Notes: generated from the letters alone by a model not told the origin. A stretch of 64,000 nucleotides of DNA from Mytilus trossulus (GCF_036588685.1 NC_086384.1:31062001-31126000); one strand, 5' to 3'; numbered from the stretch's first letter, positions 1-64,000 are shown. Program-made: numbers and translations.

Positions 1-245
1 AATCCGTTTAACTAGTGTTTACTGGGCAGTAGTGAAGTATACTTAGTTTAAAGTTGTAACTAACTATCTAGTGGGTATAGCTGGTTAATTCCTTTAAACA
101 GTACATGTCATATTTAATATTTTTTCGTCAGTCTAGGGGATGAAAATGAAAAACATTTCGATTTACTAAAAGTGAAACTATATGAAAATATGATTTTCGA
201 AATAAAAATAAAAAAACGTGGTACCTAGATTTTAATATTTTTTAG

Positions 246-413
246 GATGTTCGTATCCGACATTATTAGCTGGTACTATCGTTACAATTGTGCGTTTATC
301 TGCAGTTAACATTGTAACGTATAGTTGTGATGAAGGATTAAATCTCGTTGGTAATAATGAGATAACATGTCAAGAAAGCTTTAATTGGACGGATCCATTA
401 TTTTTTTGCACAG
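246..413 (+). CDS. CCP exon 1 (type a)
   Basis: tttag|GATGT...TGCACAG|gtaaa; CSYPTLLAGTIVTIVRLSAVNIVTYSCDEGLNLVGNNEITCQESFNWTDPLFFCT. Confidence 0.88.
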
Positions 414-3400
414 GTAAAAATACATTCATTTTATTAATATATCCATTTGTTTTATAATTGTAAGCATTCGTTATAACTGATCGTTGAATGATATTGTTTA
501 AAAAAAATGAAAACACCACGTTTAATGACTTCAATGCGTCCGAAGCGCTTTTCTGGATTTACCTTGATCAGGAACGCTGAAAGCTTAACATTTGAAATCC
601 GAGTATGTATAAGTACCGAAACCGTTGAAGAGCTATATGACAAAAAATAGCTAAAATTGAAAGCAAAATTCATCTAAAGTCAACTTTGCCCAAGGGAGTT
701 GAAACCTTAGTTTAGTAAAATATGTATACGTCCACTATTAAATCATGCGAATATTTGTTGTTTAAATACTGTTAACATAAATTGGTAATTTTCTAATGGT
801 TACAAAAGGGACTTTCTGATTTGAATTTTCATCGGAGTTCAGCATTTTTGTGATTTTACATTTATTTTGCGGCAAATAAATATTTTTCAAATAGAAATCT
901 AGCTTTTCTATAGAATAAAAACAAATGATTTGATTGTTTTATTTGTTATTCTAGAATGCACGAATCCACCAGCTGTACCAAACGCCGTATTACACATAGA
1001 TTTACTACAGAATGATACTATGGTGTACTATGAATGTGATAATGGATATAACTCAGTTGGATATAGGTATATCGATTGTTTTGGTAGCTCATGGACTGTA
1101 AGACGATTCATTTGTACACGTGAGTATTAATCACAAAAGACTGATATTACCCTGTTGTTGAAAAACACTATTTTGAACATACGTATATTGGGTGTTTTGG
1201 TAGCTTGTACGATGATTTGTTTGTACACGTAAATATTATTCACAAAAGACTGATATAACCTTGTTGTTGAAAAAACACTACCACTTAATTGTTTTGGTAG
1301 CTCATGGACTGTACGACGATTCATTTGAACATATAAGCATCTATCATAAAAGACAAATATTACCATGTCGTTTAAAGCTCTTTGCGTTAGTATAATGGAT
1401 TTTATACACATGCTACTTAATATTTCTGAAACATAAACAGCATAATAAATGTGAAACAAAGACAAATAAAACCAATGTTTGATACGCCAATGTGAATTGA
1501 GGAGACACGGTTCTTCATTGTTAAGAACAGAGATATAATTTTATGAGTATGGCATATATCTGCAATGTGCGCAAATACTTTATAGTTATCTGTTCATATT
1601 GCTATGTCAAGAACAATCAAACTCTTATCGAAAAAAAAAAACTGACAACGTCATGGCCAAAAGGAAAAGACAAACAGACAAACAACACTTCACAAAACAC
1701 AACATAGAAAACTAAGAAGAGCAACTAGAATTGAATGTGGATTCTCCAATAGTTGTCTTCCGACTACTTGAAAACATTCAATACAAGTTATTGGCTTCTT
1801 TAAATAAAATGGAGTTGCTCTGTAATCCATTCTTGTAATTTGACAAAAATACGAATATACGTAATCTTAAAGAGTATACAATGAACCGTAAACCTCATAT
1901 GGTCATAATACATGATTGAGAATAAAAGTTAAACAAAAATCAAAACATTTGAACATTTTGTTATTTGTTGTCTATAATATGTTTGTATGACCAAAAGTTC
2001 ACACACGATGATAAGAAAATATATTAAATGAAGATGACTTTCAATCATATTATGCTAACATAAAATATTTTGGAAACTAATAGAAGGTAGCAATGAAATA
2101 GAAGCATTGCATTATGTTACATATTTCTAATAATATCTTAACCACATTCCGTTAAAAAGGTCAAATGCTCATGTAACCTCTCATAATATAATACATTCTA
2201 GATATTAACGAATAAAATAAAACACAGGATACTGTGAAAACAAAGGTTGCTAACTTGATTTTCGTTTCAATTGCATTTTGTTTTGTTTATTCAGCTTGTA
2301 CAGAGCCACCAAGTGTTCAGAATGCAACATATAAGATTGAAAAAATCAACAACAAGTTTGAAGTGTTATATCAATGTGACAATGGACTACTTCTGATTGG
2401 AAACAAATTCATTAATTGTGAGACGGATGTGACGTGGAAATATCCAACATTTATTTGTACCGGTAGGTTTCTTCATATAAATTAGGATGTACCTATTGTT
2501 ATGCCACCGGCATTAAACTTTATTTGGAATTAAACTTGTGGCCGGGCAAAATTTGATTGAACTAGGTCATTTCACAATCGTTGAACACTCAGATATTGCA
2601 AAATGAAGCAAAATGGATTTTTTAAAATAATCAACGTCTCATCGAAAAAATAACATTAACAAATTTCGAACTCGAAAAAGATAGTCAATACCATGATATT
2701 TAAGACATAGTCTGCACAACACAGAACCAATCGGGGTGAACTGAAGTGATAATTAAAGCGTCAGCAAATCTCGCATCCTTTAGTGCCATTATTTGTGTTA
2801 CTCCTGAATTATTCAAAGAATCGTGATGTAATTAAAAAAACTTATTTAAAATGTTACGAACGATGGACTACATTATAGTCACTGACACATGTGAAAGTTG
2901 ATTAACAAGAAATAATGACAACCATCGTTGTTTTATGATCATTTTTATAAAAAAAAATGTGGTATGATTGGCATTGAGACAACCGTCCACAAGAGACCAA
3001 AATGACACAGAAATTTACAACTATAAATAACCGTACTGTCTTCAACAGTGAAAAAAATGCAAAGCCAACACCACATAGTCAGCTATGAAAATGACAATGT
3101 AAAACAATTTAAACGAGAAAACTAACGGCCTTATTTATTTAAAAAAAATACACAAGAAACAAATATGTTAAACATAAACAAACATAAAATTTATCATATT
3201 CATATTGATATACTAATTGAATTTACATGTGCATTTTCCGTTGTAGACTGTCCTACGGCACCATCGATTCCAAATTCAGTTGTAGATGTACCTCTTATTC
3301 GTCACGATGAACAGCTATTGACGTATACATGTATCAATGATTTTCATCTGTATGGACCAAATATTATATCCTGTCAGAATGATACTTCCTGGTCTTCTAT

Positions 3401-6400
3401 TATGTTCGCCTGTATTGGTAGGTTTGTTTGTTTAATTAATTGATTGTTATACCAACATACGCAATACACGACATATATGGACTTATATCTGCTTATCCTT
3501 TTGAAGTATACCAAAACGACACATTTTTTAGAAAATGTTATTTCCTAGTTTTTAGTGATGCGGTACTGATGTTGAGGCGTGGTCATTTTCTTCTCGAAAT
3601 AAGAGCTTAAGCTTGAATGCCCATCGGTACCTGTCGTATTTTTGAGATAAAATCATTATCTTGTCTACAGGATTTATTTGAAGTAATCGTTTAATGTAGC
3701 TGTTATCAATTAGATTGCTTCAGGTTATGGACCAGTAAATGGTCTTAGTAATAGATTTTGCTGCCATTTTGCTTTCAAATTTTTCCTAGGGCGTTTACCC
3801 ATTTTTTGAAATTTTAATGTATTTATGAAATATAGCTCTACCAAATGACTGATAGACATTAACTTCATATTTGATTTCCTAATGGTGAAATATAAGAATG
3901 TTACCTGCAATCACTCTACTGTGTAAATTAAGTATACTAAGCATAAATACAAAACATTTATTTCATACCGCCATTGTATTCTATGTATAATTGTGCAATT
4001 TTAAGCAGTAATGTGATTATGTCTTGTAAGTTTTTATACAATGGCAGATAGAATATGTCAAAACTATACTATGTCCTGCTGATAAAATTCAATAAACATT
4101 TAATTGCATATTAGAGCGTACTGGTTCCTTGAAATCTAACAGTCCAAACATATGTACCTCTGATCTGCACAACAGGGAAAATGTGTCCTCCTATTAGCAT
4201 TTTATATATTTGTTTTAACAAAACAACCTCATTGACAAAGATTACAAAGACACAGCTTTGCATATGAAGGAACTGTTTTGTTTAAAATGTGTCGTCTTGT
4301 ATGTTCTTTACAACCGGGCTTAAATTAGTGACTTAAGTACGTAAAGTGTCGGAAAGACATTTTTAATAATTTATAACGCGTATTAATTGGTTTCAATCAT
4401 CAAGTTCAAGTTTTCAAGTATACAAAAATGCTTGTTTGAATTTGATATTATATATGCTATATCTAAAAGTATATTATCTCATAGTTCAGCAAAAAGATGT
4501 CAAATTTGTATTTATTTCATCTTTCAGCGTGTCCTTATCCTTCTAACGTTACGGGGGCATCCTTTAAGTATAAGATGGAACATAATGGTATGATTTTCTA
4601 TTACGATTGTGACGAAGGACTTACTTTAGTGGGTGACAGTACCATGCAGTGTCAATCAAATACAGAATGGACACCTCAGAGGTTTATTTGCACTGGTAAG
4701 AATGATAATGAAGTATTTATAATAAGAAAAATGTGGTTTGATTGTCATTGGGACAACTTTCCTAAATAAGCAATTAACAACTATAAGTCTCAGTTTATGT
4801 AGACAGTTCCCTCACAAAAAAATAAATAATTGATAACTATAAATATAAGGGCATGCAGTACAGACACGGAGACACACTCATCTGCATCCACACAGTACGA
4901 GTAACAAACCATGCAGTTAATTTAAAAGGAATACGTAGTATGATTGCCATTGAGACAACTCTGCATAAAAGACGAACAGGACACAATAAATAATAATTAT
5001 AGGTCATTGTATGTAATGATTATGCAATATTCGTTAGTTCAACTACATTGAATATTCATAGCGTGCAACTTTGCAAACTTACAAGATCTACACAAACGTT
5101 TAAATGTAACTATGTAATAGTTAGTTTTATATAAGATTCAATGTTACAGACACCTTAAAGTTTACATATTATCATATTTAACCAAATCCATATTAACACA
5201 AAATACGAGATCAGGAAAACAGATTTGAAGTCATAACAAGCAACATTTATCAAGTACTACATGTTTAAAATAAAACTTATATAGACTAATGCAAAATGTA
5301 TTTTTTTCTCAGAATGTTCACACCCTATTCCCTTAAACGACACATCAATCAACATTATTGAAGACTCCGGTACATATAAAGCAACATATAACTGCAATGG
5401 TGGAGCGAATCTGATTGGTAATGGTGTTATAACATGCCAAAACAATCTTACATGGACGGCTCCGTTATTCTTTTGTTCAGGTATATCTTGTAGTTGATTT
5501 ACTCTATAAGTAAGTAGATTAATCTGTGGTATGAGTGCCAATCTCTCAATCCTAGTAATAATTCATAAAAGAAAATAATTAAAGGTCAAAGTACACCACT
5601 TAGCCTTGACTTACTTCGAACAGCAAGCTATTAAGGGCACAACACAATGACTTGTGTAAAACCATTCAAACGGGAAAACCAACGGTATGATCAATATATA
5701 TATATATAAAATTTTGCTTTTTTTCAAACAAATGATAAAAGATATCGACCAACGTACAGATTATGAAGCTACAAATTATATAAAAAAAAGCCCTTTTTCT
5801 AGATTTTCATAACAAAAAATCGCTTTAAATTAAATAACTCTGTAAAATCTTCAAGTTAAAGTACAATGCACCTAAAACACTAGAATTGGCGTTACAATTA
5901 ATCTATGAATGGAATAAGCAAACATCGATTTATGACTTTCAAACAGCGGTATACTTCTGTTGTCTTTATTTATCTTATTTAAAATCGATAACAATGTGAA
6001 AATATAAATCTCTTAAATTTGTTCTAATAGTCGTCATTTTTGTTTTCATTGATATGCTCATAATTATCAATTAACTGCTAACAAAATTAAGAACTTTTGA
6101 AATACTAAGGCTTTTCTACCCCAGGAAAAGATTACTTTAGCTGTATTTGGCAAAACTTTTAGGATTTTTTAATGCTACTGAATGCTCTTCAACTTCAAAT
6201 CTTCACAGTTTGTACTTTATTTGGCCTTTTAAAAAAAACTTATTCGAGCGTCACTGATGAGTCTTTTGTAGACGAAACGCGCGTCTGTCGTAAAGATGAA
6301 GTTTCGTCCTGCTATCTATGATGAGTTTATCTATATGCACATATTTTCAATCTGTATTTGTAACTGCATTACATGTATACTATCATATTTTAGAGTGTTC

Positions 6401-9400
6401 CGATCCACCAGTTATTCCGCATGGAAACTTGCATATTGACTTAATACAGACTGATCAACTGGTATACTATGATTGCAATGAAGGATTTAATTTCTATGGC
6501 GAAACATATATCAAATGTCAAAATGACGACACATGGACCAACCCGAAATTCGTTTGTACACGTAAGTAACTTTTATGTTGAATGTGAACAAAGTTAGTGG
6601 TGAGTACTTTATATAAGACTCTGGTGCATTCATGCTGCTCAAACACCTTGCTAATGTTAAAACTGTATTATGGATCTGTATGTTATTTTATTTAGGTTTT
6701 ATCAAAGTTTTAAGTTCAAGTAATATGTGAAAGTACTCTATGAAGGGGTGGTGTAACTGATATATTGTTGTTCGGATTTGTTAATTGTACTGTTTTTATC
6801 AGAATAACTCTCAAATATATAAATTAAGATAAGGAGATGTGGTATATTTTGGTACTCTATTTCAAGTATTTCTAGAGCAGGCTTTTAATATTGGAAATAT
6901 TATTGATAAATTTCTAAATAAGATAAAACGAGCCATTAGATTTGTGATATTGAACGACTAAAATTTTATAAGGAAAAGAAATGAATTGAAATTCTGTTAG
7001 ATAATTCGTAAAAGTTTAATATCGCACTGATATAAAAGTTTCATTACGAAGCAATGATACAAATCTGAAATTAAAGAGTTATATAACAACAAAAACCAAG
7101 AGTATTATTTGATTAACGCATTATTTCCAATATTATAATTAAGCTTTGGTAATGCATAACGATCATACCACCGCGGATCCCATTTGATTAGGACCTTTCT
7201 GTTTTACATTTATTTTCCTCAAGTTCAGTATTTTTTTTAAATTATTTTTTCATTTTGGTTCTTAATCTTCAAATTATTCCTTAATGATAAAAAGGCATTG
7301 GAATTTCAAGAACTAGTAAAGTAGCTGAATATACGAATTTGTCTATGTTTCTGCAATTTCCAAACAACATACGGTATATTCTGATTTAAACAAATAACTG
7401 ACATATTGCAGCCTGCATCGAACCACCAAGTGTTCAAAATGCTTCCTACAAAATTGAAAACATCAACAGCAATTATGAAGTGCTTTATGAATGTGATGGA
7501 GGACTATTGTTGATTGGAAACAAATTCATAAATTGTCAGTTAAACGGGACTTGGACATATCCAACATTATTATGTACAGGTATGTGATCATCTGAACAGA
7601 AGAAGATTTGTACGAAATAATAATACCACAAACAAGTAGTCTTTGGTTGTAAAAATTCTTTGTGATACAAAAAACATATTGGAAAACATTGAAATGACGA
7701 TATAAGAGTATGTGGAAAAATATAAATCGATTCCATTCACCATTTGTTTTTGAATCACGATAAAACAAAACTGCTGTCAAATTTAAATTCTGCCTTTCAT
7801 AGAGATATCTCAATGTACTTTCAATGTTAATTCACTTTTGCGAAAGGTTTGTAAAATGATACACTCCACACATGCAAGCAAATTGGCTGATTTTTTTTTT
7901 TAGAAAATAACAATGGTTACTGTATAACACTTCGTAAAACGGTCGGTAATGTGCCATAAAGGCATGTCGATGACGAAAGAAATTTTGAAAATATAGATGA
8001 AAATAATGATGAAAATTAAATCGACATTTGCTTTTGAGGCCAATTTTTTCTTAACATGTTATTGGTTCAAATAAAAGTCTGATATGTAATTAATTTCAGA
8101 GTGTCCGGCTGCCCCATCTGTACAGAACGCTGCCGTTAATGTAGACCTGATTCGTCATGATGACAGCAAACTTACATATCAATGTCTGTCTAACTTTAAT
8201 ATGTATGGTGCACATGTGATAGACTGTAACATCAATTATACATGGACACCAACTGTGTTTGCATGCATTGGTAAGTGCATTTGTATTTGGATTCGGACAC
8301 TAAATACATATACCCATCATAGATATCATGGTTGAAATTCTATTTTTTTTGCTTGAAGCAAATAAAACTTCGAATCAGAGTCGTGTATAAAAGAAAATGA
8401 TAGCATAAGTCAAACAGTTTTGCCAAATTTAAAATAACAACTGCCTTTACATTGAGTTTCGAAACATAAGTTGGTTGTTTGATTCACCCTTTTATTTCTT
8501 TAAAATATCCATTAGTTATTATAGATCATAAATCTATTATTTTTTGTTGCGTTCATGAATTTATTTCGTCTTGTTTATCCCTTTCTAAGTCTCACTTTCA
8601 GTTGTTAGTTATGTTAATAATATAGTGTTCTCTGAATATTAGCTGTGTTCCCATATCTTATTTTCGCCTGTGTTTCTACATTCCATTTGAACCAAAAAAC
8701 CTGTTTCCCGCCGTGTCTCAGAAACTATTAATGATTATTGCATATAACTTCCACATAAGACGTCTGGCGTATCATGCGCTCATGGTGCAGCTGTTTATTT
8801 CTACATATGATCTTCCAGATAAGTATGTTGTTGTTCCTGCGGACAAAGCTTCAAATAATATTGTCTTTATATGTAAATCGTATCACTACGAGTGTCTTAT
8901 AAAAGAATAAGGAATAAATGAGCATTCAGGTAATCCCACATACAAAAACATATCATTTGACAAGGATGAGATTTTATTGAATCATAAGTCCTTCATGGCT
9001 TCTATGAACACTACATTGAACAACAAATCGGAGGACTTACCTTGTTTGTATTGGATACCTAAACTTCACAAAATTCCGTACAAACAACGGTACATTGCTG
9101 GCTCATCTGCTTGTTCTACTAAAGAATTGTCCATTAGATTGACTAAAATTATGTCCGCAGTTAAAGAGGGTCTTCAGATATGCTGTGAAACTGTTAACTC
9201 ACGTAGTGGTATTAATCATAGGTGGATTCTTAAAAACTCTAAAGAACTTCTGGATAATTTTAAATCTCGGTCTTTTTTTTAAATAAGTTCTATTAAAACT
9301 TTTGATTTTTCAACCTTGTATACAACCATTCCCCATGTGAAATTGAAAAACCGTCTAAAAGAAATAATCCACAATGCTTTTCATCATAAAAATGGTAGCA

Positions 9401-12400
9401 TACGCTATAAATTTATCACGTTGGGATACCATAAGGCATATTTTGTTAATAATGAACAAAAGGGTAAAACATACTACACATAGGAACAAATGATCAGTAT
9501 GCTAGAGTTTCTTATTATAAATATATTTGTTGAATTTGGAGGTAGACTTTTTCAACAAATTGTCGGCATTCCTATGGGAACGAACTGTGCGCCTCTCCTT
9601 GCCGACCTCTTCTTATTTTCATATGAATCGGAGTTCCTTCAGACACTTGTTAAAAACAAGAAGATCAAAGTAGCCAGGTTATTTAATTTCACTTTCAGAT
9701 ATATTGATGATGTTCTTTCCATTAACAATCCGAACTTTTCTGATTGGGTTCCATTAATATACCCACCAGAACTAGAAATTAAGGAGACCATAGACACGGC
9801 TACCGCCGCCTCATTTTTAGACTTATACCTCGAATTTGACATACACAGTCATCTCAGTACCAGAATATATGACAAACGAGACGACTTTAATTTTGAAATT
9901 ATCAATTTTCCCCACCTTAGTAGTAATATACCAACTTCACCTGCATAAGGAATATAAATTTCCAAACTTATCAGGTATTCAAGAGCTTGCAGCTCCTATT
10001 CAGACTTTGTAAAACGTCACCAGTGTCTGAGCAGAAAGTTGATGAATCAGGGATATGTCAAAGAACGTCTCGTCCTTTTTCTAAAAAAAGTTCATCGGAA
10101 GATACCCAGAACTCGTTGATAAATATTCCATATCAACTTCACAAATAATACAAGATGGTCTTGAAGTATAGATTTTGCGAACTGACGTTGGTTATCATCT
10201 TAATAACGTGTTATAGTATTCTTGTATTAGTTTTATTAATATTACTTGTACTGTTAAGTCAATCTTTGAGATATTCTTTTGAATTGACTCTGTCGTTATA
10301 TAATAACATCATACTTTGAACGACAAAATTATTTCATTACCTTAAATTACTTTTACTTATGGATCTTGACATACTATGAATGACAAAATTATTCAATAAT
10401 AATACTTTTTCTGTTAAGTCTGTTTTTTATGTTATACATTTGACGTGTAACTGTACGTATGTATCCCGTCAAACTTTGAACCACACATTATTTTATTTAT
10501 TATTATTACATTTACTGTCGAGGCTGTTGTTTGTTATATCAACTTAACGTGACTATGCATGTATGAATGCCTTCATACTTTGAACAACAAAATTATTTTT
10601 ATGTCTACCTGTGCGAATTTCAAACGCGCAATTTTACACCAGCAATGAAAACCTTTTATCCTTTACGGTTAGACTTTATATAGATACATTAAGTGGTATA
10701 GGAAAAGCAGAATGAGTATGTTAAATTTGATGTATGCCTTTTTGTGCTTCTTCGTTACATTTGTTGTTTTTATAGTGATGCATGTATGTATGCCTTCATA
10801 CTTTGAACGACAAAATTATTTCTATGTATACCTGTACGAATTTCAAACGTGTATTTTTACACCAGCAATGAAAGCCTTCATTCCTTTACGGGTAGACTTT
10901 ATATACATAAATCAAGTGGTACAAGAAAAGTAAAATGAGTATGTTAAATTTGATGTATGCCTTTTTGTGATTCTTCGTTACATTTGTTGTTTTTATAGTG
11001 ATATTAAGATGATAATACAATATTGACTGCTGTACCCCTATTTTTGACATTTTTACTCTTTGAGTATGTTTGTTTTGTTCATACACCGTTGACAATGTAA
11101 TGGAATTTGATACGACTGTCATACAAGTGAGAGGTTTAGCTAGCTATAAAACCAGGTTCAATCCACCATTTTCTACATTAAAAAATGTCTGTACCAAGTC
11201 AGGAATATGACAGTTGTTATCCATTCGTTTGATGGGTTTCGGCTTTTGATTTTGCCTTTTGATTTTGAATTTTCCTTTTTGAATTTTACTCGGAGTTCAG
11301 TATTTTTGTGTTTTTACTTTTTTTTTGTAACGTATGATACTTTGTAACGTATATTTCAACTATAATTAAAATGATCATAGCTTTTTGACAATTATGAAAT
11401 GCGCAAGAGTTCATACCTGATTAAATTTATTCTGTACATTTGTCATGTTTGTATATACATGTAGTTTTAAAAAAAGCTGACACTAAAATACCATGGGTAC
11501 TTTGATTATAATCCGGCAGACGAGTGTATCGTACTTTCAGGACTCAACAGTTTTTTTTTAATCAAAATAATTTCCAACAACACAAGATATTGTTGTAGAC
11601 AAAACTGTTTATGAACAAATGAGTACTCAATGTATACTTCTTATGAAAATAATAAATCCTAAAAAAAACTCTTCTTTAAAACTAGACAATACAAGGTAAT
11701 GCCATAGGGATAAGGCACTCATACCACATCTTCCAACATTTATTTAGATTGTTAGACTTCACTGTGCTAGCTAAGTTTAGCCGGAAAATGAGGGTACATA
11801 TGGACAAATAAATACAACCATACAACAGCATTATTATAATATTTAACATTTCAATTATGCATATATATTTGCAATCTTTGAATCCGATGTGGCATTAAGG
11901 ATTGATATTATCATTAATTATGTTACTAACTTAAAGTATTAATTGTGCATTGTGTCCAATTCTTTTAAATTTTTATGAACTAAAAATAATTAAACAACAT
12001 TCTGAAACAGTATGTAACAAGGAAAATTCGAAAATACACGTTTCCATTGATAAGGGTTATAAATGCAATCTTCACATTTGACAAAGATTTCAGAAATAAA
12101 ATAAGTTTTATTTGTGGTTAAAACACATGTATTAGCTGACATTCATAATCATATACGTATATTATAATTTTTTAAGTAACAATCTACTTACATGTTAAAC
12201 TTTCTTTCTCTTTAGATGATACGATTTTCCTTTTTGTTTTCTTTGTTATAACTGCTTTCTTACAAATGCACGACAGGAAATAGTCTCAAAAGTGACTATC
12301 CCATCACACTTAGATTTCCTATAACCTTAATTACCATAGTAACTATCTTTGAAATTTGTCTAACATCTGGTCAACATCATTCTATAGGTCAACCTTATCA

Positions 12401-15400
12401 GAATATGCTTGATTAACATAATGGGTGTATCAAATATCATTCTGTATATAATTGATAATCATGTTTCACAAATTAAAGTTGAATGAAAAAAAGTTATAAT
12501 AAATAATGAAAATAATGAGTTCTTTTAATCGAGCAATCTTTATGTGTAAGGTATAAAAAATTATTTTTTTCTAAATATAATGTTGGTTTTTGAGTTTTTA
12601 AAACTCTCAGCATTGAATTTCTGAAACAAAATAAAGGTTTGATTAACATGCATGACGGCAAACATCTTACTTGCATATTTTTCTATTAATTTATATTTGT
12701 TTTTTTTTGGAACGATTATTTTTTCAAAAAAAACAAAACATTATTCGAACGTTTTAAGAATGTTAGTAAAGTAACGTTAACAAATAACTAATATTAAACG
12801 TTTCTACAACGTATTATTTGTAACATAACCAAACTGAAACTTCTACACAACGTTAAAACAAAACGTTCCTAGAACGTTGTATTGTAACGTTTCATTTTAG
12901 CGTTCTTACAACGTTAGTGTAACGTCAAGGTCCGAAATAACCTTATAGGAACCAATCCACAACGCTCTTAAAACGTTATGTGTTTAGTCGGGATAGCTAT
13001 CCTAAATAGGCGCCTTGTATAAAGTTGTCTCAGTCATATCTAAGTGTAATTAACTTCATTTACTTGGAAATAGTTTTGATTTGAGATCGTAGATGGTACA
13101 GTGTATCTATGAAAAAAATATTCAATCACGTGTTTTCAATTTTTTGTTCTACTAGGATATTGACATACTTAAAATAAATGTCTTATGTTGATACTCGATT
13201 TGATGGTTTGTTCATTAGATATATGAGTTTGAGTTTAAATAGAGTTTAACACCTATCTCCTTGTATTCATAATAATCAAGGAAAGTTTTAATTGTATGTT
13301 TCATCGTATCACAACAAACACATATATATACATATCCCTTGATTGAATAAGGCCAATATGAAACAAATTGTTAACTTTTATTCAAGTTTAATACTTTATT
13401 TCAGAATGTGTAAATCCAGGAAATGTGACAAATGCTGTGTTTACGTTTGTAATAGAAAACGGTCACATGATTTTCTATTACGAATGTGAAGATGAACTGC
13501 ATTTAATTGGTGATAATTCTCTACAATGCCAATCAACTTCAGACTGGACTCAACAAAAGTTTGCCTGTAGTAGTATGTATTTTCTTGTTATTGATGTTTT
13601 TTATATATATATTTTTGATTGAAGTAATATGCGTGATTTATAATATCATATTCACATTGCTGCTTTTTTTATATACATATTTGACTGAAATAATATGCAT
13701 GATTTATTTATATCATATTCACATTAATGTTTTTGTTTTATATATTGGACTGAAATAATATGCATGATTCCATAATATATTATTTACATTTGGATTTTTT
13801 TATTGATCATTAATTGTTCAATGGATGCATTATTCCACGTTGTCTTGTATAATTCACCAAAATGGCACTTATATACAAATATATATGTCTTAAACTTATT
13901 GTTACACGCTTTTAAATTTCAATGATCTGACACATATTTTATAGTATCATATATGTTTTTTATATCATAGGGATGAGGCTAGAAAAAAATTACACATAAT
14001 TTCACAACTCTCAAGGATGTTGCACAACGCCTTTTTTCTATTAACCTTTATTATAGCATGTCCTCAGCCAGATCATATTTCACAAACTTCTGTCATAGTT
14101 GAGGTTAGTCAATACAATCGCATTGTTAAATATCAATGTGAAAATGGGACAATTGGAGCGGGAAATATCACGTGTCAGTCTGATTTGACATGGACAGCAC
14201 CTTACTTTACGTGCAGTGGTAAGCACCTTTTTATGATTGGAAACTTACTCTGATATTATATTGCATTATTTGATTTTGTCTATGTTTAGTATCTTAAAGT
14301 TTGTCTTTTTTCTTAAAAAAACCAGCAAAAACGACATAAGTAATAAACGATGTACTGTGTTAGTTTTGAAGTCGCGAACCGAGTAAATCCTTAGTTTACA
14401 CTCGGTTTTCAGAAACTGGAATGTCAGCCATTAAATTCAAATCATTATAGACACAACTAAAATACTTTACAATCGTTGATCACATGCATAACCATGAGTA
14501 TTCCAGAGGATTTTTTACTGATATATTCAGTATAAGTACTTAAAACTATCAATAACCAGTTTGTTCCAAGTTTTGATTAAAATAACAAAGTCATAATCAG
14601 ATTTGTAAAGAACAAACAATATTTAAGGATCTCAAACTACTCCAGACTCATTTGATGCATCATATTCACATTTCATTACCAAGTAAATAAATATATACCG
14701 AAACAGTCTCAGTCAATTAGTTTTTTTTTCTATTATCTTCTTGCTTTTAAAATAAATTCAAAATTAAACAATGTGTTATAGAGTTTGATAAGAAATATGA
14801 TTCTACTGAATTTTTTTTTATTAAAGAACAACAAAAACATTCTGGGTTGATAAAGGCAGAATAGCCTTTAAATCCTTTTATAATTGAGTCAATGGAACAG
14901 AAAAAACAAATGATGACAACCAACTCTATAACTGACATTGTGTTACTGAGATTTATAATGATAATTGCAGTTTGGAATTGTTCTCCATCATATGTTTATA
15001 CGTTTTTTGGTCACATCAATATATATTTGATGGATCAAGAATGACAGTAAAATGAAATGACATATTTTACTGAATAATAATCAATTCCTGTACATGTAAA
15101 ATAATAATGAAATTAGCTAACTCTATACATTCCCTTTAAAAAGCGTAATCTAGTTTTGCAAAATTAAAATTTCGAAGTTACCGGCTAAATACTTAAATTT
15201 TAACTATATATAACAAATGCAACAGCTGTAGGTCAATAGTAAATAGCAATCATACGGTGTTATAATTCATAATTTTGACATAAGCCGATACAAATTGCAT
15301 ATTTATTAATCATTTTACCCACTTTTATTTTAACACATTACGTAACATTTTTTTCAATTTTGTAGGATGTCCTGACCCTACAGAAATAGCTGCTGCAATT

Positions 15401-18400
15401 TATTCATTTAAAACCACATTGGATATAACATATTTAACCTATGAATGTGAACATGGACTAAATTTAGTTGGAAATGGTTCTTTTGAATGCCAGAATGACA
15501 AAACATGGAGTCAACAGAAATTCGTATGTACTTGTAAGTAAGAAATTAAAACAAACGGAAGTCTAAGGCATTTGTTAGTCAAGGAAACATTAACCTAACA
15601 AAACAGATTAAAAAATGATACATAAAGAACTACAATAGCTCAGAGAAAAACAATGTTCATACTGTGTGGCAAATATTTAATTTATTTCTATAATAAGATA
15701 CTACAAAATGGTTATTGAGATCTGATTGACTGTGAATTCAACCGAATGAGTTCAGAAAACGTTGCATTAAGAAAGGATATAAGTTTATATACGCAATGAA
15801 AATTCCTTTCGCAGTAAGCTTTTTAAATACTATAAATCTTTACCTTATTTGATTGCGAGTACAAACACACACATGGAATGTCACTTTTTACACTATTGTT
15901 CTGTTTAAGTGTACACCACGTTTTTGTTGGCAAATGATGTAAACACCATAGTGCAATCGACATATACAAATCGAGTTAAAAATATTTTAGTTTGCAAGCT
16001 AACTATTTCTAAAATGTAATAATTCAATTTTGGATGTAACGCGTCTTCTGATTTGCTGACGTTATTTTGTTATAAGCCCAAAGACATAATTTAGTCATGT
16101 GACCGTGACGTCATCAACGTTTTTTCATTTTTTTTCTACGGTTAAAAAAAAAATTAGAATTGAATTATAAAAAATGACTGTAATATTTGTTGTGTCTATT
16201 CGAAAAAACATAGAAAAATTAGGTGCACACTGTTAATAACCCGTTACGCGCGTTATTCAGTGTGCACCACATTTTTTATGTTATTTCTTCATAGACAGAA
16301 AAAAATATTACAGTCATTCATTCCTTAAATAATTTCCTTCTTCAAAAACACTTTAGCTAGTTATCAAGGGTACCAGTATTATAGCAAGTGTTAATCTTAA
16401 TTTTCTACAATGTCGTCAAATAACGCTTATTTTCAGTGATAGTTCTTCAATATTAATGTTGTCAGTTTAGTTAAATTTAAACATAATTATTTATAATAGT
16501 GGATTGGGAAACAAGTTTTGCAACTCATATCAATCCCTTTCCACTTTACGGGTGGTATTGCTGTCTTGTAGCGGCATTAGCCTGCTCTTTTTCGAAATCT
16601 ACAAGGAGTTTTAACGTGCAAGAGATATGGCTCTCCCTTAACACGTTGTCAGTTTATAAAGACTTCCTGCATGAGTTAATAATTTGACTGACTATGATAG
16701 TTTAATCAAAGTACTGCCATGCACACCAAGAAATATCAAATGTGTTGCTTGCATGATTGATAAATTGGAATGCAAAAGTTCAGTCGAAATTCGTGCGAAC
16801 GTTTTGTCCTTCATGCTCTTCAGTTTTGCACTTTATCTGGGTTTTTTTTGTTCGTTTGTCACTGATGATGACATTTTTTGTAGGCGAAATACCCGACTGA
16901 CTGTAACAAATTAAGTCTGGTATATATGACGAATTTAGTAATTCAACTTAATAAACAACCTTCATTAAACGTATTTCACAACGGTTAAAAAGCAAGAGTA
17001 ACGTTTTACTACTGTTTAGAGAAATTTTAGTCAAATAGTGAAAGGAGCAATTTGTAAAACAAGGGAATACAATAGTCGCTGCATGTATATCATTAATCTT
17101 TTCAGCATGTTCAGAACCTACTAATATCATGAACGCAATGTACACAGTCGAACAGCTTAACAGTACCTATGCCGTTATTTATAACTGTAATGATGGATTT
17201 AATTTACTTGGAAATAGTGTTATAGAATGTCAGTCTGATGGCAGCTGGACAGATTTTCATTTTATTTGCACACGTTAGTATTCAGTAAAATGATATTAAT
17301 TTACAACACAAACTGATACAGTTCAAAACACATTATGTGAACTAAACTATTATTGTTTTATTGTTTCATTGACGTAGCCATTCAATGTTATCAACGCAGA
17401 TTGAAATTTATAAAAAAAAAATGTCGTTTCAAGAAAAACCATATGATAATACAATGAATTGTCAAATGACAATGCAGCTCTTCTTTTCTTTATTAGTGAT
17501 TCGCTTTGGTTTTAATTTATAATTTTTAGCAGTCATCTGACATGATCATGTATTACGTTTTATTGATACATGTATGATGTGATTTAATATTAATCGTAAT
17601 TGTTGAATGATCATCCAAACAATTTTTAACCAAGGTTTAAAGTAAGTGGAATGTGAGGAATGGTTTTAATGGGACATCATAAAACACACAAAATGTCATC
17701 AAATAAAGCCATCAATCATTGTGTTGTGAACAAATACCTCTTCAAGCCAAAACAAGCGCTGATATGGAATACCCATTTCATGTGCACAGATGAAAACTCT
17801 GTGATCCCCATAACATTAAAAATAATCGAGGTAAAATGTTATATTTAAGAATGTGAAATATTTTGATGAATTGCCACATTTGTATACAGCTACTTTTGCA
17901 TAGGTACTATTTATGTACTATCTATGTGCCACAGATTTATACTACTGGTAATCTACTTTTAATATTCAGTACTATTGTACATGTGTTACTTACGAATTAT
18001 TGTAATATTTAAGTACCTGTATTTTACAGTACTTGATTTGTACTTGAAATTTAAGTACTACAGATTTTTGATTGCAAGGTTACATTTTCAGCATTTTGAA
18101 CGTTTGTCTTTTTCAAATCTCATGAAGTTATGATGTTCAAACATGGAATACTGTGATCAGTGTTGGCATCATTTTTATACCAATACATTGATTACACATG
18201 AAGTGCTGGAAAATACAGGTACTCAAATATTACAATAATTTTAAAGTAAAGAATTAGTACTAAATATTACAAGTAAATTTCCAGTACTACAGATGATAAG
18301 TACAGAAGTAAAACCTATGCACAAGTAGCTGTTTAAGTTGCATTTGTATTCTTGTGTAGTTATTTGTTTCATATACGTATTCAGAATGTACAGATCCTCA

Positions 18401-21400
18401 TGAAATCCCAGATGCAACCTTTGAGGTAGTGCATGGGGATAGTAACGTGGTTTATGAATGCGATGTAGGGTTGAATTTAATTGGAAACCAAAATATTGAG
18501 TGTCAGTCAGATGGAAACTGGACTGACCGTTCTTTCATATGCACAGGTAAGATACATAACTAGGATAACGCAAATAATTGAATATTAGAACAAATCAAGA
18601 GAAGACATTTTGTAGCATGGCAATAAACCAATTTCAATATGAATTACCGAAATAATACACCTTATCACTAATCCCGGCTGACCCGGCCACTTGAACTTTT
18701 GACGTCAACAACTATCCCTTTTCCATTGGGTCGTCATAAATCATTTTTTTTATGACGTCAACATTTTAATAGAACCTGTGTGATATCCAGTAATGGAGGA
18801 CAAATAGCGATAAGGTGTATACCTTTGAGATATAGTAATTGTTTTAAAAAATACATGTTAAACCAAAGCACTCTTTTTACTATTTTTCATTTCCTTCTAA
18901 TAGTTAAATAAACTTGATATGTGCATTTATTCATATTATATACCACAATGTTTGAAATGGTACATTTATCTACCATCAAGAATGACATATTTCACATGTT
19001 TAACAATAAAAAAACGTTGCGATTTATTACCTGACATGGGGTATTTAGTCAGGTATTAAACATAGCAATAATAAACACAAGGGATTATACAACTTATCCA
19101 TTAGAAATTGAATAATCATATTTTTACAATACAGTATGCTCAGAACCAGCAGATGTCATGAATGCCATGTATACAGTAGAAAAGTTAAACAGTAACTATA
19201 CCGTTATTTATAAATGTGATGAGGAATTCAATTTACTTGGAAATAATGTCATAGAATGTCAGCCTGATGGCAACTGGACGGATCATAACTTTATTTGCAC
19301 AAGTTAGTATTTATGTTAAAATATACTGAAACAGAAAACAAACCACTATATGCTATGTTTATTCTATATATTGAACCATCACTTATTGAATGCAAAGATG
19401 ACTTGGCATCAACGACAACTCCATTTTTTATAAATTGACAAGAATTTATTATTTTTATAGGTCTATCAGAATGACTTTGTATGCTAGAATCTGTTTTTAA
19501 AACGTCAATTTGTTTAGGTGTTAACGAAGATTTAATGCGACTAAATTGTGCAATCCAATTCCTTTTATCTTTAAGACTTTTAAAAATATCAAAAGAAGTT
19601 TTAAAGGATTTATTGTTTAAGTCCCATATATCTTTTATTTTTTTTTATTCCACTGGAGGCAAAGTTTGCATAATATAATGCATGTCCCTTGAACTTAAAT
19701 TTACAATTGCCGAAAATATTTTCTTCTTAAAGGTCCTCTTTTTGGAATTTCTGTAAGTCGGTCCAGGAAATTAAGAGTTCTTTATAATATTTGGACATTT
19801 GTATTTGCCTAAAACATGTAGTGTCCGAACAAGAACATATAAAAAAATCTGTATCATATTTTTTACGTCTAGTGACGTTAACCAGTATTTTCCTATTGCA
19901 TTCCATTTTTGTGTTTTTGAGTTGACAATACTGTACATACTTTTCACTTGTTTTGATTTAATAAAGTCTCTTCAGTTTATCATTCCTACCCCCCCCTTTT
20001 TTTTCTTTCGGTAAACATCACACTGTTCTAGCGATTTGGGTTGTTTTCCCATCCCATATAAAGGACCATATAATATTATTTATTTGTTTTTTATTTAATC
20101 CGGGATACCTCTCATTTCAACTTCGTATCCAATGACGGACAGTACAAAGGATTTAATAATTAAAACCTTTCCGTAAATGTGAGATCTCTTGATTTCCAAA
20201 CTTCCATACAGCTTTTTAGCTCACCTGGCCCAAAGGGCCAAGTGAGCTTTTCACATCACTTGGCGTCCGGCGTCCGTCGTCCGTCGTCCGTCGTCGTCCG
20301 GCGTTAGCTTTTACAAAAATCTTCTCCTCTGAAACTACTGGGCCAAATTTAACGAAACTTGGCCACAATCATCCTTGGGGTATCTAGTTTAAAAACCTGT
20401 GGCTTGACCCGGTCAACCAACCAAGATGGCCGCCATGGCTTAAAACAGAAGATAGGTGGTCAAATGTAGATTTTGGCTTATAACTCTGAAATCAAAGCGT
20501 AAAATTGTTTATCAGGTCAAGATCTATCTGCCCTGAAATTTTCGGACAAATCGGACAACCGATTGTTGGGTTGCTGCCCCTAAATTGGCAATTTTAAGGA
20601 AATTTTACTGTTTTTTGGCTATTATCTCGAATATTATTATAGATAGAGATAAACTGTAAACCGCAATAATGTTCAGCAAAATAAGATCTACAAATAAGTT
20701 AAATGACTGAAATGGTCAGTTGACCCCTTAAGGAGTTATTGCCCTTTATAGTCATTTTTTACCAATTTTTCCTAAATTTTTGTTATCTTTTACAAAAATC
20801 TTCTCCTCTGAAACTACTGGGCCAAATCAAACCAAACTTGGCCACAATCATCATTGGGGTATCTAGTTTAAAAAATGTGTGGCGTGAACCGGCCAACTAA
20901 TCAAGATGGCTGCCATGGCTAAAAATAGAACATACGGGTAAAATTTAGATTTTGGTTTATAACTCAGAAACCAAAGCAATAAGAGCAAATCTGACATGGG
21001 TAAATTTGTTATTCAGGTAAAGATCTATCTGCCCTGAAATTTTCAGACGAATCGTACAACTTGGTGTTGGGTTGCTGCCCCAGAATTGGTAATTTTAGGG
21101 AAATTTTGCTGTTTTTGGTTATTATCTTGAATATTATTGTAGATAGAGATAAACTGTAAACAGCAATAATGTTCAGCGAAGTAAGATTTACAAATAAGTC
21201 TACATGACCAAAATGGTCAATTGGGTCCCTAAGGAGATATTGTCCTTTATAAACAATTTTCATAAATTTGTAAATTTTTACTACCGGTAACATTTTCCAC
21301 AGAAAATACTGGGCCAAGTTCATTATAGATAGTGATAATTGTAAGTAGCAAGAATGTTCAGTAAAGTAAGATGTACAAACATATCACCATCACCAAAACA

Positions 21401-24400
21401 CAACTTTTTCATGAATCCATCCGATTCCTTTGTTTAATATTCACATAGACCAAGGTGAGCGACACAGGCTCTTTAGAGCCTCTAGTTATTTTATTTATTG
21501 TTTCTAACCAAATTTGATCTAAGTCCACCACGTATCCATGTAGAACCCCTAGTGCGTTCACAGGACGCTTAGACCATTTAATTTTATTAAATTTTGGTTT
21601 TTTATTTCGCCACTTGCCTAAATACATGCCAACAGTCTTATCCATATTCATTTTAGCCCCCGAAGCATTTTCGTACAGTTTTAAAGTTTTAAATGATTCT
21701 TCGATAGACTCCTCGCTTTTATTAAAGAGTTGAGTATCGTCAGCAAACATATTTAGCTTTGTTTCAATAAAGTCCCCAGTTCTAGTAGGAAGTTTTATTC
21801 CTTTTATATAAGGGTTGTTTCTAATTGATGCTGCAAGTGGTTCTGCTTGCAGGATATATAACATCGGGGCTATTGTGCATCCTTGACGAATTGAACGGGT
21901 TATACCTACGAATATAGACGTAAACCCATTCGTATGAATGCACGTCTTAGCGTTAATGAAAAGCATTTTTACCCAACTCCTGAATTTTCCCCCAAACCCA
22001 AATTTTAATAAGCAAAAATCGATCCATTCCCATTCCTCCCTATCAAATGCTTTTTGTTGATCTAAAAATAATATCGCACCCTCCTCATCTTCTAACTCAC
22101 AAAAATCTATAACATCTTGTAATAATCTATTGCCTTGAAAAATGTTGCGCCCTTTGACAAACCCTTTTTGATCGAAATCAATTATTTGCGGTAATACATT
22201 TTTTAACCTTTCCGCGAGTACTTTTGAAATAATTTTATAATCCGTGTTCAAAAGCGTTATAGGACGCCAATTTTTTATGTCTTCTCTCTCCCCAGACTTA
22301 AACATAAGCGTTAGCATACCTCTGTATTGGGATTCACAGAGCAAATTGTTGTCAAACATTTCTTGAATAACCGCCCCGAAGTCGTCGCTTATCAAATACC
22401 AATACGTTTTGTAAAATTCATTCGCAATTCTGTCTTCCCAAGGGGATTTATCAAGTTTCAAAATTTTAACGGCCTTACTTATTTCATCTAAAGATATTTC
22501 AATTTCACACATTTTTTTTATTTTCCTCACTTAGTTTACGATCTATATTTTGTAATAGATTTTCTGCAGCATCCCTATCCCATCCCACGGATATAAATAA
22601 TTGTTTGTAAAAAGACACGTGTTCTTCTAGGATAGATTCTATATCGTCCTTATACCTTCCGTCTGAACCTTTTATTCTAGTCCATAATTTTTCAGCACCC
22701 CTCTTTTTTCGAGTTTAAAGAAGAACCCAGTAATTTTTCGTCTTTCTCGTACCAGTTAACATTTGACCTAATTCTGGCTGCCTCAGCTTTTTGGGCATAA
22801 TAATCTTTCATTTTTACTTTCAAATTATTTAATTCGTTTTCCTTTTTGATAGGATGGGTTCCCGTTATATTATCTAACCTTTTTTCCCACTCCCTTACTT
22901 GTTTTTCTGTTATGTTTAATTGCTTTGCAACTTCTATGGTTATACTTTTTATCTTTATCTTAGTTTCCTCCCACCATTCTAGATTATTTTCGAACTGATT
23001 TTTTTTTAATTTCCAGTTCCCCCAAAAGCTTTCGATCGTGGTCACTGAACGGAAAATAAACTAGTTTTACCTGTTGTGATTTATTTTGAAGCTCACTACT
23101 TATAAATAATCAATTCGTGACCTTGAATTACCCCGGCAAAAAGTATACTGTTTTTCTTTAGGGTATCGCTTTCTCCACACGTCTATTAACTCATTATGTT
23201 CAACAAAAGTTTTTAATTCGTGTGATCCTATGTCGTCTCGTACAGGCACTGGTTTTCGATCTAAATTTTTAAGCGCACAATTAAAATCTCCAAGAACGAT
23301 ATTTTTATAATTGTTATCAATAAGCAAGATTAGGAGCATAAACATTGTAAAGAAAAATCCCGTTATTACCTGGGGTTTTAACATGCACAGAAATTGTTCT
23401 ACGAATGCTATCCCGTCCGGTTTCAGTAATTTCAAATTTAAATTTTTCAGAGAAAAGAATAGCTACCCCTTTTGAATAACTTGATCCATGATTCCAAAAA
23501 CTCTCCCCCTTCCATTCCTTTTTCCATTGCGTTTCGACATCGCTAGAGCTATGTGTTTCTTGTAAGCATATTACATCAATGTTTTTCTTTTTACACCAAT
23601 AATTATTGTCTACCATACCATTGACATTTAAACTAACAATATATATCGACATAATACAAAGTTATATAGTGAAATAATGCTTTCTTATGTTCATTCATTT
23701 TACGTGCTATAATATATATATATAAAAAAAATATTTATACACAAATATATGAATAGAAAGTCTCAACAAATGTACAATCGTAATATTCTTTTCTTACATA
23801 TGACACCGTCACAGTTGACTGGGGTGAGCATACACCCGTAACCGTTATTTTCAACTATAATTAAGTAAACCACTTTATTCTTTTTTCCAACTTGTGAACT
23901 AGGCCGAAGCCCGCATGGGTTTCTAAAAATAATCATGGAACTTTTGTTTTCTTCGATCAAAAAAGAAAATAAACATGTTGTATACTTTACTTTTTCATGT
24001 TTTTGACAGCATATTTGCAGTTTCATCGTGTAGTTAACGTTGGTGAACATACACAAGTTACAACTATTCATTGAAATTTTAATAAATTTTACATTAAAAG
24101 GTCGTAGTTCATGACATAACCCACGTGTGTCCATGTAAATAAAAATTCACATAGGAATTTTACAAACTGTTTAAAAATAGCATTGATTTGAAAGTTATTG
24201 ACAAACTTGAATTTTACAGATGCATTATAGCAATTTAGATTTTGACAACAATAAAAAAATCATGTACTATATATATTGTGAATAGTTAGTTAATATGATT
24301 TGGGCATCTTGGTAACTTGCTTCTCGCTTGAGTCAGGAGTGGAACTAGAACTTCGAATACGTTTTTTACTCGGGGTTTCATAATCACCTTCACACTCTGA

Positions 24401-27400
24401 ATTTATAAAGTCCTCAAAAATATTTTCCATCAATTCTGTACCGGATTTGCTGATATGAACCACACTTGGGTCATTCAAGTCAAACAGTGTACGGAACGGT
24501 GTTTTGTTTGGAGCAAATTTGTCCCATAGATCAATATATTTTAGCACTTGACTTTTTACACAGAGTTTTTGTGTAAAGCTTTTTACAGACCTCGCTGCTG
24601 TATTTAATGCTTGTATAGAGCTGCCCTTGTTCCTTCTTGGTAGAATGCTGCAGATACCAATGCGTGCATTTGGGTATTTTTTTTTAGTTTATCTATGCAT
24701 GTACTAAGGTTTGCCGTTATTTGCTCGGTGTCACTTCTGTGCTTACTGATGTCATTTGTCCTTAAATTATGATAAAATCACATTTTACAGTAAATCATGT
24801 ATAGGTAAATTGAATAGGGATACAATAAATTAAAAAAAAGTATGAATCAATTAAACGTATTTTCTGAACAGCATGATATTGACATATTGATAGTCTTTTA
24901 GACCAACAAAACAAAACTAATTTGATTAATTTCTCAATTTATGTGCATTGCGTCAGCACTTAGTCTAGTGATTAAAAACATCTTACAAACATTCCGCCAA
25001 AAGATATATGAACGACGAAATTTTAGTGATATATTAAATGAACCAGGTTTTTATAAGCCTCTTTCAAAGAGTCATTCATGTTTTCAGACTGTCCTGATCC
25101 ACCAAATATTTTGAATGCTGCTTTAGATACAGCGAAAATACGCCATGACAACGTAAATTTGACTTATATATGTAATGATGGTTATTATTTAGTTGGTACG
25201 GAAACTATTGCATGTCAGGCAAATTTAACCTGGTCTCCGTCCATGTTTGTTTGTACAGGTATGTAAACATATGTTAACTTGTCCTACGTGAGGAACCTAA
25301 AGTTGTCGTTAGTTGATGTTGTTAATACGTTTTTCTCGTTTGTAGTTTTTTATATTTTTTGGCTTCCTCGAATAATTGTTCACTAGTTATCTTGGGGCCC
25401 GTTGTAGCTTATTGTTCGGAGTGATCTAAGACTCCGGGGTCCGTGTTAAAGACCATACTTTGACCAAAATGGTTTTTTTCTTTCAAAAAAATTGTGACTT
25501 GGATATAGAGTTGTCTCATTGACACTTCTACAACATCTTCTTATATCTATATCAATTGAGTTGTTTTTGCATATTTCATTATTCAGGACAATCATTACAT
25601 CAATTGAGCTAAACACATCAATGTTTCTATCTCAAAATTAAAGAGTCACGTCAAATTATTTATTTCATTACGAATTTTTACACTGTATCCATAAGAAAGG
25701 AATCAGTAATGGTCTCAAATTTTTACACTGTAGTCATACGAAAGGAATCAGTAATGGTCGCCAATTTTTACACTGTAGTCAGAAGAAAGGAATCAGTAAT
25801 GGTTTCAAATTTTTACACTGTAGTCAGAAGAAAGGAATCAGTAATGGTCTCAAACCATCCTTTATTATATAAATTCTGCTTTTAAAAAATAAGAAAGTTT
25901 AAATATAATAATAGGATTTAACAACTAAGCGCCATGGCAACAAATGATCAAAAGAATAGAAAGTAGATACATAACAAAACATAAAAAAACTAAAGACTGA
26001 ACAACACGAACTACCAATGAATTGATGTGATCGGAAGTATTGTGAACGGGTAAACACAATTCGGCACTATTTGTGAGTTAACTTTTTGTATTTGTGATTG
26101 TATAATGTGTATAACCAGATTGAGAAAGAGGCAGAATATACTTCAGGAACAATCACAACTGTTCAACTGTCAACCAACACTTACTGCATAATATTTATAG
26201 ACTAAGTTAATCGAACTCTACCATAAACCTCAGGTGATCAGGGGTACTTAACAAAGGCTAACATATTCAGGTCGTAAATGCGTGGAACCCGTCTTGTTGC
26301 TCGTGATAAGATGAGATGACTTTGAAGAAATATGATAAACGAAATAAAAGTTTGTCTTTGAGAAACGCATCATTTTATATCAGTTCAAATACTTATACTG
26401 CTTGTGCTTGACGTTTGTTTTAGTCACACAATATAACCAAGTTTATTTTAAGATCACCTAGACCTTCTGGCCAAGTAAAAAATCTTCTCTGAAACTACTG
26501 GGTCAAATTTAACCACACTTTGCCACAATCATCATTTGGTAACTAGTTAAAGAAAGGTGTCCGTTGAACCGGCCAGCCAACCAATACGGCCGTCATGGCT
26601 AAAAATAGAGCATTGGGATAAAATGTAGATTTTGGCTTAGAACTCTGAAACCAAAACATTTAGAGCAAATCTGACATTGGATGAAATTGTTAAACACATC
26701 AAGACCTTCTGCCCTGAAATTTGAAGATGAATCGGACAACCGGATGTTGGATTACCACCCCTGAATTGGTAATTTTAAGGATTTTTTTTCGTTTTTTTTT
26801 TTTATTATCTTTAATATTATTATAGATAGAGATAAACTAGAAACAATAATAATGCTAAGCAAATTAAAATCTTCAACATTGCGACATTGACATTGTATCT
26901 AATACTTACTCTTACATATTTTTTAAGCTTGTTCATATCCGCCATATATACAGAATACTACCATAGACGTTGAAGTTATTGCTGGCGATCCTGTTGTCAA
27001 ATACAGTTGTATTAATGGACTGACACAGATTGGTTTTGAATATACAGTATGTGCAAATAAAACATGGACTTTACCAACCTTCATTTGCTCAGGTATGTTG
27101 TCTGCATCGATTTGAAAAGTTAAATGGGGGTAACCTATAATGAAACGACCAACAAGTGAAAAAAAACGCTACATTTTCAACTTTTGTTTGCACTTGTATG
27201 CTTTCTGTATCGTTTAAATCAAATGAAATGATAAGCTTCAAATACTAAGAAGCAGATGTAAAAAATACATAAAAAACGTTAATTTTATAATATAAAAATC
27301 ACAGCTAAGACATTTACATGAGTACCCGCACTTGTGATAGGATTTGTTTTTAATAAAAACAAAAACGTAATCGGTTATGCCCCTTTGGTGTTCTCGTTTT

Positions 27401-27851
27401 GTTTGATCCAGTGAAAGGCATAGTGATGTATCTTTCTTCTTTATATAAGAAGAATGTTTTGTATATTCCAACGGTCAGCAAGACCAGGTATATGTACTTG
27501 ATTGTACAATTTAAGCACCCACGTACGCGTTTTGTGCCGTGATATTGGTCGCATGGTCATGTGTGGTCTTATTAAATGCAGCAGTTGATACATACGTATC
27601 TGAAGCAAATGGAATATTCGAATTTCATTTGTTAATAATTATTGATCATATCAAACAGTTAGTATGTTTCTTTTTCAGATTGTGGACCTCCTCCTTCAAG
27701 ACCTAATGCAACAGTATTTGTAGATGAAGTGCAAAATGACATAATCGTGACTTATCAGTGTGATATTGGTTTTAATATAACTGGACTGCCTACTTTGCAG
27801 TGCGAAATGGGCACTTGGCTTATTGGCAATTTCACATGTATCTCTTTGTGA
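246..27851 (+). CDS. Multi-Sushi/CCP (SCR) domain protein, 5'-incomplete; 18 exons in window (246-413, 955-1119, 2295-2462, 3247-3417, 4528-4695, 5313-5480, 6394-6561, 7412-7579, 8100-8270, 13405-13572, 14057-14218, 15366-15533, 17106-17273, 18385-18546, 19135-19302, 25088-25258, 26928-27092, 27679-27851)
   Basis: Each internal exon is 162-171 nt with AG/GT ends, phase 1-1, and encodes C-x-x-P...Y-x-C-x-x-G...G...C...W...F-x-C. The spliced frame stays open for 3020 nt and ends at TGA 27849-27851. The start codon lies upstream of the window. Confidence 0.9.
536..577 (-). ncRNA. Degenerate minimal hammerhead ribozyme of a second family
   Basis: Minus strand: GCGTTC-CTGATCA-AGGTAAATCCA-GAAAA-GCGC-TTC^GGACGC; stem I pairs, loop 3 palindromic, but core reads CUGAUCA instead of CUGAUGA. 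Confidence 0.5.
955..1119 (+). CDS. CCP exon 2 (type b)
   Basis: ctag|AATGC...ACAC|gtgagt; CTNPPAVPNAVLHIDLLQNDTMVYYECDNGYNSVGYRYIDCFGSSWTVRRFICT. Confidence 0.9.
1074..1330 (+). repeat. Degenerate triplication of the 3' end of CCP exon 2 plus intron start
   Basis: TGTTTTGGTAGCT...TTTGTACACGT...TCACAAAAGACTGAT...TGTTGTTGAAAAACACTA at about 1077, 1193 and (partial) 1290. Confidence 0.75.
2295..2462 (+). CDS. CCP exon 3 (type c)
   Basis: tcag|CTTGT...ACCG|gtagg; CTEPPSVQNATYKIEKINNKFEVLYQCDNGLLLIGNKFINCETDVTWKYPTFICT. Confidence 0.9.
3247..3417 (+). CDS. CCP exon 4 (type d)
   Basis: gtag|ACTGT...ATTG|gtagg; CPTAPSIPNSVVDVPLIRHDEQLLTYTCINDFHLYGPNIISCQNDTSWSSIMFACI. Confidence 0.9.
4528..4695 (+). 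CDS. CCP exon 5 (type e)
   Basis: tcag|CGTGT...ACTG|gtaag; CPYPSNVTGASFKYKMEHNGMIFYYDCDEGLTLVGDSTMQCQSNTEWTPQRFICT. Confidence 0.9.
5313..5480 (+). CDS. CCP exon 6 (type a)
   Basis: tcag|AATGT...TCAG|gtata; CSHPIPLNDTSINIIEDSGTYKATYNCNGGANLIGNGVITCQNNLTWTAPLFFCS. Confidence 0.9.
6248..6291 (+). ncRNA. Minimal type I hammerhead ribozyme within a retrozyme/pLTR-like repeat (about 6050-6330)
   Basis: GCGTCA-CTGATGA-GTCT(tttgt)AGAC-GAAAC-GCGC-GTC^TGTCGT: intact core, 4-bp stem II, palindromic loop 3. Confidence 0.8.
6394..6561 (+). CDS. CCP exon 7 (type b)
   Basis: ttag|AGTGT...ACAC|gtaag; CSDPPVIPHGNLHIDLIQTDQLVYYDCNEGFNFYGETYIKCQNDDTWTNPKFVCT. Confidence 0.9.
7412..7579 (+). CDS. CCP exon 8 (type c)
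   Basis: gcag|CCTGC...ACAG|gtatg; CIEPPSVQNASYKIENINSNYEVLYECDGGLLLIGNKFINCQLNGTWTYPTLLCT. Confidence 0.9.
8100..8270 (+). CDS. CCP exon 9 (type d)
   Basis: tcag|AGTGT...ATTG|gtaag; CPAAPSVQNAAVNVDLIRHDDSKLTYQCLSNFNMYGAHVIDCNINYTWTPTVFACI. Confidence 0.9.
8808..11320 (+). mobile_element. Decayed, 5'-truncated Penelope-like retroelement (RT at about 8808-10171; probably Naiad-type) with repetitive 3' tail
   Basis: One frame with stops at 8908, 9280, 9481, 9946 and 9955 plus a frameshift near 10085. Motifs PADKASNN, YWIPKLHK, FDFSTLYT, GIPMGTNCAPLLADL, FRYIDD, FLDL. ORF ends at TAG 10169-10171 with no GIY-YIG after it. Confidence 0.85.
13405..13572 (+). CDS. CCP exon 10 (type e)
   Basis: tcag|AATGT...AGTA|gtatg; CVNPGNVTNAVFTFVIENGHMIFYYECEDELHLIGDNSLQCQSTSDWTQQKFACS. 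Confidence 0.9.
14057..14218 (+). CDS. CCP exon 11 (type a)
   Basis: atag|CATGT...AGTG|gtaag; CPQPDHISQTSVIVEVSQYNRIVKYQCENGTIGAGNITCQSDLTWTAPYFTCS. Confidence 0.9.
15366..15533 (+). CDS. CCP exon 12
   Basis: gtag|GATGT...ACTT|gtaag; CPDPTEIAAAIYSFKTTLDITYLTYECEHGLNLVGNGSFECQNDKTWSQQKFVCT. Confidence 0.88.
16017..16318. repeat. Hairpin-containing dispersed repeat; second partial copy at about 38375-38605
   Basis: Shared TAATAATTCAATTTTG..GCGTCTT..GCTGACGTT..TAGTCATGTGACCGTGACG; hairpin at 16173-16318. Confidence 0.7.
17106..17273 (+). CDS. CCP exon 13 (c-like)
   Basis: tcag|CATGT...ACAC|gttag; CSEPTNIMNAMYTVEQLNSTYAVIYNCNDGFNLLGNSVIECQSDGSWTDFHFICT. Confidence 0.88.
17887..18331. mobile_element. 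MITE
   Basis: TIRs CAGCTACTTTTGCATAGG / CCTATGCACAAGTAGCTG with internal AGTACT-rich inverted repeats. Confidence 0.6.
18385..18546 (+). CDS. CCP exon 14
   Basis: tcag|AATGT...ACAG|gtaag; CTDPHEIPDATFEVVHGDSNVVYECDVGLNLIGNQNIECQSDGNWTDRSFICT. Confidence 0.88.
18655..18820. mobile_element. Small MITE
   Basis: TIRs ATACACCTTATCACTA / TAGCGATAAGGTGTAT. Confidence 0.65.
19135..19302 (+). CDS. CCP exon 15 (close paralog of exon 13)
   Basis: acag|TATGC...ACAA|gttag; CSEPADVMNAMYTVEKLNSNYTVIYKCDEEFNLLGNNVIECQPDGNWTDHNFICT. Confidence 0.88.
19440..24780 (-). mobile_element. Decayed L1/Tx1-type non-LTR retrotransposon (ORF1 remnant about 24290-24780; ORF2 APE+RT from 23652 down to about 19440)
   Basis: APE: SLNVNG, ICLQETH, NVYAPN, LGDFN, SRIDY. 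RT: NWRPITLLNTDYKI, LDQQKAFD, RQGC, FADD. Post-RT WKSRDLTFTGKVLIIKS resumes below 20213. Multiple frameshifts. Confidence 0.9.
20217..21486 (+). mobile_element. Helentron-associated non-autonomous element (HINE-like) nested in the LINE
   Basis: 5' TTAGCTCACCTG..GTGAGCT, (CCGTCGT)n microsatellite, two about 479-bp internal tandem units (20311, 20790), 3' GGTGAGC plus hairpin AGGCTCTTTAGAGCCT; inserted in a T run. Confidence 0.75.
25088..25258 (+). CDS. CCP exon 16 (type d)
   Basis: tcag|ACTGT...ACAG|gtatg; CPDPPNILNAALDTAKIRHDNVNLTYICNDGYYLVGTETIACQANLTWSPSMFVCT. Confidence 0.9.
25673..25853. repeat. 45-bp minisatellite x4
   Basis: AATTTTTACACTGTAGTCAGAAGAAAGGAATCAGTAATGGTCTCA repeated four times. 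Confidence 0.9.
26453..26880 (+). mobile_element. Partial copy of the same HINE family
   Basis: Matches the internal unit (aaatcttctctgaaactactggg...atagatagagataaact). Confidence 0.7.
26928..27092 (+). CDS. CCP exon 17 (a-like)
   Basis: taag|CTTGT...TCAG|gtatg; CSYPPYIQNTTIDVEVIAGDPVVKYSCINGLTQIGFEYTVCANKTWTLPTFICS. Confidence 0.86.
27679..27851 (+). CDS. CCP exon 18, terminal (b-like), with stop codon
   Basis: tcag|ATTGT...; CGPPPSRPNATVFVDEVQNDIIVTYQCDIGFNITGLPTLQCEMGTWLIGNFTCISL* with no phase-1 GT donor after the last Cys. Confidence 0.86.
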
Positions 27852-28127
27852 CGAGTATCATTTATGAGATATTTTATCAGTCTTAGACAGTATTCAAGGC
27901 TATATTGATTAGAAAACATGTGATGACGACATTATCTTTAAATTAAAGATATATATGGTAGTTTGAGGGGTATCCCTCCAAAAATAGGATTTTGCGTTTG
28001 GAATCATTCGTTTTTGTTCTTGTTGTATAAGCGAAAGAACAAAAATTAATAATTCTCAGTTTTCAAAACAAAACTAGTGTTTGTTTTATATTGCATAGTA
28101 AATATGTCCTAAGTACAATACTTTTGA

Positions 28128-28133
28128 AATAAA
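28128..28133 (+). promoter_or_regulatory. Candidate polyadenylation signal of the CCP gene
   Basis: AATAAA about 280 nt after the stop codon; weak evidence given the AT-rich background. Confidence 0.3.
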
Positions 28134-29018
28134 CATCGATTTTAAGGCGTTATATCCGAGACTTTTTGTTATTATGCAACAATGTTTGTACCTTATGTAT
28201 AGCATAAGACGTTAAATCAGTTGAATCATTTTTTCTCTTTTCATTCATTTCATATAATTTCATAAAACTATCTTTGTCTTACAGTATGTATAAGATTTAA
28301 GTTAATGACAACATCTGTAATAATTCATTTTTGTTTAGAGTTAGTTTTAGTTTTGTATGAACTTTAGAATTAATACCTATGACGCTCAATGATTTCTATT
28401 TGAGTTTTTTGAACGATTTGTGAACGATGATTTAACACAGAATGCAATTAAATTGTTGATACTTTACATAAACATCTGTTCAGTACTTGTATTATATTTA
28501 TATGTTAAACTTTGCATACACATAATGAAAAAAGACATATGAGATTAATTTGAGTTCTAAATTTCCTAATTTCTATTTTAAGTCATCGTTTATGGGACAA
28601 CCTATTGTTAAACGCTTTACGTTTACTAAAAGAAATGTCTACACCTCCATTCACAGATATCCTGTGCAGTTTTAGGAACACCTGTTTAAAAAAATGTGGC
28701 TGTTAATGTACTAATGAACGTTCATTTGGTTTGGTTTGCATAGTTTTTAGATACACTGAGGCTTTCTATCCCAGCAAAATACTCGAAGAATATCACAAAC
28801 CCTGTAGTCAGCACTTCTGTGTTAACTTGAGTTATCATTGATATGTTCTTTATCATGAATTAACTGTTAACAAAATATTGAATTTTTGAAATACTCAGGA
28901 TTTTCTACCTCTAGAATATATTACCTTAGCTTTATTTGTCAAAACTATTAGGAATGTGTCGTCCTCATTGCTTTTTAACTCCGTACTTAATTTGTTTTTT
29001 TAACACTTCTTTATTCGA

Positions 29019-29062
29019 GCGTCACTGATGAGTCTTTTGTAGACGAAACGATCGTCTGGCGT
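29019..29062 (+). ncRNA. Minimal type I hammerhead ribozyme (tandem copy 1)
   Basis: GCGTCA-CTGATGA-GTCT(tttgt)AGAC-GAAAC-GATC-GTC^TGGCGT; stem I fully pairs with GU wobbles. Confidence 0.82.
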
Positions 29063-29348
29063 AAATTGAAAAAATGCAAACCTGGTATCTATGTTGAGTT
29101 TATTTACAACCACTGTGTCCAATCATCAGCCCAGTAGTCAGCACTTCTGTGTTGACTTAAGTTGTCATTGATATGGCCATAATTATAAATTAACTGTTAA
29201 CAAAAGTTTGAATTTTTGAAATACGCAGGCTTTTCAACCTCATAAATGGATTACCTTAGCTGTATTTTGCAAAACTTTTAGGAATTGTTGGTTCTCAATG
29301 CTCTTCAATTTCGTACTTTATTTGGATATTTAACATCAGTATATTCGA

Positions 29349-29392
29349 GCTTCACTGATGAGTCTTTTGAAGACGAAACCTATGTATGGTGT
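29349..29392 (+). ncRNA. Minimal type I hammerhead ribozyme (tandem copy 2)
   Basis: GCTTCA-CTGATGA-GTCT(tttga)AGAC-GAAAC-CTAT-GTA^TGGTGT; core intact, loop 3 not palindromic. Confidence 0.72.
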
Positions 29393-32300
29393 AAAATAAA
29401 ATGCAATCCTGATATCTATGTTGAGCCTATTTAGCACAACTCTTTTTGTTTGGCTGGCAATGTTCTTAAAGATGGCACTCTCCAAATACGGATAAATTAC
29501 AAACCAAGACTATTCTGGGGGAAAATATAATATTCATAGACATTTTACTTAGTTTACGAACTGGATCCAAAGTAAGATCTCTTTGGTTGACATAACTTTG
29601 AAAAGTTACCAGTGTTAATGCAAATGTAAGGCAGTTAAATTGAATTCTGAGGAAAAATCAAAGTGAAGGGAGTGGTAGTGCAAAATATTAATATTAGTGT
29701 TAATGCTTAGAAGTTTGGGTCATGTAGATATTGAAAATATGCCGCGCAGCCTTATGTTTTGACCTTATAAAAAAGAAGCGTTTATGAGCTTTCCATTCTT
29801 GTTTATAATATATTTGTAAAATTCATCAACAGTTGCACAATTGAAGCCAAAAAGGGAGTTACTATGGAAAATTGCATTGACTATATACACAGAAATGCAT
29901 CATATACTTATCATTCGAATTGGTATTCGTAATGATTTGATTTGAGCGACTCTTATGAGACCTGTGTTGTAAAATTTGTAGCTTATTGTCGTTGATGAGC
30001 ATTTATAATATTCTTGGGATTGATGCAAGAACTTGAATCTACAGATAGGTACATTACATCCATTTATCAATACTTCTGTTCATCAACATTGTATTTGTCA
30101 ATAGAGAATTAAATATTGTGTTATTAAACATAATGTTTATAAATAATTTTCATACACTTTACTTTTTTTACCGTTCATGACAAAAGCAAGAAAAAATTAA
30201 TACTCCAAACGAAGCGGATTTAGCAGATAAAATCCGCTATGCAATGCAACCTTTAACAATGAACAAAATTCAGAAAAAAATGTACACAAATGACAAAATG
30301 TTAAAGAAATATATATGAGTAAATAAAAACAACGCCTGATTTGGAAGAGATAAACTATTCACAACAAATAAATATGCCAAATATCAGATAACGTCAATCA
30401 CTGACTGAATAACAGGCAACTGACTCTAGAAAGAATATAAATTTGAATATTTCAGAGTACGACATTTCATAAAACGCTTAAGTTTTTACGTAACCTGAAA
30501 CAGTGTTTAGCAGCACAATATGAGAGTAAACCATCTTCCTAAGGAAAACTTGCATTCCGGTCTATTAAGATTAGAGTCGAACAGAGTGATGACGTCTGAA
30601 GCTTTACAAATGGATGATGTCAACTAAACCACTTGAAACTCCTGCTGTAATAGATTTCTTCCTTGTGTACAATTTTGAAACGCAAGATATTATCAATATT
30701 CACAGGCTATCCTCCTGTTTGCAAATTAGAAATTAACTACTGAGGCACTATAAAATGAAACAATAACGTCATACATTATAAAAGGAAATGTTAAGCTTGT
30801 ATTTTGTGGAACGATTACAGATAAGTTTTACGAAACATATAAATCCACCAATATTGGTATTTTAACAAATAAAGACGGAGTCTTCACAGTGAATCTGTAC
30901 ACACTTTTCAGTTTTGAACCAAAAACTGATGGTTATGAAAAAACTCTATTTTGATGAGCCCTATGTAAACTTAACGTACGTCTGGCTTACAACAATATTA
31001 GTTGAGTATCTCTGATGAGTTTTGTTTCCAATCAGGATTATCTGATGTAGTTAAATCCTTTACTGTTTGAATAGGTCTGTCTGTTAAGAATTTAAGAAGA
31101 TGTAGTATGTCGTCTAGAGTGTAAATTGGTGTTATCAGCCTAAGGTCTCCATATGACCTTCAATAAAGGGAAAACGTTTACCGTATAGTTTGACTTATGC
31201 CATATGGCTTGAGAAATTAGTTATAGCAAATAAAATAACTTATTGATAACAAAACAAATACGAAAATGAAAACAAGCAGCGACCAACATCAAACAAACAA
31301 TCACACACTTGATGAAACTAACTCTAACTTAAAAAATTAAAAGCTTACAAAAGGGAATCTATGTGGAAACTTCTTCTGTAAAATTGTAAGCAGTTTTTCT
31401 TCAAATATCACATTAATTTCGGAATGAATAGGATAAGTTAGTGTGCAATAAAATGAAAATATATGCCATTCAACAGGGAGGGAACTTAAAATACAAACAT
31501 AATTCGAATAATTAAAATATAGTGTGGTAGTTTAAGGTGTTTAAACATAATTGAAAGATACTGGCGATAGTTCATATTTCCCATTGTGAAATTTTCAGTA
31601 CTTTGTTGCAACGTCCTAGCACCTGTATATGGAGAATATATCAGCGCTAAGTAATATGACAATTATGATTTAATATTGAGAATGGAAAGAGTGCATCAAA
31701 AACACAACAACCCAACCAAAACTATGTTAAGAGGATTTATATATTATATTTCAGATATACATTTTTTTTCAGATTTACGATGCCTTCAATATAGAATTGA
31801 CAAACAAGTCAAGTATGTATTGAAACATCAAGTTGAGCGCGCATCTGGCGTACAACATCATGAAAATGGTGACTTTTGGTAGCTTTATGTGTTTGTTTCT
31901 CTGTCCTATATGTTCTCATTTGTATTGTAGTCCTGTCATGTTATGTTGTCATTTTAATGTTATATTTAACATTGCCAAACACCGGGAGTTTTGGTTTGCC
32001 ACACAACCAGGTTTGATTCACCAGTTGTGTTCCTAAAATGTCCTGTACCAAGTCAGGAAAACAACATTTGTTATATTATAGTTCGTTTCTGTGTGTGTTG
32101 CATTTTGTTGTGATTTTCTGTTGTGTCGTGGTTATCCTCTTATATTTGATGTGTTCCCCTCAATTTTAGTTTGTAACCCGGATTTTTTTTTTTTTCAATC
32201 GATTTATGAATTTTGAACAGCGATATACTACTGTTGCCTTCAGAAAATAATTGATTTGGAGAAAATATCTCCAATGAGCTATGTCGGATAGAAATCGACA

Positions 32301-33251
32301 TTATGCAAGTCGCAATGTTTACCTATACCTGCATATTACACTATAACTAATGTATAATTGATTATGTAACTGACATTTAAGGTCAGTGCTGTTGCACTGT
32401 GTTTCTGTTGTTTCGTTGTTTTTCTTTCAATAAGTGATGTGCTTCCCTGTGTTTTTGTTTGTATCCCGGACAGCGGTACACTCCTTTATACAGAATATCA
32501 AAATTAAGAAAAAAAGGGTCAGCCATTTGCATTCAAAATTCTCCATTAAATACAGTTTACTTAATATAGTTGTATATAATTACACAGATTTATATCTGAC
32601 GTTCCTCACATGTTAATTTAGATATAAAATATGTATACCTGATGAGAGTGATTTAAAATACTCCTAAAACAAACCTCAAATAAAACCATTGCTACTTGAA
32701 TATATTGGAATTTGTATTTATACTGTATTTGCAATTCTAAATTTTACTTATAGATAGATAATTGCGGATTTGAACTAGAATGATCGTGAATCATACCGGA
32801 TTCCGATTTTGTTTACTGCTACATATTTGTGTAATTTAATTAAAGAAAAAATAAAGTCAACTCCCCCGATTAATTATATCAAACATTTATTCTAGTATCA
32901 ATATTGCTTATTTTTAATTATTATATATCTAATAGTTAATTATAAACTTTGCGATATGCGTGAGTTTATTCAATTCGAAATTTGTTTATGTTTTTAAATA
33001 TTTTTTACATTTACGTCAAGTATGATATGCGTGACATTCATTGCGTAGTGATCTTTAATTACCATTTATATTGATTATACGGGTAATCTAATTTTAAAAT
33101 TCGGTAATTCAAGTTGGGTTTTTATCATTCATTTGTTTAAGTGACGGATACATAACATGTTTATTTAACATGGTTTAATTTCACATGTTCAACTGTACAG
33201 TTCATAAATTTAGTTACATGTAGTACTAAATCCAATTAACTTTAAAGAAGT

Positions 33252-33422
33252 ATGAAACACTTAAAATATCTTGATGTTTACATTATTCTGACGGTTATAT
33301 TTGAATTTGTCTTGGATGTAACGGTTGTGTATGGCTTAAACGAAAGTTGGTCTTCTTATTCAAAGGATGGGACATTATGTTACTACTGTTCCCCGGGAAC
33401 TTATTTTATTGATGACTGTCTT
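33252..33422 (+). CDS. TNFR-A exon 1 (signal peptide + start of CRD1)
   Basis: MKHLKYLDVYIILTVIFEFVLDVTVVYG...LCYYCSPGTYFIDDCL|gtaagt (phase 0). Confidence 0.85.
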
Positions 33423-36400
33423 GTAAGTACAAATGTAGAATGAATGACGTTTGTGAATGTTGACACTCCACTATCTAAAGTTATTTTTACTTACAAGCGT
33501 GGATTTGTTTGTATTATATCATCACACGAATGTAAGGTAAAATTATTACCAATTGATGAAAAGTAAACCCCAAACAAACGAAGCAAAAAGACTTTAATAC
33601 TTGTTAACACTCGAAACAATAGTATTATTAATTTGGCAAGAAACGTAACTGCTTATCTCACCTAATACATTGTTGAAAAAAAAATTGATAAACTGAAGAA
33701 GTTTGCTTATTGATTATTTTTTTATTTCAATTTATTTTTATCTTGAAGACCCACAATACTCAGGCTCAGTGTAAACCATGCCCAACACAGACATTCATCA
33801 CCTCCAAGAATATCGCTATTTACTGTAAGCCTTGTACTCAATGTGACCACGTAGTTAGAAATTATTACCTCGCAATTGTGTTAGAAAAATGTACGTCTAC
33901 CTCAAATACAGTTTGTGGATGTAAACCTACACATCATTTTATTCAAGATCATGGCGGGCTCGGAAGAGGACATTGCTTCGAAAACACTAAATGTTCAGCA
34001 GGCAGTGGACTCATTAAACAAGGTAAAACCTTTTTTTTTATCAACATCGGTTTATATTACCTTTTTAAAATGGTTAAAAAATCTATTTGTATTACTTTAT
34101 ATATAATTACACAATAAATTTAATCTACCATCAATATAAGACAAAATAATTGTCAATTTAATTTTTTTCATTTCATTAATCCTTTTTAAATACACATCCC
34201 CTTTTGTTTTTTAGGAAAAACAAATATGTCATTATCTTAATGCAAAGTAACCTTTGTTTTGTTTCAGCTACTATGTTTTCGGATACAGAATGCACTGAAT
34301 GCAATTTAGGATACACATATAGCCCGTTCGATTCATACGAAAGTTGTATCCCATGTACAGAACATTGTCCAAATGGTACTCACATCAAAAATCCTTGCAA
34401 TCGTACGAACAATATCGTATGTGAAAAAGACAAAGGTAATTTAATTTGGAATACATTGTGCATTGGGTATTTTTAAATGATCGATGATTATTCTCGTGAG
34501 TTCATATAAACAAACCCAACGTTATGTATTCACCTGGTTCATTGAATACATTATACACATTTTATAATGAATGTGTATTCGAAACTATATAAGATTGAGG
34601 ATATTAAATGTATAATTCGTAGTAAATTTTACAGTCTTTTAACAAACAAACACGAGAAAGATGTATGTCTGTACTAAATCGAGAATATGACAGTTGTGTT
34701 TGCTCCATCTGTTGATTAATATTGCTTGTTTTTATGTTACGTCAAATGGATTTCCACCTTTTTGACTTGTCCAGCATTGTGGTACTTTTTTTTTTCCTTT
34801 TATTTTGTATTGTCAAAGATTTACCAATCAACACCACATTTCATATGGGAGACACCCAACTACAAGGTTTTGAGTACTTAAACAGATACGAATATTAATC
34901 TTGTTTTTCCATCTCTATAATTGACAGCAAAATGCATACTACGAAAGTGCCATAAAATCACATAAGGTATGTACTACAAAAGCAAACCATTGAAAATAAA
35001 GAAATAGGCAAAATACAACCCCATGACGATACATGAACGACAAGGTCTTAGCATTTAGACTTCGCCATAAGCTCAAATAACTGGTTATCACAGTATTTCG
35101 TCATGGGGTTACAATTTGCAATTTCGATGTAATTAAGAGTTTAATGCAACCACTGGAGAAACAGTATTCCGTTAAGTATATGTGTAAGCTGTAATCGAGA
35201 GGGAATTGTCCGCCATATATGTTTTTCGATTATTATTTAGAATAAGTAAGGTAGTAAATGTTCTCTTGTGAATTAATTTCACATTTAGCAATTCCAATGC
35301 CTTGTTTTGCTTTCATATGATATGAACTAATAATTTTGAAGACTGCACCGTTACATTGAGTTGTTTTCATTTTTTGTTGCTTCGGTCTTAATAGATCATA
35401 GTTAACACATTAGCAGCCCTTTCATTTGCATCACTAAAAAACATTTGTCTAAAGAAACTCTTAACCTTTTGATATACAGGTTTGCCAACACAGACGAATA
35501 ATACGAAAAATGATAAATTAACAATGCGGCTTGCCATTGTATGTAGTACAGTGATACCGGTGACGATTGTCATTGTCTGCTACATTGTACTTATAAAACG
35601 AAGACGGCGAGAAAGGCCATCGAATTCGTTTCAACTGTAAGTACTTTAATACTATACAGTGAATCTTCCAACAAATATGTACTGTTTATTTTACTGTATG
35701 AACAGGAATAAAATGAAAATAAAGTATAACTTGATAGCATATAGAAATATCCAAGTCGATTTGTAATAGACTTGATGTTTCAAAGAATAATATTTGATCT
35801 AGACATACTGATCAAATGAGTGTTGTTCAGAGACCTGAATAGTATAAGTATATATTTTTTTATGTGAAGCATGTCTGGATGATTATTTACAGCATTAATT
35901 GTTTAAATGTCTAAAATAGTCTAGACCTTTCTCGAATGACATTTTTATGGCTACACTAGTGCGGGGTTTTTTTTGTGACTAAAGAAAATGCCTGTACCAA
36001 GTCAGGAATAGGACAGTTGGTATCTATTCGTTTGATGTATTTGAGCTTATGATTTTGCCATTTGATTAGGGGCTATTCGTTTTGAGATTTCCTCGAATTT
36101 ATTTTGTGATTTACTTTTTTATTTGACAGTGTACGTAACACGTAACAATCAATAAAAGCATTGTATAGAATACATTATAGAATTTAAAGGACTTCATATA
36201 ATTAATTCGAATTGAGTGCGAGTGACAAATTACACAGATGCGGTATCAAAATATCAACGGTCGTACTTTTAATTACTATTGTATCACTAATTAGTATTCA
36301 TTTTGTGGGGAAAACACGAAAATTTTCATTCTAATAAAATAAAAACATAGATGTATGTTTATTAAATACGACACCTGAGTATAAAAAATATATGGCAATA

Positions 36401-38176
36401 TTTTTCAAAGTACCAGTTAATACATATAAGCGAATGAATATATAATAAGACACTCTTGATATGTTTTTGTCCAGCTGGAATACAAAGTTACAGTAACATT
36501 ACTGTATTACAAATGCAACATGGATACATCTTTATCAATATTTTTTATTTGTATTACAGCGATGACTTTATGAGAGACATACCTCCGTGGATGAAAGATT
36601 GTATAATTAGTAAGTGTGATTTTTTTTTGTCTTCATCAAATCAAGATGTTTATTTTTTATAAATGTTCTGTTGACTTGTTATTGCTTTCATTCTAGTGAA
36701 TTTGAAACTAGTTCATTTTTTTTCATTCTGTTTTCTAGTGCTCACTACCAAATGTTGAACCTATTTGTCAAAGATAAATACAGGTGGCAATGCGACAGAA
36801 TCTACGTCGGTACAAAGACACGCACTAACACAAATCTAGACGCTGCAAGCACAAACACCAGTCAAATAATATTCAAAGCTGTGAATCGGCTCAACAAAAA
36901 CGCTTAAATGTCGGCTGAAAGAGCAAACAATCATATATTTTAAAGATACAGGAAAGAAAAAGATACGATAAAACATAACACAAGAACCTTCGGGCTCCGT
37001 GCTATCGAACCTTCATATGAACATGTTTTGAAGCAACAGTTTCTAACCGATGTTCAAATTACTAAAATAAAAAAAGGCTAACAAACATAAAATGTAGAAA
37101 TTAATTGACCGCTTATTTAGAAAATAGACCAATGCGTTGAACAAGTCATATTGATACAAATTATTGGTGGGAATACATAATTTAAATTTTTTCTTGCAAC
37201 AGACGACGTTGTAAACTGGCCAAAGCTGTTTGGCTGTTGTTCTACACAAGGGTTTGTGCTACCAGATTGGGAATCCTTCATCCGAGATTTATGTAGTAAG
37301 TTTCGCTAAGTTTGTTTTAAACTTTCTAAGTTAAGGTTATGTCACTATGGGTGATCAGTGTATTTTCTTTCATCGCATATATGGCAAAATTAAGATAAGA
37401 ATGGCATTTGGGATACACAAGATATTATTTTGTATTACAATTATTCAAAGCGTTCAATAGACGAGTACGGTATACAAATTTTGTACAAATATTTAGAAAC
37501 TTATAATTCAGTCTAGAATGCATGTGTATATATTTTATGAATTTGTAGATAGATAGCATATGTTTATTGTGCAAAGTTTGCATGTATAAATATATTGTGC
37601 AAACTATAGTCTGGTTATGCATATTAGACACAACACAACAGTGCATGACAGATTCGTTACAATATCATGAATATAATATGCTTCCCAAATATTTATTTTA
37701 GCTTTTACAAGAACTANNNNNNNNNNNNNNNNNNNNNNNNNNNNNNNNNNNNNNNNNNNNNNNNNNNNNNNNNNNNNNNNNNNNNNNNNNNNNNNNNNNN
37801 NNNNNNNNNNNNNNNNNNNNNNNNNNNNNNNNNNNNNNNNNNNNNNNNNNNNNNNNNNNNNNNNNNNNNNNNNNNNNNNNNNNNNNNNNNNNNNNNNNNN
37901 NNNNNNNNNNNNNNNNNNNNNNNNNAAATCATAACAAATGCGCTGTATTTAATCTCTTCAGGGGGATCAGAAATGGCAGAACACGGAGAAAGAATCGTAG
38001 CCTTAAGTAAAGAATCGTATGAAAAAGATAAAGCAAAATCTCGTATGTATTATGCCATGGATCTATGGAAGCAGAAGAACGACACAGGGGACGATATCAA
38101 AATGTTGAAAACTTTCGCCTGGGCTTTTCGAAATCATCGAACTACTATGAGAGAAATGGTCTGCTGTTTAAAATAA
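33252..38176 (+). CDS. TNF receptor superfamily member with death-domain-like tail (TNFR-A); exons 33252-33422, 33749-34022, 34268-34435, [34819-34866 tentative], 35480-35636, 36560-36609, 37203-37295, 37962-38176; 375-391 aa
   Basis: Hydrophobic leader; CRDs (CYYCSPGTYFIDDC / CKPCP..TF..CKPCTQC..C..TSNTVCGC / C..G.G....T..SDTECTEC); TM LAIVCSTVIPVTIVIVCYIVLI followed by KRRRR; DD-like DWESFIRDL...ERIV...RMYYAMDLWKQKN. All splice phases are compatible. Confidence 0.85.
33749..34022 (+). CDS. TNFR-A exon 2 (CRDs)
   Basis: gaag|THNTQAQCKPCPTQTF...CKPCTQCDH...CGCKP...CSAGSGLIKQ G|gtaaa. Confidence 0.88.
34268..34435 (+). CDS. TNFR-A exon 3 (CRDs)
   Basis: tcag|ATMFSDTECTECNLGYTYSPFDSYESCIPCTEHCPNGTHIKNPCNRTNNIVCEKDK|gtaat. 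Confidence 0.88.
34819..34866 (+). CDS. TNFR-A possible stalk micro-exon
   Basis: aag|DLPINTTFHMGDTQLQ G|gtttt; open and phase 1-1, but both splice sites are weak. Confidence 0.35.
35480..35636 (+). CDS. TNFR-A transmembrane exon
   Basis: acag|GLPTQTNNTKNDKLTMRLAIVCSTVIPVTIVIVCYIVLIKRRRRERPSNSFQL|gtaagt. Confidence 0.85.
36560..36609 (+). CDS. TNFR-A juxtamembrane cytoplasmic exon
   Basis: acag|DDFMRDIPPWMKDCII|gtaagt; phase 2 in, phase 1 out, matching neighbours. Confidence 0.75.
37203..37295 (+). CDS. TNFR-A death-domain-like exon 1
   Basis: acag|DVVNWPKLFGCCSTQGFVLPDWESFIRDLC|gtaagt; 93 nt. Confidence 0.8.
37717..37925. other. Assembly gap (209 N)
   Basis: Run of N inside the last TNFR-A intron. 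Confidence 0.99.
37962..38176 (+). CDS. TNFR-A death-domain-like exon 2 (terminal)
   Basis: tcag|GSEMAEHGERIVALSKESYEKDKAKSRMYYAMDLWKQKNDTGDDIKMLKTFAWAFRNHRTTMREMVCCLK*. Confidence 0.8.
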
Positions 38177-41100
38177 CAAGAAGTATCATTGTCATGGCGC
38201 TCAGTTTCGTCATATCTTTGCTCAACTACTTAATTGTCCAACCAATTGCAAACATATTTTGCATTTTTAAAACCGGTGATGTATACATGTGCCAATAAGT
38301 TCTTGATCAATTAAGTTCAATTTCTCGCTTATTTTAATATGCATCACTTTTTCTTTTTTTAAGTAGTATTAAGTAATAATTCAATTTTGAATGTTACACG
38401 TCTTGTGATTGGCTGACGTTGTTTGGTTTATCAGCTCAAAGACACAACTTAGTCATGTGACCGTGACGTTATTAAAGTTTGTTCGTGGTTTACTCCGATT
38501 TTAAATTGAATTAAGAATTACATCATAACAAATAACTGTAATTTTTTTCTGGCTTTTCGAAATAACATAAAAATGTTGTGCACAATAAAAAATAATCTGC
38601 TACGAGATGCAAATTTGTCTTCCGATAACCAAACAGTTGAAAGAGTCTTTTAAAATGTTATGGTTTTTTTTTTTACCTAATTGAGTATTATATTATTTTG
38701 TGATATTGACTACATATGTGCCAATAAAATGATCTGTTAGATTTTATATTTTCATAGTATGTCCCATTATTTGTATCGTTGTTATTTGTTATAATATTTA
38801 TTTTTGCTTTTTTTTATTTTTTCTCTGATAGATCTATTCTAATTATATATAAGTTATTTTTGTTTAATCGTGAACTACGTATTTCTGCATGATTTGTATC
38901 GCCAAATATTTAATATTTGTTTTAGTTAAGAGTCAAATTATGATCTGAATAGTTTATGAATAAGTATTGCAATTGGTCATAATTGAACAAGATCATACTT
39001 GTCCGTAAACCTGTCCTGATGTTTTATATTTTTCTATTCAAATGGAGAGAGTAAGTATAGTGTCTACTTTTAAACTTATCCACAGTAAGAAAATCACGTC
39101 TTTCAAAATTTGTCCTATTTTTTTTTATCTTAATCATATAAAATTTACTTCCTATTTTGAATGTTATATAAATATTCAACAGATGAATGCTTCCCTTTTT
39201 TAATGTATGGTTATTATATTAATATATAATTGTTTACTGTTTATCTTTATTATTATTGGCTTTATATACTTTTATAAAGGATTTATCATGTCTATGACTT
39301 TCTATTTCATATGCATATACATGTACTATAATTATTCAGGGCTTTACACTTGTTTTGAAGTTTTTAATTGCAATCATATGTTCATTATCTAGGTTTGTAA
39401 CGTATGTTAACATCTCTTAGAAGTTTATTTACATTAACAATTAAAGGTTAACATCACATGTGTCAAAAGTCATTGAAAACGTGCATCCAATAAAAAAAGA
39501 CAAATACCAGTTTAAGAACACAAGGCTAATTGTTGCTATTTTTGTTGTATATTGAATATTTGTGTTTCTGGCAAATATGTCGATAGTTTCTATTTAATTC
39601 GTTCACAAACTTTTGGACTTTGGTCGATTTAAAACTTGCTAAAGTGTACAGGTATTATAGATAAAGTGTTGTAGTTTATTGATATATACATTATATGTTA
39701 TTTGATTCATTCTCATAACAACTCAAAATGAAATATTTTCCACATTATTTGTCTTCATATTCAATCCGATGGAAGATGGTGTTGATGAAATTAATGCCTA
39801 TAACAATTGGATAATGATAAATATGAAATTCGTCTCAATAATCATAAGTCAAATATCAATACATGTAATTGCAAAATGTACAATAAATATGAACTTAAGT
39901 AATTATATGCAGGTATCAATACAAAAGTTTGAACTCTGGGTAATCTATTTAACCTATGAATGTTTTAGCAGAAACAATAAAATATCTCCAAATATAAAAC
40001 ATTAACATGTCAATCGCTGAGCGGCGTATAAACGACATAAAATTGAAAACATATGAGCAAATCTATGCTATTAAGGTGACATATATATACGGTAGAAAAA
40101 CTTTAATGTTTTGAATAATTGTAGCATATAATAAACTGTGAGTTTCTGGAGAATGATTACATCACTGATATATATGTCAATGTTGACTTCTAATTTATTT
40201 ATACCTGCTAGGAAGAACAAAAGTGATTAAAAGTATAATCACAAACATACTGAACTTAGAAGAAAATCAATTCGGAAAATCAATAATCATATGGAAAATC
40301 AAATAATAAAACGCATAAAAACCGAATGGACAAGAACTGTCATATTCCTGACTTTGTACAGTTTAGCTGTTAATGTATCTTCATAAAAAACTTACACATT
40401 ATCTAATTTATTGATAGATAGATCAGTATGGTAAAATGAAAATTGAATGTAGACCACACCCTTCCTTTTAATTGCTTTAGTATACTGAGGACTCGATTGA
40501 TTATTCAATACTTTAAATCTTCTTTAACAGGTGCAGTGTTACATAATGACATAACATGAAATCAAGTTGTACAAAATACGCTTTGTCAGTGCCTACTTAT
40601 AAGAGTCATTTAACGAGAAACATTTAACCATTTAAATTTATCTATCTACCTGTAACAATATTGATGACACTTATCACAGTACTTTATCAGATAACATATT
40701 TCGTAAATTCAATATATCAAGCTCAAGGTAAATCGCCGCGTTTATTGTATTGATATTATCAATCCCTATTCAAGGCAAAGGTATTTAACGCATTTTCTAA
40801 ATTGCCTTTTACTTTCTTCAAATCAAACTCAGGGATATTTCGGGGCACGGCAATGCCAGAGCGTTAATATCTGGGTAAACTTGATATTCTATTTGTTTAC
40901 AAAAATTTGAATTATTCGAAAAACTAAGAATTTTCTTATCCCAGGTTACCTTAGCCGTACTTGGCACATTTTTGGGGGAATTTGGGATCCTCAATGCTCT
41001 TCAACTTCGTATTTGTTTGGCTTTATGAACATTTTGATATGGACGTCTGCCGAACTATATTATAATCCTGGTAACTTTGATAAAAATAGATACTGCAGTA

Positions 41101-41822
41101 TAAATTTCAAACAACCAGTAACCAATATTAAAAAAAATGAAGCTGATACTGGTAATATAGTATATATGAGATACAGGTAATTCTTCAGCAACACAATCTA
41201 TTGTATAGTTATGTAAGATCTGAAATCCGTTGCTCGAAATTATATGTAATAAATGGTAATTTATGTTTATTAGAATTGTCTGTTATCACTAAATCATCAA
41301 ATAATTTTAGACAATTTATTAAATACTTCTCTTCTTATGTTTCACATAAACTAAGAAATGAAGAATGTGAACATGTGAAGTCTTATTGAAAATTCACAGC
41401 TATTCGTTAAAGATATTTAAACAAATGTTATATAGTTGTACTGCATGCACTACGTTAACTTAATGTCTTCACCAAATATTGGGAACAATTCTTCATGCAT
41501 ATCATAATTATAACGTATGTTACACACGGTTTAAATATACAGTTAATAAGTACAAGGTCAAGAATTAGAACTTTAATGTTTTGTCATATCTAAAATAAAA
41601 CGTTGAATATTTCTCATTCATTTCACTATTTCTAATTAATCATATAAATAAAAGACGCATTTATGACAGCTGTTTACAAGAAATATTTGCCGCACCCGTT
41701 TTAAATGCGCATGTACAAATTTATTTTAAGAACAGGTTATTTCCAGAATTGGTGTGTGCTTAGAGAACATGGTTATTTATTCATTTGTATTCATTAATGT
41801 GTGTCAGTGTATCTTATCTAAA

Positions 41823-41972
41823 ATGTTAACACTAATTGTCAAGTTGACATTATTTATTGTCCATTTTGTTTCAATTGATGCTAGACATTTAGCAAAGTTT
41901 TATCATTATTCAACGGACAACAACATCTGCAATAAGTGTAGCCCAGGAACATACTGGATTGCTGATTGTAAA
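41823..41972 (+). CDS. TNFR-B exon 1 (signal peptide + start of CRD1)
   Basis: MLTLIVKLTLFIVHFVSIDARHLAKFYHYSTDNNICNKCSPGTYWIADCK|gtaagt. Confidence 0.82.
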
Positions 41973-44900
41973 GTAAGTTAGTACATGGCAAACAGCTATT
42001 ATATTAAATATGATGATTAAAAAATAGATAAAACCGTTGTTAAATATACGAAAAATTATCAATTTATGCATTATTTCAAATATAACAAAACAACGAAGTT
42101 CTAGTTCGTGGCATTATTTTGGGGTGCGATTTTTACCAAAACACTTATAAACTGTACATTTAAATATCGTGTAATATATACGATATTAACGATATACATG
42201 TTATGATATGAATTAATCATGTTTCGCTTCATGTGTAATTTGGTGTATAAATTTAATAAAATTTAGTGGAAATTTGTTTCTTTTTTATTATTCTTTTTTT
42301 CAAATTATAAATATGCATTTTCAAATGAATGTATGTTTTTATCTGCAGTATACAAAAAAGGTTTTGATATAATATATTATAAGGTCAACAATGTGGAGGT
42401 GGATTTCTATTACGAACGAATCATTTTGTTTAATTTCAATTAGCGAAGACGTCCTTTCTGAATATTTAAATAACTTTTACATCTCCGAATACTGACGAAT
42501 TTCATCTCTACCATCGACACTTTTGTTTTCTGTTTTGTAAGACATTAGTATAACATTTTAAATTGATCGGATTTTATCCCAAACTATAGGCGTAAACCGT
42601 ATTCTTTTTATTTTCAAACAATAGCATATCATCTTCCACATCGTATGCACACAACTCAGTTGATAGATGTAAAAAAAAAAGTGACTAGAATAGTCTCATT
42701 TGTTATTTTACAATTTCTGGTGAAATATATCCGACGGTGGATTGGAATGGCGGGTGATGTAATTTTAGAAAGAGACACTTATCCTGACAATGCAATCGAT
42801 CATGACAGCTTTTACAAGCTACTTTTATTTGTCCTTTTTATAAATTTAAATATCATAATACTACTATTGACTTCCCTTTTCAATGTTTTTCAACCTTGAT
42901 TTGATTGCGACTTCTAACTGTTTTGATTCGCGCTATACTGATATAGATAAGATAATCTAAGGAAAAGCAAAAGCTTTAGATTTGGTGAAAACTCTTACAC
43001 CCGTAAGTATCCGAGGGTATCACCAGCCCAGTAGCCAGTACTTCGGTACTGGCATGAAAATACGGATTTTTTGTGTTATTTAAATTTACTGTTACAAAAT
43101 ATTAGAAATTATTATAAATTAAGGAATGTATCTCCCTCATGCAAAGCTCTGATTCCTTTCACTGATATGGCTAAACTTTTTGGACTAAATTATAATCCTG
43201 GTATCTTTTATAACTATTTGCCGGGTTTCCCCTGGTTTTTTTTCTACCCCCCCCCCCCCCCACCTTCCCCTCCCTTAAATAAGATGATTTTGCCTCATTG
43301 TGTCTATGATTAATCATCAAACTTGTTTATATTATGATTTTAGAGTCTACATTTTAAGGAATAATCACTAAACATTTACGTTAAAACAACAGATTTTTTT
43401 CAACTTAAAAGGGAAAAATTTTCATTGTATTTCAAATTTTTCTAGATGAGGGGAACAACTATACATTATAATAAAGAAGATATAAGACCTGGAATATAAC
43501 AAAATTAATGGACATGTTTTGATCATATAATACCAGTAAAGTTAGCAGGGAAAGTTTCTTCAAAAGAAAATACTGATGTGCCCTTTTGCGCTTAGAAGTG
43601 TTTTTTACAACAACAAAAAAAGCTTTTATCACATGAAATTGATTCCTTATTTCATTTGTAGTCATTACATTGAAGGGTAACTCTCATTTGAGGGGTTGTT
43701 CCCATCCTTTCAGATAGATTTCTTCATAACAACAGTTTCACTTTCTTGACCATCGTAAATTAAAAAGTTGAGACGTTAAACTATGCTTGAAACACGTGTG
43801 TCCCTCAAACGAATTTAAAGTAGTCTCCCTAATCAATTACCTATATTAAAGTCGAAGGATAACTAAAGTTTAAAACGGAGATTTTTCTTGCTTTTGAACA
43901 TTTTTCGTCACAACAACAACTTTCTTTTCGAAGTTTGCTTCAAACACATGCGTCGCAAAGTGGTAAATAAATTCTGTATGTGACATTTAACCATATCATA
44001 CAATTCAATCAACACCTTTATCAATTAGTCATTTGTTGTCGGTAGCAATCAGCTGATTCTTGATTTTCTGTCCAAATCTTAATGAGGTCAAGGTGAAATC
44101 CGAGTATTGTCTGATCGGATAAATTCCGAGAAACTCAAAAAGAAGTAAATTAAAAAGATGTTGAAAATAAATCGTCATTTATGTTCCTTTCGCCGAATTC
44201 TTTCGCAAATGACGATTTTTTTATCGTCACAATTATTCCAGCGGCAACCCTGACTATTTGCATATGCATATAACGTAATGACATCAGTGCTGATTTATGA
44301 AAGGTATGTGTATATCGAGGCTTAAATAAACCACATTTATTTCCAGCGAAAACCCATAAGGTAACTAAGAAGCAACGTTTCGAGGGCCTACAGAGAGTTG
44401 ATGTACTCTCCGTACTACTAATAAATTGAAGTATATCAGTTATTTTTGTACTGTGTATACATTTTTAGGAATATGATTGGTTAAAAGAGTCCTCGTTGAT
44501 ACCGTGTATATTTCATATGAGGTAAGTAGGGAGACAGGGCTTATGTCATACACTGTTAGAAGGGGAGTTATGTCACTTTATATTCCATATTATGTCCTAA
44601 TTCGTAGCCTCAACCGAACATAAAACATTTATCAATATAATACAAAACTCTCACATGGGAGTAGCCACTTGAAAAAAACAAAGATCGGGCAAATGTATGA
44701 TCAGTTTATTTGTTTGTGGTGGGGTTCGTGTTGTTTATTCTTTAGTTTTCGATGTTGTGTCATGTGTACTATTGTTTTTCTGTTTGTCTTTTTCATTTTT
44801 AGCCATGGCGTTGTCAGTTTGTTTTAGATTTATGAGTTTGACTGTCCCTTTGGTATCTTTCGGCCATCTTTTATTAAAGTTAAATACCTAAATTTTGAGA

Positions 44901-45069
44901 TACAGATAATTGAGTAAAAATGTTTCCTTCACATTTCCATTTTAAGCAGATTCGGATAAATCTCTTCCCGCATACTTTATATAGCCAATCAAACAGACCT
45001 TTCTATAAATAGCATTAACACCTGTTCCTTACCAAACAAAACAAACTGGCATCGATATATGTACAACTT

Positions 45070-48000
45070 CACAGTGTGGGAACGGAACTGTACGGTTTTC
45101 TAATAATTTGGTCATTCGGGAGACTGTCAAGCGGTGCTCCGACATTCGAAAAATAACAAGTTGCTTGATGGAAACTTTGACGAACTCTTATATTCCTATA
45201 TAACGTTTCTGCTTCAAGTTTTGATAGCTAAAACATTCTTTATGTAAATATGAACCAATAAAATAATAAGAAAGATATATGCATCAAAACGTTTTCCTTA
45301 GAATGGTGAAGCTCCGTGTAAAACGATAAAAATTGTCACACAACAGCGATCAAAAATGTCAAATAAACATCGAAAAATCATTGTTTGCTACCTGGATTTT
45401 CACATGTACCTTTTCTGATATATAGTCTTACCTGTCTGAAAGTTTCAAAGCCATTGTCCCAGTAGAAATCTAAATATATTCATTTTCTCCATGTCGGATA
45501 TTTTTATTGACTGTACAATCGCTCGCAAGTTGACTGTAATATCACTCGGGGCCTTCCTGTAAATCACTCGGAGCTTTCCTGTAGAAATGCTTGGCCAAAT
45601 TTATCAAATACATTGCATATGCATTGTATTGGTTGTGTATTGCTGTCCTATTTGTTCATCTATGGTATTTGAAGTGAAAATAAGCACAAAACCAGTCATT
45701 TTGACAATTAAGATTCTATCAAGGAACCCTATTAAGGTGACTATATCAGAGACAAAAACAAAACGTGTACACTACACACAAAAAAGAAGATGTCCCGAAA
45801 TAACAATGGTCAACGACTTCGGAAAACTAACGGCTTATTTATGTACAAAAAATGAACGAAAAACAAATATGTAACACATAAACAAACAACCACTGAATAA
45901 GTATACAAGACAAAAAGAAAAGGACAGTACAAAATATGTAAAGAATCTAATCTTAAATAAAAATGAAAATAATCCTCGTACAAAATAAATATTTATATAT
46001 ACCGAAAAGATTCTCTGGAAAGTTAATTGGCATATTTTGGATTTTACTTAATATATTATTCACCAGGAATTTAAGAAAAATAATAAATACATAATCGAAC
46101 AATACAACAAAGAATTTTTCAGCACAGGTCGGGATATTGTTACTTGATATGTTCCATAGTTTGTTTGAAAAAGTGTGAGGGAATCGACACATACACCACA
46201 GTTCCATATCGACCCTCTGATTGGTTTACCAAAAGATTGAAAATGGTCATGTGGTGTATGTTAGATACCTCACACTTTTAGCAAGAAACTACATTGTAAC
46301 ACATTTTCTTTCCTGTGATATCAGTTGAGAACTTTGACACATGTCATTTACCAAATAAAAAAGTGATTGTCTATATGTGTAGATACACCATAGGATGAAC
46401 TAAATTTCAAAGCAAAGCTTTATCGTGAAATTTAACCTCTCTTATGGTGTATCTACACATACCTAACACTTTTTAATTTGGTATAAAAAGGAATTCGAAT
46501 GTGGAATAACCACCGACCCAAGAAAAGACACGTATATGTCAATAACCATGATATTAAAATAGAAGATGTGGTATAATTACAAATGAGATGTCTGTTTATT
46601 ACAAGCTATACATGTAGCTACTGATAGAAAAAGCTCCAGTAAAATTAAATTTTATCAAGGATGGGAGAGGACTTGTTATCTGAAAGACAGAGAAAACACA
46701 AAATTCTTCAACATTTTTTTTATATCAATGTCACGATTCAGGAACTTTTTAATATTCCCAACTATAGCATCTGACAAACGAACGAAACAGTTGTTTTAAT
46801 TTAGGGAAAACAACATTTTATTAAACCACATTTATATTTTCAACATAAAAATAAGGAGATGTGATATGATTGTCAAAGTTAAAAAATAAATGGATTTAAG
46901 CAATTATAGTCGGCTATAAAAGGTCCAGAAAAGAAAAATAAGAATCAATACCTTTCGAATTTAACTGACGGCCTAATTCATAATAAAACAATTTACAAAA
47001 AAAAACATATATGACAGACATGAACCAACGACAACCACTGAACTACGAGCTCTTGACTTAAAACAGGTACATAAAGAATTTGGCAAGGGTAAAAATGTTT
47101 GTGTGCACTCATTTCTCCCCAAAACTATCACAGCACTAGACCAAACTATAAAAATGAGATGAATAATCGGATCATTATACTATCATTGACGATATCAGAC
47201 CAGGTGCGGATCCCGCCTTTCTACAAAGGGGGATCCAAACCACGGAACACCATAAAAGTCGAAAAAAAATAGGCTTCAACCACCAAAAACTCCCTCTCAC
47301 CGCATACCAGATCCGCTAATGCAGGGTGCAGCCATTCAAATAAAACGTTCAAAAATCATTAACACTTTTGAGTGTGTAATTTAGGTTAAAACAAAAATCG
47401 ATAACAATACCAAAAATCGTAACAGAAAAAGGAGAGAAAAATCATACCAGACATATATTGTATTGGATTGCAGTAGTTTTAATAAATATTTAGATGACAA
47501 AAGTATCATGGAAAACATAAACTGATCATGAATGTGGCAGACGAAGTTTAGCATTATCTACTTAAGAGTTATAATTAGTCATATGCCACTAGAAATTATT
47601 ACAGCAAAATGCATTGACTAGCTTGCTTGCTAGCTGGACCGTGAAGTCATAAGAAGGTTAAGAAGGTTACCCTCCTTTCGGAGTAGTCTAGTTGGCCAAA
47701 CGATGAAAAGAAAAGCTCCGAGTGATTGTACAGGAAGGCTCCGAGTGATATTACAGTCAACTTGCGAGCGATTGTACAGTCAATAAAAATATCCGACATG
47801 GAGAAAATGGATATATTTAGATTTCTACTGGGACAATGGCTTTGAAACTTTCAGACAGGTAAGACTATATATCAGAAAAGGTACATGTGAAAATCCAGGT
47901 AGCAAACAATGATTTTTCGATGTTTATTTGACATTTTTGATCGCTTTTGTGTGACAATTTTTATCGTTTTACACGGAGCTTCACCATTCTAAGGAAAACG

Positions 48001-48220
48001 TTTTGATGCATATATCTTTCTTATTATTTTATTGGTTCATATTTACATAAAGAATGTTTTAGCTATCAAAACTTGAAGCAGAAACGTTATATAGGAACAT
48101 AAGAGTTCGTCAAAGTTTCCATCAAGCAACTTGATATTTTTCGAATGTCGGAGCACCGCTTGACAGTCTCCCGAATGACCAAAATATTAGAAAACCGTAC
48201 AGTTCCGTTCCCACACTGTG
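45070..48220. mobile_element. Non-autonomous Transib/RAG-like-superfamily DNA transposon with about 510-bp TIRs
   Basis: Ends CACAGTGTGGGAACGGAACTGTACGG...CCGTACAGTTCCGTTCCCACACTGTG; TIRs about 45070-45577 and 47712-48220, near-identical; direct 5-bp TSD AACTT (45065-45069, 48221-48225); no transposase ORF inside. Confidence 0.85.
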
Positions 48221-48542
48221 AACTTTAATATATATTTAATTAGTAAGGAGGCGGGGCTTTTTTTAATTAACGGTAGGTCAGTGGTGTTACGTCCCTTTAT
48301 AAAAACAAAACGGCTTTGAAAAAAAAATCGTAAAGGTTTCAATAGACGACGAAATTGCTGACAAAGATTAAAATAAACTAATAAAACACATTTAACTTAA
48401 CAAGTTGTTATTTTTGGCATCTGTTTTTGTAGGATCAATGGAAGTAGTTTCTTAATTCAAACAGTATTAAAGACTTTCTCATTTTGATAGGACACTAATC
48501 TAAATTTCACAAGTTAATTCATATAGTCGGTAAGATAAACTC

Positions 48543-48700
48543 GTTACATAGTGTGCTAGTGACGTAATCATGGTAATACGGTATATACATGGGTTCAGTA
48601 AATTTGATATGGGGTGAGAGCGAACGAGATGCGCTCTCACCCCATATGGAATTTACTGAACCCATATATGCCGTATTACGTCACTAACAAACTATGTAAC
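48543..48700. repeat. Long imperfect palindrome (hairpin)
   Basis: GTTACATAG..ATGGGTTCAGTAAA..ATATGGGGTGAGAGCG / CGCTCTCACCCCATAT..TTTACTGAACCCAT..CTATGTAAC. Confidence 0.85.
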
Positions 48701-49176
48701 TAATAATGTTGTCCTGTCTTTATGTCTGTATGTACAACAAATGTTAACTTTGTGTTTTTAACAAAGTAAAATAAAACTGACTAAAAATGGTATACCATGA
48801 TAATACTGGGAACTTTTGATAATCTTTAATAATAAGTTAATTAGGGGCGATGTATGTTTCCATACATAAGAAGAGTATAATATGTTCAGATGTTAATGCA
48901 AAAAAAAAAAAAACCTCTGTATCACAGTTCTGAGGAATCGAGTTTTTAGTAAGGTACTGATAACTCATTTATTTTCGTAGGTACCAATTTTTGTGGATTG
49001 AAGAAAATGTGCATGCATTCCTAAAGCATGTTTAGACAATTTGTAATTCGTTGAACATTTAAATTCGTGGTTTCCCTGTTCCCATGAAATCGTCGAAAAT
49101 TTGTATCCAATGAATATTAATGTAGATTGAAGTTCTTAATGTTAACACATACTTTTTTTTTTATATTATCTTTCAG

Positions 49177-49341
49177 CAACTAACTTTACAGACATTGTTT
49201 GTCAGGAATGTTGGATAGGTTATTACAAAGACTCGTCGTCTTCCGATGCTTGTAGATTGTGCTCAGTTAATTGTCGGAATGGTACCCATCTTATATCCCC
49301 TTGTAATACAACTCATGACACAGTATGCTCCAAAATAGACG
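49177..49341 (+). CDS. TNFR-B CRD exon (homolog of TNFR-A exon 3)
   Basis: tcag|ATNFTDIVCQECWIGYYKDSSSSDACRLCSVNCRNGTHLISPCNTTHDTVCSKID|gtaaa. Confidence 0.85.
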
Positions 49342-50192
49342 GTAAATATAAATAATCTGTTGGTTTAGCAATCTTATGTGGTTTAATTATGAAAGTTGAG
49401 AAGAAGAATACCAAACACATCTTTCAGATATGTGTGTGTGTGTTCCGGTAGTGGAGAATAAACAAAAATCAACCAATCGCGATAGCTTGGTATAATAACA
49501 TTTCTCTAATTTTATGTAAATTTACCCCTTTCCCAACCCATTGTATAAAAAAAAATTAATCAACGTGTGGTTGACGATGATCTCAACAGATCATTCGATG
49601 ATTTTAAGTGTCATGACCTTTTTAGCTTACTGGATGAATCAAAATATGCTATAACAGGTGTTAATGAAATTGACGACTTCGTGAAATGTGGAAGGCACTC
49701 GACAATGCTCGAAGGAAATTTTCGTTTAACAAAAAAATAAAATGTATTATTTAAGCATTAGAGAAACAGAATCTTACATAGTTATTCGTGGATTATTGGA
49801 GTTATCCAATCTCGATAGTTATACAGGCATTTTCTTAGGTAAAAAAAATGGTGGATTTTATAGCTATAGCTAAACCTCTCACTTGTAAGACAATCGCATC
49901 AAATTCCATTATATTGAAAAAGATGAGTGGACAACACATACAGACAAAATAGGTAAAACTGTCAAAAATAGGGAAACACCAGTCAATGCATTGTCACAGT
50001 ACCGATTTTAAAGCAAACAAAACTTTTGAAATTTCATGGGAGTATTATTTATGTTTATTGGTCTTTATGGATACGAACGGAACACAATTTACAAGGAGTT
50101 GCAAACTTGGGATACGTATATCATTCATAATATACTACTAACAAATATACTTTTTGATGCGTTACTTTTATTTTCAAAAAATGAAAATGAAG

Positions 50193-50363
50193 GAGTTTTT
50201 TTAAAAACCAAGAATAACGCAGAAATCGACATTCTGACAGCTTCTTTTGTTTCTGGTGGCATATGTTTTGTATTAATTATGATATGGTTGGTACGGATTT
50301 TTCGGAAAAGGCGAATTAAAAGGAAACAAATTCAGAGCTTAGCAGTTCGACTTCCATCGATGG
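50193..50363 (+). CDS. TNFR-B transmembrane exon
   Basis: GVFLKTKNNAEIDILTASFVSGGICFVLIMIWLVRIFRKRRIKRKQIQSLAVRLPSM|gtaagt; acceptor position is approximate. Confidence 0.78.
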
Positions 50364-50975
50364 GTAAGTATCTGCATAAACACAACAAAAAGTCGACAGC
50401 AGTTTTTTTAGGGGGATAGAATCTGTGATATCAGTAATGAAACGTGTACATTTTTAACGGTAAAAAGTTAATTAAGCAGTTCCCTTTTCAAGAATGTGAC
50501 CTATCGAATTATACTATTTACCGGGTTTGTAACAACATAAGCAAACATGTCGAATGTCACATGTGGAGCAGGATCTGTCTATCCTTCATGGGCACCTGCG
50601 ATCACTTCCAGTTTTGAAAGGGGTTGTGTTGCTTAGTATTTTGTTTTCTATGTTGTGTCTTGTGTACTATTATTTTGTCTGTTTCTCTTTTTCTTTTTTG
50701 CCATGGTGTTGTAAGTTTTCATTATTTTCGATCTATGAGTTAGACTTCCCTCTGTTATCTTTCGCCCCTCTTTAATAATACGATTGGAATTCTTTATACG
50801 TTGCGACACTAACGCAGAGCTGAATGGCTAGAAAAAAATGTTGTACAGACGTCATTGTTGAAGAAATTAACAAGCAGTTCATTTTTCGTAATCGATCCTC
50901 TCAAAGTGCGTTTAATATGAAACGTTAAATATTATAAAATAACATGTTTTATCTTTTTGTTTTGAAGTCCACTAG

Positions 50976-51032
50976 ATGACCATACACCATCGAATGAATA
51001 TGACTGGATACAAGCCTACAGATCAACTGAGG
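50976..51032 (+). CDS. TNFR-B juxtamembrane exon
   Basis: ctag|DDHTPSNEYDWIQAYRSTE|gtaaat; resembles DDFMRDIPPWMKD of TNFR-A. Confidence 0.6.
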
Positions 51033-51044
51033 GTAAATAAGTAT

Positions 51045-51182
51045 AGATTATAACATGCCCTTTTCCATATTGGCTCTGGTATCATCCCGAGACTCCCATA
51101 TCGGCCTCGAGGCTTTAGCCGAGGGCCGATATGGGTCGAGGGATGATACCCGGGCCAATATGGAAAAGACATGTTATAATCT
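51045..51182. repeat. Long imperfect palindrome (hairpin)
   Basis: AGATTATAACATG..TTTTCCATATTGGC..CCCATATCGGCC / GGCCGATATGGG..GCCAATATGGAAAA..CATGTTATAATCT. Confidence 0.85.
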
Positions 51183-52105
51183 TTTTATCACATATTTAAG
51201 TTCTGCAGAAAAGAGAGAAAAAAAACGTCAATTACATAAAAGGTAAAGTCTTAAGGGAATTATCACAAACGTGTTGTTAAGGATGCAATGACGTCTCGTC
51301 ATTAGGAACAGGGCACAATATGGATATGTCTTTTTTGCCCCGGGCAATTTTGAGGTTATTGCATATGCAAAACCCGACGTATTCGTTACAAATATGTGAT
51401 AAATGTTCTTATATATTTTTATCATTTTTGTTATTTATTTTTTTAAATATACACGAGAAATCAAAGCTTCGATTAGATTATATCAGATATACAGAATTCT
51501 CTTATGGTTTTAACATGTTCTTGAATGAACTGATATATCCCGTATCCAACTATACGGAGTGTGATTCGATAGTGATAAAAAAAAATCTGCAGTAATGTTA
51601 TTTGCTTAAATACTGCACTCGTTCTATTTGAGCAGTCAAAATGCGTTGACCGTATAATTCTATGTCATATACAGTCACTGGCCTGATATCACTTTTCCTC
51701 GTGAATATTTAAATAGAAATTGTCGAAATTATATTTTATTATTCATATGACCTCTTCGACCTGTTCTTGTTTCCAATGTAAACAACGATGCATTTAACGA
51801 CTCACACTTGTTTCTTTTACAATTTTTCGGAAAGCATATTTCGTTTATCAATATTTTTTGTTTGCAACCTATAAATCATTATGTTTATGTTCATTGTTGA
51901 TATGTTAGTCTGTAAACAAACGAATTCGTTCTCCCTTGATTGCGGTTTTCAACAGGTAATGATGTACGTTTCATCGTGTTGTATATTTCTCCGCCTGTGT
52001 GATATGAGGCCTTTTTAAAGGTTTTTTTCCCGAATATTTAAAGCAAATAAATAACATTAACACACTAAAAAACAATTGAAATTGGTTTTTTAGATTGCAG
52101 TATAA

Positions 52106-52254
52106 AGACAACAATAGTGCATTGACTTGACATATCAACGATATAAGGTTTCGGCACGAAACGGGGGAAATGCTCGGTACAGCCTCGCATTTCCCCGTTT
52201 CTAAGCCTCATCCTTACATCGTTGATATGTCAAGTCAATGCATTATATTTGTCT
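52106..52254. repeat. Long imperfect palindrome (hairpin)
   Basis: TGCATTGACTTGACATATCAACGAT / ATCGTTGATATGTCAAGTCAATGCA. Confidence 0.85.
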
Positions 52255-52609
52255 ATATCCAGCATCATGCGACGATTTTACGACTTTTTATAATTTGATA
52301 TTCGTTAGATCAGTGATATCTTTTAAAGATTAGGACGGTGTACATTACATGGCAACGGACATTTGTGATACCTTCAATGACATATAAAACACTCTAACTA
52401 AAAATGCTTTATCTGCATGTATGCATGGAAATTAAAAGTTAGATGCTTAAAACGAAAATATGACGCCATACTGTTTTAAGCAAAAAACTAGTTTACCTAT
52501 TCGTGGAATTTTATATTTAATTACTTAATTTATTAATATTCTTATTAATATTGCCATGTATGCATGGTATAGATGCATTAAACAAATGTATCGTTCTTTA
52601 ATACAACAG

Positions 52610-52703
52610 AAGGTGAATACGATTGGAAATAGACTTTTTCATGAATGCACATCCAAACCTGAGATAATTGGCCATTGGGAACAGTTTATAAGGATATTAT
52701 GCA
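52610..52703 (+). CDS. TNFR-B death-domain-like exon 1 (frameshifted)
   Basis: EGEYDW[+1 A]NRLFHECTSKPEIIGHWEQFIRILC aligns with DVVNWPKLFGCCSTQGFVLPDWESFIRDLC. Confidence 0.75.
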
Positions 52704-53079
52704 GTAAGTATGAATTCATAAATCGTATATTAAGTTATTAGTAATACATGTACTTTAGTCTCAGAGGCATGATTTGTTTTTTATTAGTTGTAAGTGACTT
52801 TGAACTAGCTGTCAGATAACTTCTCAGATCGGTTAATAGTGTCTTTTTGTGTCGAGATGTATAAGTACCCGGCCACGTCCACTTGTATTTTTTGTCTATC
52901 TGATGAGTTAAGCCTTTTTCAGCTGATTTTTATAGTTCGTTCTTATGTTGTACTGTTTTACCACTGTCCCTGGTTAGGGTTAGGGGGTCCCGTTAACATT
53001 TTTAACCCCGCCACATTATTTATGTATGTGCCTGTCACAAGTCAGGAGCCTGTATTTTTTGTCGTTTTGTCGTTCATTT

Positions 53080-53278
53080 TTTTACATAAATAAGGCCGTT
53101 AGTTTTCTCGTTTGAATTGTTTTACATTGTCTCATCGGGGCCTTTTATAGCTGACTATGCGGTATGGGCTTTGCTCATTGTTGAAGGCCGTACGGTGACC
53201 TATAGTTGTTAATGTTTGTGTCATTTTGGTCTTTTGTGGATAGTTGTCTCATTGGCCATCATACCACATCTTCTTTTT
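53080..53278 (-). repeat. Abundant short dispersed repeat family (GATGTGGTATGATTGCCAATGAGACAACT...)
   Basis: Related copies or fragments at about 2958, 4730, 4937, 5524, 11700(-), 25500(-), 46855 and 59328. Confidence 0.75.
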
Positions 53279-53793
53279 AATATTTAAATACGTTTTTTTT
53301 TTTAAACATTCCAATAAAAAGTGTCTGTACAAAATTATTGAGGTTGTATACGATGACATACAGAAGGAATTAAATCCGTAATATCATTATGAAAGATTGA
53401 TCTCATGCATCACACATGTTTGCCTTACCATCTTAGCGAATTATACAAAACGAATATCTTCTTAAACAACTTAAATATGAACCACTGTCAAAAACAAATA
53501 TTACCGCTCATATATACATTTTGATAGGCAGTCGGTAATATAAAGCCAGTACATCAAACAACAAAGACATAAAATAACTACACATGTGTTTGAATAGATG
53601 CGTTCAAATATTTATAATCAGTCATGTCGGTTGTTGCGCTTTTTTTTGTCAGCTACATGTATCTTGATTAAAAATAATAATAAAATTGAGAATGGAAATG
53701 GGCCCCTAAACAAATATAACCAGTTTTATTTGCTAATTGAAAATTAAGCGGAATAAAATAATCTAAGACAGCAGAGAAGACAATTATGATTAA

Positions 53794-54177
53794 GTGCCAG
53801 TCTTTGTAAGAATCAGGCAATTTAGGTAAAAATGAAAACATGATGAGAAAAAACCCACCGAGCTAATCATGCTATTTAATACTCATCATCATTCTGAGTT
53901 AAAAATTATTAGTCTTTCGTTTGTGTGTGTCTGGTAATAGGAAATAACTTCGTTAGAAAATTGGTTAGAATGATAGCAAATTACAGAGTTATCTCCCCTT
54001 ATTTGTAAATTTCTAGTGCATTTCAACCAAATTGTATCTTCTATTACCAGAACAGAAAATGGAAATGAATGTTATTTTTGTGCATAACTACATATTATGA
54101 ACTGAAATCAATGTCAAATTGGGTGTTTTTTTTTGGTCATGTTTACACCACTGCCTGATTCTTAGGCAGACTGACAC
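53794..54177. mobile_element. MITE flanked by TTAA
   Basis: ttaa-GTGCCAGTCT..TAAGAATCAGGCA...TGCCTGATTCTTA..AGACTGACAC-ttaa. Confidence 0.6.
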
Positions 54178-55012
54178 TTAATTGGTTATTTCTAACCGAT
54201 TGAAATAAAAGAGTGAACTACTATTACTGTAAATGTATCCTACTTAATTTAAACGATAAATTGTTGAAATTAGATATATATAACTTGGTTTCACGTGCAG
54301 AGAAATTTCTTTTATGACAAATGCATTGATGATTGGATATCATCTTTCTTGTTGGTCAATGGCCTTGCGGGTCAGCACGAGTTCACGTGTAAGTGCATCG
54401 TGGTCACTTCCTTTTATCAACAGCATTTGATGTGTTAACTTGTGATTCTTATCAAACAATTTGTTCAAAATTCCCACCAACATACTGCCCTTTATATTAT
54501 CTTTTGAAGTAGATATGTATATTTATGGGGCAGTTTTTCTCCCCACCATTGCTATTCTTTGTCATTTATTCAATTGACATGATATTAGTTGATGTAATTT
54601 CGTAATAATTATGTATTATTATTTCATATTGAATATGAACTTTTATGTCAAATGTTTTATTTGCAAAATGTATTTTTTTGCATTTTATGATTTTGAATAA
54701 ATGACCTTTTTTTCGTCAGTTTGGTTTTTTATATCATATAGCAAATCAAGCTCACACTCTGGTTTGTGTATACGTAGTATGTTTATGATATCTAGCTGTC
54801 TGTCTTAAATACTAGTCGTTCTCTCATCAAAATATGAACATATAAAATGATAAAAACCGTGTTTCGTTGGGTGACCTGTATCTGTGTGTTAATAATGATT
54901 ATACCAGCTTACTTAATTTAGTTTGGTTTAATCATATTTTCTTAGTAAATAATAGAAAACAACAAAAAATATGTATGCACATATAATGACAATGGCTTTG
55001 CTTACCATTTAG

Positions 55013-55221
55013 TTACATCTAGTAAAAGCTCCACGGCAGAACAAATCATTGCAGAAATAACCATAGGATATGAACAGACGAGAGTAAAGGACAGAATATA
55101 CAATGCACTACGTTTATGGAGTGAAAAGTGTTATTCAGTTGGTGATGAACATATGGTTATAGTATTTACTGACAGCTTCTATAAACACCAAGAAGAGTAT
55201 AATCAAACACGCTCGAGATAG
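55013..55221 (+). CDS. TNFR-B death-domain-like exon 2 (terminal)
   Basis: ttag|TSSKSSTAEQIIAEITIGYEQTRVKDRIYNALRLWSEKCYSVGDEHMVIVFTDSFYKHQEEYNQTRSR*; colinear with the TNFR-A last exon. Confidence 0.78.
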
Positions 55222-55996
55222 CAGCGAGTGTGTTGATTTTTAGAATAGTGTGGTATTTCAACATGAAATTTTAAAATTATGTCATCATTTTGGTGTTAAT
55301 ATTTGCAAAAACAGTTTGTCAATCCTTTTGAAGTCATACTTGTTATGTTGTTATAGAAAAATTATGAATTGCCAAAGACAAAATTTTAATATAACATATT
55401 AATAAAAGAATACGAGGATAACATTTCTAAACATCCGTTTTAAGATTGATTTAGTCGATCAACAAAAAGCATATTTTTTTTTTTGCACAATTAAATAGTA
55501 ACCTGTCAATTCAGAAAGTATTGCAAAGTTTATTATTAATGCAAATACTGTGACTATATAGCTAGGTGATCATGAGTTTCTCAATAAAAAGAATTCACTG
55601 TATCATTTCACTTTGTTTTTCAGTATTTCATCATATATAAGGGAAGAATCAACCACTTATACCAATTTGTAGGACAAAATTGAAGATAATAGATAAATTA
55701 TCCATGAGATACCAAAGTCTTTAGAATATTAAAAAGCGTGAAGGTTTATGGTATTTGCAAAATATCTTTTATTTTTGTATTGTTTAACTACATTTCATAA
55801 ATATTTGTTTTATTTATATGATAGTTTACATATTTTCATTACATTTGATCACGACAACGGTAGATTCTATCAGCAAGATATCATGACGTTGAACATTGAA
55901 TTTTTTCATGTTTTTTGTCTTTCATTTCTGTCATTTGTTACCATGCTATAATATGTCTTTTTTTGTTTTATATCATACCATGTCTTTCATTTATTG

Positions 55997-58900
55997 TAGT
56001 GGGAGAAATTATGGACATAATTGTGCAAATCGTGATACAAGCATGAAACTTGGTATAAAGGTTAACAAAATGATACTTATATAAAATCCGCTGCTGGCCA
56101 GAAAAAATAATCTATTTTTCAAGATGGCCACCACATATTTTGAAAATGGCGTCATAACAAATTAGCCAATATTTGTTAATCCTTTGAAAGGTGTGTTATA
56201 TGTAAAATCCATTGTTAAATTTGACAAAAAGAAAATGACAGTTCATAAATAACGACTAGACAATACATTAATGAAACTTAAGGTGACTTCCGGTTTCAAA
56301 ATGTCGGCTAACGAGTCAAAAATTTCGTTTTTTTTTTTCTTTCAAGCAATTTTACAAGGGATTTTAATCATTGAAAGATGTGTTATGTATAATTCAATGT
56401 AAGATATGATAAAACGTTAAAAACAGCTCCTTAGTACGACAAAACAACACATGACTGAAGAAAAATAGTGCTTTCCGGTTACAAATTAGATGCAAATACG
56501 TAACAAATATTTTAATAATTTTCATCAACTTAACAAGTAATAACACAAGCATGAAATACAAGCATGAAATACAAGCATGAAATTTGGTATACAGGTAGAC
56601 TAAACGATAAATAAAAGAAATCAGGTGCTGGCCATCAAAAATTTCTATTTTTTCAAGATGGCAACCGATCATTTTGCAAATGGCGTCAAATCCAGTTGTA
56701 AATCTTTGAAAGTTGTTTTATAGGTATAATCCAATGTAAGGTTTTATTTAGCGTAAATTACAGTTCCTTAAGGTGGATAAGGATGTTTTGTTAAAAAAAA
56801 ATCCTCCAATAGATTTCTACAATATACAAAAACAACACATAAATGACAGAAAAGAGTGATTTCCGGTTTCAAAATGGCGGCAGCATTTTTGAAAATGTAT
56901 TTTTTTTATAATTTTCATCAATTTAACAAGTGATATCACATTCTTTGTTAAGATTAAATGTCTAGTTTTGTTAGAAAGACAGGTTCATTATCTTAAAATT
57001 ATCGGACAGTAGCCAATAACAAAACTCGTATAAGGAAGGACAGAACGGTAGCATTTACAGTCACCAACACAACTGGATTTTTCGCCTCCTCATTTCAAAA
57101 GTTCCCGACAGGAGGATGCAACTTTAACGGTAGCCGAAGAAGTCCTCGATTTTTTCTTTCATCCAACCCCAGTGTTCATGAATTGGTACATAAATCAGGC
57201 TGAGCCCAAACTTATCCCCCTTGATACGCTGCTCTTTGGATGTGCTCCAAAAAAACACTCTTGTAGGCGGAACTACATCACAATGCCGCTGCTTCCTGGG
57301 TAAAAATTTACATCGTGCCTTGTTAACAGCAAATAGTGATATTGTTCTGTCATACATGATGCAAACAAATGCTTCTTTTATGTCCTTGTATGTGTCTTTA
57401 TACTTCAGCAAAGAAATAAGTACGTCCCTACCATGTTGAAATACTTCCTGTCATCAAAACTTACCTATTCCCTTAGTGTAACATGCACTGAATGTATGAA
57501 TGAAAGGAAGAGTAGCTACACGAGGACCAAACGCATTTGATATATCACGTACAGGAAGCCATCAAAAGTCTTCATTCGTGCCAAAACCTATCAACAGTTT
57601 GTTCCACCATATATTTGGAGTGCTGCAATTCTTAATACTACTACATCTGTGTCGGTGCTACCTTAAATTACCGTCCTACAACAATTTTCATAATCAGGCC
57701 GAACATGGACAAACATTCGTATATCTGCTTCTCCATGCTTACAAGGAGTGGCTGGAAAGTATCATTATAAGTCTCTACAGAAGCATTTCTGTCGGCAAGA
57801 CACTTAAAAAAATTCTTTTCGTTGTCATCTTCATAGAGAAAACTACTCCAGAACCCAACTTTTGTCTTCTCATATCTAGCCTTTCAATGATTCATTTAGT
57901 AAATCTAAAACAATATCTACTCTTGAATACTTATCGATGCAAGATTTTATTTAAAACCGTATAACACAATTGCAAAATCATCAAATATTGATTCCCTACA
58001 AGGTCAGTGTATATAAAGTGCGAATCCAGCTAGTTCATTTTTACTGTTATATGCGGGTATGTCTATTGTAGAATAAAGGATCATGGGAAAACTGTATTTG
58101 TTTACGTTTTGAAAATATCAAGTTAAAGGATTTTAAGTTAAGTTTTAAGATATTTTCATTGTGTTATGTCTTTATGATATACAAACATAGCATTAAAGTT
58201 CAAATAAGTGTTATAAAAGCATCATAATATAGCATATCGATTATTGAAAGCGATCCATTTTAACTATAGATGCGATGAATTATCACTGTTAATGCAGTCA
58301 TTATTAATGTAGAATTTTCAAAGATGCGAGGAATTTTTATTGTAGAATTATGTGATAAATGCACTTGCAACAAATGAAAAAAAAACTTTGTTGATGACTT
58401 TTGGATTTATGATACATGTATTTTCAATTGAAATACAAACTCCTCATTCATTCTTCATCAAATATATAGCTTTTCAAACTTGTAACAAAAGCGATTCTCA
58501 AAATGTCATATTGTATTATTCAGATTACGTTTCTCCTTGATTTGAACTTATATAGGGAATCACTGGAGCGTGACAGCAGCGGGCCCTCTTAGGCAGTCAG
58601 TGAGCCCCTACTTATGAAAAATTCTAGATCCCTGAATGGATACTACCGCAGAGGTAAAACCATGCACATTTGGGTTATTGTACACGAAATGCATGCTACA
58701 ATTCATTTTTGTTCATTTTAGACCCTTTGGAACTCTATGTGGGCTATTTCAGCAACTAGGCAAAAAATCCCCAAACTAGATACACGGTTAGATTCAGCAT
58801 GTCAACGAATTCCAAATATCTATATTAAAGGACTTTTGTCTAAAAATTTGGACCCCACAAAATTGAAAGAGGGACCAAAAAAAATTAAAAAAATGCATGC

Positions 58901-61900
58901 ATCGGATACATTTGTTATTGAAGGCATGACTGTAACAATAGGATGAATATACAAAAATATCTTATTCTGGGGTCTCATTGGGGGGTTCTGATCCCGGATC
59001 CCGCTTACTGTTTTGGCAGATATCCGTATTCCGCTTATTGTTTTGTCAGATTCCCGTATCCCGCTTATACTATGCAGTTCTAATTTTTTGTAATTATCCG
59101 TGTCCCGCTAGACTTCATTTCCCGTTTTTCACTACACAATCATTTGACTTTCACCTGTCACGCTTGCAAAAAATCGGCAATCCGGCGTGACGCTTATACC
59201 CAAATGCGACCCACTATTTTACTCTATTTTGACTCATATTAAGCCCATTATAAATATATTAAAAAAGTAGCGTGGATTTTTTTTTATCCCTTTTTATCCC
59301 GTCGCGTTTCTTTTTTGAGCCATATATAGATGTCGTATGTGACAATGAGACAACTCTCCATCCGAGTCACAATTTATAAAAGTAGACCATTATACGTCAA
59401 AATACGTCTTCAACATGGAGTCTTCGCTCACACCGAACAGCAAGTTTTAAAGGGCTCCAGTGTAAAACCTTTTAAACGGGAAAACATAGGTGCAATATAT
59501 ATCAAGATGTACGTAATTAGTGGTGAAGTGTCATGGAAATGGATAAAAAAAATAAGGATAAAGGTCCCTATACGCTTTATAAGAAACTAAATGGAATACA
59601 TTTGAAATAAATGTTATTTCTATTGAATATATTAGAGTGTTTTAAAACCAAACTTTCCTCCGTAAGTTAAATTTTATCAAATCTTTCTCTTACTTTATCT
59701 ATTGTTTGAGCAAGTCGGCTAAATTAAGGCTTTACAGCTAATTTCCTAATGCATGCAAAGCAAAAATTTGGTTGGCTTGCTTGCTTTGTTTGTATAATTG
59801 TTTATACAAACTTTGTAAATAAGATTGACATTTTTAAACAATATGAATAGGCATAGTTTAACCTGTATTTTTAATATTTGAATTAAATTGGGTGTTATCA
59901 TAATGATTATCCAAAAAAGCAAGCAAATCAACTAAAGTCTTGCTCTACATGCCTAAAGAAATGAGCTGTAATAGATAAAAAAATAAATAAATTATACAGT
60001 GAAAATGCACCGCATATACAATAATAATGATTCGCTCCACAGTGAAAATGAAAAAATAGTATCATTTTTCGACAGTAAACATGACTAGCATTACGAAATC
60101 ATCATAGTGGGATTTAGTTAAATATGAAGAAACTGAATGACAAAACATATTCTACGTTATACAACATTAATAATTGTATTAAAATGAATATTTTTTACTG
60201 CAACAACATCTTATATGTTAGTTATAAAGCACCTGCACGATCTGTTCGTGAAATGTCCTAAATATTCACCTATTTTGGTATATATTTCACAGCTGGATGT
60301 CTTTAGGCGCGATAAAACCCCGCTCGCATCTCTTACTTTGTTTTATTAGTATTATGTATTTCTGAACATATACATTTTAAACTTATTTTCTTTCATTTTC
60401 TTCAAAAATTAAAAAAAGTTCGTCTGTTTATTTATCATTCTACATTAGACATTTATTGCATATACAGTAAAAATGATATTTTAGGATCCGCACTTTACAT
60501 ACACTGCAAGGTGGCCTGGAATTAACCATTGCTGCTCTATCAACGATAAATGCTGTTTAAAATGACATCCGAAGACAAAAAACGGAGGAGCAGTTTGTCT
60601 ATATGGATTTAGAAATATTCCAAATCAATTTGTCCACTGCGACAAAAAATTAAAGTCTAGAAAAGATATATAATAGCTCTAGCTTTGTTTTTTTTACAAA
60701 AAACGTTTACAGTTTTATTTTACCGACATAATAGGAGTTGTTCTTTTTAATCTGGTTATAAGAAACCGGTTCTCCTTCGTTTTGTATTTGCTTCAAACGA
60801 TCTTCAAATTATTTGCCTTTGATCTTTTTAAAGAAACCCTTGTGTGTTCATTAAGTCGTTCATCTATTATAGAATGCCTCAAACCACTAGATCTTGCAAA
60901 TTCATCTGATAGTCTACTGACTTCTGGTCTAGCTACCATCAATACGTCTAAATGAGGTCTTCGGTTAAATCTATGACAACACATCGCCCTTTATAAATGC
61001 ATTATTCTGCTTTTGTCTGATCAATTGTGTTATAAGAAAAATATTTTCTGGTCTTACGTAGAGTAAAATTATCATTTTCAAAATCAATTGCCACCTGTGG
61101 GTGACTTAAGAGAAGGGAAGCCATATCTCGGAGAAGGTCGGTCGCGATCGAGAATATGTTACATGATCAAGACCTAAATTAATACAGTATCATGCTTTAT
61201 ATGGACTGTTTGTACAAAATCTGACTAATGAAATAAGCATACTACCAAATTCACAAGAAGTTCTTATTTTATAATTGAACGCCAGGAATTGAACTGTGGT
61301 AGAGGTGACTATATTTTCTTACGCCAGTCTATCAAATCATTGAACGTCACAGAGGCATGACATGATTATAATTTCTGTGTTTAGCTTTCTTAAGCCGATA
61401 TATACCTTTCAAGCTAAAACACATAGAGTTATCTGATGCGCGTGTCTAGTCTTAGGTACATTTGAACATACAAACAAGAATATGCCATTCTAGGTGTTGC
61501 AATAATGGTTTTAGTGAGGACACATGACACATGTGTCCATCTACCTTCACGTAATATATCACCCAGAATTTTATAACAAGTCATTTCAATGTGAAATCCA
61601 CCTTACATGACGATAAACTTATCTTCTCTGTACAAATCAGGCAATTCACACTTAACATCCTTTACCAAAAGTGGCTGATCTGCCGTTACTATTTATGTTT
61701 TTCTCGTTTTAACCACATTTTTCGTCTTATCCATCAAATACCTGATCATTGCAACTGAATTGGCTTGTTTTTAAACAGTGGCATCATAGATTTTACACTT
61801 ACTTGCTTTTTAGAGTAATGAGATGAACTACTATTTATACCAGTTTGCCCTGGTTGTGCATACAAATCACTCATTATGTCTATAAATAGTTTGCGCATGT

Positions 61901-62343
61901 GCAAAATTGTTAAATCATGTGTGTTATAACCTTGAAAAATGTTATCAAACCAAATCATAATATCATTGAAAATCCCAAATCACTTATTTTATAGTAAATA
62001 GTTAAAATATTTTTTAATGAATTTTGTCATTTTTTCGCGCATGCGCAAACCCGGTTTGTGTCAAATACTTATGTCTAGTGAATTATTCACATGTAAAGAA
62101 GGTAGCTACCAAGCCTGACAGCTGCTTTTCACTAAAAGAAGGTAAACGAAAAGTTTTCCAGAAAAAATCAGTATTTTCAAACTGAAAAAACAGCCATTTT
62201 AGAAAACGGCGGAGGCCATCTTGAAAAAATTATTTTTTTTAATGGCCAGCAGTTGTTTCTTTAAAAGTATATAATAAAGATGCTTTGTGGTAATTTTCAT
62301 GCTTGTATCTTCATTTGCACAATTCCCTCGATTTTGCCTGCTA
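55997..62343 (-). mobile_element. Highly decayed Academ (AcademX-type) DNA transposon
   Basis: Imperfect TIRs TAG..AATTGTGCAAAT..GATACAAGCATGAAA..TTTTTCAAGATGGCC at both ends. Minus-strand remnants: MPLF..QANSVAMIR..VTADQPL..EDKFIVM*GGFHIEM (about 61790-61570), XPG-like TDTDVVVL..IGFG..WLPV..LPFIH..GIGK (about 57660-57460), and MYDRT..VNKAR..VPPT..WGW (about 57380-57160). Confidence 0.7.
58969..59212. mobile_element. MITE nested in the Academ remnant
   Basis: GGGGTCTCATTGGG / CCCAAATGCGACCC ends with internal about 30-bp ATCCCGCTTA repeats. Confidence 0.55.
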
Positions 62344-64000
62344 ATATCTTCCACTATTGTTAATAAATTATTTACATTGATCATGATAAAAATAAAATGA
62401 AATTGTTTTTTTATGAAAAAAGTGCAAGATTTACAATATTATATATGATTAAATTGAGAATGGAAACTGGGAAAACAGCCCTTCAAAAGGCAGAAAGCAG
62501 CCAAAGGCTGCCAATGGGTATTCAACAAAAAGAGAAAAAAGAGAAGTTATTAACATGCAAATAGTAAGATATGAATCTTGTATAAATGATTAAGACCGAC
62601 TAAGGCTAATTTGTGTGGCGGTAAGGGGGCGTGTTCCTGATCCCGAAATCTCGGGCTTCAAAACAAGAAACCCGAGATGTAGAATTTAAAAAAATGAATA
62701 TCCCAAAATCCCGTAAGGATCAATCCCCAAATCCCGAGCTTAAAAACAATCGATCCCGACGTCCAGAAAAAGGTCCTGCCTCCCTCTAATCTTAATCCTA
62801 CTTTTATTTTTGCCAAATCACTACTCTCACTTTAAACAATAAATTTGTACGTCCCATTTATTGGCATTTATTTTCTAGTCTGTGCATCCGTTCGTCCGTC
62901 CATCCGTCTGTCCCGCTTCAGGTGTTTGGTCGAGGTAGATTTTGATGAAGTTAAAGTCCAATCAACTCGAAACACAGTTAATATAGTGATGATGTGGCTT
63001 CCGTGTACTACGGACACATTCTTGTTTCCACATGTTTTACCTAATTGTCACTTTTATTAATTCAAGAGAAACAATTCCCAAATTACATGTTGTTGAAATT
63101 GTTATAAAAACTAAAAGGTTTAATTTGTTTATTTAATATTTTTATCTAAATTCACATTTCGCCTTAGTTCAATTCCCATCTGGCCTTAGTATATTTTTTA
63201 CCTTTTTTACCTGGAATTCACAGCTAAGGCGAATTGAGAACACACCTTTCATTTATATGCAACTGGTATATGACAGGGGCGAATCCAGAAATTTTCATAA
63301 GTGGGGGCCCACTGACTGCCTAGAGGGGCCCTCTCTGGTCACGCTTCAGTGATTCACTATATAATCAACCCTACATTTTTCCCAGAAAAGGGGGGCCAGG
63401 CCCCCTTCCCCCTCTATATGACCCTTTAAATAATAAACATTTCAAAGAAAACAATAGACAGAACACAGAGTGTCTCTATATATTAAAGTAGTATAATCGC
63501 AGTTTACGTGAAGATAAACGCGAAAAATAATTATCCTGTCTAAGGAGGTATAATTTTGTTATCGATCATACGATTGGTTGTACATGTGCATGTTTCAAAC
63601 TGGAAAGTCTTATCTATGACTAAAAGTCCGTCTGATGACGGAATCAATACCCAGACTCCTTTTTTGTCGTTTTTTCTCCAAAAGTAACTCAATCTGAATA
63701 ATCATAAGAATGGAAGACAAATGCGACTATGCAAGGTATGGATCCTTTTTATAATATTGTTGTAAGGTGTATAGACAATCTTTATCTTAAGAATAAAAAA
63801 AAACTACCTCGGGGAAACTTATAATTATGATCTACCTTAAGCCTGATCGTCTTATCGGATTACATACTTTCCTGTCTTTGGTTTTTCAAACTTTTTAAAA
63901 CAATGAATGATATTGCGGTCATATACCAATTTAAAGTCATATGAAAAGAGTGACTGGTGAAAAATAAATTAAAATGCTATTCCAATTCTTGAACCAATGC

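Follow-up and report, generated by a model that had tools for sequence, protein, structure and literature searches.

A heptamer-ended transposon family in Mytilus trossulus and its probable mobilisation by a predicted P-type transposase with an internal exonuclease

A 64,000-nucleotide stretch of the Mytilus trossulus genome (GCF_036588685.1, NC_086384.1:31062001–31126000; hereafter the window, with positions counted from its first letter) contains a transposon that starts at both ends with CACAGTG, the heptamer of recombination signal sequences, and that encodes no transposase. CAC ends and a 5-bp target-site duplication (TSD) serve to assign such gene-less elements to Transib/RAG, and the first-pass annotation of this stretch proposed that a RAG1/Transib-like enzyme had recently acted in the lineage. 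We asked which enzyme moves the element.

The element, its family and its insertion site

The element had been placed at 45065–48225; it is real, but that span counts in the TSDs, and the element proper occupies 45070–48220 (3151 bp). Both ends read CACAGTGTGGGAACGG, and the arms (left, 45070–45580, plus strand; right, 47709–48220, minus strand) align with 97.7% identity over 527 columns (45055–45580 against 48235–47709), about 15 of the outermost columns being flank, which gives terminal inverted repeats (TIRs) of ~511 bp and bears out the near-identical ~510-bp TIRs described earlier. The direct AACTT duplication noted outside them was read at 45065–45069 and 48221–48225 (plus strand). The 2.1-kb interior (45581–47708, no strand assigned) was analysed by frame scan, copy comparison, tblastn and repeat search. 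As annotated, it lacks a transposase: no stop-free frame exceeds 103 aa, and tblastn with the proteins of the autonomous element described below detected neither transposase nor zinc-finger remnants. Its description as patchwork host-like DNA does not hold, as the same interior is fixed in the family, mostly 92–97% alike among copies, with two short pieces of common repeats near 45810–45950 and 46860–47140. In the window it is ~126 bp shorter than the family majority, with the gap near 45789. Short palindromic MITE-like repeats occur in the window at 48543–48700, 51045–51182, 52096–52264 and 46349–46483, the last within the transposon interior.

The terminal 19-mer was found 103 times in forward and 100 times in reverse orientation in the 1.30-Gb genome, counts that take in relatives from a second, asymmetric-ended family; the reversed 19-mer was found 0 times, so the shared end is not due to chance. 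The first-pass annotation had suggested tabulating ends, TSD lengths and interiors genome-wide. The top 40 matches to the end of the window element yielded 29 loci, of which 24 two-ended copies were kept, leaving out three one-ended copies, one truncated copy and one duplicate of the same insertion. A perfect 5-bp TSD flanks 22 of the 25 paired copies (the 24 and the window's), and the other three differ by 1–2 bases. Sixteen near-full copies diverge by 1.0–2.5% (mean 1.4%) from a 3285-bp majority sequence, in a sample that favours young copies because loci were chosen as best matches to the end of the window element. The claim of a recently mobile non-autonomous family with 5-bp TSDs is thus upheld. 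The TSDs are AT-rich, with 19 of 110 bases G/C (17%) versus 27.8% in the flanks (p=0.014), and their consensus is roughly RWWWY. A further 36 loci at unpaired ends are mostly truncated or older copies, and older arm variants are present in the genome (L060, L067 and L083).

Many copies, the one in the window among them, are mosaic at five arm sites that usually tell left from right, a pattern that weakly suggests arm-to-arm conversion or interior inversion at sites that are not fully fixed. The same insertion with the same flanks was found at several places (L050/L051, L096/L097, L061/L062 and L078/L082/L085/L089/L092/L093); judged by the shared flanks, these are segmental or larger-element duplications rather than new transpositions.

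The insertion lies in the tail of an older dispersed host repeat, delimited by paralogue comparison to 44957–45069 (plus strand) and continuing at ~48226–48240. Empty sites with a single AACTT, which the first-pass annotation had proposed to look for, were obtained as paralogous copies of this repeat, the contigs at the orthologous site breaking in the flanking repeat. With a query that ended at AACTT by design, 29 of 29 copies carried one AACTT followed by TGATAAATAT (27 exact, 2 with one change). The window resumes with TAATATATAT right after its second AACTT, indicating that the insertion made the duplication.

The host intron belongs to TNFR-like gene B and separates a first coding exon ending in phase 0 (41823–41972, plus strand; 71% to M. 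californianus TNFRSF5-like P0186) from a CRD exon starting in phase 1 (49177–49345, plus strand; PF00020, E 5.6e-9). A region with the transmembrane exon follows at 50126–50364 (plus strand), in two frames with an apparent frameshift near 50320. The loss of a CRD exon from this intron was correctly noted: gene B has no match to residues 53–143 of the M. californianus orthologue, and in a search of 41900–49200 the best hit had E 0.51 and no candidate for a Cys-rich exon emerged. Because of this absence, with its phase 0 to phase 1 mismatch, and the apparent frameshift, gene B is likely a decayed pseudogene in the assembly. Both TSD copies are intact, so the insertion did not remove the exon. 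A link between insertion and exon loss, or somatic TNFR rearrangement, was rejected in view of the intact TSDs, the intronic-repeat flanks and the second lesion in the gene. The annotation's own denial of V(D)J-like recombination stands, and no nonamer was found at 12/23 spacing, the letters quoted in that annotation matching at 1 of 9 bases at 12 and 3–4 of 9 at 23. Gene B (41823–55215) is the second of two tandem TNFR-like genes, the first lying at 33357–38140. Elsewhere in the window are a Sushi/CCP-domain exon array (3126–14253 and ~25150–25220; PF00084 for 3126–3440) and broken non-LTR retroelement remnants with reverse transcriptase and endonuclease-like frames (8626–9948 and 19291–23661).

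Intact 11.4-kb elements with the same ends

Another 40 loci include five that match the end of the window element over the first 80 bp only. These led to the asymmetric second family, in which one end is ~70% like the 510-bp arm and the other is unrelated past 80 bp. The unrelated end, used as query, occurs at 21 places, all of which were inspected. Ten insertions have both ends and are mostly deletion derivatives of an 11.4-kb element; their TSDs are 5 bp in seven, 6 bp in one, 4 bp in one and absent in one. Two intact elements, the autonomous copies with the same ends for which a search had been proposed, lie at C10:11579822–11591209 (TSD GGATG) and C41:375891–387270 (TSD TAAGG). Each is 11.4 kb long with 80-bp TIRs and an open 1474-codon frame, and the two are 98.7% identical. 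The second gene of this parent element is a C2H2 zinc-finger ORF (PF00096, E 2e-17) convergent with the transposase gene, and none of its other unexplained frames is RAG2-like (100-aa listing of unspliced frames).

Both window arms match the parent's 5' end, over bases 1–502, with 74.8% identity for the left arm against bases 1–504. The interior shows no similarity to the 11.4-kb parent except a single 24-bp match. Over the terminal core at 45070–45149 (plus strand), 77 of 80 bases are identical to the autonomous 5' end, and this core, as long as the parent's whole TIR, is likely the transposase-recognised end. Across 48 arms, the first 80 bp have a median identity to the parent of 96.3% and bases 81–500 one of 72.6%, the window-family arms being 71–74% like the parent beyond the first 80 bp. 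Since the strongly conserved stretch has exactly the parent's TIR length, we infer selection for continued recognition by the parent's enzyme.

Other candidate parents were rejected. The long copies L036, L038, L040, L042 and L046 are the same element with inserts. In L040 (2574–8602; G000:C2, ~20.86 Mb), a 6-kb element is nested in the family copy. Its open frames measure 783 and 569 aa, and it has a DUF6589 match (E 6e-5) and apparent ends TAGTCCAGC...GCTGGACTA; it was set aside as a parent for its own ends and unrelated protein.

Contigs from two studies, with source runs presumed to be RNA, cover the transposase ORF and lack two GT..AG introns, one of 573 and the other of 395 bases. The joined frame encodes 1567 aa, with a tail resembling those of annotated homologues, and the parent's protein is 94–99% identical to Mytilus proteins. 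In two raw RNA runs, next to no reads fell on the transposase ORF, and none of the contigs examined covers the zinc-finger ORF.

The predicted transposase and its relatives

The spliced 1567-aa product is a DDE/DxxH transposase. Pfam analysis of 30 aligned proteins detected YqaJ in 23; the N-terminal family of P-type RNase H matched 13, weakly, and no protein matched RAG1 (PF12940) or THAP. No THAP match was found in residues 1–306 of the parent transposase, which contain a C2H2-like motif instead. At the sequence level the resemblance to P is weak (PF21787, E 0.0036, short of the cut-off), and neither the protein nor its profile had a significant match in PDB, so the assignment to P rests on the predicted model and motifs. 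An AlphaFold2 model of residues 290–1467 (pLDDT 79, pTM 0.66) was used for fold comparison. The top two Foldseek matches were P transposase, followed by lambda-type exonucleases. With VIA-align, the model superposed on P transposase with Z 23.9 and rmsd 3.0 over 315 residues (chain residues 211–569), and on lambda exonuclease with Z 16.1 and rmsd 3.2 over 192 residues (model residues 200–416). Scores were lower for HzTransib (Z 10.0, rmsd 5.2), RAG1 (Z 8.7), Hermes (8.5) and BbRAG1L (8.3). The parent enzyme is thus predicted to be much closer to P transposase than to RAG1/Transib. The first-pass annotation had said that a non-Transib/RAG partner would count against its reading; both autonomous elements with these ends encode such an enzyme, and the proposal of a RAG1/Transib-like recent mover fails.

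Among the rows that contain the residue, D308 (26/26), D861 (27/27), D1253 (26/26), H1256 (25/25) and E1424 (24/24) are invariant; catalytic roles were assigned to D308, D861, D1253xxH1256 and E1424 by motif and secondary-structure position. About 480 aa, comprising a helical bundle and the lambda-type exonuclease, are inserted after the first aspartate and ~350 aa after the second. This places the predicted exonuclease within the RNase H fold, in the stretch that separates the first catalytic aspartate from the second, and all 30 rows retain its residues D609, E628, K630 and Q653. A fold search with an N-terminal model reached a best Z of 4.8, so no domain can be named there; residues 187–270 align weakly with the HTH region of P (Z 4.7). 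An Atlas search returned one YqaJ cluster at 0.85, a lead only.

The parent's protein has 43 matches in the genome from the 37 of 221 candidates that were scored, and among these no other transposase copy exceeds 62% identity except one 94% fragment. Nine further transposase loci (within L127–L144) are 28–48% identical over most of their length, and the seven with defined ends span 7–13 kb with TIRs of ~50–550 bp. Of ten sister loci analysed for ends, seven have CAC..GTG TIRs and 5-bp TSDs (AATTA, AGGTA, ATATT, ACTTA, ATTAT, AGTTT and TTATA), two gave none, and the tenth, from which only 10 kb of DNA was taken, showed no such pair. The script sought CAC and 5 bp explicitly, and a separate inverted-repeat search gave matching boundaries. 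The seven ends start with CACAGTG, CACCCCG, CACCGTG, CACGGTC, CACGGCC, CACTGGG and CACGGTG, so only CAC is fixed in the lineage, the full heptamer occurring in one of the seven (the C4 family, CACAGTG). Three of the seven have TIRs of ~410–550 bp, making long TIRs usual in the lineage. All nine transposase loci tested have opposite-strand zinc-finger matches, and four of these matches are weak.

A profile built from five sequences and covering the region past the exonuclease retrieved 1214 representatives with E no higher than 1e-10, of which 492 reach 1e-30. Named relatives come from Mytilus, Ruditapes and Mercenaria and, in the 4 of 10 clusters for which names were obtained, from Owenia, Batillaria and Branchiostoma belcheri. 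By sequence matching, relatives of the transposase are present in molluscs, an annelid and amphioxus, with ends and TSDs known from the Mytilus genome alone. No description of the lineage was found in the literature searched; Repbase, Repbase Reports, Dfam, subscription journals and supplements lay outside that search and may list it. A 2026 preprint on a 'novel DDE lineage' was discarded as a description, its accessible text concerning true Drosophila Transibs, and PMC10294476, in its accessible part, reports a single Transib from the molluscs it covers and says nothing of YqaJ or exonucleases. Our tentative proposal is an undescribed, widespread lineage of animal DNA transposons, of superfamily rank beside P, that may have converged on the RAG-like (RAGL) outline of CAC/heptamer ends, 5-bp TSDs and two convergent genes, and whose P-type transposase would contain an internal 5'-3' exonuclease that processes ends or the donor break.

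Mechanism, rival readings and known systems

The window element is very probably a non-autonomous cut-and-paste transposon, its arms matching the 5' end of the 11.4-kb element, that is moved in trans by the transposase of this element or of a near sister, an enzyme whose predicted P-type fold holds a lambda exonuclease inside the catalytic core. The transposase would bind within the outer 80 bp, as these stay 96% identical while the next 420 bp drift to 73%, then excise the element and insert it with a 5-bp stagger into AT-rich, RWWWY-like targets. The symmetric family may have arisen by copying of one end over the other, or from two head-to-head 5' ends that captured the intervening DNA; Galileo provides a precedent in its two-TIR copies and TIR extension (PMC3573991). 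P transposase makes a 17-nt staggered cut that leaves 3' extensions on the transposon ends (PMC7776569). The putative exonuclease might resect 5' strands in either of two roles, an idea we put forward with some reserve. In end processing, it would generate the 3'-overhanging ends that P transposase obtains by its staggered cut. At the donor break, resection would serve homologous gap repair, which could also yield deletion derivatives and end copying. Lambda exonuclease degrades DNA with 5'-3' polarity. A further mark of the P superfamily is the use of GTP as a cofactor.

That a RAG1-like or Transib transposase moves the family is highly improbable, even though the ends invite that reading. 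CAC termini resembling the RSS heptamer, here a perfect heptamer in full, and TSDs of 5 bp (seen at 22 of the 25 paired copies) are Transib/RAGL hallmarks, RAGL elements occur in bivalves (PMC7204232, PMC1131882), and two convergent genes in the element are a further RAGL likeness; genome searches for RAG1 (PF12940) and RAG2 (PF03089) gave 0 matches, but the controls likewise matched nowhere. Yet the coding elements recovered with these ends all encode another type of enzyme, predicted to lie much closer to P and with PF12940 in none of its 30 aligned proteins, and their second gene is a C2H2 zinc finger rather than RAG2L. Transib and RAG target sites are reported to be GC-rich (PMC1131882), unlike the AT-rich targets of the window family, and its ends have neither a nonamer-like A tract nor the AAA at positions 8–10 of the protostome RAGL TIR consensus (PMC7204232).

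A closer rival concerns the helper. The family could descend from a lost or unassembled sister autonomous element with its own 510-bp TIRs, the 11.4-kb element being its closest surviving relative. Since the arms are only 71–74% like the parent despite the young burst, the true helper could be such a sister, absent from the assembly or among the unscored candidates. The drift to 73% past 80 bp, the ~410–550-bp TIRs of three of seven sister families and the older arm variants (L060, L067, L083) favour this history, but no 63–93% identical transposase appeared among the 37 of 221 candidates scored, the window interior holds no transposase or zinc-finger remnant, and the strongly conserved stretch has exactly the parent's TIR length. 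We regard it as rather unlikely, and it would alter the helper, not the enzyme class. Equally doubtful is that the exonuclease plays no part in transposition and instead degrades excised intermediates or processes replication or repair substrates. YqaJ-type nucleases accompany several unrelated transposon groups: ISL2EU has a separate YqaJ ORF whose function is stated as unknown (PMC4482050), and KolobokE carries its nuclease as a downstream domain (PMC9587614). Against this, the position of the domain between the first two catalytic aspartates and the conservation of D609, E628, K630 and Q653 in 30 of 30 rows suggest tight coupling to the transpososome.

A perfect heptamer with a 5-bp TSD can thus belong to another enzyme, in bivalves and probably in amphioxus, the same groups that are searched for RAG ancestors. 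If the undescribed lineage is real, invertebrate gene-less 'Transib' families named from their ends alone may partly belong to it, and its intact, recently active mussel copies make it directly testable. For a transposase predicted to hold a second nuclease inside its RNase H fold, the two intact parents, the coding sequence in spliced form and an 80-bp end mapped by nature are now available. These materials offer a way to test why lambda-type exonucleases occur in several transposon groups and how the stagger of a P-type scaffold shifts from 8 bp to 5 bp.

The element works like a P-type cut-and-paste transposon, yet its TSD length and the missing THAP domain place it outside P. Like the Drosophila P element (PDB 6p5a, 6pe2), the parent has a split RNase H fold with an insertion domain in its predicted model (Z 23.9), a DxxH signature, a weak match in the HTH region (Z 4.7), a spliced transposase gene and internally deleted non-autonomous derivatives (PMC7776569). 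Unlike P, with its 8-bp TSD and 2.9-kb length, the lineage has 5-bp TSDs (in the window family, both parents and seven sister families) and elements of 7–13 kb; its parent transposase has no detected THAP domain and contains inserts of ~480 aa past the first D and ~350 aa past the second, and the parent carries the second, convergent C2H2 zinc-finger gene. Galileo, a P-superfamily element whose TIRs are long, likewise has TIRs of hundreds of bp, two-TIR copies without coding sequence and TIR extension through recruited internal sequence, but its TSDs are 7 bp, the accessible text mentions no exonuclease (PMC3573991), and a THAP domain is present (PMC3688188). KolobokE and ISL2EU share a PD-(D/E)xK lambda-type exonuclease (PMC9587614, PMC4482050), and Kolobok also a C/DxxH signature. 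KolobokE differs in having TTAA TSDs and RR ends and in placing its nuclease downstream of the transposase (PMC9587614), and ISL2EU in its AT TSDs, GG ends and YqaJ in a separate ORF (PMC4482050). Chapaev (CMC) has the same invariant CAC...GTG ends but 3–4-bp TSDs, whereas the parent enzyme bears DxxH, the signature listed for P, hAT, MuDR, Kolobok and Dada (PMC4079192).
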